A DNA stretch of 64,000 bases. Origin: Escherichia phage vB_EcoM_IME392. The notes beneath the pieces were generated by a model, which saw only the letters and a list, made by a program, of their open reading frames with translations, was not told the origin of the DNA and did not search any database. Within the stretch, counting starts at the first letter, position 1; the number at the start of each line of letters is the position of its first letter. The stretch lies in the sequence record MH719082.1, one strand, 5' to 3'. Positions 1-64,000 of the stretch are shown one piece after another. The translations under genes were made by a program, and so were the position numbers.

Positions 1-931
1 TCACATCCAGAGTTGATCCTGGTTGGAACTCTCGACCAACATCTTCCATTACGTATTCTAGAATACTGTGATCGCTATTATAACGAGAAGCAGCATCTTC
101 AAGAGTAGCGATGTAATGCTGGAAGTAGGTACGGATCTTATACCAGGAATTAAGTGATCCGAGATCAATCGTAGTTACCGGAGCTTCATTAATGTCGTCA
201 ACATAAGCTCGGATATTACTTACCTGCTTCTTGATGTTCGACACTTCCGGATACCAGTGGAGATCATCCGTCATCACCACATAGTTGCCCATATCTACTT
301 TGAGCATAGTTGCGATGATTTCCTGGATGATCGTGAACTCCACCAGATTAACGTTAGTCAATCCCCAGATTAGATCATTACTACGGTTGAATACCGTGCA
401 GTCCAGACCACCATTACGGTACTTAAACGATAGAGCAATGTTGCAGATCATATCTGCGGTATTGATGCTGCCGATGCTGTTTACCAAACCTACATCAGAA
501 TCACGGCTGGGATCGTGAATAGTAGCCACGCACTTACGGTTACCCAGGTCAGAACGGAGGCGGTCTGTTACAGTCTGGAGTTGATCGTAGTTATACAGAC
601 GCTCACCGTAAGCACCACGCCAGGTAACCATATCATCGCTAAACATCTTAGCGCGAGGAACCATAATCGACATCCAGTTATCGATTGCATAGCCACCAGA
701 CAGTACCCACAATACTTCCCCCATAATTCCGAGGATATTGTCTTTACGTTCTGGATGAGCCATCCAACGATTAATCGGATTACTTAACTCAACTACAGCA
801 TGACCGATGGATACTACCGCCGAAGAGTTAACAGAAGTTCTGGACTTCTGCAACTCACCAGCCTTATCCATAGTATTGATGCTGTTAACCAGGATTTCAG
901 TATTACTGTTACCGCGAATTACCGAGATCAT
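1..931 (-). CDS. Deoxypyrimidine-monophosphate hydroxymethylase / thymidylate-synthase-family enzyme (partial; 3' end beyond window start)
   Basis: Own translation of the minus strand from ATG 931..929 (overlaps upstream TGA as ATGA). The frame stays open to position 1. ThyA-family motifs are present: ...DLGNRKCVATIHDP..., catalytic-Cys region DMICNIALSFKY (T4 gp42-like rather than ThyA PCH), and LDCTVFNRSNDLIWGL (RSxD motif). It is absent from the ORF track because it runs off the window. Confidence 0.6.
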   Translation of the reverse strand, partial: MISVIRGNSNTEILVNSINTMDKAGELQKSRTSVNSSAVVSIGHAVVELSNPINRWMAHPERKDNILGIMGEVLWVLSGGYAIDNWMSIMVPRAKMFSDDMVTWRGAYGERLYNYDQLQTVTDRLRSDLGNRKCVATIHDPSRDSDVGLVNSIGSINTADMICNIALSFKYRNGGLDCTVFNRSNDLIWGLTNVNLVEFTIIQEIIATMLKVDMGNYVVMTDDLHWYPEVSNIKKQVSNIRAYVDDINEAPVTTIDLGSLNSWYKIRTYFQHYIATLEDAASRYNSDHSILEYVMEDVGREFQPGSTLDV

Positions 932-1662
932 TTAGAGTCCTTACGCACTGAATCAATAGACTTAACTGCAGAGGACAGTAACTCCAGACGGGCCTCCTGA
1001 GGGATCATACCAGATGGCTCATTCAGGATCATAATACCTTTACCAGTATTAGTAAAACGAGCTGTGATTGATCCAGGATACACCGGATGATTCAGAGTTA
1101 CAGAATTACACAACGCAGCACCGAATCGCTCCTCGTAGGCACGCATAGTTACCTTAAGGAGAGTAGAACTGACTGCTACAGAGTATTCCGGATCAACAAC
1201 ACGGAAGTTATTGTCCTCAATACTCTTATCCTTCGTATTGAAGAACAGAGTCATGTTATAATAATCAATAGACTCGTTACTGAGACGTAATGCCTCATCA
1301 CGAGCTTCCTGGCTAGCAAACATACTGTTATGCAGCAGGAAGTAAACGTACGAATCGAATACCGCACGATCACTGACGATCAACTCGCCACGATTGTAGG
1401 CATCCTTGAACATCTGAGTTCGCTGACGAATAAGACGCAGCTGGAACTCTACCGCTTCCATAGGATCTTCCACAGCTAAGCGCAGAATATCCATATGGGA
1501 TGTTACTCCCAGAGGAAGATGGTCACGAGTCTGTACTGCACGGAAGGTACATTCGGTTGATTCTTCCCAGCCTTTAGCCAGAGTAGATTTACCGGTACCC
1601 TGCGCACCAGACATAATTACACTGTAGCCTGGGATACTATAGTCTCTCATTATTCTCTCCAA
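928..1662 (-). CDS. P-loop nucleotide/nucleoside kinase (dNK-like); candidate hydroxymethyl-nucleotide or hydroxymethyl-DNA kinase
   Basis: Walker A GAQGTGKST. ELIVSDRAVFDSYVYF resembles the ERS-xxSDRYxF motif of dCK/dGK-type deoxynucleoside kinases. Start/stop are coupled to the hydroxymethylase gene. Confidence 0.55.
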   Translation of the reverse strand: MERIMRDYSIPGYSVIMSGAQGTGKSTLAKGWEESTECTFRAVQTRDHLPLGVTSHMDILRLAVEDPMEAVEFQLRLIRQRTQMFKDAYNRGELIVSDRAVFDSYVYFLLHNSMFASQEARDEALRLSNESIDYYNMTLFFNTKDKSIEDNNFRVVDPEYSVAVSSTLLKVTMRAYEERFGAALCNSVTLNHPVYPGSITARFTNTGKGIMILNEPSGMIPQEARLELLSSAVKSIDSVRKDSK

Positions 1663-1681
1663 TTAAGAATCTTTCCCACAT

Positions 1682-1713
1682 TTTAACAGCCTTTCAAGAC
1701 CCTAAAAGAGCGG
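1682..1713 (-). promoter_or_regulatory. Conserved promoter-like element (copy 1) upstream of kinase gene
   Basis: Plus-strand TTTAACAGCCTTTCAAGACCCTAAAAGAGCGG. On the transcribed strand this reads ...GGCTGTTAAAATG, an extended -10-like TGnTAAAAT, about 20 nt before the RBS. Confidence 0.5.
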
Positions 1714-1739
1714 ACTAAAAAGGCTGGTGTAAATGTGAA

Positions 1740-2711
1740 CTAGCTAAACTTATACCAGCGAGGTCTCATACGGATCTCGTGATTCAGTTTATGTAGTTTC
1801 GAGAATTCGCAGAATGAGTTGGTGAACATCTGACGAGTATAGAACCGCTCATCCTCCGGCATGAAGTGGAACCATTTCTCCGGCTCCCATGCATACCCGA
1901 AATGAGCACATATCTCTTTGATGTTCTGATACCACCATTCCACGAACATCTGGTAGCCGCAAGGAGGGTTCTGGTCATTAAGCATGTACCATACCCCATC
2001 CTGCGTCCCGGGTCCACATACGATAGCATCGTTATCTGTGTACGCAGTCTCTTTAGAGTAGGACATAGTTGCCCAGCATTGATATGCCATGAACGGACCT
2101 AATCCAGATACCTGTAACAGATGCTCGATGGCCTCGGTAGCGAACGGAGACTTCCATGCCAGTAAGATAGGATCACTGTAGGTCTTCACCAGATAGGCTC
2201 TGGCAGCTACACTGTACTTAATATCCTCTGGACATACTTCATTAGCCATCTTAACTGCTGTGCTAAGGAAGTAGGCATTTGATTGCTGTGGAGCAGTGAA
2301 CGGAGGACCATCCTCATAACGACGTAGCTCTTCACGACCCATGTTATGTATGTCGTCATAGCTCATCTCATAAAGAGGAAGGACTCTGCGGAAGCGATCC
2401 ATATATGAATCACCACGGTTTATCATCTGGAAGAGTACCACGTTAAGCGCCTTACTCTCCCAGCTTAGGGAATCGTTCTCCAGAATGTTCTTGATAGCCC
2501 ATACTGTTTCACGATCGTGCTTACGGAACACGTTAGTGAATTTAAACTTACTAATCCACTTATGTTCTGTCCACGGAGGAGGTAGCTTAAGTATCTCCTT
2601 CTTATAATAAACCTCAGTCCGCTCGCGGTTATACTCCACATACTCACGTAGCTCCTCGGGATTTATCATCCCGAGTAACCCGTCGAAGTGCAAACCTAAC
2701 GGTTTAGACAT
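1740..2711 (-). CDS. Hypothetical protein of the DNA-modification module (323 aa, Trp/Tyr-rich)
   Basis: ORF with an upstream promoter-like element and an RBS. Its position lies between the kinase and the BGT-like gene. No motif is recognised by eye. Confidence 0.45.
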   Translation of the reverse strand: MSKPLGLHFDGLLGMINPEELREYVEYNRERTEVYYKKEILKLPPPWTEHKWISKFKFTNVFRKHDRETVWAIKNILENDSLSWESKALNVVLFQMINRGDSYMDRFRRVLPLYEMSYDDIHNMGREELRRYEDGPPFTAPQQSNAYFLSTAVKMANEVCPEDIKYSVAARAYLVKTYSDPILLAWKSPFATEAIEHLLQVSGLGPFMAYQCWATMSYSKETAYTDNDAIVCGPGTQDGVWYMLNDQNPPCGYQMFVEWWYQNIKEICAHFGYAWEPEKWFHFMPEDERFYTRQMFTNSFCEFSKLHKLNHEIRMRPRWYKFS

Positions 2712-3790
2712 TAAAGAATACCTTCTTTGGTAAAGTAGTCTATTACTTCATCCTGAAGTTCTTGTGCGTAATCCTTGCGCAGATATAGATTCTCATACTG
2801 ATGTTTCAGCAGAGCATCACGATCTTTCAGTTTCTCTGCAATCTCCGCATTACTGGAGACGATCAGAGGAGCCAGTAGCTCTTCGGGGACGCCGCTCCGG
2901 ATTATTGTTCCAGCAGCATCTTTATCCACCAGCATCAGAGTACCAGAGCTCAGGTATTCGTAATAACGGTTAGGTGGGCTGGTATAGAACGAATTACTGG
3001 AGTTCCAGTCTTCGATAAGCAGTACCGCTGCATATTTAGCCACTTCATCCAGCATCTCTGACAGCTTAAACTTAGGCAGCCAGTTAATCGGAGCAGCAGG
3101 TCCCAGCCACTTACGTTCTTTAGGATCCAGCTCTTCCCAGTTTTCCTGCTCGTAGCCGTCAAATCCTGCAAGACCACCAGTATGTTTAGCGATGGACATC
3201 TGAGCTTTGTAGCTCGGCACCGACATAAACAGTTCCAGACCATCTTGCTGGGAGAAGTACTGAGTGAACTTATGGAAGCGGCCTTCACGAGCAGCACCGT
3301 AATACAGCAGGCTATTGTCCGGCTTATCTGACGATCCATAGCGAGGCTTACGACCAGGAACGTAGGTAAGACGGTTCCAGTTAATGTGATGATAGTTCTC
3401 TTCGCTAGGAGAATACTGATTACCCCAGGAAGTACGTTCAAATGCTGCTACAACTTTAAATACAGTAGCTGCGGTGATGTGTCTCCACTGCGGACCCTGG
3501 ATACGCATCTTAGACGAGTAATCCTGTCCAATCCAGTAGAACTTAGCTCCGACATCTGCCTGGTCTACCCAGAACTTATACATCTCGTCGCGGAACTTAC
3601 AGAAGGTAGGAACACCATTGATGGCGATAATCACGTCATATTTAGTGCCATCTTCCATAGCCTTAACGAACTTAGGAGTATCGTCCAACAGGTCAGCTTG
3701 AAGTCCGTAGGCTAACCAGGAAGCCAGAGTATTACTGGCAATGATGGATTTATCGCTGCATGGCGAAAAGTTAGTTACTGCAATCTTCAT
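2711..3790 (-). CDS. DNA beta-glucosyltransferase-like glycosyltransferase (T4 BGT-like, GT-B)
   Basis: N-term MKIAVTNF resembles T4 beta-gt MKIAIINMG. LLYYGAAREGRFHK matches T4 BGT DVIYGGSFRSGQRE. AVLLIEDWNSSNSFYTSPPNRYYEYLSSGTLMLVD matches BGT ALIIGDKNYNDNFITLRVWETMASDAVMLID. Length is 359 aa, against 351 aa for T4 BGT. RBS GGAGAAATTAAACATG. Confidence 0.6.
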   Translation of the reverse strand: MKIAVTNFSPCSDKSIIASNTLASWLAYGLQADLLDDTPKFVKAMEDGTKYDVIIAINGVPTFCKFRDEMYKFWVDQADVGAKFYWIGQDYSSKMRIQGPQWRHITAATVFKVVAAFERTSWGNQYSPSEENYHHINWNRLTYVPGRKPRYGSSDKPDNSLLYYGAAREGRFHKFTQYFSQQDGLELFMSVPSYKAQMSIAKHTGGLAGFDGYEQENWEELDPKERKWLGPAAPINWLPKFKLSEMLDEVAKYAAVLLIEDWNSSNSFYTSPPNRYYEYLSSGTLMLVDKDAAGTIIRSGVPEELLAPLIVSSNAEIAEKLKDRDALLKHQYENLYLRKDYAQELQDEVIDYFTKEGIL

Positions 3791-3815
3791 GTTTAATTTC
3801 TCCGTAGGCTGTCAC

Positions 3816-3848
3816 AATTTAACAGCCTTTTAGCTCATCAAAGAAGCG
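3816..3848 (-). promoter_or_regulatory. Conserved promoter-like element (copy 2) upstream of BGT-like gene
   Basis: CAATTTAACAGCCTTTTAGCTCATCAAAGAAGCG. Overlaps the 3' end of the GT2 gene. Confidence 0.5.
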
Positions 3849-4872
3849 AGTTAGCTGATGCCCAGCTCAGCCAGTTATCGTTGAGATCGGTCAGGTAGGA
3901 GTAATCCTTATTCAGACCGAATACAGTACGGTTAGTTCCGTCGAACTTCATTATACCAGCGCCAGGAGCTCTGATGATTGCATCTTCCGTAGCCAGACAA
4001 TATTCTTTCAAGTATTCCTGGATGTTGGGACGAATACGACGGAAGGAACTATCTGCCGAGTCATAGTGGAACATATCTGCGCAGTGCCACTGTACGTAGG
4101 ATTTATCCGGACGGCTGAGTAGTTCATTACGGGTAACCATATCTTTAGGAGAATATCCCAGCTTAGCTACAGTGACTTCGTGAATACCTCCACCATTAGA
4201 CGAAGTATCCATCAGCCAGTTTTCGTCCCAGTAGAACGAAGTACCAGTACCAGTTACCTGTCCAACCTTCCAGCCCATCGCCATACCTTTAAACAACAGG
4301 TAGCAATCTTCTCCTACGGTCAACTGTTGGAAGGTTATATCGAACAGCCAGAACATCTTCTCACTGGTCTTGACCATGATACCGAGGTCAGTGGCCGGAG
4401 CAGTGTTATTATGTGACTGACGATCGCATAGTTCAACAATCTTGTAGTTACGATTCTTGAAGCTACGGACGAACGCCATCTCAAACTCAGATCCCTCGAA
4501 GTCTATAACGGAACGGTCCAGATGGAAAATATTATCTGCGAACCAGACATCATCATCCACGAAGTAGCAGATGTCTGGACACCAGTTCTGATCCTCCATT
4601 AAAATCCATGCCTTATCAAGAGCATGAGCTCGGATTCTTCCGATTACCGGATTATCGTACTTAGGACGATGCCAGAAATTAAACTGCTCGTCCCCACCGA
4701 ACTGCTCTTCCAGAACTGCCTTATCTTCTTCGGAGGCATCCTGCATAAAGTAGAAGAAACGATACTCGATAGAGTCGTCAGTCTTCTTAGCATCTTTGAA
4801 CGACTGAATCTGACGGAGTACCGACTTCATACGATGATAGGTTGGGATGATAAAAGCCACTTTGGTAGTCAT
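3838..4872 (-). CDS. Family-2 glycosyltransferase (GT-A fold)
   Basis: N-terminal VAFIIPTYHR (GT2 IIPTYN-type motif) and DXD motif YFVDDDVWF. Confidence 0.65.
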   Translation of the reverse strand: MTTKVAFIIPTYHRMKSVLRQIQSFKDAKKTDDSIEYRFFYFMQDASEEDKAVLEEQFGGDEQFNFWHRPKYDNPVIGRIRAHALDKAWILMEDQNWCPDICYFVDDDVWFADNIFHLDRSVIDFEGSEFEMAFVRSFKNRNYKIVELCDRQSHNNTAPATDLGIMVKTSEKMFWLFDITFQQLTVGEDCYLLFKGMAMGWKVGQVTGTGTSFYWDENWLMDTSSNGGGIHEVTVAKLGYSPKDMVTRNELLSRPDKSYVQWHCADMFHYDSADSSFRRIRPNIQEYLKEYCLATEDAIIRAPGAGIMKFDGTNRTVFGLNKDYSYLTDLNDNWLSWASANSLL

Positions 4873-4878
4873 ATTTAT

Positions 4879-5490
4879 TTATCCAATTTGACGAACTAAG
4901 CGAAACCCTTCGGCGTACGGCCACTGGGCAGAATATCCACGTAAGGTGGCTAGAGCTAAGATACTCTGGGTATCTCGGTCTGACTTAATCTGGGAGTCGA
5001 ATCGTCCCATAGCCTGGCACTTACACTCAATATCGTCCTTATTCAGACGCTCGAAGTAATTAGGTTCCATCTGACCGAACTGGGTCAGGGACTCGGCATA
5101 CTCATATTCCAGGATAAGCCAGTTATACGCTCGGAGAGCTACACGAGCAGCATGATTAACTAGTTGATGGTCCTGGTGTAGGCTACTGAACGGAATATAG
5201 ACTACATCCGGCCTGATTTTAGCAACATAGTCCGCAATATCCTTAGCCAATTGCGGAATATCCTTCTGAGTCATACCATCGCCTGTGGAGGCATCGTTAC
5301 GCTCCAGGCAATGTACTTCTTTGATATTCGGATAGACACCGAATGCTGCTTCGGCTTCACCACGACGGGTCTCGTCCGGAGCAGTTACTTCGAGGATGAA
5401 AAATTGGTCGTCGCGGAATTTGCTCATAATACCTCCGCAACCCAGAATCTCATCATCGTGATGTGGGCTGATAATCAATCGTGACTTCAT
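4879..5490 (-). CDS. PIG-L/LmbE-family de-N-acetylase (GlcNAc deacetylase-like)
   Basis: Signature SPHHDDEILGCGG near the N-terminus and the second zinc-ligand motif HQDHQ. The 203-aa size is typical of MshB/BshB/LmbE proteins. Confidence 0.75.
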   Translation of the reverse strand: MKSRLIISPHHDDEILGCGGIMSKFRDDQFFILEVTAPDETRRGEAEAAFGVYPNIKEVHCLERNDASTGDGMTQKDIPQLAKDIADYVAKIRPDVVYIPFSSLHQDHQLVNHAARVALRAYNWLILEYEYAESLTQFGQMEPNYFERLNKDDIECKCQAMGRFDSQIKSDRDTQSILALATLRGYSAQWPYAEGFRLVRQIG

Positions 5491-5496
5491 TATTAA

Positions 5497-5532
5497 TCCT
5501 CGCTACACAAAAATGGGGTTAGGCCGTAGAGA
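5497..5532 (-). terminator. Hairpin + T-run (minus strand) between BCCT and PIG-L genes
   Basis: Minus strand: GGGGTTAGG-TCTCTACGG-CCTAACCCC followed by ATTTTTGTG. Confidence 0.5.
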
Positions 5533-5553
5533 CCTAACCCCGTACGCCTCTGA

Positions 5554-5588
5554 CACCTTAACAGCCTTTTAGGTCATCAAACAGGAGG
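5554..5588 (-). promoter_or_regulatory. Conserved promoter-like element (copy 3) upstream of PIG-L gene
   Basis: CACCTTAACAGCCTTTTAGGTCATCAAACAGGAGG. A hairpin/terminator follows at 5497..5532. Confidence 0.45.
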
Positions 5589-6959
5589 AGTTTCCTTAGC
5601 CAAGAATACTTTAGGTACAAAGATCTTGAGGAACCCGAATAGAATACACAATACCCCAATCAGTACCGGAACAGCCGATACAGCTACCAGAGTCTTCGTT
5701 ACAGTTACTACGTCACCACCTGCCCAGTTAAGTGCAGCAGCAACTACACCCATGCTTACAATCCAGAATACACGAGTTCTAGGAGCGGTCATGGACTCTA
5801 CCGTAATACCTGCTGAGTCATGACCTGTAATAAAGAACAGAATCACAGACACGAGGGTAATTACTGAGAATATCCATCCGCCTGGGAAATTAGCCAGAAG
5901 CTGGAAGATATCCTGAGCACCATGTTGCAAACCGGCTACACCGAATACGGTAAACCATACGTTACTGATAATGGTAGGGAACAGTACACATCCCAGGATC
6001 AGTTCGCGAATAGTACGGCCGTAAGAGATACGTGCCACAAACGCTCCGACGAATAATGCCCAACCTACCCAGGCTGCATAGTAAGCATAAGGCCAGCTAG
6101 CCAGCCATTGCTTCTCTTCAGCAGTACTGCCAATGTTTACCGACATAGGAATAATCTGGAGCAGATAGCTGCCAGAATAGGTGATGGTCTTCCAGAGGTA
6201 TTCAAAGAATGTACCACTTACAGCAACGAATGCCATAATAGATAGAGCTACGATTACATTATATCTGGATAACCACTTAACCCCACGATCGACACCAGTT
6301 ACGGCACTAAGTACAGTGCCCAGAGTCAGGAGTGCGATAATGGTGTAAGGACCAACATCCACACCAAGGAACTCTTTAAATCCAGAACTGATCGGGCCTA
6401 CTGCGTAGACGAACGACAGGGTTAAGCCTATGATGGTCGAGAAGAGTAAGCTTATCGTATTAAGGTTATTCAGAGTTCGGGACTTGAATAACTGATTAAG
6501 CGGACGGTCTTCACCACGTACATGCAGTAAGTACCCGAATGCCACCCCTACGACTGCATACACAGCCCATGCATTAAGTCCCCAGTCAAAGAAGGTAGTT
6601 ACCATATTCTGACGTTCGGACATACCCTCCTGATGATGGTACATAGGTTCGAGTACGCCATAATAAATCATGGATACACCCATACCGGTACTAAACATCA
6701 TAGAGTAATAGGTAAAGCGATTGTATTTCGGAGTACCTTTACCCAGCTTAATGTTACCATGTTTGCTGAATACAAAGAATGCCAGGAACGCCAGGAAGAT
6801 CAGCGAAGACCAGGTAAATATGAATCCATACTGAGATATAAATACAGACTTACTCCAGTCCATTACAGCACCAAACTGGGTGGGAGCAAACATAATGGCG
6901 AGTACAATACCCACCGTTACCAGCACCGTCCCCCAGGTAACTACCTTTGAATCGGACAT
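5577..6959 (-). CDS. BCCT-family (betaine/carnitine/choline) secondary transporter
   Basis: 460-aa polytopic membrane protein. N-terminal FSKHGNIKLG motif and the BCCT signature WPYAYYAAWVGWALFVGAFVARISYGRTIREL (cf. W..FYWAWW.SW.PFVG.FIARIS.GRTIRE). Confidence 0.85.
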   Translation of the reverse strand: MSDSKVVTWGTVLVTVGIVLAIMFAPTQFGAVMDWSKSVFISQYGFIFTWSSLIFLAFLAFFVFSKHGNIKLGKGTPKYNRFTYYSMMFSTGMGVSMIYYGVLEPMYHHQEGMSERQNMVTTFFDWGLNAWAVYAVVGVAFGYLLHVRGEDRPLNQLFKSRTLNNLNTISLLFSTIIGLTLSFVYAVGPISSGFKEFLGVDVGPYTIIALLTLGTVLSAVTGVDRGVKWLSRYNVIVALSIMAFVAVSGTFFEYLWKTITYSGSYLLQIIPMSVNIGSTAEEKQWLASWPYAYYAAWVGWALFVGAFVARISYGRTIRELILGCVLFPTIISNVWFTVFGVAGLQHGAQDIFQLLANFPGGWIFSVITLVSVILFFITGHDSAGITVESMTAPRTRVFWIVSMGVVAAALNWAGGDVVTVTKTLVAVSAVPVLIGVLCILFGFLKIFVPKVFLAKETPPV

Positions 6960-6962
6960 TGA

Positions 6963-7871
6963 TTATTCCTCAATTACGCCCTTAGCGATTAACTGGCGAC
7001 GGACGTATGCGTAGCCAGCAGGTGAAGTAGCGAGGACGATGTCCGCACTACGGAAGTTGGTTTCGATATAGAAGCACTCCTGAAGATCCCGAGTACAGAA
7101 GAGCTCAGTACTCATCATACCCTCGCGTACGTTACATGCATCTGCAACGAATTGCGCAACATCTTCGAAGTGGTCTACCGAATGACTATAGCCGAATCCA
7201 CGGGCATCAGTAGATATAACGTAGTTAGGGCAGTACGGAGTGAAGTCAGTATCTTCGTAGGATTTACCCTGGATAGTGAAGATATCTGCATAGTCCTTGA
7301 ACCCGCTCGGGCTAACCAGAAGATCCCAGGCAACTACCATACCATCGATAACATCTGCCTGAAGTACCAGAGAGGTAGTATATTCGTCCGGTGCCTTATC
7401 GCAGACCAAAATTGGGGAGTCTCCCAGAAGGTCCGACATAGTGCCCGCACCCTTGCCCCCGTGAACACGATCACGGCGTACAAACGCCTCCTGAGGCCTC
7501 TGGTACAGTCTGAACGACGGTACAATCAGCGAATCAGGCAGAGTTCCCAGGTTAGCTTCGGAGCGAAGGCAGGATAATTGGTCAGCTTTAGACCACGTAC
7601 TTTCGATAGCGTGCAGATCGTTACCGATTTTGGTATAGATATAGCTTTCCGGATTACGGCACTTACCCTGATTCAACTCTTCGATAACCGAGTCGAAATA
7701 AGGAAGTCGTACTGATCCCTCACGAGGAGCAGTTAACGCTACTGAGCCATGCTTGGTATGATCCTGATCAACTACCATAACCTGGTCCAGACTTACACCC
7801 ATCTTAAGAATCTGGGATAATGTAGCTGCCGTGTGATTAGTGCAGCCAATCATCAAATCTAACTTCTTCAT
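6963..7871 (-). CDS. Hypothetical protein (302 aa) of the modification module
   Basis: ORF tightly packed between the transporter and the methyltransferase, with a promoter-like element upstream. No confident family assignment. Confidence 0.45.
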   Translation of the reverse strand: MKKLDLMIGCTNHTAATLSQILKMGVSLDQVMVVDQDHTKHGSVALTAPREGSVRLPYFDSVIEELNQGKCRNPESYIYTKIGNDLHAIESTWSKADQLSCLRSEANLGTLPDSLIVPSFRLYQRPQEAFVRRDRVHGGKGAGTMSDLLGDSPILVCDKAPDEYTTSLVLQADVIDGMVVAWDLLVSPSGFKDYADIFTIQGKSYEDTDFTPYCPNYVISTDARGFGYSHSVDHFEDVAQFVADACNVREGMMSTELFCTRDLQECFYIETNFRSADIVLATSPAGYAYVRRQLIAKGVIEE

Positions 7872-7895
7872 TTTAATTCCTCAGTTAACTTGTAC

Positions 7896-7928
7896 AACCT
7901 AACAGCCTTTCGAACCCTAAAAAGAGCG
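7896..7928 (-). promoter_or_regulatory. Conserved promoter-like element (copy 4) upstream of gene 6963..7871
   Basis: ACCTAACAGCCTTTCGAACCCTAAAAAGAGCG. Confidence 0.5.
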
Positions 7929-7972
7929 AAATAATAGATATCTAGCCATCTCGTAAGATGGCTATGTATATA

Positions 7973-8713
7973 TTACTTTAATTCGGAGAGATCTGCGATC
8001 TTCACCTTAGCTGATACATCCCAGATTCCTTCACCAAATCCGGTATCTTCCAGCAGCTTAGGCACTTCACGTTTCTGTACCTTAGATTGCTCGTACTTAA
8101 GCAGAGGAATATTACCGGTCTTATCTGATTGATCCCACAGATAAGTAGCAGCACCGATGTTATCGAACAGTGCGAGATCTGGATTAAACTGGGTAAGGAG
8201 TCGGCAGTCCCAGTGAGACTTATGTTCCTCGAAAGGATTAGTTTCCGTGCCACGCTGACGATACTCATAGTTAGGAGTACCGATCACGATTTTAGCCTTA
8301 GACTGGAATAGCTTAGACAACACCATAAGCCCGTCTTCGCTATCCAGATGCTCCAACACATCCAGCCAGATAATAGTGCCGAATTTATCCAGCTCTTCAA
8401 TAGGAAGATCTTTCAACAGTTCAACGATATTGCAGATATAGATATCGCTATATACATTTACACTGCCTTTGATGTAGTCTTCGCAGATGTCCAGACCTGT
8501 AATCTGACCATCGAATCCTGCGTTACGGAGAGCAAGACCAATTTCTCCACGACCTAATCCCATATCCAGGATTGGCCCGGAGATAATTTCGTTACGGAGC
8601 ATCCATTGGAGAAAGTGCTTCTGGACTAAGTAGGAGGTGCCTCCGTTGCCCAGTGAAGCCTTCGTGACCTTAGTACCAGGAACGAAATTACACTCGATAT
8701 GTTTACCAAACAT
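7973..8713 (-). CDS. SAM-dependent methyltransferase (class I Rossmann)
   Basis: Motif I-like ILDMGLGRGEIGLAL (cf. VLDLGCGTG), and an acidic residue after beta-2 in GLDICED. Confidence 0.55.
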   Translation of the reverse strand: MFGKHIECNFVPGTKVTKASLGNGGTSYLVQKHFLQWMLRNEIISGPILDMGLGRGEIGLALRNAGFDGQITGLDICEDYIKGSVNVYSDIYICNIVELLKDLPIEELDKFGTIIWLDVLEHLDSEDGLMVLSKLFQSKAKIVIGTPNYEYRQRGTETNPFEEHKSHWDCRLLTQFNPDLALFDNIGAATYLWDQSDKTGNIPLLKYEQSKVQKREVPKLLEDTGFGEGIWDVSAKVKIADLSELK

Positions 8714-8736
8714 GTTCTGTCCTCATTAGTTTCGAC

Positions 8737-8770
8737 ACCTTAACAGCCTTTGGAGCCGTAAAAGAAGTGG
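8737..8770 (-). promoter_or_regulatory. Conserved promoter-like element (copy 5) upstream of methyltransferase gene
   Basis: CACCTTAACAGCCTTTGGAGCCGTAAAAGAAGTGG. Preceded, in the direction of transcription, by the terminator at 8781..8812. Confidence 0.5.
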
Positions 8771-8780
8771 TATTGTACAT

Positions 8781-8812
8781 ATTCAAAAATTAGGGTGGCC
8801 GAAGCCACCCTA
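8781..8812 (-). terminator. Rho-independent terminator after topoisomerase medium subunit
   Basis: Minus strand: TAGGGTGGC-UUCG-GCCACCCTA followed by ATTTTTGAAT. Confidence 0.7.
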
Positions 8813-8817
8813 GTTAG

Positions 8818-10065
8818 TTACAGTTTACCGATCATCTTCTGAATCATCTCGTCAGAAGTCTGATTCTCTACCTTAGCACGACGTTCTTGCAGATTAGCAA
8901 TGCGGTCGTCGTGATCTTTCTTACGTAGCATGCTGATGCTACGGCTAAGGCAGGAATTCAACACTTCCTGGGTAATACCGAGAGCTTTGATGATCTGAGC
9001 ATCAGACTTATCCTGCATAACCAGCTCGCCCACTTTAGGAAGAATCTGGTAAATCTCGATGTCTCGGTCAATCTTCTTAAGAGACTCAGTCTTATGGACG
9101 GAGAATGCCTGATTGTAGAGAGCCATCGTGACTGCAATCCAGTCGCGAATACCCATCGTCACCAGTTGACCATTGTAGGCTACCTGGATACGATGCGAGC
9201 GGTTCATGTAAGCAATATTCATGCATGCTTCGTGAACCTCGTCCATATCGATGGTCCTGATACGGGGAGCCTTCATTACTCGGATATAGATCTTATCCTT
9301 GGACATGTTCTTGACCAGGATCTTACCTTCTGATAACCACTTATTCAGGAACCCGATGCGAGGAGTAATTACCTCACCAGACCCGATGATGTCGATGGTG
9401 TCGGTATTGACGCGAGTTACCTTAAGGGTAAGGCCTAAGCGACCTACACCAGTTTCCCATAAGGACTTAAGGTCTGACTTACTCGGCACGATATCATACC
9501 CGTACTGAGCCTTAAGCAGATTATAATCGTCATGCTTGTAGGCTTCCAGCAGACTCTCGTAAGTGAATGCTGGGATACGGGACTGAATACCAGTAGCCCA
9601 TGAGAAGGTACCATACATCAGAGCATACGGAATAGGCACTGGAAGGTATGCGTATTCCATCTTCTCTTCACCTTCAACCTGCGGAACATAGTCCGCTAGA
9701 CCGAAGTAGTATTCTGCACGATCTTCGTTCAGGCCAACCTTCGTGTAACGAGGAGCAGCACCAGGAACTTCTTCCAGCAACTTAACGCCGAAAGATCCCT
9801 GACCATCAATAGCACCGATGCGAGCAAGACGGGAAATAGTCCCATCGATAGACTGGTCACCGAATGGGTGTAGCGACTGAGTTTCTGAGATAGCGCTCAG
9901 AGTCCCCACCAGCTTCCCACGAGCAATGCTATTCAGAGCCATGTAGATACGGCGCTGGGCAGGAATCAGGCCATCGATACCGGGAACTACACGATGAAGA
10001 GCACAATACACACTGTAGTCAGTGTAGTTCTTGGTGATGAATTCAGAAATCTTTACCTGTTCCAT
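8818..10065 (-). CDS. Type II DNA topoisomerase medium subunit (T4 gp52-like, GyrA-type cleavage domain)
   Basis: 415 aa, immediately downstream of the large subunit. The size and position match the T4 gene 39/52 arrangement. Confidence 0.65.
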   Translation of the reverse strand: MEQVKISEFITKNYTDYSVYCALHRVVPGIDGLIPAQRRIYMALNSIARGKLVGTLSAISETQSLHPFGDQSIDGTISRLARIGAIDGQGSFGVKLLEEVPGAAPRYTKVGLNEDRAEYYFGLADYVPQVEGEEKMEYAYLPVPIPYALMYGTFSWATGIQSRIPAFTYESLLEAYKHDDYNLLKAQYGYDIVPSKSDLKSLWETGVGRLGLTLKVTRVNTDTIDIIGSGEVITPRIGFLNKWLSEGKILVKNMSKDKIYIRVMKAPRIRTIDMDEVHEACMNIAYMNRSHRIQVAYNGQLVTMGIRDWIAVTMALYNQAFSVHKTESLKKIDRDIEIYQILPKVGELVMQDKSDAQIIKALGITQEVLNSCLSRSISMLRKKDHDDRIANLQERRAKVENQTSDEMIQKMIGKL

Positions 10066-10067
10066 AA

Positions 10068-12053
10068 TTACTCCTTAAACAGACCGTAGTCTTCTAACAG
10101 TTGGCGACGAGCACGAGATGAGTACAGCAACTTACGAGCGGCATCGAGATGCTCTTCATTATCATCGTAGGTTACCTGGATAAGACGGCGAGATTTCGAG
10201 TTAATGATGAATTGCTCAGTTTCTTCTTCGGTATATGACCCGAGTCCCTTACGACGTTCAACATAGCACTTATCGAAGTCGATCTTATCCTTCTCGTCAG
10301 CGTAGTAGAACTCGGTCTTCTTACCATTCTTAACTACATAGAACGGAGCTTCGAGTTTATACAGACGACCATCTTTAACCAGCTCTGGAGCATGGATAAG
10401 GAAGATTGAGCTAATGAGGTTACTGATGTGCTGACCATCAACATCAAGGTCGGTCATAATGATGATCTTACCGTAACGAGCCTTATCTATGTCAAACATC
10501 TGGCCCATACCACACCCGATAGTATTGATGATCGCCAGCAGCTCTGGGTTATTCACGAATTCCATGATATCCATGGAAGCCGAGTTACGCATCTTACCGC
10601 GAAGAGGAAGCACCGACTGATACTCATTACGCAACTTGATGATATTACCAGAAGCAGACGGACCCTCTGTGATGAACAGCTCACGAAGATCCCAGCGGTC
10701 GGACGGAGATTCGTAGATCTTCGCCATGTCACCATCCATAGCGGCCTTACGGTGATCATCACCCATCACCAGCTTAGACTTAATGAAGTCCATGTTGGAG
10801 AGTTTATTCAGGCTAGCTTTGTAAGCCAGGATCTTGGCAATCAGAGCATCAAAGAATTGCTTATTCTTCTCGTATACCAGGCTGAAGTAGAATGTGAGCT
10901 GACTCAGGCATTCTTTCTCGTAGAAGAAGTACTCGCCATAATAGTCGTAATCGTTGATTTGCTCATCATTCAGCATCAACTTATTCTTAGCCATGATTTC
11001 CCAGTCGCTCCAGGACATACCGAGGCCAGTTAACTTCTCCTTAGTCTGCGAGGAGAATGCTGTACGATAGCTGGAGAAGACGTTAGTGAACACGATCAAT
11101 CCCAGCTTAGCATCACCAACAGTGATAGCAGAGTTAACTTTATTCAGCATACCGCCGAGCGCTCTCGTGACCAGCTTCTCATGCAGACCACCATGCGGGT
11201 TATTGATCAAGTTGATCATGTCTACATGGGAGTAGGACATATTCTTATCAGAGTAGCCCAACTCACCAGAGAAGGTCAGACGATCGTTGAACGAGAACTC
11301 GTACTTGACTGTAGTATCGAGGAACAGCTTCTCATTCTCTGCAACATCACGACGAAAATCCCAGGTAGCCAGAGCTTCACCATTAACGGTGATAGTTGCA
11401 TCACGACCAATCAGGGAGATCTTCAGAGGAACAGTATCCACATCAGACCAGATGCTGCGGTACAGAGTCGCATCAGGCACCATGAAGACTGCTGTGGAGA
11501 AGTCGGTAGCCTTTAACGTCTCGAGCACTTCGTCTGGGAAGCCATCGTCGTGAAGATCATTCAGATCATTGATCACTCCATCGATTTCCATAACACCACG
11601 GCGGAATCCGAGGACATAGAACTGACCTGGCTCCATAGGGATGTGTGCCTTATCTCCCTGCATTACGCGACGGATTACAACGAATCGCTCGGACACTGCG
11701 TTAACAGCGGAGCTACCTACGCCATGGGTACCAGAGGTAATTTCACGGTTATCGCCCAGCTTAGAGCCAGCATGCAGATCTGTTACAGTAGAGAACAGAA
11801 TAGATTTAGACGGATCTTCCGGATCAGCGTAGATAGGAATACCACGTCCGTTATCGGTAACCAACTTGTAGGCTTCACGGTTAATGATCTGCACTAGGTT
11901 AGCATAACCATTAAGCAGCTCGTCCTCCGCATTATTGATTATTTCCTGGAGAGGATGAGTGTAGTTAATCGGGTCACCGAGATACATGGATACGTTCTGA
12001 CGAACGTTATCAGGGTAACGCAATCTTGTGATTTCAATAGCATGTTCTGACAT
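10068..12053 (-). CDS. Type II DNA topoisomerase large subunit (T4 gp39-like, GyrB-type ATPase + TOPRIM)
   Basis: GHKL ATPase motifs EIINNAEDE, DNGRGIP and GTHGVG. TOPRIM IIMTDLDVDGQHI. Confidence 0.85.
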   Translation of the reverse strand: MSEHAIEITRLRYPDNVRQNVSMYLGDPINYTHPLQEIINNAEDELLNGYANLVQIINREAYKLVTDNGRGIPIYADPEDPSKSILFSTVTDLHAGSKLGDNREITSGTHGVGSSAVNAVSERFVVIRRVMQGDKAHIPMEPGQFYVLGFRRGVMEIDGVINDLNDLHDDGFPDEVLETLKATDFSTAVFMVPDATLYRSIWSDVDTVPLKISLIGRDATITVNGEALATWDFRRDVAENEKLFLDTTVKYEFSFNDRLTFSGELGYSDKNMSYSHVDMINLINNPHGGLHEKLVTRALGGMLNKVNSAITVGDAKLGLIVFTNVFSSYRTAFSSQTKEKLTGLGMSWSDWEIMAKNKLMLNDEQINDYDYYGEYFFYEKECLSQLTFYFSLVYEKNKQFFDALIAKILAYKASLNKLSNMDFIKSKLVMGDDHRKAAMDGDMAKIYESPSDRWDLRELFITEGPSASGNIIKLRNEYQSVLPLRGKMRNSASMDIMEFVNNPELLAIINTIGCGMGQMFDIDKARYGKIIIMTDLDVDGQHISNLISSIFLIHAPELVKDGRLYKLEAPFYVVKNGKKTEFYYADEKDKIDFDKCYVERRKGLGSYTEEETEQFIINSKSRRLIQVTYDDNEEHLDAARKLLYSSRARRQLLEDYGLFKE

Positions 12054-12085
12054 AATTTCTCCGGTCAGGTTTAAATAAGCTCACA

Positions 12086-12120
12086 CAGTTTAACAGCCTT
12101 TGGAGGCCTCAAAGGAGCGG
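12086..12120 (-). promoter_or_regulatory. Conserved promoter-like element (copy 6) upstream of topoisomerase large subunit
   Basis: CAGTTTAACAGCCTTTGGAGGCCTCAAAGGAGCGG. Confidence 0.5.
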
Positions 12121-12752
12121 TTCACGAACAGGACTAAATCCTCTACTCTGGACTTATCTACCCACTCTGTTCTTCCTGGTAAGGACCTATTAGACTCGGA
12201 GAAGAAAGATAATCTCACTTTTGATTCTAAATCCACTCCCTCTTCTTTAGGCATCTCGATTAAGATTAGCGGGGTCATACCGATGCCTAATCCATCTAAT
12301 CTTCTTTCTATATTTGAAGTAATCCCATATTTAGCATTTCCAGATTGGTCCAATACGATATAAAAGACCACCTTACCTTCTGGAATGGTAGATATCGCTA
12401 GGTTCTTAATCACAGAGTTAGCGTATTCAGGATTCAACCATCGTTTATGATTTGAAGAGGATATCACTTTAGACATCTTCTTCTGGTAGTTCTCATCTTC
12501 CCACATTTTAATGTTGCGATTAGTCATGGAAACAGACCTAGCCCTGGTGGCGCATTCTGATCTTCCACATGTAGGACGATAGCCCTTAATCACGGATTTA
12601 AAGGAGCAGGGTTTTCCACATGAACATATTTTTACAGGAAAGAATTTTAAGTAATATTCATGCGGAGTTAAGCCATGAGATTTGGCATGGGAGGGAAATG
12701 CCTGGCCTCTTACTTCGGCAGAGCATATTCTACATTTATGATTCATAATCAT
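12090..12752 (-). CDS. Zn-finger / GIY-YIG-like endonuclease (homing-endonuclease-like)
   Basis: Several CxxC pairs at the N-terminus. The C-terminal VVFYIVLDQSGNAKYGITSNIERR fits GIY-(x9-11)-YIG...R. It sits directly upstream of the topoisomerase genes, a known homing-endonuclease hotspot in T4-like phages. Confidence 0.4.
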   Translation of the reverse strand: MIMNHKCRICSAEVRGQAFPSHAKSHGLTPHEYYLKFFPVKICSCGKPCSFKSVIKGYRPTCGRSECATRARSVSMTNRNIKMWEDENYQKKMSKVISSSNHKRWLNPEYANSVIKNLAISTIPEGKVVFYIVLDQSGNAKYGITSNIERRLDGLGIGMTPLILIEMPKEEGVDLESKVRLSFFSESNRSLPGRTEWVDKSRVEDLVLFVNRSFEASKGC

Positions 12753-12990
12753 ACCACTTAGTTAATTCAAGGAAGTCATCCATCGCGGAATTAAAGAAGG
12801 AGTCTATCTCCTTAGCCATTTCCTTGGCGAAGCGACCAGATTCGGTCGACATCACTACCTTAGCCTCGCCCATAGGGTGCTTGACCACTTCGTAGATTCC
12901 CAGATTTGGGTAATACACTATGCTGGATAGGAAGTTTACAGACTTAACCACCACAGTATTGAATTGAGTTACTTCCACCATCTTAATCAT
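12736..12990 (-). CDS. Hypothetical small protein
   Basis: 84-aa ORF in an operon-like array. No recognisable motifs. Confidence 0.35.
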   Translation of the reverse strand: MIKMVEVTQFNTVVVKSVNFLSSIVYYPNLGIYEVVKHPMGEAKVVMSTESGRFAKEMAKEIDSFFNSAMDDFLELTKWYDYES

Positions 12991-13301
12991 GCTTCACCTA
13001 CCATTTTCAGGAAGGTGTCTACCATAATCGGGTCGAAGCTATCGACATCGGCAGTATGCATCAGGGCGGAGAATAATGAGTTAGCCCAGTGCTCCGTAAC
13101 TCCGTCTTTACCTTCGAGAATTACGCAGTACTGATCTTTGGAAGGATGGTACTGAATCTTAGCAACATTGCGATTCGAGGTCAGGACCAAAATCTTGGTT
13201 CCCGAGATAGTGAAGATTCTAGACATATAATAATCCCAAATTAGAAGATCCGCAGCGGGAACGCCCCGCCACCCAAAAGAACGGGCTTTAGGAGGTCCCA
13301 T
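12987..13301 (-). CDS. Hypothetical small protein (true start may be internal)
   Basis: ORF follows a terminator hairpin. Start codon uncertain. Confidence 0.35.
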   Translation of the reverse strand: MGPPKARSFGWRGVPAADLLIWDYYMSRIFTISGTKILVLTSNRNVAKIQYHPSKDQYCVILEGKDGVTEHWANSLFSALMHTADVDSFDPIMVDTFLKMVGEA

Positions 13302-13342
13302 AAATCGTTTTATTTTTCATTATTTGAAAAATAAAATAATCT

Positions 13343-13368
13343 ACACAAAAATGGGGTCCGAAGACCCC
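13343..13368 (-). terminator. Rho-independent terminator after Mre11-Rad50 gene
   Basis: Minus strand: GGGGTC-UUCG-GACCCC followed by ATTTTTGTGTAG. Confidence 0.65.
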
Positions 13369-13373
13369 ATCAA

Positions 13374-16139
13374 CTACTCTTCCATAAACGTAGTTACGTT
13401 ATTGGAAAGGTAGGCACCAATTTTAGTGTTATATCTCTGGAAGGTAGGAACATGGGTAACCAGGATGATGTGGTTAACCGGAATGTCCTGAAGAGCATCA
13501 ATAGCTACGTCCAGAGTATTTACGTCCAGATTTCGCAGAGACTCATCCAGAATCAGACATCCTGCTCCCTTACTGAGGCTAATCAGCTTACCGATGAACA
13601 GTACGTCCACCAGGTTCTGTTGGCCACCAGACAGATCAGCATACGGAATTAACAGATCTCCAACTTTGTATTGAACATCGAAGTCAATCTTGATAGCTCC
13701 GTTAGCCTGTTCACGAACAGTAGAAATTACCATATCTCCACCAGTCATCATAGCAGCTACTTCTTTGAAGATAGAAGCAGTTACATCGCCGCTATTAGTG
13801 AACAGGCTCTGATACTCAACCAGTTTCTGATACTTAGGCTGGAGAATAGCCAACTGCGCATTAGCATCGTCGAGTTTCTTCTGAGCCTCGTCCATACGAG
13901 TCTTCAGACTACGAAGAGTAGCCATAGCGCCGATGGTAGAGTTGATCTCGATTAGCTCCTGCTCCAGCTTAGCCACTTCCTCTTCGAGAACCTGCACGGA
14001 AGGATAGGACTTAGTCTTACTCTTAAGCACTTCCACGTCGCTATTAACGGTATGGATCTTCTGACGAAGAGTAGCCACATCGTTCAGCAGACCGGACTTA
14101 CGTCTTAGTTCGGCTAATTCACTATTCTTAACGTTAAGCTTCTCTCTGAGTTCATCAGACTTAGGAGCCTTACTGATCTCAGCCTCGACAGCATCCAGCT
14201 TAGTAACAGATGCAGATCCTTGGGTTTCGAGATCATCCATCTTAGCTCTGATAGACTTCTCTACTTCTTTAATGTCCTCTTCCTTAAGGGACTGCTTACA
14301 GGTTGGGCACGTAGTAGGGATGTTGCGCATCTCGGTCTCGAGCTTAGTTAACTCCTTCTCTAAGCGAGTTAACTCATTAGTCAGAGATTCACTCTGATTA
14401 TGCAGTGACCGGATGTTACCTTCTACTTCAGATACCTCGGCATCCAGAGTAGTGATTTCGTCCCGGACCTTAGCGAGAGCGGAGTTAACCTCCTCTTCGT
14501 TAAAGTCAATCTTGAACGCAGCCAGAGAATCTTCCAGCATCTGGAGACTCTGTAGCTTACTGTCCAGATTACCCAGCTCACGGATCTTCTGACGAATATC
14601 ATCAATCTGTGGCAGGATTCGAGACTTATCTTCTTCCAGATTACTCACGTCCTTAAGTTTGGAGAAGTCGTGATCCTCCATGGTCTTAAGGACTTCTTCC
14701 TGAGCAGTTACCTGGGTCTGATAGTTACTGATCTCTACCTTACAGTTCTTAGCCGAGGCCTTTGCGACAGCTTCGTACTGGTTAATTACGGTAAGACCGA
14801 GCATCTTCGTGATCAGGTTAATACGTTCGTTGAATCCGAACTGGCTCAAGAACGGAGGACTATTCTGGGAACGATACAGAAGATCGAAGTGTTCGAGGAA
14901 TGGCAACATCTCCCAGAGCTTAGCTTCACGCTCTCGGATACTACCACCATCCATCTCATCACCATCAATCCAGACTCGGAAAGTCTGACCACCAGCCCAA
15001 TGGCGACTGATCAGGAATTCACGACCACCATACTCTAGCATCACTTCTACCAGAAGATGGTCTTGACCGCGTCTCACCACGTTACGAGGACTGTCGCTAC
15101 CAGTTAAGCAGTAGTTAAGAGCTCTCAGCAACGAGGATTTACCGTTACCAGTTTCGCCGTAGAGATAAGTAAGACCTCGCTTAAAGTTAAGCTCCAGCTT
15201 ATCAATACTGCGGAAGTTCTCTACCTTAATACTATTCAAGGTAAAGTTAAGGTCGAAGACCGACTCGGAACGATCAACGTGGGTAGACATCTCATCATGG
15301 ATATCTTTAAGACCCTTTGCCCGAACGACTTTGTCGATTACTTCTTCAACATCGATAGATTTAACTGAGATGCGTGAAGCATCCATCATCTGAGCTCTTT
15401 CACGAACTACCAGATGAGGGTAATTATCCATACCGGCAGGTACTTCATCTTCCCAGTACATCTTGAGGTATTTGTAGGAGTCAGACTCTACCGGAACCCG
15501 CTGCCAGGAAAGATCTTTAAGATCCAGCAGCACCAAGCTACCGTCCTGACAGTCACCCATCCCGTGAGGAATAGGTACGTTAACCGAGTGGGTATGACCG
15601 ATGCTGATAGGACGATGGATGTCACCAGCAAATCCCAGCTCATACTTAGTATCGTCGAACTCCTGACCAAACATAGAGGACAGAGTAATGTGGCCAATAA
15701 GGACATCTACTTTATCTTCGATAAAACTGAAGTCCTGGGTAGGACGCCAGTCGCTAAAGGCGACCTTACGGCCACCTAAGTTCAGGATTTTACCATCGAC
15801 ATATTCTGCCTTACCAGCGAGGATCGGCACCAGTGAGTTCTGGTAGTGATCAGCATCTACTGATTTGGAGTTAATGTCGTGGTTACCCAGAATATAATAA
15901 ATCTCGGTAAACTGCTCACCGAGGATCTCCATAAACTGGGATGTAGCGTGTGCAATTTTAGGCTCATGCTGAGCCTTATGCACTAAGTCGCCAGCGATAG
16001 ACAGACAGGTTACTTTATGTTCCCTGCCCATCTCCGCCATACGATGAGCTAAACCGATAAACTGCTTTAAGCGAAACCCTTCCGAGTTATGCTGCTGAAA
16101 TTCATGGATATGAATATCAGCTACGATCAACATTTTCAT
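13374..16139 (-). CDS. Fused Mre11/SbcD nuclease - Rad50/SbcC ATPase (T4 gp47+gp46 equivalents in one polypeptide)
   Basis: N-terminal phosphoesterase motifs DIHIH, GDLVH, GNHD, GHIT, GDIHRP and GHTH. From about aa 300 onward: Walker A GETGNGKSS, long coiled coils, zinc-hook CPTC, signature LSGGQQN and Walker B LILDE. Confidence 0.75.
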   Translation of the reverse strand: MKMLIVADIHIHEFQQHNSEGFRLKQFIGLAHRMAEMGREHKVTCLSIAGDLVHKAQHEPKIAHATSQFMEILGEQFTEIYYILGNHDINSKSVDADHYQNSLVPILAGKAEYVDGKILNLGGRKVAFSDWRPTQDFSFIEDKVDVLIGHITLSSMFGQEFDDTKYELGFAGDIHRPISIGHTHSVNVPIPHGMGDCQDGSLVLLDLKDLSWQRVPVESDSYKYLKMYWEDEVPAGMDNYPHLVVRERAQMMDASRISVKSIDVEEVIDKVVRAKGLKDIHDEMSTHVDRSESVFDLNFTLNSIKVENFRSIDKLELNFKRGLTYLYGETGNGKSSLLRALNYCLTGSDSPRNVVRRGQDHLLVEVMLEYGGREFLISRHWAGGQTFRVWIDGDEMDGGSIREREAKLWEMLPFLEHFDLLYRSQNSPPFLSQFGFNERINLITKMLGLTVINQYEAVAKASAKNCKVEISNYQTQVTAQEEVLKTMEDHDFSKLKDVSNLEEDKSRILPQIDDIRQKIRELGNLDSKLQSLQMLEDSLAAFKIDFNEEEVNSALAKVRDEITTLDAEVSEVEGNIRSLHNQSESLTNELTRLEKELTKLETEMRNIPTTCPTCKQSLKEEDIKEVEKSIRAKMDDLETQGSASVTKLDAVEAEISKAPKSDELREKLNVKNSELAELRRKSGLLNDVATLRQKIHTVNSDVEVLKSKTKSYPSVQVLEEEVAKLEQELIEINSTIGAMATLRSLKTRMDEAQKKLDDANAQLAILQPKYQKLVEYQSLFTNSGDVTASIFKEVAAMMTGGDMVISTVREQANGAIKIDFDVQYKVGDLLIPYADLSGGQQNLVDVLFIGKLISLSKGAGCLILDESLRNLDVNTLDVAIDALQDIPVNHIILVTHVPTFQRYNTKIGAYLSNNVTTFMEE

Positions 16140-16993
16140 GCCGACTCCAGTATCTTAGCCGTAACGGATCTGTTATATTTACCCAGTACACCATGGAAGT
16201 ACGGAGGGAATCTGAATCCTGGACAGAACTCTTCCAGAGTAGGTAGGATGCGCTGTTGCATCTGTACCTTAGACTCCTGTTCTTTAATGATGCTGTGGAC
16301 TTCTGTATCGGTTAGGATTCTGTCTAGACGCATCAGTTCCATATTAGAACGAATACGGAATTCAACCGATTGGCTTAAGCTACCATCTTTGTAGGCATTA
16401 ATCGCCTCCTTAACAGTGCTTAATCCAGTAGCCACTCCTGGAATGTTGTCGGAGCCGTCCCCGACGATGGCTTTGTAGATGAGATAATCCTTATGATCGT
16501 CCAGATCGTAGGTCTTCATTAACCAAGGAAGATCCACTAAACCATCGTCAGGATTTAAGACACAAGTATTCTCATTAATTGATAAGTACCAGTCACGGTC
16601 ACGAGAATGCAACATAACCGGACGTCCTGAATGAGCATAGTAGTAGCCTAAATCATCGGCTTCCACACCAGACACCTGGATACACTTAATACCCAATGCT
16701 GGGAAGATCTGCTCATGAAGTACATTCATAGCAGCCCACAATGCCTCAAAGCTCTCGTCATACTCACGATTAGCTTTATACTCCGGATTCTTATCTTTAG
16801 GCCTGTATCTCCACTTGCCTCGATCATATAGCATGATTAGCTCGGAGTTATATCCGTCTTCCTTAATCAACTTCGCTACACTACCAATAGTGGAGGAGAC
16901 CGTAGGACCTAAGTCCTGGGACTTACCGGCTGCGAACCAGTTACGAAGAGTCAGCCACTGACAATCGACTGGTATTAACGGGATGTCATTCAT
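16136..16993 (-). CDS. RNase H / 5'-3' flap endonuclease (T4 rnh / FEN family)
   Basis: Motifs YKANR and GVEADDLGYYY (cf. Pol I 5' nuclease GYEADD). Confidence 0.7.
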   Translation of the reverse strand: MNDIPLIPVDCQWLTLRNWFAAGKSQDLGPTVSSTIGSVAKLIKEDGYNSELIMLYDRGKWRYRPKDKNPEYKANREYDESFEALWAAMNVLHEQIFPALGIKCIQVSGVEADDLGYYYAHSGRPVMLHSRDRDWYLSINENTCVLNPDDGLVDLPWLMKTYDLDDHKDYLIYKAIVGDGSDNIPGVATGLSTVKEAINAYKDGSLSQSVEFRIRSNMELMRLDRILTDTEVHSIIKEQESKVQMQQRILPTLEEFCPGFRFPPYFHGVLGKYNRSVTAKILESA

Positions 16994-17007
16994 AGTCTAC
17001 CTAGAGC

Positions 17008-17036
17008 GTCAAAAATAAAGGGACCGAAGTCCCTTT
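17008..17036 (-). terminator. Rho-independent terminator after SSB-like gene
   Basis: Minus strand: AAAGGGAC-UUCG-GTCCCTTT followed by ATTTTTGACG. Confidence 0.7.
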
Positions 17037-17045
17037 ATTAGTTAA

Positions 17046-18056
17046 TTAATTTTTACGGAACTTGGCGAAACGGGAAGCTGCACCACCTTCTTCCTGACCT
17101 TCGTCAGACTTATCTTCGCCGGCATCTTCGACTTTATCTTCAGACTTCTCTTCGGACTTAGTTTCAGATTTATCTTCACCAGCTTCGTCAGACTTAGCCT
17201 GATCTTCGGTAGGCTCGGACTTAGCGTCAGACTTAGTATCTTCAACTTTATCGTCTGATTTAGCTTCTTCAGCCTTAGCCTCTTCCTCAGCTTTGAGCTC
17301 TTCGAAGCCATCTTCACCAACTAACGGCAGACCCTTAGCCTTACGCTGGGAGCGAATTTCGTCCAGATCTTTACGGACACGCTTAACCAGACCTACGTAC
17401 TTATCTTTATCGAAACCTTCACGAATATAAGCCTGAGACAGAGGCTGGTAAGTCTGATCCACAACTACCGGATCAGCTTTGCTGAACAGCGGAGTGAAAG
17501 TTACAGATCCCTGGTTACCACGTACCACGGTAATTTTAACCGGAGATCCTTTGACGTCTTTATCCAGCATACCTTCCAGAACTTCTGGAGAGTCTTCCGC
17601 CAGCGCCGTAATGAAGTCGGTCAGTGCGTTAGCCACTTTACCGTTACCGATCACCGCATACAGAGTATTCGGCTTCCAGTTATCAGACGGAGTGTCGGTT
17701 TTCTGCAGGAAGAAGTAGAACAGGATGTTGTACTTCAGACCGTATTTCCAGTGATTGTACTCATTCAGCTCTTCGAGCATGTCATCCAGCTCGGCATAGT
17801 TGAAGTTCTCAGGAAGATCTTCACAGTCAGACGGAGTCTGAATACCATAACTGAAGTAACCGTGAGTACGGACTTCGCGATACAGGTTACCGACAGGGTC
17901 AGTGATGATACGACCCTGATGGCTACCTTCTGGTAAGAACGTAGCATTTGGGAAGTTACCGGTACCGCCGGACTTCTCTTTACGTTCTTTCATTTTACCT
18001 GCGAGGGCTTTGATACCGGCTACGTCTAACTTCTTAACTTGAGTTTGTTCAGTCAT
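17046..18056 (-). CDS. Putative ssDNA-binding protein with an acidic C-terminal tail
   Basis: C-terminal about 70 aa are extremely D/E/K/S rich (EEAKAEEAKSDDKVED...). Position next to RNase H and replication genes. No clear gp32 Zn motif. Confidence 0.4.
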   Translation of the reverse strand: MTEQTQVKKLDVAGIKALAGKMKERKEKSGGTGNFPNATFLPEGSHQGRIITDPVGNLYREVRTHGYFSYGIQTPSDCEDLPENFNYAELDDMLEELNEYNHWKYGLKYNILFYFFLQKTDTPSDNWKPNTLYAVIGNGKVANALTDFITALAEDSPEVLEGMLDKDVKGSPVKITVVRGNQGSVTFTPLFSKADPVVVDQTYQPLSQAYIREGFDKDKYVGLVKRVRKDLDEIRSQRKAKGLPLVGEDGFEELKAEEEAKAEEAKSDDKVEDTKSDAKSEPTEDQAKSDEAGEDKSETKSEEKSEDKVEDAGEDKSDEGQEEGGAASRFAKFRKN

Positions 18057-18103
18057 CTTTGTGATCTCTATTTAAACAATGTTTCAACAATCATAATCAG
18101 AGT

Positions 18104-18140
18104 TGCCCTCTGACACCTTAACAGCCTTTCGACCCTCCAA
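18104..18140 (-). promoter_or_regulatory. Conserved promoter-like element (copy 7) upstream of SSB-like gene
   Basis: CACCTTAACAGCCTTTCGACCCTCCAAAAGAGCGGCG. Confidence 0.5.
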
Positions 18141-18152
18141 AAGAGCGGCGGA

Positions 18153-19193
18153 CTACACTTTACGCAATCGATCTATCATTTTAGCACGATGCTGCTCTTC
18201 TGTATTGATGATCGAGTACATACGAACCAACACTGACGGATCATTATCCACTCTGTTAGCCAACTTATCCAGAGCTCCTAAGTAGATACTGGTTTCTTCC
18301 TTGATTACCTTACGGACTGAGTCAGCGAAGGTAAATCCAATACTGTCTGGGTCGAACGTAATACCGTCCAGCATCACAGCCAGCATGACATTATCCTGGA
18401 AGATATCTGACTTAATGGAATCCAGCACGCTATTCTTGCGCACTGCTTCCAATATAGAAACTACCTTAGATACCTTCGGGAACCCTTTCCGGCCATTTAG
18501 TAATTCCAGGAAGGTAAAGAACTTGCCTATGTCTTTGATAGATGTGAGCAGCAGAAACAGTTCCGGATGGTGCTCTGCTAGGATCGACAGAAACATCATC
18601 TTCTCTGTATTCGTCTTAGGAATCAGATCCTGTATCGCTTTAATATCTACGTCGGTCACGATTGCTCCCATGTGTTCGAGTATGCGAGTCACGATGATCC
18701 TGTCTGTAAGATCAAGATGCTCGACCATAACCACTCCCCAGTCTAAATATAGCTGGATGATAGGTTTAAATCGTTTAGGGAGGAACTGATTCCAAAGATT
18801 AACATAGCGATGGACAGCTACCTCCTGTCGCACGCTGTAACTATTGCCTAACTCCAGAGCCTTGTAAAAATCTGAGTTCTCGGCTAATTCGGGTTCTAAC
18901 ATGTCGATCGATACTTGCTTTACTTCTTTCTTAATTATCGATTCTAGATGATCCCGAGTAACTTCTTCTGTAGTAGTTAACAGCATGTAGGTCAGGCTGG
19001 TTACTGCAGAAGATAATGCCTCTTCGGTCTGTCCTCTGAATTTATAATAAGTACACACCCGTCGGACGATCGCCAGGGATAGGGTGAATAGGGTACGAGA
19101 ATCCCTCTTCACTGAATTAATTTCCCTATTCACCAGTTCCACTAGCTTATCGACGGTAGCGTTCTCGAGGATCTCTACCATCTCTTTTATCAT
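18153..19193 (-). CDS. Hypothetical protein (346 aa)
   Basis: ORF with a promoter-like element downstream of its stop. Family unknown. Confidence 0.45.
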   Translation of the reverse strand: MIKEMVEILENATVDKLVELVNREINSVKRDSRTLFTLSLAIVRRVCTYYKFRGQTEEALSSAVTSLTYMLLTTTEEVTRDHLESIIKKEVKQVSIDMLEPELAENSDFYKALELGNSYSVRQEVAVHRYVNLWNQFLPKRFKPIIQLYLDWGVVMVEHLDLTDRIIVTRILEHMGAIVTDVDIKAIQDLIPKTNTEKMMFLSILAEHHPELFLLLTSIKDIGKFFTFLELLNGRKGFPKVSKVVSILEAVRKNSVLDSIKSDIFQDNVMLAVMLDGITFDPDSIGFTFADSVRKVIKEETSIYLGALDKLANRVDNDPSVLVRMYSIINTEEQHRAKMIDRLRKV

Positions 19194-19417
19194 TTAAATA
19201 TCTTCCTTAAGCCAGCATCTGGATCTCCTTCGTCAACCAGATCTTGCTTCATGCTAACAGCATCATTGATAGATATTTTGAACTCCTCGTCTGTTACACG
19301 AGTTATAGTTCCGTACTTACTTTCTATGGAATTACCTGGGCTGATGGAACTAAGCACCATGAATACCATAGCTTCGTTGGGCAGGGTACCTACGATATCG
19401 GACAGCTTTACACTCAT
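19190..19417 (-). CDS. Hypothetical small protein
   Basis: 75-aa ORF, translationally coupled to its neighbours. Confidence 0.35.
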   Translation of the reverse strand: MSVKLSDIVGTLPNEAMVFMVLSSISPGNSIESKYGTITRVTDEEFKISINDAVSMKQDLVDEGDPDAGLRKIFK

Positions 19418-19420
19418 ATA

Positions 19421-19870
19421 TTACCCCATACTTGATAAAGAGATAGACTTTTCGTCTAGTTCGCATACCTCCATGATTAAAATCAGGTATTCGTAATTAT
19501 CTTTATCGTTTATTAGTTTATCCATATTTAAGGTGATGGTGAACCGATCATCTATGCTAATAGCTTCCTTGACAGCATCTTCCACTGCTTTAATTAGGTT
19601 AGATACGTCACGAGTCCAGAATGACTGGCTAAACGAGAATATCATCCTAATATTCAGCATCACAGGCTTACCTTTATATACCAGGAAGTCTTCACGAGCT
19701 CCTTGCATATCTAGGGAGGATTTAACCCACTCTTTAAAGTCCTTGATGCTGGGGTCGAGATAGACCCATGATCTTCCTCCACGAGCCCTCCCGACTTTAT
19801 ACATCTCGTTTACGGAGGGGAAGTTCCCTCCGTATTGCAGCAGGTAGTTATGAGTTCCTAATACTTCCAT
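19421..19870 (-). CDS. Possible RusA-like Holliday-junction resolvase
   Basis: Weak resemblance: DVSNLIKAVEDAV resembles the RusA D.DN..K...DAL segment. Size is 149 aa. Confidence 0.3.
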   Translation of the reverse strand: MEVLGTHNYLLQYGGNFPSVNEMYKVGRARGGRSWVYLDPSIKDFKEWVKSSLDMQGAREDFLVYKGKPVMLNIRMIFSFSQSFWTRDVSNLIKAVEDAVKEAISIDDRFTITLNMDKLINDKDNYEYLILIMEVCELDEKSISLSSMG

Positions 19871-21129
19871 TAGTTCCTCCGGCCACCTCTGCCACCATAA
19901 GTCTGCATACGTGAGTATACATCACGACCGATCTGCTCGATTTCACCATGAGATCGCATAATCCATGGAGAACTAACTCCATCTTTACCACGACGGCATT
20001 TAGCTACTTTCAAGATCCCGCAGTGTTTCTCACTACGAGGACTCAGACCTACGGTTATCATCATATCCACGTTCTGCTGTTTACGAGCAGACTCACCAGC
20101 CGAGTCGATATTCAGTTCTTCCTCGCCCCAGTATTGAATCTTAGGCTGGGAAGCAACGAATACCAGACGAGCAGGTTCGTAGATAGGTTTAGCAATAGAT
20201 GTAAGTATGTCATAGATATGACCACCATCATCATACATGCTACCAGTTTCAGGACGCTTAAGGTTAGAGTCATAGTCGACTACCAGACAGTCATAGCGTT
20301 TCTTACCGCGGCAACTATCCAGATACTCTTCCAAATCTTCAGCACCTAAGCTACGAGACGGAACCGTAATCAGATCGATATAGTTCAGGATCTCACGAAC
20401 GTCGTCGGTGAGATGTTTATTAAGTTCGGCAACTACCTTGGCATAAGGAGTACCGGTGATCACTGCCGTAGCACGAGATAGGAAGTCATAGCGAGTTAAG
20501 TCTCCAAGAGCTACCCATAACGTGCGGCGACCCTGTGTAGCAAATCCGAGGACTTCCTGTAGCATGATAGCAGACTTACCACCACCAGGACGACCTACGA
20601 ACTGAATTACCTGACCAGGAATATAGCCATTGAATACTGATGCTTCAGTAACCACATCCAGAGTAGACTGGAATACGCCATCTAAACCACCGATGTCATG
20701 CTCCATTACAGTATCTACATCCAGACCACCCAGAGTATGTACCGGAATAGTTGAAGTAAGACTACGAGGAATCTCGCGAATCATATCAATCAACATTCCG
20801 GTATCTTCGGAGTTAGCCTTCATGATCTCGGTCAGTTTACGTTCCTGATAGAACTTGAAGAAGTTATTTACAATCTTCTCTATTTCTTTAGGATCCGTAA
20901 CCAGACGGAAGTTTTCAGCTAACTCCACAAAGTTAGATATGTCCTCGGCAGGACATATTTCACCAAGTATCGAATGAATTACAGCTGGGGTAGCATCCGG
21001 TAACTTAATACCGGACTCCACGAGGGCTCTTGCAATCTCAGTAGACCAGGGAAGATCATTAATAGTGAGTCCCATAGACTCTTTGATCTTAGGGTTAAAC
21101 AAACTTGCTACGTGTGTGATCTCTGACAT
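19870..21129 (-). CDS. DnaB-family replicative helicase (gp41-like)
   Basis: C-terminal RecA-like core with Walker A GRPGGGKS, ITGTP, and a Walker B-like LVVDYDSNL. Confidence 0.5.
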   Translation of the reverse strand: MSEITHVASLFNPKIKESMGLTINDLPWSTEIARALVESGIKLPDATPAVIHSILGEICPAEDISNFVELAENFRLVTDPKEIEKIVNNFFKFYQERKLTEIMKANSEDTGMLIDMIREIPRSLTSTIPVHTLGGLDVDTVMEHDIGGLDGVFQSTLDVVTEASVFNGYIPGQVIQFVGRPGGGKSAIMLQEVLGFATQGRRTLWVALGDLTRYDFLSRATAVITGTPYAKVVAELNKHLTDDVREILNYIDLITVPSRSLGAEDLEEYLDSCRGKKRYDCLVVDYDSNLKRPETGSMYDDGGHIYDILTSIAKPIYEPARLVFVASQPKIQYWGEEELNIDSAGESARKQQNVDMMITVGLSPRSEKHCGILKVAKCRRGKDGVSSPWIMRSHGEIEQIGRDVYSRMQTYGGRGGRRN

Positions 21130-21138
21130 TTCTATGTC

Positions 21139-22779
21139 CTATTTGCGAAATGATACCTTAGCGTGACTGATTACTTTCAGTCTACTTTTAATAGTTTCCA
21201 TCTTGGACTTCATCTGCTTATTCAGCATATAGTTATGCTTATCGAAGAAGAGTCCTACCTTAACTGCATCACCACGAGCCGAACGACCGATCGTCTGAAT
21301 TACGCTCTTGTATGACTTACCAGTTAATGGTATAATAGAATCTAAGTTAGGGATGTCGATCCCTTCGGTACCTACGGATGTAGTAATCAGCACTTTGAAT
21401 GCTAAATCCTGAGCTAGTTCCTTGAGTTCATCAAGTCCCAACCCATCCGCTTCGCCTACAGGTGTCCAAACTACCGAACTCGAGAAGAATACAGTATCAA
21501 TTCCAATAGCATTCAGATTCTTAGCGATCTGAACACCATCCTCGACCTGCACCATCGGGATATAGGTTATTCCTTTACCACCGAATACTTCATTATAGGT
21601 TCGTTTAATAGCCTCAGCAGTCATCATGCTACCCATATGCAGGTACAAACTACCTAACATATACTCGGGTCGCTCTTTCTGATACTTGGCAATAACAGAT
21701 CTGTCTTCTGACATCTCAACCAGTATTTCTGTCAACTCTACCGGAACAGGTAGGTCGTGCTCAATAATGGATGGTCCGCAATATGCTAATACAGCCATCC
21801 CTTTACTTGATGCTCCGAACTTAAATCCTTCTACGAGTAAACTGACGCCTTCCAGAGAATCTCCGGTAGCCGTAGTTCCCCAGATATACTCGGGATCAAT
21901 TAGTTCGGTAAGTCTCTGCCAACCAGATGCAGAGAAGTGGTGAGCCTCGTCGGCTATAATACAGTTTACCTGTTTAAAGAACTCGGCATACTCACCTTTC
22001 TTGTATTTATTAGTTCTCTGGAGTCCAGCAGGATTAATAACGTTAATCGGGCTATTTACATCCAGATCCCACGGAATAGTTACCCCGTACTTCTCAGCAC
22101 GTAGAATAATCTCTTCCTTAACTCTGTTAGCGAAAGTATAGATTAGTACTTTCTCTGTCAGACCCGCTTCCAGTACAGATTCGGCAGTACCGATCAGCAG
22201 TTCTGTCTTACCAGCACCGGTATATAAGCCAATAATTCCGAACTTAGAGTGGCAGATAGCATCTGCTGCACTCATCTGAATTTTACCCTTCTCTGGCTTA
22301 GGGTGATTCTGATAGATATCTATCCATTTCTGGCTAAAGTTAAATGCTGGATCTTCCAGACTATTATCGAACTGGGTAGGATCATCAGCAGTAGCGAACG
22401 CTGTAGCTCCTGGAATTACATCAGCTCCAGAGTTAATCAGCTGATATAACATCTGACCGACGCCTAATTGGCAGTTAACCTCTCCAGAGAATAGACTCGT
22501 ATATTTAATTTCTTTACGAGTCGGTAACATTCTCTTCATCCGCCAATTGTATTCCATAACATCTTCGATGGCGGTAGCGAACATGTGAATCTGTTTCAGA
22601 GCTTCCTGATCGTCAGCCGTGATCTTGCACAGCATACGAGGCTCGCGAGTAAAATGTACATTGTACGTTTTACCTACAGACTCGTTCTTAATCTTGGCCA
22701 GTTCCATGCGGATAGCTTTAGACACATCCGGATTTACTTTAGCCTTCTTACCTACAAGATCCTCTAGCTTTACAGACAT
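21139..22779 (-). CDS. SF2 DEAD/DEAH-box helicase (UvsW-like)
   Basis: Motif I TGAGKTE, motif II IIADEAHHF, motif III TATGD. Confidence 0.65.
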   Translation of the reverse strand: MSVKLEDLVGKKAKVNPDVSKAIRMELAKIKNESVGKTYNVHFTREPRMLCKITADDQEALKQIHMFATAIEDVMEYNWRMKRMLPTRKEIKYTSLFSGEVNCQLGVGQMLYQLINSGADVIPGATAFATADDPTQFDNSLEDPAFNFSQKWIDIYQNHPKPEKGKIQMSAADAICHSKFGIIGLYTGAGKTELLIGTAESVLEAGLTEKVLIYTFANRVKEEIILRAEKYGVTIPWDLDVNSPINVINPAGLQRTNKYKKGEYAEFFKQVNCIIADEAHHFSASGWQRLTELIDPEYIWGTTATGDSLEGVSLLVEGFKFGASSKGMAVLAYCGPSIIEHDLPVPVELTEILVEMSEDRSVIAKYQKERPEYMLGSLYLHMGSMMTAEAIKRTYNEVFGGKGITYIPMVQVEDGVQIAKNLNAIGIDTVFFSSSVVWTPVGEADGLGLDELKELAQDLAFKVLITTSVGTEGIDIPNLDSIIPLTGKSYKSVIQTIGRSARGDAVKVGLFFDKHNYMLNKQMKSKMETIKSRLKVISHAKVSFRK

Positions 22780-22781
22780 AA

Positions 22782-23300
22782 TTACTCCTCTTTACTCTGG
22801 TAAAGTAACTGGATATCTGCCGAGTTCTCGACATATTCCTGAGCTATTCGAATAGCTCTAACGACCATAGCCTTCTCTCCCCAGCTTAGGAATTCTGGGG
22901 TAGCAGCCATCTTAACTACTAACTCGCGAGAAAGATCTTCGATACACTTAATCTTGTTCGAGACCTTAGGGAACGCAAGTCTATTATTAATAGTTATACG
23001 ATCAGCAGGAATCTGGGTGAAGGTCTCGCTGAATAGTCTATCGAAATCTCCGATATTTAATTCAGTGAAATAACCCTTACCCTCTTCTGTATCGAATATA
23101 CCATGAACAACTACTTCTTGTCGAATAGATACATTTAGTAAGTACTTCGAGTTCAACAAGATAACGTAGATGCTCGAATAGCTCCGAAGATCTCGTTTCC
23201 ATGCTGATAGGGACTCAGTAGGTGATCCCTTGTATTCTACTCCCGAATTCAGAAGCATCTTACAAAATGGGTCTAGGCTGTTAATTACTACAGTACTCAT
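22782..23300 (-). CDS. Hypothetical protein (start likely ATG 23300 with RBS GAGGAGAATACA)
   Basis: ORF. The first in-frame start is GTG at 23321; ATG at 23300 has a strong RBS. Promoter-like element immediately upstream. Confidence 0.45.
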   Translation of the reverse strand: MSTVVINSLDPFCKMLLNSGVEYKGSPTESLSAWKRDLRSYSSIYVILLNSKYLLNVSIRQEVVVHGIFDTEEGKGYFTELNIGDFDRLFSETFTQIPADRITINNRLAFPKVSNKIKCIEDLSRELVVKMAATPEFLSWGEKAMVVRAIRIAQEYVENSADIQLLYQSKEE

Positions 23301-23321
23301 TGTATTCTCCTCACGTGCCAC

Positions 23322-23354
23322 AGTTTAACAGCCTTTCGACGCTAATTAAAGGTG
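23322..23354 (-). promoter_or_regulatory. Conserved promoter-like element (copy 8) upstream of gene 22782..23300
   Basis: CAGTTTAACAGCCTTTCGACGCTAATTAAAGGTGG. Confidence 0.45.
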
Positions 23355-23696
23355 GTCTTTAACAGTTCCCAGGATAGCTTCTCTGGTGTGGATTAGGCCA
23401 GATCGATTAATCTCTACTTTGGTGGTAGTCACCATTTCGAATACTTCCAGCTCAATACCAGGATGAGCCATGCATGTATGAATCAATACAGACAGAGCAT
23501 CATCATAGCTGGGATAACCAGTGGCATATTTATGATTGTCGTTCCACAGGCGGTCGGTTGCATGCCTGCGTTCGCTGATGTAAGATATCTTACCTTCTTT
23601 CATCCGGCCTACATAATACTTAGCTTCGGAATTATCCGAAATATGTAACGTTTCCATAATTTCTCCTAATGGGGAGTTTTTACCTCCCCCGAGCAA
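23346..23696 (-). CDS. Hypothetical protein
   Basis: 116-aa ORF. Confidence 0.4.
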   Translation of the reverse strand: MLGGGKNSPLGEIMETLHISDNSEAKYYVGRMKEGKISYISERRHATDRLWNDNHKYATGYPSYDDALSVLIHTCMAHPGIELEVFEMVTTTKVEINRSGLIHTREAILGTVKDHL

Positions 23697-23701
23697 AGGT
23701 A

Positions 23702-23947
23702 TTAGAATGGGCTATGACGAGATTCCGTTACTTGCAGACCGGAGAGGATCTGACCGATAAAGTCATAGCTTACACCATCTTCTACAGATGTAATCTTAAC
23801 TTCATTGGTATTTTCGATCTTCTGGCCAGTTGCCAGTAATCCGTTAGGGAGGACGACGCCTACGAATTCACGAGTATCGACTGGCTTACGAAAGTGCTTC
23901 TTAGCTGGTTTCTTATGTCTCATGAACGGATTGTTATTATAAGGCAT
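23702..23947 (-). CDS. Hypothetical small basic protein
   Basis: 81-aa ORF. Confidence 0.35.
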   Translation of the reverse strand: MPYNNNPFMRHKKPAKKHFRKPVDTREFVGVVLPNGLLATGQKIENTNEVKITSVEDGVSYDFIGQILSGLQVTESRHSPF

Positions 23948-24254
23948 TGTCTGATTCCCCTTTTATAGTATGATCTTTGAAAACTCTTAAACTATACGGA
24001 TTCTCTATTTCTTCGAACTGTAGACCATCAAAGCCATGTATCATATTCACATAGTTCATACTATACATAGTAATTCTGATTTGCCAGATCGTCGAATTAG
24101 AGGACTTACGAAATACTCTACACGGCTCACTAACTACAGCACCCTTAATCTTCCCAAGTTCCCTGAGAATACCAGTTATGTCCTCGATCTCGCAGAACGA
24201 TTGAAAGATGCGGGATGGACATCGTCTTATGGGACTAACGTCTGAACCATACAT
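23937..24254 (-). CDS. Hypothetical protein
   Basis: 105-aa ORF downstream of a promoter-like element. Confidence 0.35.
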   Translation of the reverse strand: MYGSDVSPIRRCPSRIFQSFCEIEDITGILRELGKIKGAVVSEPCRVFRKSSNSTIWQIRITMYSMNYVNMIHGFDGLQFEEIENPYSLRVFKDHTIKGESDNAL

Positions 24255-24304
24255 AATTTTACATAATAGGTAAGTTGGACACAGAAGGACGCAGTCACGC
24301 CTCC

Positions 24305-24340
24305 ACCGTTTTAACAGCCTTTTAGGTCATTAAAACGGCG
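24305..24340 (-). promoter_or_regulatory. Conserved promoter-like element (copy 9) embedded in a hairpin, upstream of gene 23937..24254
   Basis: CCGTTTTAA-CAGCCTTTTAGGTCA-TTAAAACGG. The core is flanked by a 9-bp inverted repeat. Confidence 0.45.
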
Positions 24341-24348
24341 GAGTTCAA

Positions 24349-25140
24349 TCAGTACCGAGGATCAGTATCCTGATAGTCGCGAATTAGGTCATAGACGAGC
24401 ACATCCAGACGAGTAGCATCTTCACGTTTCATGCGGGTAGGTCTGTACATATGGATACATACACAATGCTTAGACCAGACCTTAGCAGTCTGACGCTCCG
24501 TAAGTTCTTTACGGTCGATAATGTACTTCTCGAATGCGTGATAAGAGATAGGCTTTGATACTTCGACATGCTGGCACATATCGAGGAACTGCGGGTAGTC
24601 GTCAGTTAAGAAGCGACTGAATACGTCCTGGTAATAAGAGTAGTTAGGGAATTTACCACCCTGCTCCAGAGATAACGCATGAGTCTCGATCTCCTTCAAC
24701 ATCAGAGCCATAAATTCCTGATTATTGCTGGGAGAGGTCCACATGTTTATCTCGCAGTAATCTAACCGAGGGGAATAAACACGTACCTGAGTCTCGTGAG
24801 GAGTATACGTTTCGTGAGGGCTTCTGATAAAGAGAGTATCAGCATCTACATAGGAGTAACCACGAAGATCCATCATTACCTGAATCTTGAGTCGCAGATA
24901 GTCACATACAGAGGCCATCTTAGCCTTAGTTTTCAGGATATTATACGCCTTCTCCATAATAGGATCTCTGGCGAATAAATCCTGGATCATAACGCAACGG
25001 CAACCTTCGATAATATTCTCTTCGTTATCGATCACCAGTACATGATCATTAGGTCCGTATTTCTGTAAGGACTTAATGCATTCCCGAACATGGATAGGCA
25101 TTTTGGGTCCTACCCAAAGCTGGAAATAATTCTGACTCAT
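24349..25140 (-). CDS. Glycosyltransferase with DXD sugar-binding region (GT32 / Gly_transf_sug-like)
   Basis: N-terminal FQLWVGPKMP (cf. IHQIWIG). DYLRLKIQVMMDLRGYSYVDADTLF matches the D..R..L...GG.Y.D.D region. Confidence 0.5.
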   Translation of the reverse strand: MSQNYFQLWVGPKMPIHVRECIKSLQKYGPNDHVLVIDNEENIIEGCRCVMIQDLFARDPIMEKAYNILKTKAKMASVCDYLRLKIQVMMDLRGYSYVDADTLFIRSPHETYTPHETQVRVYSPRLDYCEINMWTSPSNNQEFMALMLKEIETHALSLEQGGKFPNYSYYQDVFSRFLTDDYPQFLDMCQHVEVSKPISYHAFEKYIIDRKELTERQTAKVWSKHCVCIHMYRPTRMKREDATRLDVLVYDLIRDYQDTDPRY

Positions 25141-25771
25141 AGTTACCTCTATGTTATTTATTTTAAACTGGATAGGGACTAATAAAGTAAATAGTAATTA
25201 AATACTTATTAATCTTCCTCTTATCTAATGCTAAGGGAAGCGTACTCGAGGAGTACAGAAGCTTAGCGAAGAGCGGAGTAACCATTTGATTTAAACAGTC
25301 ACCGTAGAGAGCGAAGGAGTCGCGCCCGCTTGAGGCGGCGCGACCTCCGCTTCACCAATCCTACCGGATGGACGCCTGCGACCACCCGAGCCTACCCCTG
25401 CCTCACTCACTAAAGCCACTTCGGGCTTTACCTCGTTCCGCTACGCGATACGCAGGCAGATAGCTACACTAAGTCCCCTGGAGATGGCTAGTAAGTATCC
25501 GTTACCAGACCATGTCCAACCTAACATTGACGAAGCCAGGGACTAGGCACTCCTCGCCAATAAGCTACATTAGGATTTATGTCCGTATTTCGAAGATAGG
25601 CCGATCGGGGAGACTATGCATTCATCTCTGCTCAACCAGGAAGCACCGATTAGGGTAAATACCCAAACTATCTTCTTAATGTCACTCCTCCCAGACCGCT
25701 TCGGGACTTAGCTTAAGTCTTATCCGAATAATCTGGCATCTACGACGGACCGTAGTGTATGGAGCGTACTG

Positions 25772-25806
25772 CAATTTAACAGCCTTTTGACTCATCAAAA
25801 GAGCGT
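25772..25806 (-). promoter_or_regulatory. Conserved promoter-like element (copy 10) upstream of a non-coding region (25200..25770)
   Basis: CAATTTAACAGCCTTTTGACTCATCAAAAGAGCG. Perfect dyad CTTTTGA-CTCA-TCAAAAG. No ORF lies downstream on the minus strand for about 570 nt. Confidence 0.5.
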
Positions 25807-25924
25807 AATTAGGGCCCGATTATTTCACTTAGCTTCCATCCGTTCGGGCCAACACGGATCGTACATGACGTTACCGTCGTTTCAAGTCACTCGGATTATT
25901 AGTTCCCGGTGCTCATATAAAGAT

Positions 25925-26004
25925 GGTGCCACGTAGGGAATCGAACCCTATATCAGGTAAACGTCTAGCCGTAGACTGCTGAGTGCCCTCAGCTACCCTA
26001 TCAC
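25925..26004 (-). ncRNA. tRNA-like element (T-arm TAGGG-TTCGATT-CCCTA plus CCA-like end), not foldable into a canonical cloverleaf
   Basis: GGGAATCGAACCC on the plus strand. The reverse complement ends ...CCCTACGTGGCACCA, but no complementary 5' acceptor strand was found. Two tight hairpins lie upstream. Confidence 0.3.
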
Positions 26005-26104
26005 TTAACCGAACCATCGGCAAATCTTTCACAGATACTTACACGTGATTTTCTCTGATCGGATCTGGTGATTCCTCGGAGTCGAACCGAGGAGTGGCAT
26101 AATA

Positions 26105-26180
26105 TGGTGGTCCATACTGGTTTCGAACCAGTGACCAAGCGATTATGAGTCGCCTGCTCTCACCACTGAGCTAATGGACC
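26105..26180 (-). tRNA. tRNA-Met (anticodon CAT; elongator type or Ile2-lysidine type)
   Basis: Reverse complement folds as a cloverleaf: acceptor GGTCCAT/ATGGACC, D arm GCTC-AGTGGTGA-GAGC, anticodon stem GGCGA/TCGCT with loop CTCATAA, T arm ACTGG-TTCGAAA-CCAGT, discriminator A, encoded CCA. Confidence 0.8.
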
Positions 26181-26190
26181 GAACTAGATT

Positions 26191-26280
26191 GAGCGATAGG
26201 CTATGGAGTACCTTACCATCGGGCGTCTTTCGCTAAATAGCCCATCATGGGCTACCGCAGGGGCATGACACCTATCGCTC
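26191..26280 (-). ncRNA. Stem-closed structured element (about 90 nt) immediately 5' of tRNA-Met
   Basis: 10-bp closing helix GAGCGATAGG / CCTATCGCTC, with an internal perfect hairpin TAGCCCA-TCA-TGGGCTA. No canonical T-loop, so not a standard tRNA. Confidence 0.35.
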
Positions 26281-26649
26281 AAATTGGTCGGGATCGTGGC
26301 CCACGTCGGAGGATTTGCCAAACTCCCCATTATCATAGCCTAAGCTATCCAGACGGCCGTAACTACCCTGCTCCGGTACATGCGATAATGGGGACGTATC
26401 CAAAGATGTGGAGATCCCGTTAAAATATCTTAAGCTTCTCGCTATGTGTGTCCTACACTCTACCCTTGCGGGGTACCGGAGGATGAATCCGAACTTCCTG
26501 CGACCACACACGGAGGCCCTTGCAGACGTGCTTTATTGCGCTCATCCTGGCATAGCGAGAACTTAAGATATCTATTGATGCGCACCAGATAAGTATTTCC
26601 CAAGCCATGAACTTAATCTGGGATCTTGACCTATCCAGTGCGACTTATG

Positions 26650-26725
26650 TGGTACTCCCTACTGGATTCGAACCAGTGACCGTCGGTTTAGAAGACCGAT
26701 GCTCTATCCTCTGAGCTAAGGGAGC
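26650..26725 (-). tRNA. tRNA-Arg (anticodon TCT)
   Basis: Reverse complement: acceptor GCTCCCT/AGGGAGT (G1-U72), D arm GCTC-AGAGGATA-GAGC, anticodon stem TCGGT/ACCGA with loop CTTCTAA, T arm ACTGG-TTCGAAT-CCAGT, CCA encoded. Confidence 0.8.
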
Positions 26726-26735
26726 TTAACTTTAG

Positions 26736-26802
26736 GATGACCTCTTAGCTTACCATCGCGAAAGCTACATGGAGTGTAGTTAACGTGAACTAAGAGGTCA
26801 TC
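26736..26802 (-). ncRNA. Stem-closed structured element (about 67 nt) immediately 5' of tRNA-Arg
   Basis: 13-bp closing helix GATGACCTCTTAG / CTAAGAGGTCATC, with an internal hairpin CTACA-CTCCA-TGTAG. Confidence 0.35.
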
Positions 26803-27297
26803 ATAAAATCAGTTACTGACGAATTATACTTTCCCAACCATCCACATATACTGCGTTGGCTATGTAAAGAATGCAGAACAAGCCAACGATTAAAGGATTA
26901 ATCATTGTACTTCTCCATTTAATTAAGTTACCTGCTTACTGTTACAGGGACGCCGTTCGTCGCGCCAGATTACCAATTGGCGTATTAAGCCAATCTCGCC
27001 AACCGCGTAACGCCATTGGCTGGTATCACATAGGCTTGTAGCCCTCAGTCAACCTATCCTGAGGATGAAGATCAGATACTCTCTAACGGCGGGATTGATA
27101 GTCCCAGAGTACGATCTCTTTGCCATTCTCGTATGACCTAGGAGACGACTGCCCTGGTTAAGGAGACCAGACAGCTGATATGGTTTAGTTTATTTTTAAT
27201 TTGAGTCCCACTCATACCTTACAGACTCAAGCACTGCAGACCACCATGAAGCCGACTCGTACGCTAACAGTCGACACCACGGATCCATGAAACTCCA

Positions 27298-27340
27298 ACA
27301 ATTTAACAGCCTTTCGACTCATCAAAAGAGTGTTAAATTG
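27298..27340 (-). promoter_or_regulatory. Conserved promoter-like element (copy 11) upstream of the structured non-coding region 26736..27290 and tRNA-Arg
   Basis: CAATTTAACA-GCCTTTCGACTCATCAAAAGAG-TGTTAAATTG. The core is enclosed by a 10-bp inverted repeat and is nearly identical to copy 10. Confidence 0.5.
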
Positions 27341-27481
27341 TCCGCTCCCTATCACCGAGCACTGTGATGATGGGAAAATAGGGAGCGAAGCGATTCCTAA
27401 GTTTTATCTCTTCTCTAAGTGATTAACCGTTACATACGATGTACCTTCTCGAAAGAATTAAGCCGGTATTGGCACTTCAGA

Positions 27482-27517
27482 CACTTTAACAGCCTTTCGA
27501 CCGTACAAAAGAGCGGC
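27482..27517 (-). promoter_or_regulatory. Conserved promoter-like element (copy 12)
   Basis: CACTTTAACAGCCTTTCGACCGTACAAAAGAGCGGCG, the consensus copy. A small hairpin RNA region (27336..27385) lies downstream. Confidence 0.45.
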
Positions 27518-27521
27518 GTAA

Positions 27522-28064
27522 TTAGACGCTCGCCTCAGGCACTTTAACAGCCTTTGGACGTGTAAAAAGAGCGGGATTATACCATTCTGGGGTACGATAG
27601 AAAGAGATCTTACGACCCTCTTTCTTCCAGAAGTAGAATTTATCGTTGAGGTAGTTACGGTACTTCTCGTAGACTGTCTCACCAGGAGCACCTGATACAC
27701 ATGCATACGGAGTCATATCGGTCTCTGGACCTACTACCAGATTTTTAGGTAGTGCCACAAGACGGGATAAAATTTCTTCGGTTGCATGGAGCCGTCCGGT
27801 ACGTTCAAAGAATAGCATGCATAAATAGCTTGCCAAGTCACGAACGAAGTTGTAGTTACCTGACGATTCACGAACCCACTTAGCACACGGATGATTAACA
27901 TGCGTCTGCTTATAAATACCCTCGATAGCGTTTTCGCCATCCAGAACATGATGAGCAGTAGATAATAACTGAGCACACTCAATAATCATTTTATTCTGGT
28001 GCATAGGCATACAGTGGTCCATAGCACATTCTAACGCATCTTCGTGAGTACGGAAAATATTCAC
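27522..28064 (-). CDS. Pyrimidine-dimer DNA glycosylase (T4 DenV / endonuclease V-like)
   Basis: Pyr_excise-like segment LSTAHHV...THVNHPCAKWVRESSGNY and C-terminal ...YRTPEWY (T4 denV ends RPTWYKYYG). Confidence 0.45.
   Translation of the reverse strand: MNIFRTHEDALECAMDHCMPMHQNKMIIECAQLLSTAHHVLDGENAIEGIYKQTHVNHPCAKWVRESSGNYNFVRDLASYLCMLFFERTGRLHATEEILSRLVALPKNLVVGPETDMTPYACVSGAPGETVYEKYRNYLNDKFYFWKKEGRKISFYRTPEWYNPALFTRPKAVKVPEASV
27540..27574 (-). promoter_or_regulatory. Conserved promoter-like element (copy 13), tandem with copy 12 and inside the 3' end of the DenV-like ORF
   Basis: CACTTTAACAGCCTTTGGACGTGTAAAAAGAGCGG. Confidence 0.4.
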
Positions 28065-28144
28065 AATAATTACTCCTAACGTGGTTGCTTACTTTAAGTC
28101 TCTCGTGAAAGATTTAGAGTAAGCATCGGAGGAATTACCTCCGA

Positions 28145-28179
28145 CACTTTAACAGCCTTTCGACGGCACAAAAGAGCGG
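28145..28179 (-). promoter_or_regulatory. Conserved promoter-like element (copy 14) upstream of DenV-like gene
   Basis: CACTTTAACAGCCTTTCGACGGCACAAAAGAGCGG. Confidence 0.5.
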
Positions 28180-28181
28180 TT

Positions 28182-28340
28182 TTAAATTTTACATGCATCT
28201 CCGCAGTCGTCGTCACCAGGCTGGCTGATAACTTCGTCTACGTTAACCATGCGATCTTCTACACGACGAGATGCCTCGTCTAATTCTTCCTGAGATGGGA
28301 GATTGGAGAAATCCAATTCTTCACCAGATTTATTGCCTGA
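28182..28340 (-). CDS. Small acidic hypothetical protein
   Basis: Part of ORF 28182..28388, with an internal start MSGNKSGEE. Overlaps the end of the upstream gene. Weak. Confidence 0.25.
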   Translation of the reverse strand, partial: SGNKSGEELDFSNLPSQEELDEASRRVEDRMVNVDEVISQPGDDDCGDACKI

Positions 28341-28812
28341 CATAATCACTCCACACGTTAATAACTTCTTTACCACAGGATTTAGCATAGGCTACACAGT
28401 TACCTGTGCCACCCGAACTACCATCCCATAGGGCTAATCCCATCTGACTACGGTTAACCATGTATCGGTTACGCACCATCATCTTGAAGGAATCATACCC
28501 AGGCTCGGACACTATAATTGTGCGACGACTTTTTCTGCATAGCTCAGTCCATTTTTCTGTATCTGCAGATCGCCACATTTTGGGTTGGTCAATCATAGGG
28601 ATTGTTGCAAAGTATGGTATTCCGAGATTGGCACATGCCTGAGCACATGCCATATCCCATCCTAACGCCATACCTATAAACCAGCAGTCCACGCTATTCT
28701 TAGCTGTAAGCTCCTGGATGTGATGTTCGGCAAACTGGGTAAGATGATCATGGCTAAAGTTATCCCATCCACCCAGCTTATCTGGCCTATGACCAGTCAC
28801 GAACATAAACAT
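28330..28812 (-). CDS. Hypothetical protein, possibly a SLOG/YpsA-like nucleotide-binding domain
   Basis: N-terminal MFMFVTGHRPDKLGG and a Gly-rich segment DGSSGGTGNCVAYA. The assignment is by pattern only. Confidence 0.3.
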   Translation of the reverse strand: MFMFVTGHRPDKLGGWDNFSHDHLTQFAEHHIQELTAKNSVDCWFIGMALGWDMACAQACANLGIPYFATIPMIDQPKMWRSADTEKWTELCRKSRRTIIVSEPGYDSFKMMVRNRYMVNRSQMGLALWDGSSGGTGNCVAYAKSCGKEVINVWSDYVRQ

Positions 28813-29153
28813 TACTTCTTGCCCATCTTAGCCTGCATAGCACGGACGGTATCCATGGCGCTGGCCAATTTGGCTGAAGTATCCTGCGGACCATCTTCTT
28901 CTAGCTGTTTCTTAAGGGACTCCATACGATCAGTAGTACCCTTAGTATCCATCTCGATTAATTCGTTGATGGTCGAACCACCCACGTTAGGTAACTTACC
29001 CAGCTGAGTAAGATCCTTAACTTCTGGGATTTTAACATGAAGTTGAATAGACTGGGATGCTCTCGCGAACGACCCAGCACGACGATTGTCTCCTACCTTA
29101 TTGTACAGGGAAGATAGGTTACCCAGGAACGTAATGATATCAGCAGTTTTCAT
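28812..29153 (-). CDS. Hypothetical protein (start MKTADIITF with RBS GGAGGA)
   Basis: ORF 28812..29195, trimmed to ATG 29153 preceded by GGAGGAATCAAAT. Promoter-like element at 29170..29203 is upstream. Confidence 0.45.
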   Translation of the reverse strand: MKTADIITFLGNLSSLYNKVGDNRRAGSFARASQSIQLHVKIPEVKDLTQLGKLPNVGGSTINELIEMDTKGTTDRMESLKKQLEEDGPQDTSAKLASAMDTVRAMQAKMGKK

Positions 29154-29169
29154 ATTTGATTCCTCCAAC

Positions 29170-29203
29170 AAGTTAACAGCCTTTCGACCGTACAAAAGAG
29201 CGG
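29170..29203 (-). promoter_or_regulatory. Conserved promoter-like element (copy 15) at the divergent early/late junction, upstream of gene 28812..29153
   Basis: AGTTAACAGCCTTTCGACCGTACAAAAGAGCGG. Confidence 0.5.
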
Positions 29204-29349
29204 TTTTTACTCAAAAAGACTCTTAAAATTATGTTTTCGAGCTTTACAGGACGCCCCTGCGGTCTAAAGATAGGCCTCAAAAGGGTGTTTTTGTGAAGGT
29301 TGTCCGAGGCCCGTCCGTGACGTCTTCAATTATAAACAGGAGAAATACA

Positions 29350-29823
29350 ATGGGCGAGTTAGCTAAGCAAAACTTAAGTACTATTCAAAAGGGTCTTTCC
29401 TTAGTTAATTCGGAGGGCTCTGAATCCGTAAACGTTAAAGCCCTACAAGGTAAAGAAATAGGCTTACAGATTCTTCAGTTAGGTCTGGCAGAATCCGAGG
29501 CTAACCGAGTAGCAAAGCTTAACGGGATTATAGAGATCCTGGAAAAGAAAATATTCGATCCTGAGCGATTAGATAGACTTACCGAGAAGGAGCAGATCGA
29601 GAGATATCAGCTGGCCTTAGCTAGCGCATCTCAATCGGCAGCATTCGTTAAATCGACCATCGGCTCGATTAACTGGACAGCTATCGAAGTTTCTCTCTTA
29701 AGTCTGGCATCCGCCATTGAGACAGCCAACGAAGGTCAGTCTCCTAAGGATCGTAAAGACATGTCTACTATTGCCAATAACTTGATTAAGCAGTTGGCAG
29801 AAGGCATTGGTCCTAAGGGGTAA
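29350..29823 (+). CDS. Hypothetical protein; candidate small terminase subunit
   Basis: 157-aa helical protein immediately upstream of the large terminase. RBS AGGAGAAATACAATG. Assignment by position only. Confidence 0.35.
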   Translation: MGELAKQNLSTIQKGLSLVNSEGSESVNVKALQGKEIGLQILQLGLAESEANRVAKLNGIIEILEKKIFDPERLDRLTEKEQIERYQLALASASQSAAFVKSTIGSINWTAIEVSLLSLASAIETANEGQSPKDRKDMSTIANNLIKQLAEGIGPKG

Positions 29824-29826
29824 GCC

Positions 29827-31653
29827 ATGGCTGATGCATTAGATGAGTTTATTGAAGCATGTGGCTCTAGACTCGAAGCTATGCATCAGTTAGCATTGAT
29901 GAGTGGCTACGAGGAGCGGGTTCCAACGATCCAAGAGTTCGTAATGGATCCATACTACCTGGGTAAGTCCTTGGTAGATGCTGATGGTGTCTGCTCGGTC
30001 TATCCTATTTGGATGGATGCTCTGGCTAAGATTTATCCTACTCCGTACACTTCACCAGCCGTAGAGATTTATCTCACTGGTGGTATCGGTCTTGGTAAGT
30101 CTACTGCTGCTAAGATTATCACTCTCTATGACTTGTGCAAATTGCTATGTCTTAGAGATCCTCGTGCACATTTTAAACTTCTGCCATCCACAGTAATTCG
30201 CTGGATGCTGATGAACGCCACTAAAGGTCTGTCCTACGATGTACTCTATGCAGAGATCATCGAGTGGATAGAGAATAGCCCATTCTTCAAAGGTAAGATG
30301 ACTGGTGGTAAGAATCCTCGTACTCTGTTCATTAAGAACGTAGACTTAGGATTCGGTTCTCGTGGTCAAGATGCTCTGGGTCAGGCTACCGTAGGTGCCA
30401 TCTTCTCAGAGATAAACGACATGACCGTAGTTCACGGTCAAGCAGAAGATAACTTTGATACCATCTATACTCGTATGAACTCTCGTTTCGGGGGTAAAGG
30501 GGTAGAGATGATTGGCCACTTGATTCTGGACTCTTCGAATAAGGGAAACCGTTCCTTTATCGATGTTCGTCTAGAGGATAAGGCCAAGAAAGGAATTCAC
30601 GACTATCTGTTATTCAGATACGCTCACTGGGAAGCTAAATGGCACCTCGGCGGGTATTCTGGGGAAATGTTCTACGTCTATGCTGGTGACCAGTATCGAG
30701 ATCCGTTTATCTTCGATGAGAATACTCTCAAGATTAAAGACGGTCTGGAGCCATCTCGTATTATCTCTGTACCTGTTGAACATAGACAGGAATTCGAGAC
30801 TAACATTGTTAAGTCTCTTAGGGATCTTGCAGGTGTGTCCACATTCGGTACATGGTCGTTCATCTCGTCCTACGAGGTGCTTAACCGAGCTGCTGATCAC
30901 ATTAACCCTACTGAATCTAACGTGGTGGTTCTGGACTTCTTCGATAAGGAGCAGACTCTTCACCAGACTATAGATATTCCTAGACTTGCCTTCCTTAATA
31001 AGAAGGATAGGTTCATCCATATTGACTTGGGTCTTAAGAACGACTCAACTGGTATAGCCTGTTCCTATCTCGATGGTTATGTTGACCAAGAGACTTACGA
31101 TCCTCTAACCAGTACGCGCATGGTTACTCGTGAACCTAAGATCGTTACTGAGTGGGCGTTAGAAATTACCTGCCAGCCTGGTCAGGAAGTTCCTATCTAC
31201 AAGATTAAGAACTTCTTAATAGAAGCATCTCAGCAGGGTTACCCAATTAAAATGGTAACCACCGATGGATACCAATCCACTAACTTACGTCAGGATTTAA
31301 CTCTGGCTGGGTTCGAGACTGCTCTGCTATCTGTTGACCGGACTAAAGATCCATATAACTACTTAAGGAACTCGATTCTCGAAGGTCGCAGCACTATTCC
31401 AGCTGTACCTAAGTTGATCAAAGAACTTAAGGAGCTAGAGGAAGGCGAAGGTAAATTCGACCATCCACCAGATGGCTCTAAGGATATCGCGGATGCCGTA
31501 TGTGGATCCCAATGGTCTGTTAAGGAGAATATCCATAAGATCGGGTCTACTGCTACGGTTGAAGATCTTCAAGTTGCACTCCACGAACTTAATAAGTCTA
31601 GGGATGCGAAGGAGATGTTTCGGAACATTATTAAGCAACGAGTGGGTGGCTAA
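29827..31653 (+). CDS. Terminase large subunit (gp17-like)
   Basis: Walker A IYLTGGIGLGKST and a C-terminal nuclease-domain segment containing DGSKDIADAV. 608 aa. Confidence 0.85.
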   Translation: MADALDEFIEACGSRLEAMHQLALMSGYEERVPTIQEFVMDPYYLGKSLVDADGVCSVYPIWMDALAKIYPTPYTSPAVEIYLTGGIGLGKSTAAKIITLYDLCKLLCLRDPRAHFKLLPSTVIRWMLMNATKGLSYDVLYAEIIEWIENSPFFKGKMTGGKNPRTLFIKNVDLGFGSRGQDALGQATVGAIFSEINDMTVVHGQAEDNFDTIYTRMNSRFGGKGVEMIGHLILDSSNKGNRSFIDVRLEDKAKKGIHDYLLFRYAHWEAKWHLGGYSGEMFYVYAGDQYRDPFIFDENTLKIKDGLEPSRIISVPVEHRQEFETNIVKSLRDLAGVSTFGTWSFISSYEVLNRAADHINPTESNVVVLDFFDKEQTLHQTIDIPRLAFLNKKDRFIHIDLGLKNDSTGIACSYLDGYVDQETYDPLTSTRMVTREPKIVTEWALEITCQPGQEVPIYKIKNFLIEASQQGYPIKMVTTDGYQSTNLRQDLTLAGFETALLSVDRTKDPYNYLRNSILEGRSTIPAVPKLIKELKELEEGEGKFDHPPDGSKDIADAVCGSQWSVKENIHKIGSTATVEDLQVALHELNKSRDAKEMFRNIIKQRVGG

Positions 31654-33231
31654 ATGGCAGAAAACGAAGTGGTCTCTAAGCAAGACTTAGATGACAAACC
31701 TGGTTCTCGCCAGGAGGTCTTAGCAAAGTTGCTAGACGATACCATCACTATGAAGCATAGTGATGGATTGTTGGGCACGGTACAGGCTTACCTTACCGAT
31801 CGCCTTACCAATATGGTAACCACTCGTGAAAAGTATTTCAACGAGCTGGCGAGATTTCGCTATAACTATATCACAGCTGGTATCTATGATATCATCTGCA
31901 ATGACGTGCTCACCAATACGGATGATGGTGGATTCGTCATAGAGATTGAAGGTGATGAAGAACTGACTCAGGAGGCGAACGAGCTAATTAAGGCTCTGGC
32001 CATCCCGGACTTCCTCACCTCCATTTTGCCGGAGTTACTGCACTATGGATCATACCCCTTAAGACCGTCACTGGAAGATGGCGAGGGATTGATTGGGTTG
32101 GTGGATGATTTTGATCCGCGTGATGTTATCGCAGTAACTGATTCATCCGGCCTTCCTATTTTCTTCTTCGTGAATTACACGACTAAAGATGCTGGGTACA
32201 TAGACTATGAGTCTCGTCAGAAGATGGAGTATCTAGGTCCTCAAGAGGTATCTTACCTCTCTCTGGATCAGAACTTCATTAAGCTGCCGATTCCCGATAA
32301 AGTCACTGCCCAGATGAAGCGTAAAATTACGGAAGAGTTGGGTGAAGACGAACCTATGGCTAAGCTCATGGGTAAGTCGATTAAAATTCGTTCGTCCTTG
32401 TCATTCTTATGGGGATCTCTGGATAAGCTCAAGAATATCTTGATGCTGGATAAGGTTAACGTCTATAAGACGCTGGCTAACCTCCTGAGTCCGTCTGTAA
32501 TCGGTGTTCCTCTCCCGAATAATAACGACATTAAGCAGATGAAGTCTATAGTCAACGACTATGACCAAATCATTAACAGTACTAACCTGTTTGCTGCTGA
32601 TATGAGTAACCTCCAGTTTAACCTGCAGGATATTGTATCAGTTAAAGTCGTTCCTATCTCTGGAGATCGGTCTGTACCTCAGATCCTGGATACTGGTAAG
32701 TCGGATAACACTATCGATCCAGAGAAGATCAGATCCGAGTTAGAGGTTCTGTTACAGTCCTATGGTATTCCTCTGGAATTATTCCTCGGAAGCCTTTCCT
32801 CTAAGGATAACCTAAGGACGAATATTCGTTATGCTAAGAAGATCAAGCGCATCGGTAAGAGCCTGTGTAAATGGCTGCAATATCTGCTGCTGTTACACTT
32901 CGGCTTTAAATACGAGAATCTGGATCTCGAGTTATCTGAAATTAAGGTAACACTGAAGTCCTCTATTAACGTAGATGCTCTTGAGAATATGGAGACTCAA
33001 GATCTTCTTATCACAAGTATTAATGGTATGACTGGGATGCTGGATTCTCTGAAGAACGAGATCGAGAACTCCAATTATACTATTGATAACGATGCTCTGC
33101 TTAAGGTAGTCGCGGATACTCTCGCAGACATAGGCTCTCCGTTCCACGGAGTAATTAAGCTTAAGTCCGAGGTCCCTATAACCCAGCAGACTCCTCCTGC
33201 TCCCCCAGAAGATGGTGAAGAGAATGAATAA
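31654..33231 (+). CDS. Portal protein (putative)
   Basis: 525 aa, translationally coupled to the terminase (TAAATG). Position and size as for T4 gp20. Confidence 0.55.
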   Translation: MAENEVVSKQDLDDKPGSRQEVLAKLLDDTITMKHSDGLLGTVQAYLTDRLTNMVTTREKYFNELARFRYNYITAGIYDIICNDVLTNTDDGGFVIEIEGDEELTQEANELIKALAIPDFLTSILPELLHYGSYPLRPSLEDGEGLIGLVDDFDPRDVIAVTDSSGLPIFFFVNYTTKDAGYIDYESRQKMEYLGPQEVSYLSLDQNFIKLPIPDKVTAQMKRKITEELGEDEPMAKLMGKSIKIRSSLSFLWGSLDKLKNILMLDKVNVYKTLANLLSPSVIGVPLPNNNDIKQMKSIVNDYDQIINSTNLFAADMSNLQFNLQDIVSVKVVPISGDRSVPQILDTGKSDNTIDPEKIRSELEVLLQSYGIPLELFLGSLSSKDNLRTNIRYAKKIKRIGKSLCKWLQYLLLLHFGFKYENLDLELSEIKVTLKSSINVDALENMETQDLLITSINGMTGMLDSLKNEIENSNYTIDNDALLKVVADTLADIGSPFHGVIKLKSEVPITQQTPPAPPEDGEENE

Positions 33232-33478
33232 ATCTGAGCTGCTTATGCAAGCTGTTGATGAGTCTGCTGCTACTACGTACACGCTGACTCGCCTTGCAAA
33301 AGATAACAGCGATACCGTAAATGGTGTGCTGGATAACTTCCTCCGTGACGTGCAGATCCACGATGCTGGCGCTACTGCATCTACCGATGACAATGGCGAT
33401 CTCACAGTAACTACTCGCCTCGGCGATGGTCTGACTTATATCATGGAAAAGTACGGCTTCAGCTACACTAAGTCGTAA
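33224..33478 (+). CDS. Hypothetical small head-morphogenesis protein
   Basis: ORF 33212..33478. The preferred start is ATG 33224 after the purine-rich GGTGAAGAGA. Confidence 0.4.
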   Translation: MNKSELLMQAVDESAATTYTLTRLAKDNSDTVNGVLDNFLRDVQIHDAGATASTDDNGDLTVTTRLGDGLTYIMEKYGFSYTKS

Positions 33479-33490
33479 TAAGGAACCGCT

Positions 33491-34927
33491 ATGGAAGTCG
33501 TAGACTCAGTCAATGCTGTTGACTTAGTTGAGGTATCCGAGGCAGTCCAATTCGACGTAGTTGAAAACGCATCCGAAGTTGATGGAAAATACGTCCTAGC
33601 GAAAGCTGTAGGTCCTGCGTTCTTTCCTGGTCAAACCTCTGGTAATAAAGTTTATTACCCCGAGGCGCTCTGGGAAAAAGTGCTGGCCGATGGGGACGTT
33701 AATTCCCGGCTGCAAAACCGTACCATGTTTGGTACGATTGGTCACGACATTGAGGATATCAATGACGAGGTCATCCGTCGAGGCGAACTGTCTCATATCG
33801 TAACTAAACTTTTTGTAGATGATGCTGGTGTAGGTCGAGCTGAGTATCTGGTGGTCAATACCCCGACTGGTCAGATTCTCAACACGCTACTCCGAGCAGG
33901 CTCTAAGCTGCGGGTGTCTACAAAGGCTAAGGGAGCGTTGTCCCATCCAGATGAGAATGGGGTCAAAACTCTCAGAAGCTACTATCTTAAAAGGATAGAC
34001 TTCGTACTTACCCCAGGATTCGAGCAGGCACTGCCCGAAGTAGCAGAGTCTCTGAACAAAATCCGTAACCAACTACCAGATCCCGTCGAGGAGAGTAAAA
34101 TGGAACAGAACGAATTCATTGAGCACCTTAAGACTGAGAACGCTCAGCTGAAGGCTCAGGTTGATGAATCCAAGCAGGCCAATACGGTCCTGAAAACTCA
34201 GCTGGATGAAGCGAAGACCCAACTGGCTACCGCTACCGCCCAGCTGGCTGAAGTTAACGAGTCCCTGGCTAAATACCAGACTCTGGGTACCTTCGAGCAG
34301 GTAGACGAAGCACTGACTAAAGGTGCGGAAACTATCACCACTCTGAAAGAGTCTCTGAACGAGGCTATCGAAGAGTCTGCTCACGACGTCCACGATCTGG
34401 AAGTCGTAGAAGAAGCTCTGGAGAAATACAAAGAGCTGGGTACTCCTGAAGAGATCTCCGAAGCTATCGCCACCCTGAATGGCTTGATCGAAGAGAAAGA
34501 GACCCAGGTCTGCGAATCTCTGGCCAAGAAATTCAAACGCAGCCCGAGCATGATTAAAACCATGCAGACTGCGCTGGGTGGCCTGGATAAAGTCGAAGAA
34601 GCTCTGGTAGCTGAAGCTGCCGAACTGGGCATCAAAATCGACGAATCCGACGATGGCGAAGATAAAGGCGACGGTAAAGACGATAAGGGTGATGACAAAT
34701 CCGACAAGAAAGATGGTGGGGATGACAAAGGCGACGATGCCGATGAATCCAAGAAAACTCCGTCTAAAGTCGAAGAGTCCCTGAATCGTGTAAATCGCCT
34801 GGGATCTCTGATGTCTACCAAACAGATCCGCACCAATCTGATTAATACCCAGAAAGTTGACGAGTCTGCTGGTAAAACTGCCGACGCGCCTCAATCTCGT
34901 GCCGGTAAACTGATGTCTCGTCGATAA
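33491..34927 (+). CDS. Prohead protease - scaffold fusion protein
   Basis: The N-terminal about 190 aa are globular with FGTIGHDIED (candidate catalytic His). The C-terminal about 290 aa are coiled-coil (EAL..LKESLNEAIEES...) and end in a D/K-rich acidic tail (DESDDGEDKGDGKDDKGDDKSDKKDGGDDKGDD). Confidence 0.5.
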   Translation: MEVVDSVNAVDLVEVSEAVQFDVVENASEVDGKYVLAKAVGPAFFPGQTSGNKVYYPEALWEKVLADGDVNSRLQNRTMFGTIGHDIEDINDEVIRRGELSHIVTKLFVDDAGVGRAEYLVVNTPTGQILNTLLRAGSKLRVSTKAKGALSHPDENGVKTLRSYYLKRIDFVLTPGFEQALPEVAESLNKIRNQLPDPVEESKMEQNEFIEHLKTENAQLKAQVDESKQANTVLKTQLDEAKTQLATATAQLAEVNESLAKYQTLGTFEQVDEALTKGAETITTLKESLNEAIEESAHDVHDLEVVEEALEKYKELGTPEEISEAIATLNGLIEEKETQVCESLAKKFKRSPSMIKTMQTALGGLDKVEEALVAEAAELGIKIDESDDGEDKGDGKDDKGDDKSDKKDGGDDKGDDADESKKTPSKVEESLNRVNRLGSLMSTKQIRTNLINTQKVDESAGKTADAPQSRAGKLMSRR

Positions 34928-34982
34928 CAGACTCAGTATCCGTAAGTGTAATTTGACTTTCCATGATTAAGGACTAATTTTC

Positions 34983-36410
34983 ATGACTAAGCAGAATATC
35001 GTGCTGTCTAACGTCGACGAGGCCTCCGCAGATGTAATGGCTAACGCCTACTTCGACAAATACAGCGAGCAAATGGATGCATACGCATCTAACTCCATCC
35101 TGGCGCGTGTTAACGAAAGCCTGTCTCCGTTCGAAATGATCGCAGTCGGCCAGACTCTGGACCAGTACCAGGGTTACCAGAAGTACGTCAACGAATCCAT
35201 GAGTGGCCTGGCATCTATGGGTGCTATTCCGGCAATCGCTCTGGACGTTATTACCGCATCTGTCGGTAACTCAATCCTGCCTCTGATCTGCTCTATCCAG
35301 CCGATCCCTGAAGAGCATGGTATTGTTTACTACCGTCAGATCAAAGCATCCCAGACCTCCGGCGGTTACAACGCAGGCGACGTGATCCGTGATCCGCTGT
35401 CTCGTGATAATCCTGGCGAAGGTACCCTGGGTGCCCAGCGTCGTCAGCAGGTAATCGGCACCGGTAACGGCACCGAAACTAACTTCGCTGCTACTCTGGA
35501 ACTGTATCCTGTTCGTCCGAACATGGTCTTCGTCAACATCCCTGGTGTTGGTAATGGTCAGGACGACGGTAACGGTAAGATCCTGGGCTTCGGCTTCGAT
35601 GGTACCATCAACTACAAAACTGGCGCGATCACTATCGCAGCTAAAGCAGCTGTTCCTAACACTGCTCAGGTTGCTGTTCGCTTCGACGTTGATGTTGATC
35701 TGCTGGATAACCTGGATAAAATCCAGGCTGGTCTGATCTCCAAAGATATCCGTGCGGAAATCTGGACCCTGGCTGCTGATATCGGCACCTTCGCTAACTT
35801 CGCCTTCCAGAATCGCTTCGGCCGTTCTGCAGAAGACGAAGTCGCATCCGACCTGTCCAACGAAATCACTAACGTCCTGAACGTTCGTGCTATCAAACAG
35901 ATCGCTGCGATGGCTATCGGAGAAACTATCTGGGATCAGACTCCTCCGGCTGGTGTTTCCTACGCTGAGCACAAACTGACTCTGGTTGATACCTTTGCTC
36001 GTGCTGAATCCGTGTTGCACAACAACGCTGGTGTAGGCTCTGTGAACCGTATCATCTGCGGTCGCTCTGCTGCTGCGGTATTCCGTGGTATGCCTGAGTT
36101 CACCCCAGCAGGTCAGTCTGTCGGTACTTCCGTATCTCTGTACGGCTTCTACGACGGCGTGCCGGTAATTCGTGCAACTGGTGTTATCGAAGATAACGCT
36201 GCGTATCTGATCTGCAACCCGGACGGTTACTTCAACTGCCCGCTGGCATACTCTCCGTTCATGCCGCTGATCGTTACCGATACCATCCAGAACCCGAACA
36301 ACCCGTTCCGTGGTACTAAAGCTGCTGGCGTTTGGGCGGGTATGACCCAGCTGAACCCGAACCTGGTAACCAAACTGACCTTCAAACTGGCTAACTTCTC
36401 TGGTAGCTAA
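34983..36410 (+). CDS. Major capsid protein (putative)
   Basis: 475 aa, follows the protease/scaffold. Strongly biased high-expression codon usage (ctg, ggt, cgt, aac) and a strong terminator directly downstream. Confidence 0.6.
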   Translation: MTKQNIVLSNVDEASADVMANAYFDKYSEQMDAYASNSILARVNESLSPFEMIAVGQTLDQYQGYQKYVNESMSGLASMGAIPAIALDVITASVGNSILPLICSIQPIPEEHGIVYYRQIKASQTSGGYNAGDVIRDPLSRDNPGEGTLGAQRRQQVIGTGNGTETNFAATLELYPVRPNMVFVNIPGVGNGQDDGNGKILGFGFDGTINYKTGAITIAAKAAVPNTAQVAVRFDVDVDLLDNLDKIQAGLISKDIRAEIWTLAADIGTFANFAFQNRFGRSAEDEVASDLSNEITNVLNVRAIKQIAAMAIGETIWDQTPPAGVSYAEHKLTLVDTFARAESVLHNNAGVGSVNRIICGRSAAAVFRGMPEFTPAGQSVGTSVSLYGFYDGVPVIRATGVIEDNAAYLICNPDGYFNCPLAYSPFMPLIVTDTIQNPNNPFRGTKAAGVWAGMTQLNPNLVTKLTFKLANFSGS

Positions 36411-36436
36411 GATTTGATGCGTTAAGTTGGCATTAG

Positions 36437-36476
36437 CTACGGCCTCTTATTGAGGCCGTAGTTTTTCTTGTTTTAA
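36437..36476 (+). terminator. Rho-independent terminator after the capsid gene
   Basis: GC-rich stem AGCTACGGCCTC / GAGGCCGTAGT with loop TTATT, followed by TTTTTCTTGTTTT. Confidence 0.8.
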
Positions 36477-36484
36477 TTTACTTT

Positions 36485-36514
36485 GACATATCTCGATTAG
36501 TCAAACTAAATTTA
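36485..36514 (+). promoter_or_regulatory. Sigma70-like promoter (TTGACA - 17/18 nt - TAAATT) upstream of gene 36560
   Basis: TTGACA at 36485..36490, TAAATT at 36509..36514. A similar TTGACT...TAATTT lies upstream of the capsid gene at about 34935..34965. Confidence 0.4.
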
Positions 36515-36559
36515 GTCAGGACGACACACTAGCACTAACCACCAACCAAAGAGGTAGAT

Positions 36560-37276
36560 ATGTATAAGGTAACTAATAAGTCCGAGTACACTGTTCAAGC
36601 TAACCTATCCGCAGACGGTCCGGTAAGCATCGCTCCTAAAGAGAGTCTGACCATTCGTAACCCGTCTCGCGATTTCGTTAAAGAGATCGGTCGCGTATCT
36701 AACCTGCTTTCCTATACGGAAGTAAGTGGTGATGCGTCTGGTGATCAGACCGATAAAGACGAAGTGGTCGTAGCTGAGCCAGAACATCCGAACTCGCTGG
36801 ACAAAGAGCCAGGTACTGTTATTCAGGGTACTGCTCTGACCAAAGAAGAAATTAACACTGCTGCTGAGCGCTCTGATCATAAGATCAATGACAAAGTGCC
36901 CGACACTGCGGTAGTTGGCGCTAACCAGGATGCTGCTGCACCTAAAACTGGTGGCGAGTCTAACGTCGCTCCTAAAGAAGTGACTGACGCAGAATTAAAT
37001 AACGCTGGCGCTGGCGCTGCTGCCGGTGGTGAAGATCAGGGTACTGGTAATGCGGAAGATGCTTCTGCAGATAAATCCGACTCTGGCATCCGTCAGTTTA
37101 CCGGTGAAGAACCTACCAAATCTGAAGATGACGGCGAAGGTGAGCAGTACACTCGCGAAGAGCTGGAATCTACTCACTGGGCTACCGTTAAGAGCATCGC
37201 GGAATCTAACGGTATTGACTACACCAACAAAGGTGAAGCGATCACCGCTATTCTGGATGCTAAAGTAACCAAGTAA
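36560..37276 (+). CDS. Virion-associated protein with a C-terminal HeH/LEM-like helix-extension-helix motif
   Basis: C-terminal ELESTHWATVKSIAESNGIDYTNKGEAITAILDAKV resembles HeH / Rho-N-like DNA-binding motifs. Codon usage matches the capsid gene. Confidence 0.35.
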   Translation: MYKVTNKSEYTVQANLSADGPVSIAPKESLTIRNPSRDFVKEIGRVSNLLSYTEVSGDASGDQTDKDEVVVAEPEHPNSLDKEPGTVIQGTALTKEEINTAAERSDHKINDKVPDTAVVGANQDAAAPKTGGESNVAPKEVTDAELNNAGAGAAAGGEDQGTGNAEDASADKSDSGIRQFTGEEPTKSEDDGEGEQYTREELESTHWATVKSIAESNGIDYTNKGEAITAILDAKVTK

Positions 37277-37309
37277 TAGCTAAAATTCAACGAGCCTACG
37301 GAGCATAGT

Positions 37310-37846
37310 ATGGATATTCGCAGTTTAGTTCTCCAGGGAACAGATACTCTCAGGAAGAATCAATATCCTACTGGTAAAGTAGGCTCGTTCGATTTTAACT
37401 ATGTTATGAGAAATAAACAGCTCATCGTTAAATCTCAGGCACGCCCTTCCAGTGGTGAATCGTATTCGGCATATCAGTCCCAGATTGTATTCTCTGGAGT
37501 AGGTTATTCTGATGTTCCGTCTCCTGATTTCCCTCTGACGTACAATTCTCCTAACGGGAAGATTTATCTTCAGAAGCCTACCACTCGGAATACTGTCCAG
37601 ATCAGATGTTCTTGTAAGGACGATTATTTCATGTGGCAGTACCCTAATAAGTCTAAGGGTGCTCTCCTGGGTAGATTTAAGCCGTATGTACGTAAAACAA
37701 CGGATCGTCCTCCTAGAAACCCAGGCAACGTACCAGGAATGTGTAAACATGCTCTGGCTCTCGTGAAGAATCTGTTTTCTATGGGAGTTCTCCAGCCTGA
37801 TTCTCAGGTACAAGAGTACTTATCAAGACCAACTAGGAGTATATAA
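37310..37846 (+). CDS. Hypothetical structural-module protein
   Basis: 178-aa ORF. Confidence 0.4.
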   Translation: MDIRSLVLQGTDTLRKNQYPTGKVGSFDFNYVMRNKQLIVKSQARPSSGESYSAYQSQIVFSGVGYSDVPSPDFPLTYNSPNGKIYLQKPTTRNTVQIRCSCKDDYFMWQYPNKSKGALLGRFKPYVRKTTDRPPRNPGNVPGMCKHALALVKNLFSMGVLQPDSQVQEYLSRPTRSI

Positions 37847-38133
37847 TGGTAACTGCAGCAGAAGTTCTTTCGTCTGTTGACGAAGCCACTTATACGATCA
37901 AGCGCATCAAACAGATTCGTGACGGTCGTCTGGTGATTCGTCAGAAGCGTCAGTACGCTGGTCCGGCACCTAAGCCAGGATTTAAGCGTAATCCTCAGAC
38001 TGGCAACATCGAGAAGATGACAGCTACTGAGCACCGTAAGCGTTCTAAAGCTGTCCGTAAGGTACAGCGTAAGGCCACGGTTAAGCTGAAACGCGCTAAA
38101 TCAATTCGTCGCAGAGAGGCTATGGGGTTATGA
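37846..38133 (+). CDS. Small highly basic protein (possible internal/DNA-binding virion protein)
   Basis: 95 aa with many K/R (KRSKAVRKVQRKATVKLKRAKSIRRRE). Confidence 0.4.
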   Translation: MVTAAEVLSSVDEATYTIKRIKQIRDGRLVIRQKRQYAGPAPKPGFKRNPQTGNIEKMTATEHRKRSKAVRKVQRKATVKLKRAKSIRRREAMGL

Positions 38134-38759
38134 GTCTGAGCTATGATGAACTCGTTGAATCGTTCCTGTTAGAATCAGGGCAATTTATTCTGGATAGTCT
38201 GGATGATACTGCTCTTACGCAGGACCGAGTGGAGCTTATCATAGCTAAAGAGCTAGCCACCTACTCCAGATATAAACCTAATCTGGTTACTGGAGCTTTG
38301 AATCTCTGGAATAACCGAAGATTTACTGGTAAGGATGAGCACGGTAATCCTGAGCCCATCCCTATCGTAATTCACCGACTATTCGTTAATGGTGGTTTTA
38401 CTCGCTTGATCACCAACAATAGATTCGGTACCATCTCCCAGAACTACTGGCGCTTCGATAACGGAGTGTTCAATATGTATATGGAAGATGGGCAGTACTT
38501 GTGTGAGTATGCAGTAGCGCACACCTATAATAAAGAAACTAAGTCAATCGACTCCTTAGACTTAACAGCAACTACGTTCATGAGTATGGTTCATGGTAAG
38601 ATGATGCAAGTCTTAGGCAGGTCCCGACGAGCCTTCCAGATCAGTGATAGTCCTATACTGATGGATGGTGATGCACTAATAGCGGACGGCCAACAGATGT
38701 ATGACCAGGCTATGGAAGATCTTAAAACCCAGAGCGATTACATGTTGGCTTCTATGTAA
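38130..38759 (+). CDS. Hypothetical head/neck protein
   Basis: 209-aa ORF, translationally coupled. Confidence 0.4.
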   Translation: MSLSYDELVESFLLESGQFILDSLDDTALTQDRVELIIAKELATYSRYKPNLVTGALNLWNNRRFTGKDEHGNPEPIPIVIHRLFVNGGFTRLITNNRFGTISQNYWRFDNGVFNMYMEDGQYLCEYAVAHTYNKETKSIDSLDLTATTFMSMVHGKMMQVLGRSRRAFQISDSPILMDGDALIADGQQMYDQAMEDLKTQSDYMLASM

Positions 38760-38768
38760 GAGGCTTTT

Positions 38769-39332
38769 ATGGAGAAGAGAACTCACCAGGATAGACTGGA
38801 GGAGGCTTCCCGCAAGTTCGCATTAGTTCAAATACCTTTAGCAGTGAAAACTGCTGGTATATATTGTCGGTTGTATCGTAAAGTCAACGACCTACGTGAT
38901 GAGGTCTACGGCAATTACGGAGGAGTCGACGAACTAATCCCCATTACAGCGAACTCGGTGTATTCTGGCATGGATAATGCAGTTGCATCGGCATCAGGTT
39001 CGTCGCTGGACTTATCCAGCTTGGGTACTTTAGAGGACGGTGCGCTAGCTCAGAACGAAATCGACGTCTCTTCGGGCTACGAAGTAGAAGACGAGTTCCG
39101 AGTGCTGCTTACCGCATCTCAATGGCGAATAGTAGCGGGCTATGAGGGAGGCTTCCTCGAGGATAGCGGGTATGCTTTTGCTCTTACCTCCAAGGACTTA
39201 AAGACAGGTGATGTCGTAGAGTTCGACAGGAAAGACGGAGCTCTCGCGAGATTCCGAGTAATTAAGCCGGTATCTCTTGGTCGAAAAGTGGATATCGTTA
39301 CCAGATTCCAATTATCAAACATAGGGGATTGA
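38769..39332 (+). CDS. Hypothetical head/neck protein
   Basis: 187-aa ORF. Confidence 0.4.
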   Translation: MEKRTHQDRLEEASRKFALVQIPLAVKTAGIYCRLYRKVNDLRDEVYGNYGGVDELIPITANSVYSGMDNAVASASGSSLDLSSLGTLEDGALAQNEIDVSSGYEVEDEFRVLLTASQWRIVAGYEGGFLEDSGYAFALTSKDLKTGDVVEFDRKDGALARFRVIKPVSLGRKVDIVTRFQLSNIGD

Positions 39333-39333
39333 T

Positions 39334-39999
39334 ATGGCTAGTTTGGCGATCACTCCTGCTGATGTAATTGCTGCTCTTAATAAGTGGTTAGCTACTAACT
39401 ATAAGACTGTTAAGAGTATCGTGTTTGATCCTATGGCTGGTTATGAAACATCCATAGAGAATGTCAGAGCCACGAGTATTCAATTGAATAACTATCGTGA
39501 GGCTAAATCCACGATGCCGATTCTGTCGTGGAACCGGACGCCCTTCCGCAGAGGAGATATGGGTAAAACCATATCCCAGAAGATGAAAGGTGCCGATGGT
39601 AAATGGTACAACGTAACTGTAGCCATGATGAAGATGGACTACAGATTCGTATTCTTCGCCACGAATATGAAAGATGTTGAGCAGTTTGAGGTTGACTGGT
39701 TAACACAGCGTGGGTTAAACGGGATTACGAATGCTACAGTGAACATGGGGCAGTCGCTAGGTGAATTTACCTTCGCCTTAAACTGGGGCATGTCTCTGGA
39801 AGATATAACCTTTAATCTGGAGACTAATTACTACAAAGCCTTAACTGGCTCTGCGGAGATTAGTGGACCGGTTATATCAGCCACGGAACTGGGTGAGGAT
39901 GACCTCAATAACCTTATCGAGGTGGTTGAGTTCCAACTCCAGTCCTGTAATGGCGGAGTACTTCCGGATAAGTTTACAATTACAGATCTCGGAGATTAA
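39334..39999 (+). CDS. Hypothetical neck/tail-completion protein
   Basis: 221-aa ORF immediately before the sheath operon. Confidence 0.4.
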   Translation: MASLAITPADVIAALNKWLATNYKTVKSIVFDPMAGYETSIENVRATSIQLNNYREAKSTMPILSWNRTPFRRGDMGKTISQKMKGADGKWYNVTVAMMKMDYRFVFFATNMKDVEQFEVDWLTQRGLNGITNATVNMGQSLGEFTFALNWGMSLEDITFNLETNYYKALTGSAEISGPVISATELGEDDLNNLIEVVEFQLQSCNGGVLPDKFTITDLGD

Positions 40000-40000
40000 G

Positions 40001-40192
40001 ATGTCTGAACAAAATAAAACCGACGCCCCAGTTAGCGAAAAGGTTCGCCTGTTCTCTATTGTGGATTATGACGTCGAGATCACCATTAAAGGTGGTCAAA
40101 CTATCCTCGTTCCTCCGAAGGGCATCCTGAAAGATGTTCCTAAAGAGTGGCTGGAAGATGTCAAACTTCCTGCTGGCGTTAAGATGAAATAA
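40001..40192 (+). CDS. Small hypothetical protein (63 aa, start MSEQNK)
   Basis: Internal ATG 40001 of ORF 39863..40192, preceded by GGAGATTAAG. Confidence 0.35.
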   Translation: MSEQNKTDAPVSEKVRLFSIVDYDVEITIKGGQTILVPPKGILKDVPKEWLEDVKLPAGVKMK

Positions 40193-40202
40193 GGAGATTT
40201 AA

Positions 40203-42002
40203 ATGTCTGCACCACGCGTAAGCTATGCGGAGCGCGATCTGAGTGCGTACGTTCCTGCCACTGAGACTATTTATGCGGCTATCGTAGTTGATGCTGTTAA
40301 AGGTCCGGTAGAGAAACCGATCGTGCCTGGCAATGCTCCCAACTTCCTGAAAATCTTTACGCCAAATGAGCAAATCGACATCGGTATGTCTACTGCGCAC
40401 TTCTCTGCGCTAACCGTGTTGGAGAAATACTCCAGCGTGGTGGTAGTTCGTGCTGCTTCTGCTGATGCTCGCTATTCAGGCGCTCTGGTAAATAAAGACG
40501 GTACCGTCGTTACTGCCAGTGATATTAAAGATCCGTCTGCAGTGGATATGGACGACGAGTCCTTCCTGATCGCAGCAGCTAACCAGGGTCTTTGGGGTGA
40601 TGAACTCCGCTTCCAGGTACTCGGCTATAAAGCTACTGAGACTGTCGCCGTAACTGGTGGTATTCTTAAGTCTACCCAGAAATGGGGTGCTGGTTATCCG
40701 GTTAAACTGGCTGGCTCTAACCTGCCTGCTGAAGTAAATGATTACACCACTTACTTCGCAGTACCTGCTGCTGGTGGTATTAAGCTGGCAACCAGCCGAG
40801 CTAATGCTACCGCATCTACTCCTGTTACATTGACCGTGTCCGATGCTACTGGAGTTATCGTATCTCCAGCTGTGGAGTACACCAAGATCCCTAATACCTT
40901 CAATCTGCGGGTATTTAAAGCGGACGATCTGGTTAATCCAGTGCTGGACGTAATCGGTTCTAAGATCAATGGTCTTAAGGATCAGGACAATAAGTCTCTG
41001 TACATCGAAGATGTTACTGCCGACAATATCTACGCTCAGGTGTTTAATAACCCTCTGAACACTGATCCGGTTACTGACATCGTTATCCCAGCAGCATTGG
41101 GTGGTGGTTCTAACGGATCTCCTGTTACCGATGGAGACTGTATTCGTGCTCTGAATAAGCTCAACAACCCTCGTGAATTCGCTATTAAAGTGATCATGAA
41201 CGGTGGTCGTACTTCTCAGGCATACGGTTCAGCGATCATCGCACTGGCAGAGTCCCGTGCTGACTGCGTCGGTATTACCTCGGTTCCTCTGACTGCACAG
41301 GGTGGTGTATCTCCTGCCCAGTCTATGGTTAACTATCGTAAGCACGACACTAACTGGGATACCAGTTATGCTGCCATGTATGCGCCTCACGTTAAGATCT
41401 ACGATCGTTACAACGACCGTAATCTGTGGGTATCTCCGGACGGCGTTGCGACGAAGGCTATCTTCGATACCGCATCTAACTTCGAGATCTGGTACCCAGT
41501 GGGTGGTAACAAGCGTGGCGTGGTTAACGTGCTGGATACGTACGTACACCTGCTAGACTCTGACCAGGATCTTCTGTATGATGCGGGTATTAACCCTATC
41601 GTATTCGAAGAAGGAGAAGGTATCAAGATCTGGGGTCAGAAGACTCTTCAGTATGCCAGCTCTATGCTGGATCGTCTGAATGTCCGACTCCTGCTGGTTA
41701 CCATCGGTCCGGCTATCCGTAAACTGCTGGCGAACTTCCTGTTCGAATTCAACGATGCGGATACTCGTGCGCTGGCTAAAGGTATGGTCGATACCTATAT
41801 GGATTCGATCATGGCTCGTCGCGGTGTTACTAAGTATGTCACTATCTGTGATGATACCAACAACACTGCAAGCGATGTGGATAACCATATCCTGCGAGTA
41901 AGCCTGCTGGTTTGCCCGAATAACTCGACCGAATACATCCCTCTGACTATTGGTATTACCAATAACAGTGTGGACTTCGATCTGGCCGCGGAAGCACTGT
42001 AA
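40203..42002 (+). CDS. Tail sheath protein
   Basis: 599 aa. The C-terminal conserved sheath segment DAGINPIVFEEGEGIKIWGQKTL is present. Highly biased codon usage. Confidence 0.8.
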   Translation: MSAPRVSYAERDLSAYVPATETIYAAIVVDAVKGPVEKPIVPGNAPNFLKIFTPNEQIDIGMSTAHFSALTVLEKYSSVVVVRAASADARYSGALVNKDGTVVTASDIKDPSAVDMDDESFLIAAANQGLWGDELRFQVLGYKATETVAVTGGILKSTQKWGAGYPVKLAGSNLPAEVNDYTTYFAVPAAGGIKLATSRANATASTPVTLTVSDATGVIVSPAVEYTKIPNTFNLRVFKADDLVNPVLDVIGSKINGLKDQDNKSLYIEDVTADNIYAQVFNNPLNTDPVTDIVIPAALGGGSNGSPVTDGDCIRALNKLNNPREFAIKVIMNGGRTSQAYGSAIIALAESRADCVGITSVPLTAQGGVSPAQSMVNYRKHDTNWDTSYAAMYAPHVKIYDRYNDRNLWVSPDGVATKAIFDTASNFEIWYPVGGNKRGVVNVLDTYVHLLDSDQDLLYDAGINPIVFEEGEGIKIWGQKTLQYASSMLDRLNVRLLLVTIGPAIRKLLANFLFEFNDADTRALAKGMVDTYMDSIMARRGVTKYVTICDDTNNTASDVDNHILRVSLLVCPNNSTEYIPLTIGITNNSVDFDLAAEAL

Positions 42003-42012
42003 GGAGATCAGG

Positions 42013-42537
42013 ATGCCGCCTATTACTTTGGATCAAGTCCGCAATCTGGGAGACTTCGCCACGATCGTCGACTGGGAATTACAGTTCATCACTGTACCTT
42101 CCGGCCTGAATAATCTGTCGGATGCAGTCTTCCTGCGTTGCGAATCTTCGGATATTCCGAAAAAGACTGGTACTTCCACATCTATCCAGATTCGTGGTCT
42201 GGTGCCAGTTAAACAGCCTGGGATTTACGCTCCTCCTCAGACTCTTACACTAACCTGTAACGAAACTGTGGATAACGCAATCGCTCAGCAGATTGCTAAC
42301 TGGCGTGAAATGTGCTACCAGACTGGTACTGGTGTTGCTGGTCGTACTCAGGATGTTAAGGCGAAACTGCGTCTTAAACGTCTGAATCGTCAGAAAGTCG
42401 GTATCTGGTATTATGATCTCGAAGGTGTATTCCTGGAAGATTATGATGCTGGTGGCCAGCTGGGCTCTACTTCGGCTGACGTACTGAAACCAGTCCTGAC
42501 GTTGTCCTACGACGACTTCAAGGAAGGAGCTCTTTAA
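42013..42537 (+). CDS. Tail tube protein (putative)
   Basis: 175 aa directly after the sheath. Start ATG 42013 with RBS GGAGATCAGG. Confidence 0.5.
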   Translation: MPPITLDQVRNLGDFATIVDWELQFITVPSGLNNLSDAVFLRCESSDIPKKTGTSTSIQIRGLVPVKQPGIYAPPQTLTLTCNETVDNAIAQQIANWREMCYQTGTGVAGRTQDVKAKLRLKRLNRQKVGIWYYDLEGVFLEDYDAGGQLGSTSADVLKPVLTLSYDDFKEGAL

Positions 42538-42551
42538 TAGAGAGGTAGACC

Positions 42552-43028
42552 GTGTTTTTGAATAATGTTCAACAAGTACGGTCTATCGAATGGGGACAAA
42601 TGCACTTGTGGGATGTAAGATTCCCTGATGCTCCGTCCCCATTCTCCGACTGGTTTCCTGCTACGGATTATCAGTTGAACTCAGTAACTGGGTTAGCTAT
42701 GTCTCAGCAGTTTTACATGCGAGATTTTAAGTTCCCCCAGAGTAAAGGATCTCCGGATTTAACATTCCAGGTATTGGACGATGAGAAGATGACACTCCAT
42801 GAGTGGTATCAGCATTGGTTCGATGAAATATACCAGGAATCTTCCGGAGTACTTACTTTAGCTGAGTGTGTTAGACCAGTTATAGTAGCTACCTTAAATC
42901 GTCAGAGACAGAGAGTGTTGTTAGAGACATTCTATGTATTCCCAGACGGTGCGGTAAACAGAAGTGGCTCGTCCAATTCGGATCAAGTCAACTTCACAAT
43001 GAACTTCATCATAGCAGGTAAGAACTAA
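42552..43028 (+). CDS. Tail tube paralogue / tube-initiator-like protein
   Basis: 158 aa with a GTG start after GAGAGG. Second tube-sized protein, analogous to T4 gp19 and gp48/54. Confidence 0.4.
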   Translation: MFLNNVQQVRSIEWGQMHLWDVRFPDAPSPFSDWFPATDYQLNSVTGLAMSQQFYMRDFKFPQSKGSPDLTFQVLDDEKMTLHEWYQHWFDEIYQESSGVLTLAECVRPVIVATLNRQRQRVLLETFYVFPDGAVNRSGSSNSDQVNFTMNFIIAGKN

Positions 43029-43034
43029 GGATCA

Positions 43035-43865
43035 ATGATGGAAACTGTATCTCGTGAAGAATTAGCGTCCCAGAAGGCTTCCGAGGAAGTCGTTGCTGCG
43101 ACTCCTGTAGTCGATCCGGCTACGTCAGACTCTACTGGTATTCTGATTACCGCGGAACAGCTTCCGTCTCGGTTCTTAGCTTACCCTGCTGGTACCACTA
43201 TTTCGTATAAGCCCTACAGCTTCGGCGAAGTAGAGAGATGGTCCCACGGTAAGATGACTCTTGAGCAGAAGATCGAACTAACCTTCGCCAACATCGAAAC
43301 TCGCGGTATAACTAAGGGACAGATCGTATTCGAAGATCTCCTCCTTATTATGGTACTCCGTAAGTTAACCACGTTCTCTAAGAACGAGTGGCGTCTTTCC
43401 TACACATGCCCAGGTTGCCAGGAATATATCTCCTCTAGCCGTAGCTTAAGCGAGATTATCTTCCAGGACTTAACCGAAATAGAAGAATTGCCTATTATCC
43501 TCGATCTTCCTAATGGGGATACTCTGGAATTCACCCCGTTTACGGTTGATGATATGATGGTGTGCCGTCGTATCTCTCCCGAGCGCTCTGCGGAAGTAGA
43601 GTTGCCTAAGATGGTCCGTAATAAGACCTACGAAGAAGCCAAGAAGATTATCCTCGAGAATAAAGACTCTGATATAATTCAGGCTCTTCAGATGATCGAC
43701 GAGATTCTTGACTTTGGTCGCCAGTATATTGAATGTGCTTGCCCTAAGTGTGGACATAAGGCCGAAGTAACGGTCAAGGGGGTAAGCCAACTGGCGGAAC
43801 CGTTTCGTAGAGATGAAGTCTCTATTAAACATCTCATCTCTTTTGGCAAGAAGAAACATGGTTGA
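43035..43865 (+). CDS. Putative tail assembly chaperone with Zn-ribbon
   Basis: CPGC ... CPKCGH cysteine pairs. Positioned between the tube genes and the tape measure. Confidence 0.3.
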   Translation: MMETVSREELASQKASEEVVAATPVVDPATSDSTGILITAEQLPSRFLAYPAGTTISYKPYSFGEVERWSHGKMTLEQKIELTFANIETRGITKGQIVFEDLLLIMVLRKLTTFSKNEWRLSYTCPGCQEYISSSRSLSEIIFQDLTEIEELPIILDLPNGDTLEFTPFTVDDMMVCRRISPERSAEVELPKMVRNKTYEEAKKIILENKDSDIIQALQMIDEILDFGRQYIECACPKCGHKAEVTVKGVSQLAEPFRRDEVSIKHLISFGKKKHG

Positions 43866-43943
43866 TCTTTACCACGTGAAAAGGATGGACTTTTCCGAGG
43901 CATTCCACCATTATCAAGAAATAGTTGCTGCGGAGAGTAAATA

Positions 43944-46802
43944 ATGGTTAGCATAGTTAGAGGCATATCTGGGATTGCTCGTACAGAAGCTACCGATCCG
44001 ATTAAGGATGCCTCTGATTACGAGCATGCCAGGTCTAAATTGGAAGAAGATCTTATCGGGATCCGTTCTACGGTTAAGATACTCTCCAGCAACGATGTAG
44101 ATGTAGGTCTTAGCTCCGATGAAGTTAAGACCCTGAATACACTGATGGGTAAGTTTTACGGCAGGGCTAAGTTCTCTACCCAGGAAGCTGAGCAGCTGAT
44201 CTCCTTAAGAGATAAAGTCGGCCAGGTTGCGGATATGTACGCTACTGCCGAGGATCAAAAGGCCATCGCTGCGGAATCTTTACTCGACACCTATCAGTCA
44301 ATATTAAATGACTCTAGACTTACTCGTGGCGTCCGTATGACTGCTATGAGAGAACTGAGTGGGTTACTTCGGGTACTTAACGTATCCAATTCCTCACTTA
44401 GTACTATCAATATGCGGAAGAATAACCGCATCATTGAGCAAGCTAGAGCTGAGTTAGCCAATCAGAACGTAAAGATTAAATATTCTGATACGGTAAAGGT
44501 TGCTAACTTAACGAACAGGAGTAAGGATGAGAGGGATACTCTTGACAGATTTAACATACGTCAAACTGGCCGTAATTTAAGGGATTCGTTCCTTAATACC
44601 CCATCGCAGTTTTCCGTAGGTTCTGTCCGCAAGGAAGCACTCTCATCAGGTCTAGGTGCCTTAGGTTTAGGGGACCTGGATAGTGTATTCGGTATATCTG
44701 ATAAATTGGATGGTGCCATATCATCCATGTTCCGTAAAAGGAAAGATGAACCGGATACTACTGACGAAGAATTAAAGGCCATATCTCGAGAGATTCTTAA
44801 ATCAGAAAATAAACCCGATGGAGAATCTTCCACTGAGGCCTCTGCTAAAGTCGACGGTAAAGAGGCTAAGGTCGAGATTACTACTCCAGATGCTACTGTA
44901 AATCCAAAACCCAGTTTCGGACCTACTCCAGAAGAGGAGCAGAATCAGAAGCTGGACGAGATTAACAACAGCATTCGAGAGTTAATTAATGAGACTAGGT
45001 CTGGCCAGGACGAACTGTCCCGTAAGCAGACTCAGTTAATTAATGGTCAGTCTACTTTGGTGGATATCGATGAGCAACTGGTATCGGTAACCAGAGCTAA
45101 TGGAAGAGCTAACCATGAAGAAATTGATCCTTTCGCTAACGAACAGAAGCAGGGTGCTGCTGATTCTATCTTTGATGATCTTATCGGTGGTGGCGATGAG
45201 CGTGGCCGCAGAGGTAGAAGAGGTAGGGGAAGAAGAGGCAGGACTCGTCTCGGTCGTGGACTCAGCAGGTTCGGTAGACTCGGCAGGATGGCAGGCAGAG
45301 CAGTCGACGCAGCTGCCACCGGAGGACTTGCGAGAGGTGCTGCTCGTGGAGGTGGTGCGCTTCTGAGAGCTGGCCTTAAGGGAGCTAAGTTCATCCCAGG
45401 AATCGGGTTAGCCGTAACTGCTGGTATGGGAGTTTATGATGCTGTCTCTGGATGGGATGGAGATAAGGCTAAGGAACTATTCGGTAGTGACGATAACTGG
45501 GCTAAGGCTGGCTCATCTGCAGCCTCACTATCCTCTGGGTTAACTTTAGGGTTAGCATCTCCAGAGGATGTAGTGAATGTCGCTAAGTCTGCTGTAGATA
45601 CTGTACAGAAGACATACGAAGGTGCGGTTAATATTGCAAATAACCTAACGGCGTCATTCTCAGGGATGTATAAGAATGCGTCCGACTGGCTTTCCAAGTC
45701 CGTCTCCGATACATCTAAGTGGTTCTCCGATAGTTACGACTCAGTAACCAAGTCCATAACCGGAGAAATCAGTGAATTATCTAACTTGGTTACAGAATTT
45801 ATAAATGATCCTATGAAGTCTATAGGTGAAGGTATTGGTGGCCTATTTGATTGGCTATCAGACCTACCGGTAGTCGGTGACTTCTTTAAAGGACTTAAGA
45901 AAGGAGCTGTTGCGGTATCCAATGGGATTATCGGAGCAGGTGCCTCCATAGTTAATGGCGCAAGAGCTGTTGGTGGAATAATATCCAATGGTTATGACAG
46001 TGCTGTTGATGCCGGTGGTAGTATCCTACAGTCCGCTATGCAGAATGCCTCTCGATACCTCCCAAGCTCTAAGGAGCAGACGGAGCGTAAGAACAATCTG
46101 GCAGAGTATGCTAAGCAGCAGGGAATCGACGATAAAGAATTGGCTCTATTCATGGGCCAGGTTCAGCATGAATCTGGTAACTTCCGTTATAATAAAGAAC
46201 TAGCCTCTGGTAAAGCGTACGAGGGTCGTAAAGACCTGGGTAACGTAAATCCTGGGGACGGGGTTCGTTATAAGGGTCGTGGCTGGATACAGCTTACTGG
46301 TAGGGCTAATTACCAGAAATATGGTAAGATGCTGGGTATAGATCTCGAAAATAATCCGGAGATGGCTGAAGATCCTGAAATCGCCAATAAGTTGGCGGTT
46401 GCATATTGGAAAGATCGTGTGCGACCACAGCTGGAGAAGAAAGGATCTACTGTTGAAGTGGCAACTAAGGCAGTCAATGGTGGGTATAATGGGTTAGCAG
46501 ACCGTGCTGCATATACTGCAGAATGGATGAAGAATGGTTCTGATGCTGAGGCATCTAAGTCAGGAGCTACCCAGGTTGCTCAGAACGTACCTCTCGAGGT
46601 CCCTAAAGCTCCTACCCCTACAGACGATGTTAATAAACAACGTCAAGATCAGAATAATCAATTGGCTGCTATGGCTGCTGGTTCCACCAGAAATCAGGAT
46701 CCTGCTGCTATAACTCCTAACGTACCTTCAGTGGTTACGGATAAGAGTGACACTATTGATGACTATGGTCTGGCGTTCTTCAACAAGATGGTGTTCTCAT
46801 AA
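43944..46802 (+). CDS. Tail tape-measure protein with a C-terminal glycoside-hydrolase (GH19/chitinase-like lysozyme) domain
   Basis: 952 aa. N-terminal coiled coils, a Gly/Arg-rich low-complexity segment (RGRRGRRGRGRRGRTRLGRGLSRFGRLGR) and Gly-rich putative TM segments. C-terminal GQVQHESGNFRYNKE...YKGRGWIQLTGRANY...AVNGGYNG is typical of COG3179/GH19-like lysozymes. Confidence 0.7.
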   Translation: MVSIVRGISGIARTEATDPIKDASDYEHARSKLEEDLIGIRSTVKILSSNDVDVGLSSDEVKTLNTLMGKFYGRAKFSTQEAEQLISLRDKVGQVADMYATAEDQKAIAAESLLDTYQSILNDSRLTRGVRMTAMRELSGLLRVLNVSNSSLSTINMRKNNRIIEQARAELANQNVKIKYSDTVKVANLTNRSKDERDTLDRFNIRQTGRNLRDSFLNTPSQFSVGSVRKEALSSGLGALGLGDLDSVFGISDKLDGAISSMFRKRKDEPDTTDEELKAISREILKSENKPDGESSTEASAKVDGKEAKVEITTPDATVNPKPSFGPTPEEEQNQKLDEINNSIRELINETRSGQDELSRKQTQLINGQSTLVDIDEQLVSVTRANGRANHEEIDPFANEQKQGAADSIFDDLIGGGDERGRRGRRGRGRRGRTRLGRGLSRFGRLGRMAGRAVDAAATGGLARGAARGGGALLRAGLKGAKFIPGIGLAVTAGMGVYDAVSGWDGDKAKELFGSDDNWAKAGSSAASLSSGLTLGLASPEDVVNVAKSAVDTVQKTYEGAVNIANNLTASFSGMYKNASDWLSKSVSDTSKWFSDSYDSVTKSITGEISELSNLVTEFINDPMKSIGEGIGGLFDWLSDLPVVGDFFKGLKKGAVAVSNGIIGAGASIVNGARAVGGIISNGYDSAVDAGGSILQSAMQNASRYLPSSKEQTERKNNLAEYAKQQGIDDKELALFMGQVQHESGNFRYNKELASGKAYEGRKDLGNVNPGDGVRYKGRGWIQLTGRANYQKYGKMLGIDLENNPEMAEDPEIANKLAVAYWKDRVRPQLEKKGSTVEVATKAVNGGYNGLADRAAYTAEWMKNGSDAEASKSGATQVAQNVPLEVPKAPTPTDDVNKQRQDQNNQLAAMAAGSTRNQDPAAITPNVPSVVTDKSDTIDDYGLAFFNKMVFS

Positions 46803-47437
46803 TGGCAGTATTAGACATCGAGAAGCTATACGCGAATCCAGATGCTAGAATTGTCTTAGTCCATCCTGGTAACAAGTCCCGTACTGTAGGTCTTATAGAG
46901 ACGGATTTCGGATTCGATATTTCGTCTCTGTTTGAATCTGGTGAAAACTTGATGGCTGGTACCTTAACGCGAGGTGCTAACGCGGTAGCTAATACCGTGG
47001 GTATGGATCAGATGGTTATACGAAATATTCGTGAAACTATCGCTCAGTGGCGAGGAAGTACCAAACCAGTATTTCCAGTGCCTCTGACAATTATCTCATA
47101 CAATCCATCCATCAGACCTTTGGACATAGTTAAAGAGTTCCTGGCTGGGGTAACATACACTACCAAGAACGGACTTATGTTCGGAGCTCCTAATGGGTAC
47201 TCTGTAACCAAGGCGACTGGTAATTTCAATCCGGATACCGCTATAACAGGTACATGGACTCTGCAGATCGGCCAGTGGTTCAGGGCAACTAGCCTTATAC
47301 TCGTGAACGTGTCGACTCAGTACAGCAAGGAAATAGCTCGCTCTACTGGTCAGCCGTTATGGGCTAAGGTGCAACTGTCCTTCACCCCAGCATATCTGCC
47401 GGATGAGGATCATGTAAGATCCTGGTTTATTAAATAG
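46802..47437 (+). CDS. Hypothetical baseplate/tail protein
   Basis: 211-aa ORF, translationally coupled to the tape-measure gene. Confidence 0.4.
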   Translation: MAVLDIEKLYANPDARIVLVHPGNKSRTVGLIETDFGFDISSLFESGENLMAGTLTRGANAVANTVGMDQMVIRNIRETIAQWRGSTKPVFPVPLTIISYNPSIRPLDIVKEFLAGVTYTTKNGLMFGAPNGYSVTKATGNFNPDTAITGTWTLQIGQWFRATSLILVNVSTQYSKEIARSTGQPLWAKVQLSFTPAYLPDEDHVRSWFIK

Positions 47438-47444
47438 GTGACTT

Positions 47445-47822
47445 ATGTTCAAGATAGACTCAGACAAATTGGCTCAGAGGTATGATATCTCTAAATTCAT
47501 GTCTAATGAGAATGGGTCTATCTTGGACTCTGTTGATTCTGAATTTATGTACAAACTGAAGAATCTTTCTCGGTATGGTACATATACAGTGATCTCAGAA
47601 GTGGGTAGACCCGACCTACTCTCAGAACGAATCTATGGTGCTGGATTGACTCAGTACTGGTGGATTCTTATGATGGTGAATGAGTTGCGGTTCCCATGGG
47701 ACTTAACCATGAACTTAGTTCTGAGATATCCACTGATTGACGATCTGGAAGATATTTACTTCTCGCTGACTCCAGATGTGTCATCTGTCTCCGCTACTGC
47801 TAAAGTGGAGAGCTTATCATGA
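47445..47822 (+). CDS. LysM-like tail protein (P2 gpX-like)
   Basis: YTVISEVGRPDLLSERIYG...QYWWILMMVNEL resembles the LysM / Phage_tail_X pattern. Confidence 0.45.
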   Translation: MFKIDSDKLAQRYDISKFMSNENGSILDSVDSEFMYKLKNLSRYGTYTVISEVGRPDLLSERIYGAGLTQYWWILMMVNELRFPWDLTMNLVLRYPLIDDLEDIYFSLTPDVSSVSATAKVESLS

Positions 47823-48943
47823 TAGGTGTAAAAGGTCAATATGTTGCCATGTTTAAGATTGGCGACTTTAAAGACTTCATCGGCCCTAGAGATCTTATCC
47901 AGTTTAAGATCATCGAAGAGGCTGGTAACGTTATGCCTACTTATGAGCTAGTTTTCGAGTGCCGAGATGAGCAAATAGTCTCAGTACTCAAGGAAGGCAA
48001 TTTCATTTATGCCAGTTTCGGTCGTAACGAAGCTAGCATGATTAACGTTAAGTTAGCCATCCTAAAACGTCAGAAAACTAATTTCGGAGTAGGGTCTCAA
48101 ATCCTCAGAGTACTGGGAGTCTTCGGAGCTGTTCCGTACAGAATAGATTCCCAGGCAGCAAGTCATACTGGTACCTCAATAGAGGTGATGAAGTCTATAG
48201 TCTCTAAGTATTTTAAGGCAGACTTCAATTGCCCAGCATCTGATAACAAGATGAACTGGCTGCAGAATAACATTAACGATCGAGATTTCGTTAACCAGTT
48301 ATGGCTTCACAGTAATTTAAACTCCGATACTCCATTGGTAGGTATTACTACTGATGGTTTGTTTAGGGTCCGGTCTATCTCTACAGCAGTGGACAGGAAT
48401 AATCCTAACTGGAAGTTAACTTCCCTAGAGACCAAAGATGCCGGTGCTATTTATTACGATAAGCCACCTAACATCTATAGCGATTCAGGAGCAGTAAATG
48501 CTCTTGGTGGCTATGCCAAATCCAGGATTGTTCACAATCAGAGCGACAATCAGTCGTTCTACTCCACTCCTCAGGGATCCCCTATCCTATCAGTATCGAG
48601 TAATCAGGAAGTCTCGGATACGGGACGGCGTCTGGGAGGAGTGTCCATCCTTAATGAGAATGTACATTCTTCCTACCATTCGTCCTTCGATTACAACATC
48701 CGAAACCTCCTCCGATTATCCATGATGAAAGCCAAGGTCGAGATTACTGGGTATTATTTCAATATCAGAGTTCTCGATTCTGTGTTACTTAAAGAAGACT
48801 CTGATGCTCGTCGTAAGGAAGCCAATATGGATTCGTCAGGTCTTTGGCTAACCCAGAAGGTGTGCAGGATCTTCACTAACAAAGACTTATGTACCGTCCT
48901 TACGTTATGCAGAGATGGGATGAATAATTCCAGAGAGGTTTAA
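47819..48943 (+). CDS. Baseplate hub / P2 gpD-like tail protein (putative)
   Basis: 374 aa, between the X-like and spike genes (P2 order X-D). Start ATGA-coupled. Confidence 0.3.
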   Translation: MIGVKGQYVAMFKIGDFKDFIGPRDLIQFKIIEEAGNVMPTYELVFECRDEQIVSVLKEGNFIYASFGRNEASMINVKLAILKRQKTNFGVGSQILRVLGVFGAVPYRIDSQAASHTGTSIEVMKSIVSKYFKADFNCPASDNKMNWLQNNINDRDFVNQLWLHSNLNSDTPLVGITTDGLFRVRSISTAVDRNNPNWKLTSLETKDAGAIYYDKPPNIYSDSGAVNALGGYAKSRIVHNQSDNQSFYSTPQGSPILSVSSNQEVSDTGRRLGGVSILNENVHSSYHSSFDYNIRNLLRLSMMKAKVEITGYYFNIRVLDSVLLKEDSDARRKEANMDSSGLWLTQKVCRIFTNKDLCTVLTLCRDGMNNSREV

Positions 48944-48945
48944 GT

Positions 48946-49605
48946 ATGATAAATATTATAGACCTCATGCGTAATGGTCAGGATCCTCTGAAGGCCATCC
49001 ATAAGGGAGTAGTCGTTGATAATAACGACCCTGCCCAAAAATGCAGAGTAAAGGTTAGGGTTCCTGGGGTACTCGATGGTGATGGTATCCCATGGGCCAT
49101 TCCTATTGCATCTGCATTCCTGGGGGATGGGGAATCTGACCGTGTGGAAATACCAGAAGTAGGTACCGAGGTATCTGTCTCGTTCCCCACAGGAGATCAG
49201 CATTTCCCATTCTACACTGGGAGATGGCACTCTAAGGAAGTCCCGGAAGAGTTTAAAGAGAATTATCCCAATAGGTACGGATTTAAGGATTCTACCGGCA
49301 CTGTATTCTATATAGATAAAGTGTCTAAGGAAGTTCATTTTAAGCACTGTTCTGGATTTCAGTTCGATATTGACCAAGAGGCTAATTTTACTCTCACCAC
49401 CCCAGGAGGAGGTAAGGTCGATATCGCTAAAGCTCTGGAGATAATCGCCAAAGAGCATATCAAACTGGATACTCCTCTTGTCGATGGAACAGGAGAGATC
49501 AAGGACAAGGTTCGCAAGATGTCGGAAGATCGCGCTATCTACAACGGTCACGATCATGTTGGCGATAGTGGTGGTAGTACATCTCCGCCTAACTCTAAAC
49601 AGTAG
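48946..49605 (+). CDS. Baseplate central spike protein (gp5 N-terminal OB / P2 gpV-like)
   Basis: GVVVDNNDPAQKCRVKVRVPGVLDGDGIPWAIPI...GTEVSVSFPTGDQHFPFYTGRW is the typical Phage_base_V OB-fold segment. Confidence 0.6.
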   Translation: MINIIDLMRNGQDPLKAIHKGVVVDNNDPAQKCRVKVRVPGVLDGDGIPWAIPIASAFLGDGESDRVEIPEVGTEVSVSFPTGDQHFPFYTGRWHSKEVPEEFKENYPNRYGFKDSTGTVFYIDKVSKEVHFKHCSGFQFDIDQEANFTLTTPGGGKVDIAKALEIIAKEHIKLDTPLVDGTGEIKDKVRKMSEDRAIYNGHDHVGDSGGSTSPPNSKQ

Positions 49606-49610
49606 GTTCA

Positions 49611-49981
49611 TGATGGTTCAGCCAATTTATCGAGATATAGACCAGACCCTTAAGCGTAACTCGCTTAAGGATGGTGATGCAGTATTTCAGGCCATAGTTA
49701 ATGTACTGAAGACTCGCAAAGGTACCAGAATGTTTAATATGGAGTTTGGTTCTAATCTCGAAGATATCATCATGGAACCATGCGACGATATCACTGGTCT
49801 GCAAGTTTATGCAGAGGTGGTCGACGCTGTTACGAGATGGGAGCCAAGAGCCCTGTTAGACCGAGGTAAAACTAAGGTTACTCCTGATCCGGATAATCAC
49901 ATATTCTGGGTAGACTTATGGTTCTCTGTCAAAGGAATCGATGGTCAAGAATTTAACTACGAGGTGGGTCTGAAACGATGA
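49611..49981 (+). CDS. Baseplate wedge protein gp25 / P2 gpW family
   Basis: RGTRMFNMEFGSNLEDIIMEPCDDITGLQVYAEVVDAVTRWEPRALL matches the GPW_gp25 pattern. Start ATG 49611 follows the stop of the spike gene; the upstream extension in the ORF track is rejected. Confidence 0.7.
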
Positions 49982-51351
49982 ACATAATTCAAGATTCCTC
50001 TCTATCCTTCGACCAGATCAGAACGGATTTAGAGAACTATATTAAGTCTCTTCCAGATTATGAGACTAAGTGGAAGGACTTCTACGAGGCTGGTGCTGGC
50101 GAAACAGTACTTAATACTGGTGCTGGTATCACTGCATTCTTAGCTTACGCTGCCTACATGAACCGCCGAGATTCGTTACTGGATTTCGGCAATATGACCT
50201 CGACCATCGTGTCTATTGGGTCTGCATTAGGTTACGTGTATAATCGTAAATCTGCTCCTCTTCTCCAGATTACGTTTACATCCACTGAGCAAGTTTACTG
50301 GGATAAGGAAGATCCTATCGGTAACTACATGGGTCGTTCTCTGGTTCTCACCAACTCCACCCAAATAGAAGTTGGCGTGAACACCATTGTGGTTGCTATA
50401 GGTGATTGGGTCTCTCAGGAGATAACCATCACTGATGCTAAGGATTTTAAAGGTATCAACGTACCTATTCAGCCTGATAATAATCTGGTTAACCTGTATA
50501 TCGATGGAGAGAAGATCTCCTACACCACAGCTGCGGAAGATATGGATTCGGACAATGTCCTAATTCGTTCTTACTTCTCGGGAATATTCATTATCTTCGG
50601 GAACGGGTCACTGGGCAGGAAGGCTGCTGTTAACCAGGTACTTAAGATAGAGTACGTTGCTCCCGCTGATAAACTAGATGGGTTAACTCTGGATCCTACC
50701 AAGATTCAGTTATACGTTGAAAATACGAGTAACTCATCTGAAGTTAAATACCCTGGGTCAGACCCTGATAGTCCTGAGAAGATCGTTGCTATTGCTCCTG
50801 GTTATTATTCAGCCAAGAGACGTCTGGTTACTCTGGACGATTACGCTTCGATAGGTGCTTCTTATCAGGGTGTGGTAAGTGCTAACGCTGCTCTTCCGAC
50901 TACTTCTTGCTGCTCGGTTAACGTCTCGTACCTACGAGCCGATGAATTAACCATGAATGATGCTATGAAGGCAGATTTCGAGAAGTATATGCTGCAGTAC
51001 GCCATGCTGGGTTCTAACATAAATGTTATAGACCCTATCAGGATCATGGTCGATGTTAAGATGCGAGTGGTTATTGACTCCGGAGCTGATACGGATGCCA
51101 TTACCAAGAAGATTCGTGAAACCATAAATAAAAAGTGCATGACTAACGGTGCATTCTTTACGGTTAACGATATGACTCTGCCAGAGTCTCTTCGCGTTAG
51201 ACGTATCTACATTAAGCAGCCTATTCTTGACCGACAGGCTAAGTACAATGAGTACTATAAGCTCCGCAAACTGGAGATCAGTTATACGGAAGATCGGACT
51301 CTGGTAGATTCCGGAGGCACAGATAAGAATGCGGGGTATGAGTATGGCTAA
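49978..51351 (+). CDS. Baseplate J-like protein (gp6 / P2 gpJ family, putative)
   Basis: 457 aa, ATGA-coupled to the gp25-like gene. Position as in P2/T4 W-J. Confidence 0.4.
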   Translation: MNIIQDSSLSFDQIRTDLENYIKSLPDYETKWKDFYEAGAGETVLNTGAGITAFLAYAAYMNRRDSLLDFGNMTSTIVSIGSALGYVYNRKSAPLLQITFTSTEQVYWDKEDPIGNYMGRSLVLTNSTQIEVGVNTIVVAIGDWVSQEITITDAKDFKGINVPIQPDNNLVNLYIDGEKISYTTAAEDMDSDNVLIRSYFSGIFIIFGNGSLGRKAAVNQVLKIEYVAPADKLDGLTLDPTKIQLYVENTSNSSEVKYPGSDPDSPEKIVAIAPGYYSAKRRLVTLDDYASIGASYQGVVSANAALPTTSCCSVNVSYLRADELTMNDAMKADFEKYMLQYAMLGSNINVIDPIRIMVDVKMRVVIDSGADTDAITKKIRETINKKCMTNGAFFTVNDMTLPESLRVRRIYIKQPILDRQAKYNEYYKLRKLEISYTEDRTLVDSGGTDKNAGYEYG

Positions 51352-52822
51352 GTTCAACACTCTAGATTACTTCTCTCCTAACCTTAGAGGGAACGAGTTA
51401 TATAAGTTCTTCTCGCAGGTGCTGGATCATGGTCTAGAGACTGTTGTCTTTCCGGAGATGGATAAAAATACGGCGATTTATGATCCTAGTAAACCGTCTT
51501 ATGATCCGATTTATATCCTGGAGCTACTGGGTCAACCAGACTTAGCAGATCTCATAACTACCGAGGTAGACCAGAACTCAGTATCTGTACTCCTCCCAAG
51601 TATCCTTGATAACAAGGGTATGAAGGATGGGGTTGATCTTATCTTTAAGCTGATAAATGTAGAGATAGAAGAGATATTGTATCAGAAGACTCCGGAAGGC
51701 TGCTCACTGGCAACCATCCTGCTTCCTAAGAACGTGATCTTGTCTACTCGGCAGATTAAGCTAATTGATCGTCTGTCGCGTAAGGTATTTCCGATATGCG
51801 TAAGACTTACCGGTATCGCTAACTGTCTTCCAGATGGCGTTGAATCTCTCGGAAGCGCCTCCTTGGACACCAGTTGGTTGCTAGACACATCAATCCTGGA
51901 TGGTTCAGTAGGTATACGAGTCCCAGATATTTCGGATACTCTATGGCTGCGATTCTGTCTCGATATTATGTCGGAGATGGAAGTACCTCTTGAAGTGTTG
52001 ATTGATCGCTTCTCGGATCGTCTGATGAACTCTTATCTGACTGTATTCGATAGGAGAACTATCAAGCTAGATAATGGTCTTATTCTGGATATGGGTACAT
52101 ACTTAGATCTCCAGAATACCGACACTGCTCACAGCAGACTCTATAGCTCATTGGCTAAGTTTAATGTAGATTTAAGCGCCGATTCCAGAACTACTGAGAT
52201 TGAGTCCTTACTGGACTTATCAGACTTGGTAGCTGGGTTGGAGTTTAAGTCCTCTATGCTGCGTGAGATCTTCCTGTTCTTGGATATCGACCTCTCAGAG
52301 TTCGGATTCCAGAATTACATGGATAGGAAGATAGAGCACTTATCCAAGGGGATAGAGCAAGTAAATTATGGATATGAGGGTGGTAATTACGCTGATGGTT
52401 ACGATTTAACTAACTATCAGGGTTTCGAATACGAGAACTTATACGTAATCCAATCTCATCGTGATGGCCAAACTCAGCGTAGCGGGACGGCTTATTACGG
52501 ATTGCCGGAAATAGACTGGCTACACTTCGAAGGTATGGACTTCATTAATGGGTCTTACCTGCTGGATGGTACTCGTTATCTTCACCAGGAGTTCATTAAA
52601 AAGATCAAAGTGTACGATTGGTATACTCATTGGTCTAGCTACCGAGAAGCTATGTTCCTAACCACTCATAAGACCGAAAGACTCTTAGAGAAACGGGATG
52701 GGACTATTCTCCATGACGGAACTTATAATCGCGGTGAGAAAGTAACTCGTTACGGATTCGAACCTCTGTACAACGACGTTATTAGTCACGATGATACTTA
52801 CTATCGCGATGCCAATCTATAG
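51344..52822 (+). CDS. Baseplate wedge / P2 gpI-like protein (putative)
   Basis: Start ATG 51344 (MAKFNT) overlaps the stop of the J-like gene. 492 aa. Confidence 0.3.
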   Translation: MAKFNTLDYFSPNLRGNELYKFFSQVLDHGLETVVFPEMDKNTAIYDPSKPSYDPIYILELLGQPDLADLITTEVDQNSVSVLLPSILDNKGMKDGVDLIFKLINVEIEEILYQKTPEGCSLATILLPKNVILSTRQIKLIDRLSRKVFPICVRLTGIANCLPDGVESLGSASLDTSWLLDTSILDGSVGIRVPDISDTLWLRFCLDIMSEMEVPLEVLIDRFSDRLMNSYLTVFDRRTIKLDNGLILDMGTYLDLQNTDTAHSRLYSSLAKFNVDLSADSRTTEIESLLDLSDLVAGLEFKSSMLREIFLFLDIDLSEFGFQNYMDRKIEHLSKGIEQVNYGYEGGNYADGYDLTNYQGFEYENLYVIQSHRDGQTQRSGTAYYGLPEIDWLHFEGMDFINGSYLLDGTRYLHQEFIKKIKVYDWYTHWSSYREAMFLTTHKTERLLEKRDGTILHDGTYNRGEKVTRYGFEPLYNDVISHDDTYYRDANL

Positions 52823-52830
52823 GTGATTAG

Positions 52831-53598
52831 ATGAGCAATTATACTGGGGCATTTAACTTTCATGCTCAGGTGTACCAATTTGAAGAAAGTGATGTGGTTA
52901 AAGGTGGCCCGGACGGCATTGATAACGTGCCTCTTACCCAGCTGTCAGATCGTACGTTTTATCTTAAGGCTCTTGCTGACTTTACATTCCTTAAGCTATT
53001 CAATCTTAATCCTCTCGGCTCGTTCAAACAAGGATTCCAGATTAACGTGGCTGGGTATGCGGTCTTCGACGAGGCCTCCGGTAAGTGGTTTAAGTGGACA
53101 GGATCTCTACCTAAAGTAGTGGTTAAGTCTTCTAAGCCAGAAACTACTGGAGGTATCTATGATCCAACCACCAATCCGAGCGGTAAGTGGGTGGCTATTG
53201 ACTTCAGTGTTCTAGACCTTGGCGCTGGGGTTAAGATCCCTACAGCAGCTGCTCCTGGTAATCTGTATAGCGGTAAGTACAATCCAGCCTTCGTTAAGAT
53301 TGAGAATGTCTCCAATCTAGACATAGCAGAAGCCATATATACCAGACTAGGGAATGTGGTTACTGTTAATGGCAAGATCACTGCTTCTGCTACCGATGCC
53401 GGAGAAGTAATGAAAATAGGAATTGGCTTACCTATTAACGCTACCTTCTCAGATGACTCAAGCCTCTCAGGAGTTGGCGTTGGTATAGTAGCTGGTCAGA
53501 TTTATGCCGATGTGGACAGTAGTGTGGCTGTTCTTGAGATTAATCAGGGTAGTACAGACGAGCTGTCTCTGAGATACACGTTCTCTTACACTATATAA
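52831..53598 (+). CDS. Tail fibre/tailspike-associated protein with shared N-terminal anchor module
   Basis: N-terminal ...GGPDGIDNVPLTQLSDRTFYLKAL... and G.W.KW.GSLPK.V motifs are shared with 53611, 59505 and 62616. Confidence 0.45.
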   Translation: MSNYTGAFNFHAQVYQFEESDVVKGGPDGIDNVPLTQLSDRTFYLKALADFTFLKLFNLNPLGSFKQGFQINVAGYAVFDEASGKWFKWTGSLPKVVVKSSKPETTGGIYDPTTNPSGKWVAIDFSVLDLGAGVKIPTAAAPGNLYSGKYNPAFVKIENVSNLDIAEAIYTRLGNVVTVNGKITASATDAGEVMKIGIGLPINATFSDDSSLSGVGVGIVAGQIYADVDSSVAVLEINQGSTDELSLRYTFSYTI

Positions 53599-53610
53599 TA
53601 GGATATCGAA

Positions 53611-54528
53611 ATGGGTACTTATCAGGGTAAAAATCAGTACGTAGAGGACATCTATACCTTCGAACGTACTGACAAAGTGTCGGGTGGTGATGACGGTATT
53701 GATAACGTACCCATTAAGAATCTTACCGACAGAACTACATATCTCCGTAGTCTAGCATTGAATTCATTCCTGGATATCTATGGGATTAACCCAGTAGGTA
53801 CTTTCGGGATAGGATTTGATCTCCAGGACTCTGGGGATGGTGTGTATGACGAGGTGTCTGGCAAGTGGTATTACTGGCTAGGCTCCTTCCCCAAATCTGT
53901 TGCCGAGAATTCTTCTCCGGAAGATACTGGTGGTATCTTCGACCCAGAAAGTAATCCAGATGGATTATGGACTGAGGTAATTCCGGTAAACCAGCGTCAG
54001 GTAGATATGGCTGCTCGGGCATTCCGAGTTAAGACCGAAGAAGTCCAGTTCATGAAAGTAGGTCGTCCTCTCGACGGCTTTCGTGTATTGTATGACTTAG
54101 CTTCCCAGGAAGCTTATCGTTTACCTATGGATATCCCTGAAGGATCAACTATTGTTAGCTTAACAGACGGAGGGTGGCTAGAGCATAGCAATGGCAGGGT
54201 AAACTTATCTGCTTACGCCGTCGAATTAGAAGAGTATAAGTACTTTACCGGAGGCGACTTCAGTACCGGCTTTACTCTACGTCAGAACCACTGCATAGTT
54301 ATGCATGATGGTGTTCTGTATCGCTGGGATGGCGATTTTCCGAAGACCGTAAATGCTAACAGTACTCCAGAATCAGACGGTATTGGTGATGGTAAATGGG
54401 TTCCTGTTAAGACTGGTGCCCTGTATCGCTATGCTACTGTTGCCCAGTTAGATAGTGTTGAGAATGCTCTAACTACTCGCATAAACGAAGTAGAGAGCGC
54501 CGCTTTTGTTAACGCATTACTGTTCTAA
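53611..54528 (+). CDS. Tail fibre/tailspike-associated protein (paralogue of 52831)
   Basis: N-terminal 120 aa are paralogous to 52831. The G.Y.W.G.FPK.V...S.P...G module occurs twice. Confidence 0.45.
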   Translation: MGTYQGKNQYVEDIYTFERTDKVSGGDDGIDNVPIKNLTDRTTYLRSLALNSFLDIYGINPVGTFGIGFDLQDSGDGVYDEVSGKWYYWLGSFPKSVAENSSPEDTGGIFDPESNPDGLWTEVIPVNQRQVDMAARAFRVKTEEVQFMKVGRPLDGFRVLYDLASQEAYRLPMDIPEGSTIVSLTDGGWLEHSNGRVNLSAYAVELEEYKYFTGGDFSTGFTLRQNHCIVMHDGVLYRWDGDFPKTVNANSTPESDGIGDGKWVPVKTGALYRYATVAQLDSVENALTTRINEVESAAFVNALLF

Positions 54529-54537
54529 GGAATACCC

Positions 54538-54879
54538 ATGGCAGCTAAATTTAAACGAGCTAGCGCTACGCTAACTAAATCTGAATCTACCATTTATACT
54601 ACTCCGGCTACTGGTGCTATAATCGTTGGAATCCTGGCAGCCCATAATGGTGTTACAGATGCTGCAGCTCAGTTTCAGCTTAAGATTAAACCTGCATCTG
54701 GAAATGATGTATACCTGCTAGGTAAAGACACTAATCTTCCTCAGAAGTCGGCATTGAATATCGATTCTGCTAAGGTAATTCTCATGGATGGTGATCAGGT
54801 AGTAGCTTCAGCATCTGCTGTAGATACTTCTAATAACTCGAACATGGTAGACCTGACTCTTTCCATTGTGGAGAACTAA
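54538..54879 (+). CDS. Small hypothetical tail-fibre-cluster protein
   Basis: 113-aa ORF with RBS AAGGA. Confidence 0.4.
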   Translation: MAAKFKRASATLTKSESTIYTTPATGAIIVGILAAHNGVTDAAAQFQLKIKPASGNDVYLLGKDTNLPQKSALNIDSAKVILMDGDQVVASASAVDTSNNSNMVDLTLSIVEN

Positions 54880-54880
54880 T

Positions 54881-56227
54881 ATGGGTGGTTATATTGGTTT
54901 CAATCCATCTGATGGTGCTGGTGAACTTCGTAATGAATTGACTCCTAAGATCAAGAACAACCAGGATAACATCATCGAGTTGTGGGCGAATGACTTAGCC
55001 GATTGTGGTTACAATCTGGCAGCTACTTTCGAGTTCGGTGGTATCTTATCTAACCGATTCGATCTGGTAGTATCTCTTGATCGTCAGCGTGCATATTCAT
55101 GGAAGGGTAACTTTCCAGTAGATATTGCAAACGCACCTATCACCCATTCTAATTGGGTACCTTGGTCGATCGACCAAATGGGTGCTGGTAACTTATTGGA
55201 AGTTAAGTGGGTATCCTCTCGTAAGTTATTAGGGTCACCATTATGGGGTGGATTCGTAGCAGCTGATGGTGGTATCTTCTCACGTATCTTGTATCCTGAT
55301 ACTTGGGCAGCAGTCAATGCTGGACTAGTACAAGTATGTCCTGAAGCTGACTGGGTAGCTGATCCTACTAAGCGCCACTGCTATACTACTGGTGATGGTA
55401 CTACTACCTTCCGAGTACCTGACTTAAATGGTGCGTACCGTCATCCTAGTGACTCCTCTAAGAACTCCATTCCAGGATTATTCTTACGTGGTGATAATGG
55501 TAGTGACTACGGATACGTCCAGCGTAATGCTGCACCTAATATTACTGGTATTATACAAGGTCGTACTTCTGGTACTTATGGTCGACTATTCAGTCAATCT
55601 ACTATTAATAGTGGAGCATTACAAACTAGTGATGAGAATGGTGGTGAATTCGCTACTGGTACAGTAACTGCATCGACTCCATCTGATCGTATGAGTAAGT
55701 TACTATTTGATGCATCAAAATCACTTACACCAGGTGCTGAGGCTTACGGTCGTGCTGAACCTAATGGTGCACCTGCTGATGAAGTCCGACCTAACAGTGC
55801 AGTAGGTTGTTACGCTATCCGTCTACAAGGTCGAGTTGTGAATCCCGGTACGGTGGATCTGTTATCATTAGTTGATACAGTTGCAGGTATGACTATAGGT
55901 AATACACCTAGCAGTAATCAGATTCCTAACATGAAGCATTGGACTCGTGGAGGGTCAGGTCGTGCATGGTGGAGGAAAGAACCTGATGGATTCATTAGAC
56001 AGGGAGGATTCTTTACTGCTAATGTTAGACCTGGTTCAGGTACTAAAGTGTACGTTGATGTAACATGGGCTATACCATTCCCTAATGAATGTAACTCAGT
56101 AACCGTAGGTGATGCTGGATTCGGTGATGGTAATATGTGGGGCGCCACTAATATCACCAGGACTGGAGCTCGTTTATGGTGTAGCGCAGTAGGCGAGGGT
56201 GGTTACTACTTGGCTGAGGGCTACTAA
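54881..56227 (+). CDS. Tail fibre protein with phage tail-collar-like domain
   Basis: Start ATG 54881 after GGAGAA. The ORF-track start 54866 is TTG. ...KRHCYTTGDGTTTFRVPDLNGAYRHP...LFLRGDNGSDYGYVQRNAAPN is paralogous to 56667. Confidence 0.55.
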   Translation: MGGYIGFNPSDGAGELRNELTPKIKNNQDNIIELWANDLADCGYNLAATFEFGGILSNRFDLVVSLDRQRAYSWKGNFPVDIANAPITHSNWVPWSIDQMGAGNLLEVKWVSSRKLLGSPLWGGFVAADGGIFSRILYPDTWAAVNAGLVQVCPEADWVADPTKRHCYTTGDGTTTFRVPDLNGAYRHPSDSSKNSIPGLFLRGDNGSDYGYVQRNAAPNITGIIQGRTSGTYGRLFSQSTINSGALQTSDENGGEFATGTVTASTPSDRMSKLLFDASKSLTPGAEAYGRAEPNGAPADEVRPNSAVGCYAIRLQGRVVNPGTVDLLSLVDTVAGMTIGNTPSSNQIPNMKHWTRGGSGRAWWRKEPDGFIRQGGFFTANVRPGSGTKVYVDVTWAIPFPNECNSVTVGDAGFGDGNMWGATNITRTGARLWCSAVGEGGYYLAEGY

Positions 56228-56655
56228 TGGCTAATTATCTATATAGCAATTCTCGTAAATCGTTCTATCCAGTATCGTTAATAGAAAATTATCAAAATAG
56301 CATAAACGGATTACCTGAAGATTTAGTAGAAGTCAGTGATTCTGACTTTAATGAATTTTCTCAGAGTCGTACTAATGAGTGCTGTAATTTAACTGAATCA
56401 GGATTCGAGTGGATTCCTAAAGGTCCTGAACCAGTATCAGTCGAAGATGCTCATCGTATCAAGAGTATCTTGATAAATAGTGCTAATAAGACTATTAGTA
56501 CCTGGCAGACTAAGTTGATGCTTAATAGACTATCTGACGAAGATAAAGTCAAACTGAATGCTTGGTTGGACTACATCGATGAGCTGGAAGCTATCAATCC
56601 TGACTCAGTAGAAGATACATCAGCTATCCCGTGGCCTACTGCTCCTGAAGCATAA
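56227..56655 (+). CDS. Tail fibre assembly chaperone (Tfa-like)
   Basis: C-terminal LNRLSDEDKVKLNAWLDYIDELEAINPDSVEDTSAIPWPTAPEA matches the Caudovirales tail-fibre-assembly-protein C-terminal pattern (...W.DY...L.....P..WP..P). Confidence 0.55.
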   Translation: MANYLYSNSRKSFYPVSLIENYQNSINGLPEDLVEVSDSDFNEFSQSRTNECCNLTESGFEWIPKGPEPVSVEDAHRIKSILINSANKTISTWQTKLMLNRLSDEDKVKLNAWLDYIDELEAINPDSVEDTSAIPWPTAPEA

Positions 56656-56666
56656 AGAGGTATAAA

Positions 56667-58118
56667 ATGTCAAATGGATATATTGGTACCTACCCTAAAT
56701 TCGCTATTTATTCTCCTGAGAAATTGGCGAAAGGTACCACCACTAAGACTCTGCAGTATGCTCCAGGATCAGCTTATGCAATTCTGGTAGTAGTAGGCGG
56801 GGCGATTCAGGAACCTAACGTAGCCTATACTGTAGCAGGTAATGTCATTACTTTCACGGAGACGCTCCCGTACGATGGATGGGTTCAGTACCGTGGACTT
56901 GAAGGTAAGGATGCTACTGACTTTATCGCAGCTGCAGGTGATCCAGTACTATCAGCACGTTGGGCATTCTCACGTGATCATATCTGGGATGGATTCGTTC
57001 CACTAGATGGTCAGGAATTATCTCGTGCTATGTACCCGTCAGCATGGGAGGCTATCAATGCTGGATTAGTACCAGTCGAGGATGATGCTGCATGGTTGGC
57101 TGATCCCAAGAAACGTGCATCGTTTACTAAGGGTGATGGTACTTCAACATTCCGAGTACCTGACCTTAATGGTAAGTTGGGTGATTCTATAAAGGGACTG
57201 CACATCCGTGGAGATAATGGTGATTCAGCTCGTACCGGTAAAGTACTCCAGAATGGCGCTCCGAATATTACAGGATACACTAATTTATTAGGGTATAACA
57301 CATGGGCAAATAATGCCGGAGCGGCCAACGGTGCATTAAACTTAAGCCAGGGTTTAGCATTCTCCAACGGTACCGATTTAGTTGTAAACTCTTCTTACAG
57401 AGAATTAAGAGCTAATTTAGATGCATCTAAATCTAATGCATCTTATGGTCGTGACGGCACTGATGAAGTGCGTCCTAATGCAGCTATTGGATGCTGGGTA
57501 GTCAAGTTATTCGCAGGTATCGCTAATGCTGGTGTAGCTGATCTGCAGCAAGTGCTAGTCACGTTAGCTGGTAAGATGGATAAGACCAAGTACGAATTCG
57601 GTGTACCAATGATTGGCGTACCATTCTACTGGCCATCGGATAAGATGCCTGATGAAGTATATCCTGAGCTGAAAGGTATGCACTTCATCCAAGCTCGTGG
57701 TGATAACTTCGATGCTGAACTGTATCCTAAGTTAGCTACTGTTTATCCTAATAATAAGTTACCAGATTTACGTGGTGAATTCATCCGTGGTTGGGATGAC
57801 GGACGTGAAGTGGATACTGGACGAGCTCTGCTATCGCGTCAATCACATTCAATTATTGAACACTCACACTATATGGAGTTGTGGACAGGTGACGTACTTC
57901 ATTCTGGGGATGCTAGAGATGGGGTAAATGCAGGAGTACTGGCTACCTATGGTGATGGTGGGTCAATTAAATCTGACGAATCAGGTAATCATGTACCCTC
58001 CTTAGTACGAGCTATTAATACTCGTAATATTAATCGTTACAACGTAAATAGCGAAAATATAAGCACAGAAAACCGTCCACGTAACGTAGCATATAACATC
58101 ATTGTAAGGGCATTATAA
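56667..58118 (+). CDS. Tail fibre protein with phage tail-collar domain
   Basis: ...KKRASFTKGDGTSTFRVPDLNG... and C-terminal LPDLRGEFIRGWDDGREVDTGRAL, the canonical collar-domain motif. Confidence 0.65.
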   Translation: MSNGYIGTYPKFAIYSPEKLAKGTTTKTLQYAPGSAYAILVVVGGAIQEPNVAYTVAGNVITFTETLPYDGWVQYRGLEGKDATDFIAAAGDPVLSARWAFSRDHIWDGFVPLDGQELSRAMYPSAWEAINAGLVPVEDDAAWLADPKKRASFTKGDGTSTFRVPDLNGKLGDSIKGLHIRGDNGDSARTGKVLQNGAPNITGYTNLLGYNTWANNAGAANGALNLSQGLAFSNGTDLVVNSSYRELRANLDASKSNASYGRDGTDEVRPNAAIGCWVVKLFAGIANAGVADLQQVLVTLAGKMDKTKYEFGVPMIGVPFYWPSDKMPDEVYPELKGMHFIQARGDNFDAELYPKLATVYPNNKLPDLRGEFIRGWDDGREVDTGRALLSRQSHSIIEHSHYMELWTGDVLHSGDARDGVNAGVLATYGDGGSIKSDESGNHVPSLVRAINTRNINRYNVNSENISTENRPRNVAYNIIVRAL

Positions 58119-58726
58119 TGAGCATTGAATTTAACGATCAAGGTTTTGCCACCACTTCTGGTAAAGTGATGGTTTATAACTACAATGAAGATACTCGTGA
58201 ATTCACATTTAATCGTGAAGAGTTTATCTACGTAGGTGTATCGGTACCAGCTCACTCCACAATCGTTCCAGTGCCTGCAGAACGTGAAGGATATGCTCGA
58301 GTGTATCATGAAGATACCAAGAAGTGGGAATATGTAGAAGATCACCGTGGAGTAGAAGTTTACTCAAAAGCTGATCAAACTAAAGTAACTATCCAGGAAC
58401 TCGGACCTATCGACGATATCTACACTACGATTGCTCCTACTTCAATCCATGATAATTGGGATGAAGATACTGGTGCATGGGTACTAGATGAAGTTGCTGA
58501 GCACGAAGCTAAGGTGGTTGCGGCTGATGCCAAGAAAGTAACATTGATTGAGGATGCTAATGCTTATATCAATAGTAAGCAGTGGCCATCCAAACTGGCA
58601 ATGGGCCGACTGAGCGATGCTGATAAAGTCAAGTTCAATTTGTGGCTAGATTATCAGGAGGAAGTAGAAGCTATTGAAACTACTGATCCTGATACTATCG
58701 TATGGCCAGAAGCACCTGCTAAGTAA
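58118..58726 (+). CDS. Tail fibre assembly chaperone (Tfa-like), paralogue of 56227
   Basis: C-terminal MGRLSDADKVKFNLWLDYQEEVEAIETTDPDTIVWPEAPAK. Confidence 0.55.
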   Translation: MSIEFNDQGFATTSGKVMVYNYNEDTREFTFNREEFIYVGVSVPAHSTIVPVPAEREGYARVYHEDTKKWEYVEDHRGVEVYSKADQTKVTIQELGPIDDIYTTIAPTSIHDNWDEDTGAWVLDEVAEHEAKVVAADAKKVTLIEDANAYINSKQWPSKLAMGRLSDADKVKFNLWLDYQEEVEAIETTDPDTIVWPEAPAK

Positions 58727-58801
58727 TATTTATTAAGGGGTAGTTATGTCAATTAATTACATGACTCCAGATAGTATCGTGATTGTAAGTGAGGTGTCAA
58801 T

Positions 58802-59425
58802 ATGAGCCTCACCCGTCTTAAGTATTTAATGAACGAAGGTACAGATGCTGAAGTTGAAGCGTATCTACGCCAGCTGGGTATCGGTAATGGAGCTCCATTA
58901 ATAGGAGTACCGTTCCCGTGGGTTCATCCTACCAAGATGCCTGATGAGATATTTACTTCAATGAAGGGTATGCGATTTCTGAAGATGAATGGTCAGACAT
59001 TCGATCCAGAAACATACCCAGAACTGGCTAAGCTATGGACAACTAATCAGTTACAAGATCTACGTGCACAATTTATCCGTGGATGGGATGACGGTCGAGG
59101 CATGGATGCAGGACGAACGATCAATACTGGTCAGTCAGATTCTGCCCCAGAAATATCTGGTTGGTTCAGGACTGTTAATACTGAGAATGCATCAATCTGG
59201 GAAAGCATAACATCAGGATTTGGTTCTGGAGCTCTCTACGGTACTAATACTAAAGGTCAGTATTATAGATTAGCGGGACTTCCAATGGATATTAACGCTA
59301 CCTATAAGTATCCTACAGTAATTAACTTCTTGGCATCACGATCATCTTCAGTATATGGACGAAACGGCACCAATGAAATTGTACCTAAAAACGTAGCATT
59401 TCTGTACATCGTTCGAGCTAAATAA
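58802..59425 (+). CDS. Short tail fibre protein with tail-collar domain
   Basis: LQDLRAQFIRGWDDGRGMDAGRTIN collar motif. 207 aa. Confidence 0.6.
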   Translation: MSLTRLKYLMNEGTDAEVEAYLRQLGIGNGAPLIGVPFPWVHPTKMPDEIFTSMKGMRFLKMNGQTFDPETYPELAKLWTTNQLQDLRAQFIRGWDDGRGMDAGRTINTGQSDSAPEISGWFRTVNTENASIWESITSGFGSGALYGTNTKGQYYRLAGLPMDINATYKYPTVINFLASRSSSVYGRNGTNEIVPKNVAFLYIVRAK

Positions 59426-59504
59426 ATAAATAGCTACAATAGCAGGTGCAACTTGTACATGGGTTATGATAAACGAAGTGTTGACAATATCATAGGGTGA
59501 TTAA

Positions 59505-62492
59505 ATGTCTTATAATCCAATTGTAGAAGGGTCAACTTGGCCCGAGACTATTCGCCGCTTAGAAAAGACGGATAGGGCAGAAGGCGGTCAACTAGTTACT
59601 AATTCTAAGGATGAACCAGTATCCGGACATATTAATCATCCAATAACCCAATTAGCTACTAGAACCTCCATTTTAAAAAAGTCTAATTTATCGATAATTA
59701 ATAATACTAAAGAACAGTGGAAGTTATTACTCGGTGACTTAGGACTAACTCTTGTTGGCACTTTTGAAGAAGGTGCTACAGTAAACAGTAAAAAGGATGC
59801 TGTCTGGCATATTGATGGTGGCCAGTGCTACGTGTGGGGTGGCGTGCTCCCTAAGACTGTATATGCTAACTCCTCACCGCTAACTACTGGTGGTGTCTCT
59901 TCTGATGCTTGGGTTAGTATTGGTGATACCGCACTGCGAGGGCAAATATCAGACCCGGATGGTGCAACAAAATACCCCGAATTGCAGATTGCTCGATGGC
60001 GTGACATTTTCGACCCTCGTGGTTGGGGAGCTAAAGGTGATGGATTAGTCGATGATACTGTGGCTCTTAATAATCTGTTAAGCGCTGCTCCAGTAGGTCA
60101 GAAAATTAATGGTAACGGCAGAACCTATAAAGTATCCGCACTTCCAGATATTAGCAGATTCGTTAACACTCGTTTCGTTTATGAGCGTATTCCTGGCCAG
60201 CCGCTTTATTATGTATCTGACGAGTTTGTTCAGGGTGAGTTAATTAAAATAACCGATACCCCTTATTACAATGCTTGGCCTCAGGATAAAGCGTTCGTTT
60301 ACGACGATGTTATTTACTGTCCGTTCATGGCTAGCGATCGGCACGGGGTTAGCAGGCTTCATGTATCCTGGGTTCGCTCAGGTGATGACGGACAGACCTG
60401 GACGACCCCGGAGTGGCTAACTGACCTACACCCTAATTACCCAACAGTTAACTACCACTGTATGAGTATGGGGGTGATGCGTAATCGTCTCTTTGCGATG
60501 ATTGAGACCCGTACTTTAGCAGCTAACGCATTAGTGACCTGTGAGTTGTGGGATCGCCCCATGTCCCGTAACTACCATCTGACAGGTGGTATAACAAAAG
60601 CTGCCAACCAGCCTGTGGCTGTAATTACCATCCCTGAACACGGTCTTTTTGCTGGGGATTTTGTTAACTTCTCGAACTCTGGGGTGACTGGCGTTTCTGG
60701 GAATATGACTGTAACTTCAGTTATTGACCGCAACACGTTTACAGTTACCACGCCAAATCAACAAGCATTCGACCAAAATAACTCTACCAGCCGCTGGCAT
60801 ATGGGGACATCGTTCCATCAGTCACCATGGCGTAAAACCAGCCTTGGATTGATCCCTATGGTTACCGAGGTTCACAGTTTTACCGCCATCAATAACGATT
60901 CATTCATGATGGGGTACCATCAGGGTGATGTTGCTCCGCGTGAAGTAGGTATGTTGTATTTCCCTGATGCATTTAACAATCCTGGGCATTATATAAAACG
61001 ACGTATCCCTGCTGAATATGAGCCGGATGCGGCAGAACCCTGTGTTAAATATTTTGACGGTGTTCTTTATGTTGTAACCCGTGGAACTCGGTCGGACCGT
61101 CTGGGTAGTTCGCTTCATCGTAGTAATGATTTGGGTATAACCTGGCAATCATTGAGGTTCCCGAATAATGTCCACCACTCCACCCTGCCATTCGCTAAGG
61201 TAGGAAACGAACTGATTCTTTTCGGCACTGAACGCGCCGACAACGAGTGGGAAGCAAACGCACCCGACCAGCGATATTTTAGTTCTTACCCACGAACGTT
61301 TTACACGCGAGTGAACCTCGACACCTGGAACCTGGATAATACTCAGTGGGTGAATATCACTGACCAGATTTATCAGGGTGGTATTGTTAACTCTGGCGTC
61401 GGTGTCGGATCGGTCGTCGTGAAAGATAGTTATATCTATTACATGTTCGGTGGGGAAGACCATCTGAACCCATGGACATATGGAGATAACTTAGAGAAAG
61501 ACCCATTCAAATCAGACGGTCATCCCTCAGATTTGTATTGTTACAAAATGCAGATCGGTCCAGACAATCGTGTTTCTCGTGATTTCAGGTACGGTGCTGT
61601 ACCTGACAGAGCGGTTCCAGTGTTTTTTGATACGAATGGAGTTCGCACTGTTCCTGCTCCAATGGAATTTACAGGGGATTTGGGTTTAGGTCATGTGACC
61701 ATTAGAGCCAGCACCAGTAGTAACATTCGCTCTGAAGTTTTAATGGAAGGTGAGTATGGGTTTATCGGGAAATCTGTACCGACTAATAACCCTGCAGGTC
61801 AGCGCATCATATTTTGCGGAGGCGACGGTACCAGTTCTTCTACTGGTGCACAGATTACGCTTTACGGTGCGAGTAACACAGCTTCTCGCAGGATAGTTTA
61901 CAACGGAGATGAGCATCTGTTTCGGAGTGCTGATGTTAAGCCTTATAACGATAACGTCATTGCGCTTGGTGGGCCTAGCAACCGTTTCACCACTGCATAC
62001 CTCGGAAGCAACCCTATTGTTACTTCTAACGGAGAGAAGAAAACAGAGCCGGTAGTTTTTGATGATGCTTTTTTAGATGCTTGGGGCGATGTTCATTACA
62101 TCATGTATCAGTGGTTGGATTCTGTACACCTGAAAGGAAATGACGCTAGAATCCATTTTGGCGTAATTGCTCAGCAGATCCGCGATGTATTCATTGCTCA
62201 CGGTCTGATGGATGAGAACAGCACGGATTGCCGCTATGCTGTTCTGTGTTACGACAAATATCCTCGCATGACAGACATGGTGTTCTCTCACTATGAAATA
62301 GTTGAACACACTGACGAGGAGGGTAATGTCACTACCACGGAAGAACCTGTATACACCGAGGTGGTTATTCACGAAGAGGGTGAGGAGTGGGGTGTGAGGC
62401 CTGATGGAATTTTCTTTGCTGAGGCAGCATTCCAGAGAAGAAGACTGGAAAGAATCGAAGCCAGACTTTCCGATCTTGAAAAGAAGCAGTAA
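59505..62492 (+). CDS. Tailspike/depolymerase-like protein: N-terminal anchor module, pectate-lyase-like beta-helix, C-terminal S74 intramolecular chaperone domain
   Basis: WGAKGDGLVDDTVALNNLLSAAP (pectate-lyase_3-like). The C-terminal ...SNGEKKTEPVVFDDAFLDAWGDVHYIMYQWLD...IHFGVIAQQI...RLERIEARLSDLEKKQ is typical of the peptidase-S74 autocleaving chaperone domain. Confidence 0.65.
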   Translation: MSYNPIVEGSTWPETIRRLEKTDRAEGGQLVTNSKDEPVSGHINHPITQLATRTSILKKSNLSIINNTKEQWKLLLGDLGLTLVGTFEEGATVNSKKDAVWHIDGGQCYVWGGVLPKTVYANSSPLTTGGVSSDAWVSIGDTALRGQISDPDGATKYPELQIARWRDIFDPRGWGAKGDGLVDDTVALNNLLSAAPVGQKINGNGRTYKVSALPDISRFVNTRFVYERIPGQPLYYVSDEFVQGELIKITDTPYYNAWPQDKAFVYDDVIYCPFMASDRHGVSRLHVSWVRSGDDGQTWTTPEWLTDLHPNYPTVNYHCMSMGVMRNRLFAMIETRTLAANALVTCELWDRPMSRNYHLTGGITKAANQPVAVITIPEHGLFAGDFVNFSNSGVTGVSGNMTVTSVIDRNTFTVTTPNQQAFDQNNSTSRWHMGTSFHQSPWRKTSLGLIPMVTEVHSFTAINNDSFMMGYHQGDVAPREVGMLYFPDAFNNPGHYIKRRIPAEYEPDAAEPCVKYFDGVLYVVTRGTRSDRLGSSLHRSNDLGITWQSLRFPNNVHHSTLPFAKVGNELILFGTERADNEWEANAPDQRYFSSYPRTFYTRVNLDTWNLDNTQWVNITDQIYQGGIVNSGVGVGSVVVKDSYIYYMFGGEDHLNPWTYGDNLEKDPFKSDGHPSDLYCYKMQIGPDNRVSRDFRYGAVPDRAVPVFFDTNGVRTVPAPMEFTGDLGLGHVTIRASTSSNIRSEVLMEGEYGFIGKSVPTNNPAGQRIIFCGGDGTSSSTGAQITLYGASNTASRRIVYNGDEHLFRSADVKPYNDNVIALGGPSNRFTTAYLGSNPIVTSNGEKKTEPVVFDDAFLDAWGDVHYIMYQWLDSVHLKGNDARIHFGVIAQQIRDVFIAHGLMDENSTDCRYAVLCYDKYPRMTDMVFSHYEIVEHTDEEGNVTTTEEPVYTEVVIHEEGEEWGVRPDGIFFAEAAFQRRRLERIEARLSDLEKKQ

Positions 62493-62615
62493 ATAAAGAC
62501 TTTTACCGTAGGTAGGAGAAGGTAGAGGCTTCAATTTAAGATTTAACTTAAACTAATCACCACTCTAAAGTTACTAAGTGTTTGTACATCATGTAATATT
62601 TTATGGAGATCACCA

Positions 62616-64000
62616 ATGGGCGGTCGTTCTAAGTTATTTAGCGAACTGGGCGGAGCTCCTCTTAATACTTATCAGCATGATAACCAGACTCTCGATATTC
62701 GCGAGTTAGAAAATCAGCAGAAAGTATTAGACGAGACTCTTGCCGAAACAATAGGCAACGTTAACGAGTTGCAACAGACTGCTGGTCAGTCTATGTATAT
62801 CCTCGGTAACTATGCCTCCGGAATGGTGATCGAGAACGACCGCCAGTACGTCAGATATGATAATCTGCTGTACTATTGGACTGGTCCTGTACCGTTCACT
62901 ACCACCGGCAACTTCTACGAAGAATCCTACTGGACTGGTGGGGTACAGAGCGGTATCGAGTGGAGTTACGAGGTACAGGAAGATGGGGAATTCGAGTTTA
63001 ATATTCCTTACTCCTTTACCAACGTACGTCTATTCGTAGGTGGTGTCCGCCTTACTCGCGTAGAAGATTACACTATCGATGTGATTAATCGCAAGATCAC
63101 TCTGACTAAGGTTAAGCTGTCGAAGGGTGTCCTGGTGACTGCCGAGCTGAACTCTCGTGATGCTCTTAGCGTTACCCAGGATCGCATCGATAGCCTTACC
63201 AGAGAGATCTCAGAGAAAGTAGGTTTCGTTAATTACAAACTTACTGATCTGTCTGAAGGTCAGAGCCTGACTCTCACTACCAGAGTCCAGACTGTAAGCT
63301 TCTCAGTAAATGGGGAGTATTATAAATGGGATGGCGTTCTTCCTAAAGTTGTTAATTATGGAGATCCGGAGCCATCTCAATCTGAACAGGGGACTGGTAA
63401 GTGGATTCCTGTAGGTTCTGGTGCTCTTAAGTCAGAGCTCATGACTGCTGGCGAAACTACTGGTGCTGCTATTGTCTATCTGAGATATGGTGGCACGGTG
63501 GCTGATGGTATTCGATACATCACCCCAGAAATGGCTCGAGCTAAAGGCGACGGTACTACGGACGATACAGCAGCTCTTCGCTCTGCTGTTACCCTGGCTA
63601 AGACTTATGGTCTTAAGCTTATGGGTATGGGTACTTACAAGATCTCTAACCAATCGGTGGATATTTCCGGGGTAGTGATCGAGAACCTAACCATAGTTGG
63701 TACCGGTGCTAGTTCACAGCTGCTGGTTAATGGCGATACGGACATAACTAAGCTGAACCTTAGCAAATGCGGTATTCGTCACATCAACGGTATCTTTAAA
63801 CTCGACCAGTTCGAAATTAATGACTGTTCTGCGACTGCTGCTCTGCTGTGTCAGCAATTAGCAGCTAATAGCCAACTGTTCGTCACTAATGGTATTATGC
63901 GTCGCTGTAACTATGGTTACCTCCGTCAGGGTAGTCCTGCATCTTCCAAGCCGCTCACTGCGACTCTGCTACAGAACTTACAGTTCTTCGACATGAAGAG
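62616..64000 (+). CDS. Second tailspike-like protein (partial; continues beyond window end)
   Basis: ATG 62616 after GGAGA. The frame is open to 64000 by own translation. MARAKGDGTTDDTAALRSAVTLAKTYGLKLMG is a pectate-lyase-like motif, and the YKWDGVLPKVV anchor-module variant is present. Confidence 0.5.
   Translation, partial: MGGRSKLFSELGGAPLNTYQHDNQTLDIRELENQQKVLDETLAETIGNVNELQQTAGQSMYILGNYASGMVIENDRQYVRYDNLLYYWTGPVPFTTTGNFYEESYWTGGVQSGIEWSYEVQEDGEFEFNIPYSFTNVRLFVGGVRLTRVEDYTIDVINRKITLTKVKLSKGVLVTAELNSRDALSVTQDRIDSLTREISEKVGFVNYKLTDLSEGQSLTLTTRVQTVSFSVNGEYYKWDGVLPKVVNYGDPEPSQSEQGTGKWIPVGSGALKSELMTAGETTGAAIVYLRYGGTVADGIRYITPEMARAKGDGTTDDTAALRSAVTLAKTYGLKLMGMGTYKISNQSVDISGVVIENLTIVGTGASSQLLVNGDTDITKLNLSKCGIRHINGIFKLDQFEINDCSATAALLCQQLAANSQLFVTNGIMRRCNYGYLRQGSPASSKPLTATLLQNLQFFDMK

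Follow-up and report, generated by a model that had tools for sequence, protein, structure and literature searches.

A probable zinc-finger/T5orf172 homing-endonuclease gene inserted upstream of the topoisomerase II operon of Escherichia phage vB_EcoM_IME392

The T5orf172 nucleases form a subfamily of the GIY-YIG superfamily, and homing endonuclease genes (HEGs) of this class occur in large numbers in ICP1, T5-like and other phages, where they lie beside essential genes and commonly carry zinc-finger DNA-binding domains (PMC10448857). These genes (PF10544) are free-standing, adjoin replication genes and are present or absent between close relatives; their products have a DNA-binding domain at one end and the nuclease at the other, with a C-terminal core of the form Y ... 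K-x-G ... R ... E ... E-W (Barth et al. 2023, PMC10448857). Odn (gp88) of ICP1 has as its N-terminal DNA-binding domain a RepA_N domain acquired from a satellite, and the enzyme serves as an anti-satellite weapon which cuts PLE origins (Barth et al. 2021, PMC8263062). The E180A substitution abolishes cleavage by Odn both in vivo and in vitro, and E180 was equated by the authors with E75 of I-TevI (PMC8263062).

The DNA analysed here is a stretch of 64,000 nucleotides (the window) from Escherichia phage vB_EcoM_IME392 (MH719082.1). On its minus strand an ORF with an ATG start extends from 12752 to 12090, stop codon included, and encodes 220 amino acids at full length and free of frameshifts. 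The GenBank version (P0001, 100% identity, in a contig of 116,460 bp) starts at the second ATG, at 12746, and is annotated as a "hypothetical protein" of 218 residues. The ORF is, in our judgement, probably a free-standing gene of the homing-endonuclease type, belonging to the T5orf172 branch of the GIY-YIG superfamily and inserted upstream of the topoisomerase II (topo II) operon. The gene and its immediate neighbours have the following features:

12090..12752, minus strand: putative zinc-finger/T5orf172 nuclease gene, complete ORF of 220 aa plus stop (12746, alternative start of the annotated 218-aa version)
12675..12734, minus strand: C2H2 zinc finger, residues 7-26 (C7-x2-C10-x11-H22-x3-H26)
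12552..12626, minus strand: second zinc site, residues 43-67 (C43-x-C45 ... C62-x4-C67)
12399..12515, minus strand: helical region, residues 80-118, with two W-x-(D/N)-(P/E)-(E/N)-Y repeats (MWEDENY, RWLNPEY)
12099..12374, minus strand: T5orf172-type nuclease domain of GIY-YIG fold, residues 127-218, assigned by homology, motif and predicted fold
12736..12990, minus strand: upstream 84-aa ORF, the stop codon of which overlaps the nuclease start region
10068..12053, minus strand: topo II large subunit, 661 aa, Toprim/GyrB-like (Toprim and GyrB domains), a conserved essential gene beside the insertion
8818..10065, minus strand: topo II small partner, 415 aa, GyrA/ParC-like, downstream of the large subunit

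A HMMER scan of 1.84 billion representatives yields 118 relatives of the nuclease protein at E≤1e-3. About 12 of these can be aligned with the query from end to end, and most have only residues ~6-110 in common with it; the nearest homologues show at most 35% identity and lie in unrelated contigs. A chance ORF is ruled out by these relatives, by the annotation in the phage record and by the confident fold obtained from a 13-sequence alignment. A word-indexed protein search with the protein itself recovers only that protein, and with the family alignment as query it recovers five proteins. Scans of IMG/VR and the JGI metagenomes for the nuclease give no match, IMG/VR being without a close copy, and no paralogue is found within the window. 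The protein represents a new, very divergent sequence group within the already described class of T5orf172 HEGs.

A sequence-only reading of this DNA had recognised a GIY-YIG-like nuclease in the C-terminal segment FYIV...GNAKYGIT...ERR. The segment is present at residues 130-151 (VVFYIV 128-133, GNAKYGIT 138-145, ERR 149-151), and the assignment holds for the superfamily fold, but the domain is of the T5orf172 type and not a canonical PF01541 domain, with K-x-G replacing Y-I-G. In a Pfam search of the protein PF10544, PF13455 and PF01541 are absent even at E≤10, and only a sub-threshold match to DUF6033 is obtained; the gathering threshold for PF10544 is 20 bits, of which the protein itself falls short. 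The connection is provided by its relatives. Full-length relatives P0028 and P0072 exceed the PF10544 threshold with 41.2 and 27 bits, respectively, and both also match MUG113, while the C-terminal 99 residues of the IME392 protein alone match the T5orf172 domain of P0028 (residues 151-241) with E=6e-7. The homologue from Vibrio phage 150E35-1 matches T5orf172 with E=0.012. Profile searches, from which the sequence-only reading had expected a nuclease fold, in this way lead to the GIY-YIG superfamily and, within it, to the T5orf172 subfamily. NCBIfam and PADLOC searches return nothing usable, and PHROGs only PHROG 8130, of unknown function; PDB sequences are matched neither by phmmer with the protein nor by the profile of the C-terminal domain, and comparison of that profile by hhalign with a single canonical GIY-YIG protein (P0010) reveals no relation.

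Alignment of 13 full-length homologues shows nine invariant residues (C45, G57, C67, Y131, K141, G143, R151, E176 and E196). [quoted passage not shown] In the domain alignment the Tyr, K-V-G, Arg, E180 and E202 of ICP1 Odn correspond to Y131, K141/G143, R151, E176 and E196, so that the catalytic E180 of Odn is paired with E176. Like Odn, which has 226 residues, the 220-residue IME392 protein has an N-terminal DNA-binding region and a C-terminal T5orf172 domain. This order had been described in the sequence-only reading as inverted; it is so relative to I-TevI and the Seg proteins, but among T5orf172 nucleases it is not unusual, Odn having the same order.

The AlphaFold model has a pLDDT of 86.3 when based on the 13-sequence alignment, and of 37.8 when based on the single sequence. 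In the model the C-terminal domain is predicted to adopt the α/β fold of GIY-YIG nucleases, with a three-stranded sheet and a β-β-α-β-α-α succession (β127-134, β140-145, α148-154, β160-168, α169-183 and α200-218). A Foldseek search of viral predicted structures (BFVD) returns the protein itself, followed by many "T5 Orf172 domain" proteins, including one of Campylobacter phage CP21 (E=3.6e-7); further matches comprise a treble-clef zinc-finger protein, a protein of Escherichia phage Mt1B1_P17 and a CapR-homology protein, the latter being the sole CapR-type link of the nuclease protein. Against the PDB, Foldseek gives nothing significant, the match of highest probability being the GIY-YIG protein 1zg2 (E=0.35); matches to superoxide dismutases are spurious and reflect the resemblance of a helical hairpin. 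Since transitive sequence homology, motif conservation and predicted fold all agree, assignment of the C-terminal domain to the T5orf172 branch of the GIY-YIG superfamily is supported by both sequence and model. A canonical GIY-YIG nuclease like I-TevI or T4 SegA-G (PF01541) was considered and rejected, because there is no PF01541 match, the nuclease domain is C-terminal, and the position of the second tyrosine is occupied by a lysine (K141, in K-Y-G). An HNH or Mob-type reading is likewise rejected.

The N-terminal part is rich in cysteine and histidine, as the sequence-only reading had noted for the cysteines, with C7, C10, H22, H26, C43, C45, C49, C62 and C67 all within the first 67 residues. 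The finger at residues 7-26 is ROS/MucR-like or zf-C2H2 in relatives, and its cysteines are lost in some family members; conservation of H22, C43, C45, C62 and C67 is 90% or higher across the 118 relatives. The second zinc site is probably of the zinc-ribbon or treble-clef type. P0010, a canonical HEG product in which the GIY-YIG domain is N-terminal and an I-HmuI NUMOD-like domain is present, has tandem copies of the W-x-(D/N)-(P/E)-(E/N)-Y repeat of the helical region in its DNA-binding part. In Pfam the zinc module matches neither DUF723 nor any named DNA-binding-domain model.

Among the relatives the N-terminal cassette is joined to at least six nuclease folds, its partners being TnsA-like, MTES_1575, DUF559 (Vsr-like), Phage_endo_I, T5orf172/MUG113 and GIY-YIG domains. 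The commonest partner is DUF7487 (PF24308), present in 42 of the 118 relatives (including P0004 and P0015), which by guilt by association is a candidate nuclease or effector domain. A module that is shuffled among unrelated nuclease domains represents a hallmark architecture of homing endonucleases, and the IME392 protein, in which a putative DNA-binding zinc module is linked to a T5orf172 domain, is modular in this sense. It differs from the surveyed T5orf172 HEGs in that it lies below Pfam detection and has an N-terminus composed of a C2H2 finger, a C4 site and W-x-x-P-E-Y helices. Unlike Odn, it carries a zinc-finger module, and the genomic context of its gene bears the marks of an insertion at a conserved phage locus. 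The same zinc module, with C2H2 and C-x-C...C elements, is found in an unannotated 203-aa ORF of Stenotrophomonas phage Marzo (MZ326868; L003 2929..3540), which has no recognisable nuclease domain; the neighbours of this ORF are a baseplate wedge gene on one side and a gp4-like gene on the other.

In the direction of transcription 36 nt separate the nuclease ORF from the gene for the 661-aa topo II large subunit, in agreement with its placement directly upstream of the topo II genes in the sequence-only reading; topo II is here a two-gene pair, GyrB-like and GyrA-like. The 5' side of the nuclease gene is occupied by two small ORFs, of 84 and 104 aa, a gene for a 921-aa SbcD-SbcC-like fusion and a 5'-3' exonuclease gene. 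A promoter and terminator scan reveals no dedicated signal for the nuclease gene; the sole strong terminator of the scan (13371..13350) follows the sbcCD-like gene, and the transcription unit of the nuclease gene begins past it. The gene lacks its own promoter and terminator, is part of a shared transcription unit and has a start overlapping the upstream stop codon, and is therefore probably co-expressed with the topoisomerase operon. In addition, it is probably translationally coupled to the 84-aa ORF. The 921-aa protein (13374..16139, minus strand) comprises a calcineurin-like phosphoesterase (SbcD/Mre11-like, residues 1-185), AAA_23/SMC_N and a Rad50 zinc-hook-like region, and looks like a fused SbcCD in one polypeptide; the gene is also present in contig L012.

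The sequence-only reading had compared the site with the mobA/gene 60 hotspot of T4-like phages. As an analogy this is apt, since in T4, too, a free-standing endonuclease gene adjoins the phage topo II genes. MobA is an HNH enzyme, and the mobA cassette splits the gene for the topo II large subunit, whereas the IME392 nuclease belongs to T5orf172 and its gene is inserted upstream of an intact large-subunit gene. The phage itself is not T4-like: no T4-like phage is present among the 30 records listed or in the organism tally, and its close kin consist of EP_H11 and a few metagenomic contigs. IME392 is unrelated to the T4-like phages, and the parallel is one of analogy only.

A gene that arrived as a mobile element could since have been kept for the benefit of the phage, as a nuclease that cuts competing phages, satellites or host DNA, or that acts in marker exclusion. 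Against satellites, ICP1 and E. coli phages deploy T5orf172 nucleases in which the DNA-binding domain has been swapped (PMC10448857, PMC8263062), and the T5orf172 protein of Escherichia phage Mt1B1_P17, matched in BFVD, is among those discussed in PMC10448857. Intact catalytic residues, and the embedding of the gene in an operon with probable coupling to the upstream ORF, would suit such a role. However, the DNA-binding module is the generic zinc module of many HEG-like proteins and not a satellite-captured domain of the RepA_N type, the PADLOC search is without a match, and the position of the gene, where a site conserved elsewhere is disrupted next to an essential gene, is in keeping with homing. 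A weapon of this kind is therefore considered unlikely. Homing is the preferred reading in view of the shuffled zinc module, the helical repeat common with a GIY-YIG plus NUMOD HEG, and the location of homologues beside essential genes.

The intergenic region between the small ORF and the topo II large-subunit gene contains the motif AAAGGCTGT(T/C)AAC(C/T)TGT (12054..12110, minus strand), which, like the motif AAAGGCTGTTAAACTGT within 12054..12123 (minus strand), is kept in relatives down to 57% topo II identity. The stop codon of the nuclease ORF falls inside the former motif, for which a regulatory role or use as a recognition site is conceivable. This position would also suit a decayed, non-catalytic remnant, which either acts solely as a sequence-specific DNA-binding protein, for example as a repressor of the topo II operon, or has no function. 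Autorepression by I-TevI is a likened precedent for a repressor of this type. CapR offers another one, being a domesticated HEG-derived regulator according to its report (10.1101/2020.11.28.402263). The protein is, moreover, too divergent for Pfam, and IME392 has an arginine where P0028 and P0072 have the histidine of their 'LE..lH' motif. Against decay stand the retention of the six family-invariant residues, among them the counterparts of the catalytic Arg and Glu, the full-length ORF without frameshift and the confident model of the nuclease domain, which together make a remnant decidedly improbable.

The closest sequenced phage, EP_H11, is collinear with the window over positions 3..52096 at 93-96% identity, and the sole gene-sized gap in this collinear stretch is at 12124..12760. 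The insertion claimed in the sequence-only reading is borne out at this locus by the following features:

12124..12750, minus strand: 627-bp inserted segment, replacing 9 bp (AGTCTTCCA) of the empty site in EP_H11, L012 and L013
12054..12123, minus strand: ancestral sequence 3' of the insertion, comprising the last 10 nuclease residues and stop, then the spacer and the topo II ribosome-binding site
12757..12768, minus strand: IME392-specific cluster of 6 substitutions in 12 nt at the upstream junction, GAATTAACTAAG versus GAGCTAACAGGC in three close HEG-less relatives

TGGTAT borders the insert at one end, and GAACCGCTCC at the opposite end. Its G+C content of 39.7%, compared with a window mean of 45.3% (sd 2.5%), places it in the lowest 1% of 627-bp windows. 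At the insertion an ancestral ORF of 87 amino acids lost its last seven codons, its end changing from ...GWYSLPEPLL to ...KWYDYES, and it now encodes 84 amino acids. The orthologous loci of relatives, proposed for comparison in the sequence-only reading, show that the gene is not universal. In five HEG-less loci an ORF of 82-87 aa is followed directly by the topo II large-subunit gene: EP_H11, L012 and L013 (98-99% topo II identity), L014 (76%) and L017 (57%), of which the four L loci are metagenomic contigs recovered by a topoisomerase protein search. L012 and L013 (98% topo II identity) have the empty site exactly as in EP_H11. The more distant Acinetobacter phage Ab1-TPeters (47.5% topo II identity) has the order SbcC, small ORF and topo II, and the nuclease gene is absent. 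The locus is collinear and shows a presence/absence polymorphism with precise junctions, and from the aligned sequences the 627-bp segment is clearly a precise insertion in the IME392 lineage, absent from every relative recovered. That the gene would instead be ancestral and have been deleted from EP_H11 and the other relatives is hardly credible. The data are of presence and absence and their direction follows from parsimony, but the gene is lacking in five loci spanning 57-99% topo II identity, the small-ORF end GWY..EPLL is intact in EP_H11, L012, L013 and L014 and interrupted in IME392, the G+C content of the segment is atypically low, and the nearest homologues, of at most 35% identity, lie in unrelated contigs.

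Of the six substitutions in the cluster at the upstream junction three are synonymous, and one codon changes from G to K. Such clustering has a binomial p of ~3e-4 at 5% background divergence, a value computed post hoc. The cluster is a candidate for a short co-conversion tract from the donor or for an altered target site; a sliding comparison of divergence between IME392 and EP_H11 shows no extended co-conversion tract beyond these 12 nt. A second small indel relative to EP_H11 is observed at window positions 13246..13252 (L001 5128..5338), where EP_H11 is longer by ~205 bp; the additional sequence includes an annotated 48-aa ORF and lies immediately upstream of the 79/104-aa ORF, and the metagenomic contigs L013 and L014 begin near this point.

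By its genomic features, as read from the sequences, the gene qualifies as a HEG, and its spread can be pictured as follows. In the IME392 lineage the gene was acquired at the 3' terminus of the small ORF that immediately preceded the topo II operon. The N-terminal module, with its C2H2 finger, C4 zinc site and two W-x-x-P-E-Y helices, would bind a specific DNA sequence in or near the empty allele, and the T5orf172 domain would cut nearby by means of R151 and the putative metal-binding residue E176. Where IME392 and a related gene-less phage infect the same cell, the IME392 copy would serve as the template for repair of the cut empty allele, and the nuclease gene and some flanking sequence would thereby be copied into the gene-less phage; such homing may still take place at present. 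IME392 itself would be protected, as the insertion and the adjacent substitutions would disrupt the target site.

Location beside an essential gene is common to this gene, next to the topo II large-subunit gene, and its homologues, next to RNA polymerase (RNAP) and DNA polymerase genes. The homologue from Vibrio phage 150E35-1 (OX241562; L002 3986..4738), of 250 aa and the same architecture, lies between two RNAP beta'-like subunit genes and may be a HEG at a split RNAP gene; the homologue in L007 directly follows a DNA polymerase A gene. Both neighbourhoods are typical for HEGs. A nuclease element at the same site in a second lineage, or at several sites, was not found, IME392 being the only carrier, and scans of IMG/VR and the JGI metagenomes for the upstream small ORF and the topo II N-terminus gave no match. 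Five of the six metagenomic contigs with topo II relatives (L013, L014, L015, L016 and L017) end 59-607 nt upstream of topo II, and the ends of L015 (1..60) and L016 (1..61), from two samples, are within ~10 nt of the equivalent of the IME392 insertion site. These contig breaks may reflect insertion polymorphism that disrupts assemblies, and because metagenomic contigs break there, the site upstream of topo II may be a recurrent insertion hotspot.

IME392 is among the phages with YerA41-like DNA polymerases that have been examined for thymidine hypermodification genes, and thymidine hypermodification is suspected in its phage group (PMC12686479). A broader, tentative proposal, which we regard as doubtful, is that the N-terminal cassette is an unnamed, widely shuffled targeting module of HEGs and that the nuclease cuts hypermodified DNA at the topo II motif, with the site as a possible insertion hotspot. 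If this were true, a nuclease or effector role would be predicted for the DUF7487 domain as well, and the IME392 nuclease would have to recognise and cut hypermodified DNA at the conserved intergenic motif upstream of topo II.

Through the analysis an orphan "hypothetical protein" missed by profile libraries gains a likely function, and the locus provides a clean example of occupied and empty sites in a rare coliphage lineage, with IME392 on one side and EP_H11 and three metagenomic relatives on the other. It widens the T5orf172 class of HEGs and connects a zinc-finger targeting module with numerous further nuclease domains; the way in which homing endonucleases are understood is unchanged by the IME392 gene. 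The allele pair is defined and could be used for homing tests with a T5orf172 enzyme, possibly on hypermodified DNA.

Elsewhere in the window, 4879..6959 (minus strand) encodes a 460-aa homologue of BCCT-family (BetT-like) transporters and a 203-aa PIG-L-like protein. Genes for tRNA-Met (26105..26180) and tRNA-Arg (26650..26725) lie on the minus strand, and the region around them, 26431..26930, is the only other strongly diverged stretch of the block collinear with EP_H11. The ~10.5 kb at 52097..62614 have no DNA-level counterpart in EP_H11 and probably represent a swapped host-range module, because the collinearity stops at the tail-fibre region of EP_H11.

Follow-up and report, generated by a model that had tools for sequence, protein, structure and literature searches.

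A previously unannotated natural Mre11-Rad50 fusion encoded by a single gene of Escherichia phage vB_EcoM_IME392

We analyzed a 64,000-nt stretch of DNA from Escherichia phage vB_EcoM_IME392 (MH719082.1; hereafter the window), in which a single uninterrupted open reading frame occupies positions 13374..16139 of the minus strand (ATG start, 921 codons and a TAG stop), as the original prediction held and as the ORF list and translation confirmed. All features described below lie on this strand. The product is identical to GenBank AXY86089.1 of this phage, labelled "hypothetical protein". A GGAG ribosome-binding site (16145..16148, read from the sequence) sits 5 nt upstream of the ATG, and the ATG shares bases with the stop codon of the preceding FEN/5'-3' exonuclease gene (ATGA; that gene matches Pfam PF02739, 5_3_exonuc_N), suggesting that the two are translationally coupled. 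At the other end, an intrinsic-terminator-like hairpin found by a terminator scan (13350..13371; 9-bp stem, TTCG loop and T-rich tail) begins 3 nt past the stop codon. A promoter scan around the gene returned no more sites than in shuffled sequence and was uninformative on transcription starts. The surrounding replication and recombination module runs in the order helicases, FEN exonuclease, fused gene and topoisomerase II subunit genes, with small ORFs also among the neighbours, and in Acinetobacter phage Ab1-TPeters the gene occupies the syntenic position, flanked by the FEN and topoisomerase II genes.

The two halves of the product were identified independently by sequence and by fold, bearing out the claim that an Mre11/SbcD and a Rad50/SbcC are joined in one chain. 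The Mre11/SbcD-type nuclease comprises aa 1-246, followed by two short helices (aa 264-285). Its phosphoesterase core (aa 1-190; 15570..16139) carries motif I, DIHIH (aa 8-12; 16104-16118), motif II, GD (aa 50-51; within 15984-15995), motif III, GNHD (aa 85-88; 15876-15887), motif IV, GH (aa 149-150; within 15687-15698), and motif V, GDIH (aa 172-175; 15615-15626), all located in the translation. Six phosphoesterase motifs had been predicted; we mapped five motif positions (I-V), not six, in alignment with those of T4 gp47. Every motif I-IV residue (D8/H10, G50/D51, G85-N86-H87-D88 and H150) is present, and N86 is the only one of them that varies among family members. H175 in motif V is invariant as well. 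The Pfam Metallophos model matched aa 1-185 (E 1.7e-9), and a family N-terminal profile aligned with T4 gp47 across 270 columns that include motifs I-IV (hhalign probability 96%, E 3.7e-9). The best solved relatives of this profile were all Mre11/SbcD, with only motifs I-III aligning at profile level; a single-sequence PDB search with the nuclease half gave a weak match (E 0.02), and NCBIfam Mre11 and Rad50 matches all fell far below the curated cut-offs. The fold, core plus capping domain, is closer to Mre11/SbcD than to other metallophosphoesterases, and the region beyond the core likewise aligns with Mre11/SbcD. An AlphaFold model of the N-terminal 300 aa alone, built without an alignment, had a mean pLDDT of 33.6 and was discarded.

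Motif V departs from the canonical G-H-x-H. The form G-D-[IYV]-H occurs in 161 of the 177 aligned family members (~90%), the first His being replaced by Asp and the second (H175) being kept throughout; this prevalence is a new observation of the present analysis. In motif III, N86 is replaced by Gln (GQHD) in about half of the members. A G-H-T-H at aa 181-184, at the end of the Pfam Metallophos match, was considered as motif V and rejected because its positions vary across the family and because GDIH at 172-175 is invariant and aligned to the G-H-F-H of T4 gp47. The Asp/His position of motif V and the Asn/Gln position of motif III correspond to residues that ligate the second metal ion in the P. 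furiosus enzyme. The two substitutions could therefore mean that catalysis by the nuclease half is altered or lost, the domain acting mainly as a scaffold for DNA binding or dimerisation or having another metal or substrate preference. However, all other catalytic positions are invariant, Asp is a competent metal ligand, and a G-D-I-H kept so strictly suggests an active site under selection rather than one in decay. Moreover, the branch of Yersinia phage YerA41 carries G-H-I-H at the aligned positions, so members of the family seem able to use either form. We thus regard an altered or inactive nuclease as quite unlikely. The pattern of residues suggests a slightly different second metal site and not an inactive enzyme, and we treat G-D-I-H as a probable within-family variant, not as grounds for exclusion from Mre11/SbcD.

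Beyond the core lies a small beta module at the position of the Mre11 capping domain (aa 197-246; 15402..15551), then a flexible linker (aa 247-263; 15351..15401; AF2 pLDDT <50 at 250-260) and two short helices (aa 264-274 and 278-285; 15285..15350; AF2 pLDDT 81-92); L277 is nearly invariant. The first helix (aa 264-280) aligns with residues 281-299 of the 339-residue T4 gp47. In the single-chain AF2 model the helices have, after the disordered linker, the position and size of the Mre11 C-terminal helix-loop-helix, making them a candidate Rad50-binding element kept beside the fusion point.

The remainder of the protein (aa ~298-921) is a complete Rad50/SbcC ATPase, and each of the elements that had been listed for it (Walker A, coiled coils, CPTC hook, signature and Walker B) was located in the translation. 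The N-terminal lobe (aa 300-449; 14793..15242) contains Walker A, GETGNGKSS (aa 328-336; 15132-15158), and the Q-loop, LYRSQN (aa 421-426; 14862-14879). The C-terminal lobe (aa 779-921; 13377..13805) contains the signature LSGGQ (aa 836-840; 13620-13634), Walker B, CLILDE (aa 861-866; 13542-13559), the D-loop, SLRNLD (13524-13541), and the H-loop, VTHV (aa 894-897; 13449-13460), which together make up a bipartite ABC ATPase head. In the family alignment S837, G839, D865 and E866 are invariant and H896 is nearly so. Between the lobes AF2 predicts an antiparallel coiled coil with two ~155-aa arms and matching breaks: arm 1 (aa 450-605; 14325..14792; helices 450-487, 492-539 and 548-605) and arm 2 (aa 620-778; 13806..14282; helices 620-657, 662-708 and 715-778). 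The zinc hook (aa 606-619; 14283..14324), with CPTC at aa 611-614 (14298-14309), sits between the arms at the coiled-coil apex, and C611 and C614 are conserved in 17/17 sequences. Profile matches covered the same regions (Pfam AAA_23 at aa 303-604, SMC_N at 301-348 and Rad50_zn_hook at 609-639, the last with E 4.8e-4 and 20.3 bits, below the 24.3-bit curated cut-off), and PHROG 77, 'SbcC-like', spans aa 294-915 (E 1.3e-49). T4 gp46, at ~20% BLASTP identity, aligns from its residue 3 on, with CPTC over CPTC.

PADLOC matches to Lamassu LmuB (E 1e-28), likewise a Rad50-like ABC ATPase with a coiled coil, raised another reading, in which the gene belongs to a Lamassu-like SMC-based conflict system of defence or counter-defence, its Rad50-like sensor controlling a fused nuclease effector, and is not a recombination and repair enzyme. 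The match to the SbcC-like PHROG is far better (1e-49), and the top structural matches are Rad50/SbcC. The putative effector has a genuine Mre11 nuclease fold, and its alignment with Mre11/SbcD continues beyond the core; the CxxC hook does not vary. The gene adjoins no LmuA- or LmuC-like partner and does not lie in a host defence island; its neighbours are the FEN exonuclease, small ORFs, topoisomerase II and helicases of a replication module that is syntenic in Ab1-TPeters. It is also the sole Mre11/Rad50 homologue found in the genome. On context and fold we therefore ruled this reading out as very unlikely.

The halves meet at aa 286-299 (THVDRSESVFDLNF; 15243..15284), inside the range of 15150..15300 where the junction had been placed. 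As predicted, no stop or frameshift separates them, there is no homopolymer at the junction, F299 is invariant, and T4 gp46 residue 3 pairs with aa 298. The other two frames contain 4 and 13 stop codons across codons 250-330, and no homopolymer run of >=6 occurs anywhere in the fused gene. An internal start for a separate Rad50 was considered and dropped, the sole nearby Met (M283) not being conserved in the family alignment. We found the frame kept across the junction in relatives, with fusion rather than split genes in every relative examined: in an exhaustive search, each of the best 150 representative clusters extends across the junction (150/150), about 20 isolated phages keep one frame across it, and metagenomic homologues of 918-950 aa retain the fusion. 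Phages of Acinetobacter, Ralstonia, Rhizobium, Vibrio, Cobetia, Thermus and Yersinia carry fused orthologues. The 90%-identity cluster holds seven database copies (NCBI, Logan and ENA), five of them 921 aa long.

In T4 the homologous gp47 and gp46 are two genes separated by the small ORFs 46.1 and 46.2, and the GenBank record of the nearest relative, EP_H11, annotates only a 695-aa piece, both of which could suggest that an assembly or sequencing artefact hides a stop or frameshift between two genes. However, the EP_H11 piece is explained by the record origin, which cuts the gene; joined, the two ends of the record restore the same ORF. Over 2174 nt the two phages differ at 81 nt with 0 indels; 70 of the differences fall at third codon positions, and the codon changes are 75 synonymous versus 5 non-synonymous, so the fused frame is under purifying selection. 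Independent assemblies and this substitution pattern settled the matter without recourse to reads, and with the seven database copies, the 150 representatives, the isolated phages and the lack of long homopolymers, the artefact explanation is effectively refuted. The fusion is genuine and conserved.

Natural Mre11/Rad50 fusions were described in 2011 by Yoshida, Claverie and Ogata, who listed 13 non-monophyletic cases, among them Mimivirus R555, Bacillus phage 0305phi8-36, Clostridium kluyveri and Deferribacter plasmids, and several eukaryotes (PMC3175470). The phage protein shares their arrangement, with an N-terminal Mre11-like nuclease and a C-terminal Rad50-like ATPase in one ORF, here seen in independent sequences, and a stretch of capping-plus-helix length kept ahead of the junction; as in the viral cases of 2011, searches of the window and of the EP_H11 genome found the fused version only. 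It is thus a previously unannotated case of a natural fusion kind already described, and the phage lineages found here are absent from the 13. The original prediction that such a fusion is uncommon stands when T4, T5 and bacteria are the yardstick, but it does not make the fusion novel, given the 2011 report (PMC3175470), and the fused family alone comprises well over a hundred 50%-identity clusters. This size comes from the exhaustive representative search; a profile search of a word-indexed protein database contributed few further relatives, none of them named. Mimiviridae 'DNA repair exonuclease' proteins gave near full-length Foldseek alignments (E~1e-30), but are larger (1215-1389 aa) and share 12-14% identity over the Foldseek alignment. 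E. coli SbcCD and archaeal and eukaryotic Mre11-Rad50 differ in having separate subunits and the canonical G-H-x-H, and the coiled-coil arms of the phage protein are shorter than those of the 1048-aa E. coli SbcC (PMC5105663). The fusion of YerA41 (gp117 plus gp118), from the same hypermodified-thymidine phage group, is homologous, and the GenBank label of gp117 already names an Mre11 N-terminal metallophosphatase domain. As annotated, it differs in that the Rad50 C-terminal lobe forms a separate 185-aa ORF, gp118, overlapping the end of gp117, and in keeping the canonical motif V.

Family HMMs, phmmer with T4 gp46/gp47 and motif patterns turned up this gene as the only Mre11/Rad50 homologue, both in the window and in the complete 111-kb genome of EP_H11, a search that very divergent paralogues could escape. 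The gene very probably encodes the phage's only Mre11-Rad50 double-strand-break end-processing machine, in one chain. By analogy with Mre11-Rad50, SbcCD and T4 gp46-gp47, two chains would pair into a homodimer that corresponds to the usual M2R2 complex, held by Mre11-Mre11 contacts, ATP-driven engagement of the Rad50 heads and the zinc hook. ATP binding and hydrolysis would clamp DNA ends and position the nuclease for cutting and resection. T4 gp46/gp47 act in recombination-dependent replication, and the same role is presumed for the fused protein: resected ends would feed recombination-dependent replication and repair, and perhaps host-DNA breakdown. In the usual complex the tether is a helix-loop-helix at the Mre11 C-terminus, which binds the Rad50 coiled coil at its base. 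The covalent link may replace or reinforce this tether, and the modelled helices at aa 264-285 probably still bind the coiled-coil base. A geometric argument for fusion has been made from the distance of ~28 A between the Mre11 C-terminus and the Rad50 N-terminus (PMC3175470). Separately, cleavage within the disordered stretch at aa 250-260 could, in principle, split the 105-kDa protein into two chains in vivo. The searchable literature yielded no account of a natural Mre11-Rad50 fusion having been purified.

The isolated carriers of the fused gene largely coincide with the "RP13-like" hypermodified-thymidine phages, an overlap that is new here and that we offer as a pointer rather than a finding. 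SP-15 and LiS04 gave no match, and papers mentioning EP_H11, RP13 or YerA41 contain nothing on Mre11, Rad50 or SbcC. One could imagine that 'RP13-like/SP15-like' phages, which carry bulky hypermodified thymidine, share the fused gene as a derived core gene, and that its altered second-metal site, with Asp for His in motif V and often Gln for Asn in motif III, and its single chain are adaptations for resecting heavily modified DNA; we consider this unlikely. In a weaker version, the fused enzyme might discriminate modified phage DNA from unmodified host DNA.

These findings leave the current understanding of Mre11-Rad50 unchanged. They nevertheless supply a compact, natural single-chain Mre11-Rad50 of 921 aa with fixed stoichiometry, from a cultivable E. 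coli phage, which would be convenient for structural and single-molecule work, and the family-wide Asp-for-His exchange in motif V offers a simple change, open to experiment, in an active site that has been studied in depth. For the phages themselves, the 'hypothetical protein' of vB_EcoM_IME392, whose EP_H11 counterpart is interrupted by the record origin, is very probably the phage's sole Mre11-Rad50 enzyme and can be annotated accordingly.

The Mre11-Rad50 (SbcD-SbcC) gene of Escherichia phage vB_EcoM_IME392 was confirmed as one uninterrupted minus-strand ORF (13374..16139; 921 aa, ATG start, TAG stop), as the original prediction had it. A GGAG lies 5 nt 5′ of the ATG, which shares bases with the stop of the preceding 5′–3′ exonuclease (FEN-type) gene in an ATGA overlap, and 3 nt past the fused-gene stop there is a strong hairpin whose tail is T-rich. 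Domain annotation placed Metallophos at the N-terminus (Pfam, aa 1–185) and an SbcC-like protein at the C-terminus (PHROG 77 ‘SbcC-like subunit’, aa 294–915, E 1.3e-49). From aa 301 onwards Pfam detected AAA_23 and SMC_N and, below threshold, the Rad50 zinc hook at aa 609–639. Every motif that had been named was present in the translation: DIHIH (8–12), GD (50–51), GNHD (85–88), GH (149–150) and GDIH (172–175) in the nuclease half, and Walker A (328–336), Q-loop (421–426), CPTC (611–614), LSGGQ (836–840), Walker B (861–866) and H-loop (894–897) in the ATPase half.

An AlphaFold model built from a 17-sequence alignment (mean pLDDT 84.9, confident) comprised a phosphoesterase core (aa 1–190), a four-strand beta module (aa 197–246), a disordered stretch (aa 250–260) and two short helices (aa 264–274 and 278–285), followed by the Rad50 N lobe (aa 300–449), two helical arms of ~155 residues each (aa 450–605 and 620–778), the hook (aa 606–619) and the Rad50 C lobe (aa 779–921). 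As matches to this fold, generic metallophosphoesterases scored lower and aligned over <200 residues. The best solved relatives of the N-terminal 300-residue profile were Mre11/SbcD proteins only, and T4 gp47 (Mre11) aligned across 270 columns (probability 96%, E 3.7e-9). On the Rad50 side, CPTC fell on CPTC of T4 gp46. Since the gp46 alignment begins at query residue 298 (gp46 residue 3), we placed the junction at aa ~286–299 (nt 15243–15284), inside the interval first suggested for it (~15150..15300). Together, sequence and fold support the predicted Mre11 and Rad50 identities.

The single reading frame is real on four independent grounds. Escherichia phage EP_H11, the nearest GenBank relative, is 96% identical in DNA, and over codons 199–921, which include the junction, we counted 0 indels and 81 substitutions, 70 of them at third codon positions; the affected codons changed synonymously in 75 cases and non-synonymously in 5. 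Within codons 250–330 the two alternative frames contained 4 and 13 stops, and nowhere in the gene did a homopolymer run exceed 5 nt. The identical public protein AXY86089.1 (‘hypothetical protein’, Escherichia phage vB_EcoM_IME392, 116,460 bp) clustered with 6 further members from NCBI, Logan and ENA assemblies, and 19 metagenomic homologues with identity down to 23% were nearly all 918–950 aa at 100% query coverage. Searching 1.84 billion representatives exhaustively with the profile returned 1,148 clusters at E ≤1e-30; among the best 150 of these, the matched stretch crossed the junction in all 150, and 127 were single end-to-end matches (table count). Full-length one-piece tblastn matches were found in isolated phages of Acinetobacter, Ralstonia, Rhizobium, Vibrio, Thermus and Yersinia. 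When the nuclease domain alone was searched, its closest relatives, including those of one Cobetia and one Microcystis phage, sat within long genes whose annotations read SbcC-like, SMC-family, AAA-domain or coil-containing, and unfused T5-like ‘exonuclease subunit 1’ genes appeared only at the weak end of the match list. An assembly artefact as the source of the fusion is excluded by the EP_H11 substitution pattern, the independent assemblies and the fused homologues; the claim of no stop or frameshift at the junction held, and orthologues proved fused in both isolated phages and metagenomes.

The origin of the EP_H11 GenBank record falls inside the fused gene (1–2174 of one record end, L008, and 10655–11373 of the other, L010), with codons 199–239 present at both ends as a terminal redundancy. 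There the 3′ part carries an annotation as hypothetical protein (695 aa, starting internally), the 5′ part has none, and ‘DNA polymerase I’ is the label given to the FEN gene upstream.

The fused gene lies in a minus-strand replication module in the order DNA helicase, DnaB-like helicase, two unknown proteins, FEN exonuclease, fused gene, three small ORFs, and topoisomerase II large and medium subunits, an order identical in Acinetobacter phage Ab1-TPeters. The plus-strand half of the window encodes a myovirus structural module with tail sheath, head protease and tail fibres. Neither the window nor the complete EP_H11 genome yielded a second Mre11 or Rad50 gene when searched with family HMMs, T4 gp46/gp47 and motif patterns. 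Between the fused gene and the topoisomerase II genes, a Cys-rich 220-aa ORF (12090–12752, minus strand) had no match in Pfam or PHROG; it has a GIY-YIG-like stretch (VVFYIV...AKYGIT...R), read from the sequence only. The equivalent EP_H11 interval is ~415 nt shorter, with no similar-sized ORF annotated. This ORF may encode a mobile homing endonuclease. A 336-aa protein without a family match (17046–18056, minus strand), encoded two genes upstream of the fused gene, carries a long acidic, lysine-rich, low-complexity C-terminal tail; a single-strand DNA-binding protein could be expected at this position. A 460-aa ORF (5577–6959, minus strand) matched only PHROG 19848 (function unknown, E 2e-60); the EP_H11 gene paired with it by syntenic position only (L008 8174–9556) is annotated ‘high-affinity choline uptake protein BetT’, a label that seems questionable for a gene within a phage DNA-metabolism module.

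The fused architecture is of a known kind, published in 2011, and belongs to an abundant family; what is new here is the annotation of the previously unannotated gene in vB_EcoM_IME392. Yoshida, Claverie and Ogata first reported natural fusions, from Mimivirus R555, Bacillus phage 0305phi8-36, several eukaryotes and two lineages of plasmids, together with many metagenomic R555 homologues that they judged likely of phage origin (PMC3175470). Foldseek against predicted viral structures returned UniProt A0A385IRC9 (100% identical over 921 aa), then fused-length proteins of 866–1054 aa (E 1e-49 to 1e-69) and Mimiviridae ‘DNA repair exonuclease’ proteins of 1215–1389 aa (E~1e-30). GenBank annotators had already recognised the Mre11 N-terminal domain in the homologue from Yersinia phage YerA41. 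No experimental work on a natural fusion turned up in the literature searched, which omits most subscription journals.

The YerA41 homologue is split elsewhere, into gp117 (2405–4888; 827 aa: Mre11, Rad50 N lobe and coiled coil) and overlapping gp118 (4885–5442; 185 aa: Rad50 C-terminal lobe). This break may reflect a genuine split or a frameshift, or else an error in sequencing a difficult genome; the related phage GN1 gave a one-piece tblastn match reaching query residue 896. In Rhizobium phage RHph_TM39, a 443-aa ORF (1174–2505) lies just upstream of the fused gene (2573–5020) and repeats in tandem, in truncated form, the first ~480 residues of the fused protein (nuclease and Rad50 N lobe), possibly by assembly duplication since the record is a ‘partial genome’. 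The intein family PF14890 matches homologues P0017 and P0027. The profile match of P0017, like that of P0127, is interrupted at position ~334, right after the Walker A lysine, which suggests a P-loop intein; for P0127 (1344 aa, no Pfam record) the putative intein follows from the break point common with P0017.

Family-invariant positions were D8, H10, G50, D51, G85, H87, H150, G172, D173, I174 and H175 in the nuclease, and G328, G331, G333, K334, S335, C611, C614, S837, G839, D865 and E866 in the ATPase. Indels were nearly absent between the nuclease core and the Rad50 part, so this region behaves as folded protein rather than a loose tether. While motif V of T4 gp47 reads G-H-F-H, the fused protein has G-D-I-H in identical columns; among 177 aligned members, G-D-[IYV]-H occurred in 161 and G-H-x-H in 8, including YerA41 and the gp47 reference, and about half had GQHD as motif III. 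The canonical-looking G-H-T-H at aa 181–184 is not the real motif V, because it is unconserved. Presumably, as in the P. furiosus Mre11 structure, the equivalents of the variable motif III and motif V positions ligate the second metal ion.

Our results demonstrate the fold, motifs, conservation and gene context of the fused enzyme. Its oligomeric state, its activity and the role of helices 264–285 we infer from SbcCD, from the Mre11-Rad50 of archaea and eukaryotes, and from T4 gp46/gp47. By comparison with these enzymes, two chains would pair into a homodimer that matches M2R2. The Rad50 heads would be brought together by bound ATP and the coiled-coil tips by the zinc hook; the Mre11 dimer would then be placed on a DNA end for cutting and resection, a step that would feed recombination-dependent replication and repair. 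The fused protein has 14 residues between its second helix and the first Rad50 strand; for the T. maritima complex, the 2011 paper calculated a distance of ~28 Å from the Mre11 C-terminus to the Rad50 N-terminus, which 9–12 residues can bridge (PMC3175470).

An ‘RP13-like/SP15-like’ phage group, marked by a family-A DNA polymerase fused to UDG and by hypermodified thymidine, either proven or predicted, has been defined in two recent papers, with nine phages: Carin-5, SP-15, YerA41, phiLo, RP13, RHph_TM30, LiS04, EP_H11 and IME392 (PMC12686479, Table 1). Neither paper mentions the Mre11/Rad50 fusion. We found the fused gene in seven of the nine, with no match in SP-15 and LiS04 at the search thresholds used, and isolated-phage carriers largely coincide with the group, as a correlation only. 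The window itself comes from vB_EcoM_IME392, so thymidine modification of its DNA is probable. Modest, testable additions are the motif V variant and the link between the fused gene and hypermodified-DNA phages.

What the first reader, a model, noticed from the sequence alone, without database searches (positions are those of the whole stretch)
25141..27521. A 2.3-kb protein-free island: two canonical tRNAs, tRNA-like fragments and at least four promoter-driven structured RNAs
No ORF of 60 aa or more is convincing here. ORF 26272..26511 overlaps a structured element and has no promoter or RBS context.

Four copies of the conserved promoter-like element (25772, 27298, 27482, 27540) point into stretches with no genes but abundant long-range helices:
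- 25200..25770 contains a GC-rich hairpin GAGTCGCGCCCGC/GCGGCGCGACCTC at about 25317..25349.
- 26850..27250 contains GCGTTGGCT...AGCCAACG and CCAATTGGCG...CGCCATTGG helices.
- 27336..27385 contains GCTCCCTAT...ATAGGGAGC.

This is reminiscent of the T4 tRNA region with its stable 'species 1/2' RNAs, but much larger. The ncRNAs are unclassified. Candidates include ribozyme-like RNAs, group I intron remnants or regulatory sRNAs.
Basis: seen in the sequence. Interest (0 to 1): 0.65.

Follow-up and report, generated by a model that had tools for sequence, protein, structure and literature searches.

The report
Phage tRNA operon with structured spacers
This 2.4-kb gene-free stretch of an E. coli phage is a leftward-transcribed tRNA operon: two rare-codon tRNAs are embedded in hairpin spacers and tRNA-like RNAs also found in unrelated phages, and a conserved 630-base leader of unknown role follows.

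Summary
The observation largely holds, with corrections. The stretch 25141-27575 has no credible protein gene. It carries two tRNAs and four copies of a motif that occurs 14 times in the window. Everything reads on the minus strand.

It is best described as a phage tRNA/stable-RNA operon, comparable to the T4 tRNA region.
- The tRNAs are Arg(UCU) and a CAU tRNA that looks like Ile2. Both decode codons the phage uses often.
- Each tRNA is flanked within 1-8 nt by hairpins.
- Four small modules (S1, S2, S3, U135) have homologues inside tRNA clusters of unrelated phages: Kuttervirus Vi01, N4-like phiEaP8 and T4-like JC221. Their stems show compensatory changes. None is in Rfam.
- U135 (135 nt) and M10 (180 nt) end in an acceptor-like stem plus CCA.
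- Close relatives gain and lose whole modules, with junctions at CCA ends.

The 630-nt leader F sits between P4 and a glycosyltransferase-like gene. Its first 332 nt are 97.6-98.5% identical across lineages, against 83-89% at fourfold sites. Its fold and role are unresolved.

Folding-energy z-scores do not distinguish the island from coding DNA. Ribozyme and group I intron readings find no support.

Likely mechanism (inferred): a multi-promoter precursor cut by RNase E and RNase P, with the hairpins as processing units.

The parts
27540..27575 (-). P1, promoter-like motif (CGCTCTTTTTACACGTCCAAAGGCTGTTAAAGTG)
   Evidence: Repeat family D1. One of 14 minus-strand copies upstream of genes.
27482..27517 (-). 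P2, tandem promoter-like motif 58 nt downstream of P1
   Evidence: EP_H11 and L067 have a single copy here.
27334..27481 (-). M1 leader. It holds a conserved inverted repeat GGTACAT..ATGTAAC with an SD + AUG-UAA mini-ORF (27430-27435) and the hairpin 27344-27386.
   Evidence: Read. About 75% similar to L009 over 27555-27429. 90-94% identical to EP_H11 and L067.
27299..27333 (-). P3, promoter-like motif, itself part of a 20-nt inverted repeat
   Evidence: D1, I3.
26931..27298 (-). M3, a 368-nt clade-specific non-coding RNA segment. Its first hairpin (about 27275-27251) shows compensatory changes.
   Evidence: 89% identical to EP_H11 and L067. Pairs 25-47, 26-46 and 28-44 are kept through changes. 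No match outside the clade.
26818..26930 (-). M4, a variable insert found only in the window and L070/L071. It holds a 30-aa hydrophobic ORF (26813-26905) with a GGAG ribosome-binding site, and the hairpin 26853-26888.
   Evidence: No tblastn homologue.
26731..26807 (-). M5, a leader hairpin ending 5 nt before tRNA-Arg. Its core is CTCCATGTAGCTTTCGCGATGGTAAGC.
   Evidence: Inverted repeat I2. The core is identical in L009 and EP_H11 while the outer stems differ.
26650..26725 (-). tRNA-Arg (anticodon UCU, reads AGA)
   Evidence: ARAGORN; Rfam 71.3 bits.
26574..26646 (-). S1, a spacer hairpin starting 8 nt after the CCA of tRNA-Arg
   Evidence: About 81% identical to Kuttervirus Vi01 between tRNA-Tyr and tRNA-Ser. 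Four double and three single compensations in the outer stem. One further compensation within Kuttervirus.
26431..26573 (-). Element closed by a 23-bp inverted repeat (AGATATCTTAAGTTCTCGCTATG / CATAGCGAGAAGCTTAAGATAT); found only in the window and L070
   Evidence: Fold. Absent from EP_H11 and L067.
26285..26419 (-). U135, a 135-nt RNA with a 7-bp terminal stem CGGGAUC/GAUCCCG followed by A and CCA
   Evidence: Homologue in T4-like Yersinia phage JC221 after tRNA-Gly, with 10 pairs changed on both sides. Covariance model R1 finds only this clade and JC221.
26186..26284 (-). S2, a spacer hairpin (CCA|AUUUGAG...CUCAAU) that starts 1 nt after the CCA of U135; its stem closes about 8 nt before the CAU tRNA
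   Evidence: 83% identical over 105 nt to Erwinia N4-like phage phiEaP8, directly after its tRNA-Tyr. Compensatory pairs.
26105..26180 (-). tRNA with anticodon CAU, called Met but probably Ile2 (lysidine, reads AUA)
   Evidence: The best E. coli matches are annotated tRNA-Ile next to tRNA-Arg.
25925..26104 (-). M10, a tRNA-like 180-nt unit with closing stem GCCAC/GUGGC followed by ACCA and two T-arm-like hairpins
   Evidence: Fold. Cleanly absent in L067 and L068, with the junction at the CACCA ends.
25807..25924 (-). M11, a hypervariable spacer. It includes the S3 hairpin (about 25815-25855, GGCCCGA...GUGAAAUAAUCGGGCC).
   Evidence: 72% identical even to L070. S3 is 79% similar to Vi01 upstream of tRNA-Gln.
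25772..25806 (-). P4, promoter-like motif
25141..25771 (-). F, a 630-nt leader or ncRNA between P4 and the 263-aa gene. It comprises a near-invariant 5' part (25440-25771), a variable part, a GC-rich 17-bp hairpin (25309-25353) and an AT-rich tail with the ribosome-binding site.
   Evidence: Alignment of 6 genomes. Identity 97.6-98.5% against 83-89% at fourfold sites. No ORF. No homologue in phages, plasmids, E. coli or Rfam.

Best explanation
The island is a leftward-transcribed phage tRNA/stable-RNA operon, followed by a long conserved leader.

Transcription (inferred). Repeated promoter-like motifs drive it: P1/P2, P3 and P4. Each has an extended -10-like TGTTAAA(g/t)T preceded by a CTCTTTTG...AAAGG stem-loop. 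No intrinsic terminator lies between them.

Content (shown). The transcript would carry two rare-codon tRNAs: Arg-UCU for AGA and a CAU tRNA, probably Ile2, for AUA. They are embedded in autonomous structured modules:
- hairpin spacers S1, S2, S3 and M5, which sit 1-8 nt from tRNA ends;
- tRNA-like RNAs U135 and M10, which end in an acceptor-like stem plus CCA.

Processing (inferred). AU-rich single-stranded linkers follow each CCA (AUUUG, CAUAAG, UAUUAUG, UCUUUAUAUG). I propose that host RNase E cuts there. The neighbouring hairpin would act as the adjacent structured unit that RNase E needs for efficient cleavage of polycistronic tRNA precursors. RNase P would cut at the 5' side of each acceptor-like stem. 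This would release the tRNAs plus stable by-product RNAs comparable to T4 RNAC/RNAD.

Exchange (shown). The modules are swapped horizontally between tRNA clusters of unrelated enterobacterial phages. They are gained and lost as cassettes, by recombination at CCA ends, conserved hairpin cores and promoter repeats.

F (inferred). F is the 5' leader of the 263-aa gene or a separate ncRNA. Its 332-nt 5' part is under purifying selection. Its function is not resolved.
For: Strand and motif:
- All genes, tRNAs and the 14 motif copies lie on the minus strand. The motifs sit in short intergenic gaps, often followed by GGAGG and ATG.

tRNAs and codon use:
- The two tRNAs are canonical.
- The CAU tRNA matches prophage tRNA-Ile next to tRNA-Arg in E. 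coli.
- The phage uses AGA at 7.8 and AUA at 8.9 per 1000 codons.

Transcript continuity:
- No intrinsic terminators were found.

Modules shared with unrelated phage tRNA clusters, with compensatory stem changes:
- S1 with Vi01.
- S2 with phiEaP8.
- U135 with JC221.
- S3 with Vi01.
- The M5 core is shared with L009 while the outer stems differ.

tRNA-like ends:
- U135 and M10 end in acceptor-like stems plus CCA.

Cassette behaviour:
- L067 lacks 26930-26430 and 26100-25929 cleanly.
- EP_H11 swaps tRNA-Arg for tRNA-Gly and adds others.
- L009 has six promoters and other modules.

Processing logic:
- RNase E needs an adjacent tRNA or simple stem-loop to cleave 3' of a tRNA (PMC9841416).

F conservation:
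- 5-8 differences in 332 nt, where 37-57 would be expected at the fourfold-site rate.
Against: - No transcript data exist. Promoter identity, read-through and processing sites are all inferred.
- M1, M3 and the U135+S2 block evolve at roughly the fourfold-site rate within the clade: 89-94% identical.
- With the window's own minimum-free-energy fold as reference, about half of the changed pairs in M3 are broken.
- Folding-energy z-scores do not set the island apart from coding DNA.
- Several modules are dispensable in natural relatives.
- The EP_H11 copy of the M5 hairpin is a chimera with a broken stem.
- The fold of F has no clear covariation support, and its 5' part has z = -1.4.
- Each cross-family comparison rests on one or very few independent sequences.
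Confidence: 0.55

Rival explanations
1. The non-tRNA modules are mostly non-functional debris of a fast-turning tRNA cluster. They would be decayed tRNAs, recombination scars and hitch-hiking spacers, transcribed only because they lie between promoters and tRNAs.
For: - Near-neutral divergence of M1, M3 and the U135+S2 block.
- Presence/absence polymorphism among close relatives.
- Truncated tRNA 3' halves in M10.
- A chimeric, broken hairpin in EP_H11.
- z-scores no better than coding DNA.
Against: - S1, S2 and U135 keep their stems through multiple two-sided changes across phage families that share no other DNA.
- Hairpins sit at fixed short distances from tRNA ends in four phage lineages.
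- The 5' part of F is far more conserved than fourfold sites.
Confidence: 0.2
2. Some modules (U135, M10, F, M3) are trans-acting RNAs. They could be regulators of host or phage mRNAs, or tRNA-mimicking decoys that absorb host tRNA-targeting defence nucleases or tRNA-binding enzymes.
For: - Acceptor-like stem plus CCA, and T-arm mimicry.
- Horizontal spread among phages.
- T4 RNAC/RNAD are made from the tRNA region and have no known function (PMC3014915, PMC9697503).
- F has its own promoter and is strongly conserved.
Against: - No complementarity of 13 nt or more to other parts of the window, apart from the promoter repeats.
- No match to any known sRNA, Y-RNA-like or antitoxin family.
- Modules are dispensable in relatives.
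Confidence: 0.15
3. F marks a transcription-primed replication origin, of the ColE1 RNA II or T4 oriF type. P4 would make a long structured, G-rich transcript that forms an R-loop near the GC hairpin and AT-rich tail and primes the phage A-family DNA polymerase.
For: - A non-coding, DNA-level-conserved 332-bp block directly behind a promoter.
- The transcript strand is G-rich (GC skew).
- The AT-rich tail has GC 0.39.
- Position beside the helicase and replication genes, close to the divergent junction.
- The predicted RNA fold has little covariation support.
Against: - No iterons or repeats.
- The G-richness equals that of neighbouring minus-strand genes.
- The cumulative-skew minimum lies at about 29,000-29,200, not here.
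- The related phage Ab1-TPeters has no island at the syntenic place.
Confidence: 0.07
4. The island hides small protein genes (30-aa ORFs at 26813-26905 and 27196-27288, and the 79-aa ORF 26272-26511), so it is not protein-free.
For: - GGAG ribosome-binding site 7 nt before the ATG of the 30-aa hydrophobic ORF.
- GGAG + ATG directly after P3.
Against: - The first ORF is missing in EP_H11 and L067 and has no homologue.
- The P3 ORF is frameshifted in EP_H11 and its codons change freely while the hairpin is kept.
- The 79-aa ORF overlaps U135.
Confidence: 0.03

Closest known systems
Bacteriophage T4 tRNA region with stable RNAs RNAC (species 1) and RNAD (species 2)
   Same: Both are phage tRNA gene clusters that also encode non-tRNA small RNAs on the same strand. 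Some of those RNAs have tRNA-like T-arms or ends. Their functions are unknown (PMC3014915, PMC9697503). A T4-like phage (JC221) carries a homologue of U135 next to tRNA-Gly.
   Different: - There is no sequence or covariance-model similarity to T4 rnaC/rnaD.
- This island has only two tRNAs in 2.4 kb, long hairpin spacers, four internal promoter repeats and a 630-nt conserved leader.
- The T4 tRNAs are packed almost end to end.
E. coli polycistronic tRNA operons processed by RNase E and RNase P
   Same: Single-stranded AU-rich linkers follow the CCA, and structured units flank them. RNase E cleavage 3' of a tRNA needs an adjacent tRNA or simple stem-loop (PMC9841416).
   Different: Here dedicated hairpins, rather than neighbouring tRNAs, would supply the adjacent structure. 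This is untested, and the hairpins are themselves horizontally shared modules.
PeSL composite promoter/stem-loop cassettes of T4-type phages (PMC2839356, PMC4122927)
   Same: - A short repeated motif combines a stem-loop and an early-type promoter.
- It is scattered upstream of genes.
- Copy number and neighbouring content differ between close relatives: P1/P2 against one copy, six copies in L009, and the replaced M11 abuts P4.
   Different: - The motif sequence and the phage lineage are different.
- Most indel junctions here lie at tRNA-type CCA ends or hairpin cores rather than at the promoter motif.
- The flanked cargo is RNA modules, not ORFs.
Lambdoid/Stx prophage rare-codon tRNA trio (ileZ-argN-argO)
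   Same: The pairing is the same: a CAU-anticodon Ile2-type tRNA with an Arg-UCU tRNA. These are the best E. coli matches.
   Different: Only about 81-84% identity, confined to the tRNAs. The spacers are not shared with E. coli genomes.

Membership tests
tRNA (Rfam RF00005) | Cloverleaf covariance-model score above the gathering threshold (29 bits), with an anticodon | tested here: met
   26653-26725 scores 71.3 bits (UCU) and 26108-26180 scores 70.3 bits (CAU). M10 and U135 do not reach any threshold, even at E<=10, so they are tRNA-like, not tRNAs.
tRNA-Ile2 (lysidine, CAU anticodon) rather than tRNA-Met | Body resembles ileX/ileZ-type tRNAs; modified by TilS | tested here: inconclusive
   The best E. 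coli matches are annotated tRNA-Ile beside tRNA-Arg. ARAGORN calls Met on the anticodon alone. The modification cannot be tested here.
T4 RNAC/RNAD stable RNAs | Encoded within a phage tRNA cluster on the tRNA strand | tested here: met
   U135, M10, S1 and S2 lie between or next to the tRNAs on the minus strand.
T4 RNAC/RNAD stable RNAs | Sequence or structure homology to T4 rnaC/rnaD | tested here: not met
   No alignment. Covariance model R1 gives no hit in the T4 tRNA region.
T4 RNAC/RNAD stable RNAs | Accumulate as discrete stable RNAs processed from tRNA precursors | not testable with these tools
   Needs Northern blots or RNA-seq of infected cells.
Group I intron and other ribozymes, riboswitches, GOLLD/ROOL, tmRNA, 6S, Y-RNA-like (Rfam 15) | Match to the family covariance model | tested here: not met
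   Only tRNA passes the gathering threshold. Scans at E<=10 give only chance-level hits: mir-, snoRNA, lncRNA, SIB at 16.8 bits, CC1840 at 21.7 bits. ARAGORN finds no tmRNA at default settings.
PeSL-like promoter/stem-loop shuffling cassette | Repeated composite stem-loop + promoter motif upstream of genes | tested here: met
   14 copies, all in one orientation, in intergenic gaps. The CTTTTG(A)...(T)CAAAAG inverted repeat lies inside the motif.
PeSL-like promoter/stem-loop shuffling cassette | Indel or replacement breakpoints between close relatives coincide with the motif | tested here: inconclusive
   In favour: promoter copy number varies (2 in the window, 1 in EP_H11 and L067, 6 in L009), and the M11 replacement abuts P4. 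Against: the two large L067 deletions end at CCA and hairpin sequences, not at motifs.
Sigma-70 promoter | -35 and -10 hexamers with 16-18 nt spacing | tested here: not met
   The consensus scan does not pick up the motif. It has only an extended -10-like TGTTAAAgT. Which polymerase or factor reads it is unknown.

The most novel reading that the evidence does not exclude
Two readings remain open.

1. S1, S2, S3 and U135 are members of undescribed, horizontally mobile RNA families specific to phage tRNA clusters. They would actively control maturation of phage tRNAs, or act as tRNA-mimicking decoys against host tRNA-targeting defences.

2. The near-invariant 332-nt 5' part of F is a new large functional phage RNA, or an RNA-primed origin element, specific to this group of phages with hypermodified thymidine.
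Probability: 0.25. Interest if true: 0.65.

Novelty: new variant of a known kind. Interest (0 to 1): 0.42.

Why it matters
Phage tRNA clusters are now seen as tools for codon supply and for escaping host tRNA-cleaving defences. The DNA between the tRNAs is usually left unannotated.

Here, the spacers around phage tRNAs are discrete structured modules with compensatory evolution. Unrelated phages share them: an RP13-like coliphage, Kuttervirus, an N4-like Erwinia phage and a T4-like Yersinia phage. They are absent from Rfam.

If they guide RNase E or RNase P processing, or mimic tRNAs, they would be a general and overlooked layer of phage tRNA biology. They might also be relatives in kind of the still unexplained T4 RNAC/RNAD.

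The conserved F leader is a separate candidate for a new functional RNA or DNA element.

Tried and rejected
Family and homology searches:
- Rfam at gathering and at E<=10, on the whole island and on sub-windows: nothing but tRNAs.
- ARAGORN with relaxed thresholds, introns and tmRNA: only low-quality calls.
- F, M1 and M3 against phages, plasmids and E. coli genomes: only EP_H11.
- tblastn of the 30-aa ORF: no match.
- T4 rnaC/rnaD homology: rejected.

Searches for relatives:
- Flanking proteins and terminase in IMG/VR: no close relatives.
- A tandem-promoter pattern in IMG/VR and JGI metagenomes returned only unrelated, regularly spaced arrays (CRISPR-like spacing; not inspected individually). 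None carried the full motif.
- Core patterns of U135, S2 and S1 in IMG/VR: two chance hits for U135, phiEaP8 itself, and Kutterviruses only.
- 20-22-nt cores of F and U135 in 185,579 genomes: none.
- Terminase relatives at 72% identity or less (L010-L015, Ab1-TPeters, RP13) have no island beside the terminase.

Structure and function tests:
- Folding-energy z-scores as evidence of structure: rejected after the coding-region control.
- Antisense targets of island RNAs within the window: none of 13 nt or more.
- ORFs in F: none.
Full report
**What is at the coordinates**

All ORFs flanking 25141-27521 are on the minus strand: a 263-aa gene at 24349-25140 and a 180-aa gene at 27522-28064. Both tRNAs are also on the minus strand: CAU at 26105-26180 and UCU at 26650-26725.

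The only minus-strand ORF of 60 aa or more inside the region is 26272-26511. It overlaps an RNA module conserved in another phage, and its upstream part lies in the 26431-26649 segment that the nearest relative lacks or has replaced.

The core TTTAACAGCCTTT occurs 14 times in the window, always on the + strand, against 0.09 expected. Read on the minus strand it is cCGCTCTTTTGnnnnnTCnAAAGGCTGTTAAanTG. It sits in short gaps upstream of minus-strand genes and is often followed by GGAGG and ATG. It is therefore a plausible promoter with an extended -10-like TGTTAAAgT. The sigma-70 consensus scan does not pick it up, and no intrinsic terminators are found in the island.

**Which phage**

Only one record in the phage collection is closely related: Escherichia phage EP_H11, at 95% identity over 20 kb. 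The terminase relates more distantly to Acinetobacter phage Ab1-TPeters and Ralstonia phage RP13. A paper places EP_H11 and vB_EcoM_IME392 in the RP13/YerA41-like phages with hypermodified thymidine (PMC12686479).

Protein look-ups gave further assemblies of the same clade that contain the island:
- L067/L068;
- L069;
- L070/L071, which share the window's architecture at 98% identity;
- L009, a more distant relative with a terminase 87% identical.

**Module map and turnover**

In transcript order:
- P1 and P2
- M1
- P3
- M3
- M4
- M5 hairpin
- tRNA-Arg
- S1 hairpin
- an element closed by a 23-bp inverted repeat
- U135
- S2 hairpin
- CAU tRNA
- M10
- M11, which includes S3
- P4
- F
- the 263-aa gene

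Relatives differ by whole modules:
- L067 lacks 26930-26430 (M4 through the inverted-repeat element) and 26100-25929 (M10). The second junction lies at the CACCA ends. L067 carries only the CAU tRNA.
- EP_H11 has tRNA-Gly where the window has tRNA-Arg, plus a tRNA-Arg and an odd tRNA-like gene elsewhere.
- L009 has six promoter copies and mostly different modules.
- M11 is only 72% identical between the window and L070, although the flanks are 98-100% identical.

**Homologues in unrelated phages**

BLAST of the tRNA-free segment 26181-26649 gave matches inside tRNA clusters of other phage families.
- S1 lies 8 nt after the CCA of tRNA-Arg. It matches Kuttervirus Vi01 between tRNA-Tyr and tRNA-Ser. 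The inner core is conserved. The 12-bp outer stem keeps pairing through four two-sided and three one-sided changes. A further C-G to U-A exchange occurs within Kutterviruses.
- S2 (CCA|AUUUGAG...CUCAAU) is 83% identical over 105 nt to the N4-like Erwinia phage phiEaP8. There it directly follows tRNA-Tyr, and the other phiEaP8 tRNAs are followed by the same (A/G)UUUGA start.
- U135 has a 7-bp terminal stem CGGGAUC/GAUCCCG followed by A and CCA. Its homologue lies after tRNA-Gly in the T4-like Yersinia phage JC221, with ten pairs changed on both sides, including the whole terminal stem. EP_H11 lengthens an internal helix by matching insertions on both strands.
- S3, in M11, resembles a hairpin upstream of Vi01 tRNA-Gln, with two G-C to A-U exchanges.
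- The M5 leader hairpin shares a 27-nt core with L009, while the outer stems are different but complementary.
- M10 folds with a closing stem GCCAC/GUGGC followed by ACCA and two T-arm-like hairpins.

None of these matches an Rfam family. U135 is not alignable to T4 rnaC/rnaD, and its covariance model finds nothing in T4, Vi01 or phiEaP8. Pattern scans of IMG/VR and of 185,579 genomes found no further true copies of U135 or S2.

**Controls that weaken the structure claim**
- Island tiles of 300 nt have a mean folding z-score of about -2.5. Coding tiles of the same phage average -1.7, with sd 1.5 and a minimum of -5.5. Thermodynamics alone does not mark the island.
- Within the clade, M1, M3 and the U135+S2 block are 89-94% identical. 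That is about the rate of fourfold sites in flanking genes: pooled 83% against EP_H11 and 89% against L067.
- With the window's own minimum-free-energy fold as reference, about half of the changed pairs in M3 are broken, although 3-4 double compensations occur. The first M3 hairpin keeps all of its changed pairs.

**F**

The first 332 nt after P4 differ at only 5-8 positions from EP_H11, L067 and L069. At the fourfold-site rate, 37-57 differences would be expected. The 3' part is variable. It contains a 17-bp GC-rich hairpin whose stem is invariant and whose loop varies.

F has no ORF. It has no homologue in phages, plasmids, E. coli genomes, 185,579 species genomes or Rfam. Its 5' part has no exceptional folding energy (z = -1.4).

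A few helices show compatible or compensatory changes. One example is AUUGRCGAGG/CYUCGUCAAU with three compatible changes. The minimum-free-energy fold as a whole is not supported. No motif copy lies between the hairpin and the 263-aa gene, so F is at least its 5' leader.

**Function of the tRNAs**

The best E. coli matches to the pair are prophage tRNA-Ile plus tRNA-Arg, so the CAU tRNA is probably Ile2. The phage uses AGA at 7.8 and AUA at 8.9 per 1000 codons. From general knowledge, both are rare codons in E. coli.

**Mechanism proposed**

Shown:
- strand;
- motif repetition;
- the tRNAs;
- module boundaries;
- cross-family homology with compensatory changes;
- cassette turnover;
- conservation of F.

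Inferred:
- The motifs are promoters.
- The island is made as a multi-promoter precursor.
- RNase E cuts in the AU-rich linkers after each CCA, with the adjoining hairpin acting as the structured neighbour that RNase E requires (PMC9841416).
- RNase P cuts before each acceptor-like stem.
- U135 and M10 are released as stable tRNA-like RNAs, comparable to T4 RNAC/RNAD, whose roles are still unknown (PMC3014915, PMC9697503).
- The repeated promoter/stem-loop motif and the CCA ends serve as recombination points, in the manner of PeSLs (PMC2839356, PMC4122927).

**Verdict**

The island is real and non-coding, but it is a variant of a known kind: a phage tRNA/stable-RNA operon. It is not a set of ribozymes or intron remnants.

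Two points go beyond what is annotated:
- the structured tRNA-flanking modules shared across phage families;
- the strongly conserved F leader.

Both need transcript and processing data.

Noticed in passing
window 5577-6959 (-): A 460-aa BCCT betaine/carnitine/choline transporter (Pfam E = 1e-92) sits among the phage replication genes. This is an unusual auxiliary gene for a lytic coliphage.
   Followed up: no
L001:7662-7746 (-), L009:318-402 (-), L073:~1669-1757 (+): A tRNA-like gene has a roughly 24-nt insertion in the anticodon arm (CAGGAAAGYTTCGAGAGAACAAGGTGYCTG). It is conserved between EP_H11/L009 and Kuttervirus Vi01, while the acceptor stems differ. Rfam tRNA scores 52-53 bits for the EP_H11 and L009 copies. 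It is absent from the window.
   Followed up: partly
window 26813-26905 (-): A 30-aa hydrophobic ORF (MINPLIVGLFCILYIANAVYVDGWESIIRQ) has a GGAG ribosome-binding site. It is present only in the window and L070/L071 and has no tblastn homologue. A chance-level Rfam SIB_RNA hit overlaps it (16.8 bits).
   Followed up: partly
window 27427-27448 (-): An SD (GAAGG) followed by AUG-UAA forms a 'start-stop' mini-ORF inside an inverted repeat GGTACAT..ATGTAAC, downstream of P2. It is conserved in the distant relative L009. It may be an operator or a translational element.
   Followed up: no
window 25806-25928 (-): M11 is about 72% identical between the window and L070, although the flanks are 98-100% identical. 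This is a replacement hot spot directly upstream of P4.
   Followed up: partly
L001:7828-7916 (-): The leader hairpin before tRNA-Gly in EP_H11 is a chimera. Its 5' arm is of the window type and its 3' arm of the L009 type, joined in the conserved 27-nt core, so the outer stem no longer pairs.
   Followed up: partly
window 1-29200 (-) versus 29293-64000 (+): All 14 promoter-like motifs lie upstream of minus-strand (replication/early-type) genes. None lies in the + strand structural module. The motif therefore marks one temporal or regulatory class.
   Followed up: partly
L009, L068, L069, L070, L071: Several public short-read assemblies of related phages break inside this island. Repeated promoter and tRNA sequences are the probable cause, so the island may be under-represented in assembled data.
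   Followed up: no
L067:~4965-4985: A run of about 15 G inside the U135 homologue of the ENA contig. It is either an assembly artefact or a real homopolymer expansion in the internal helix.
   Followed up: no
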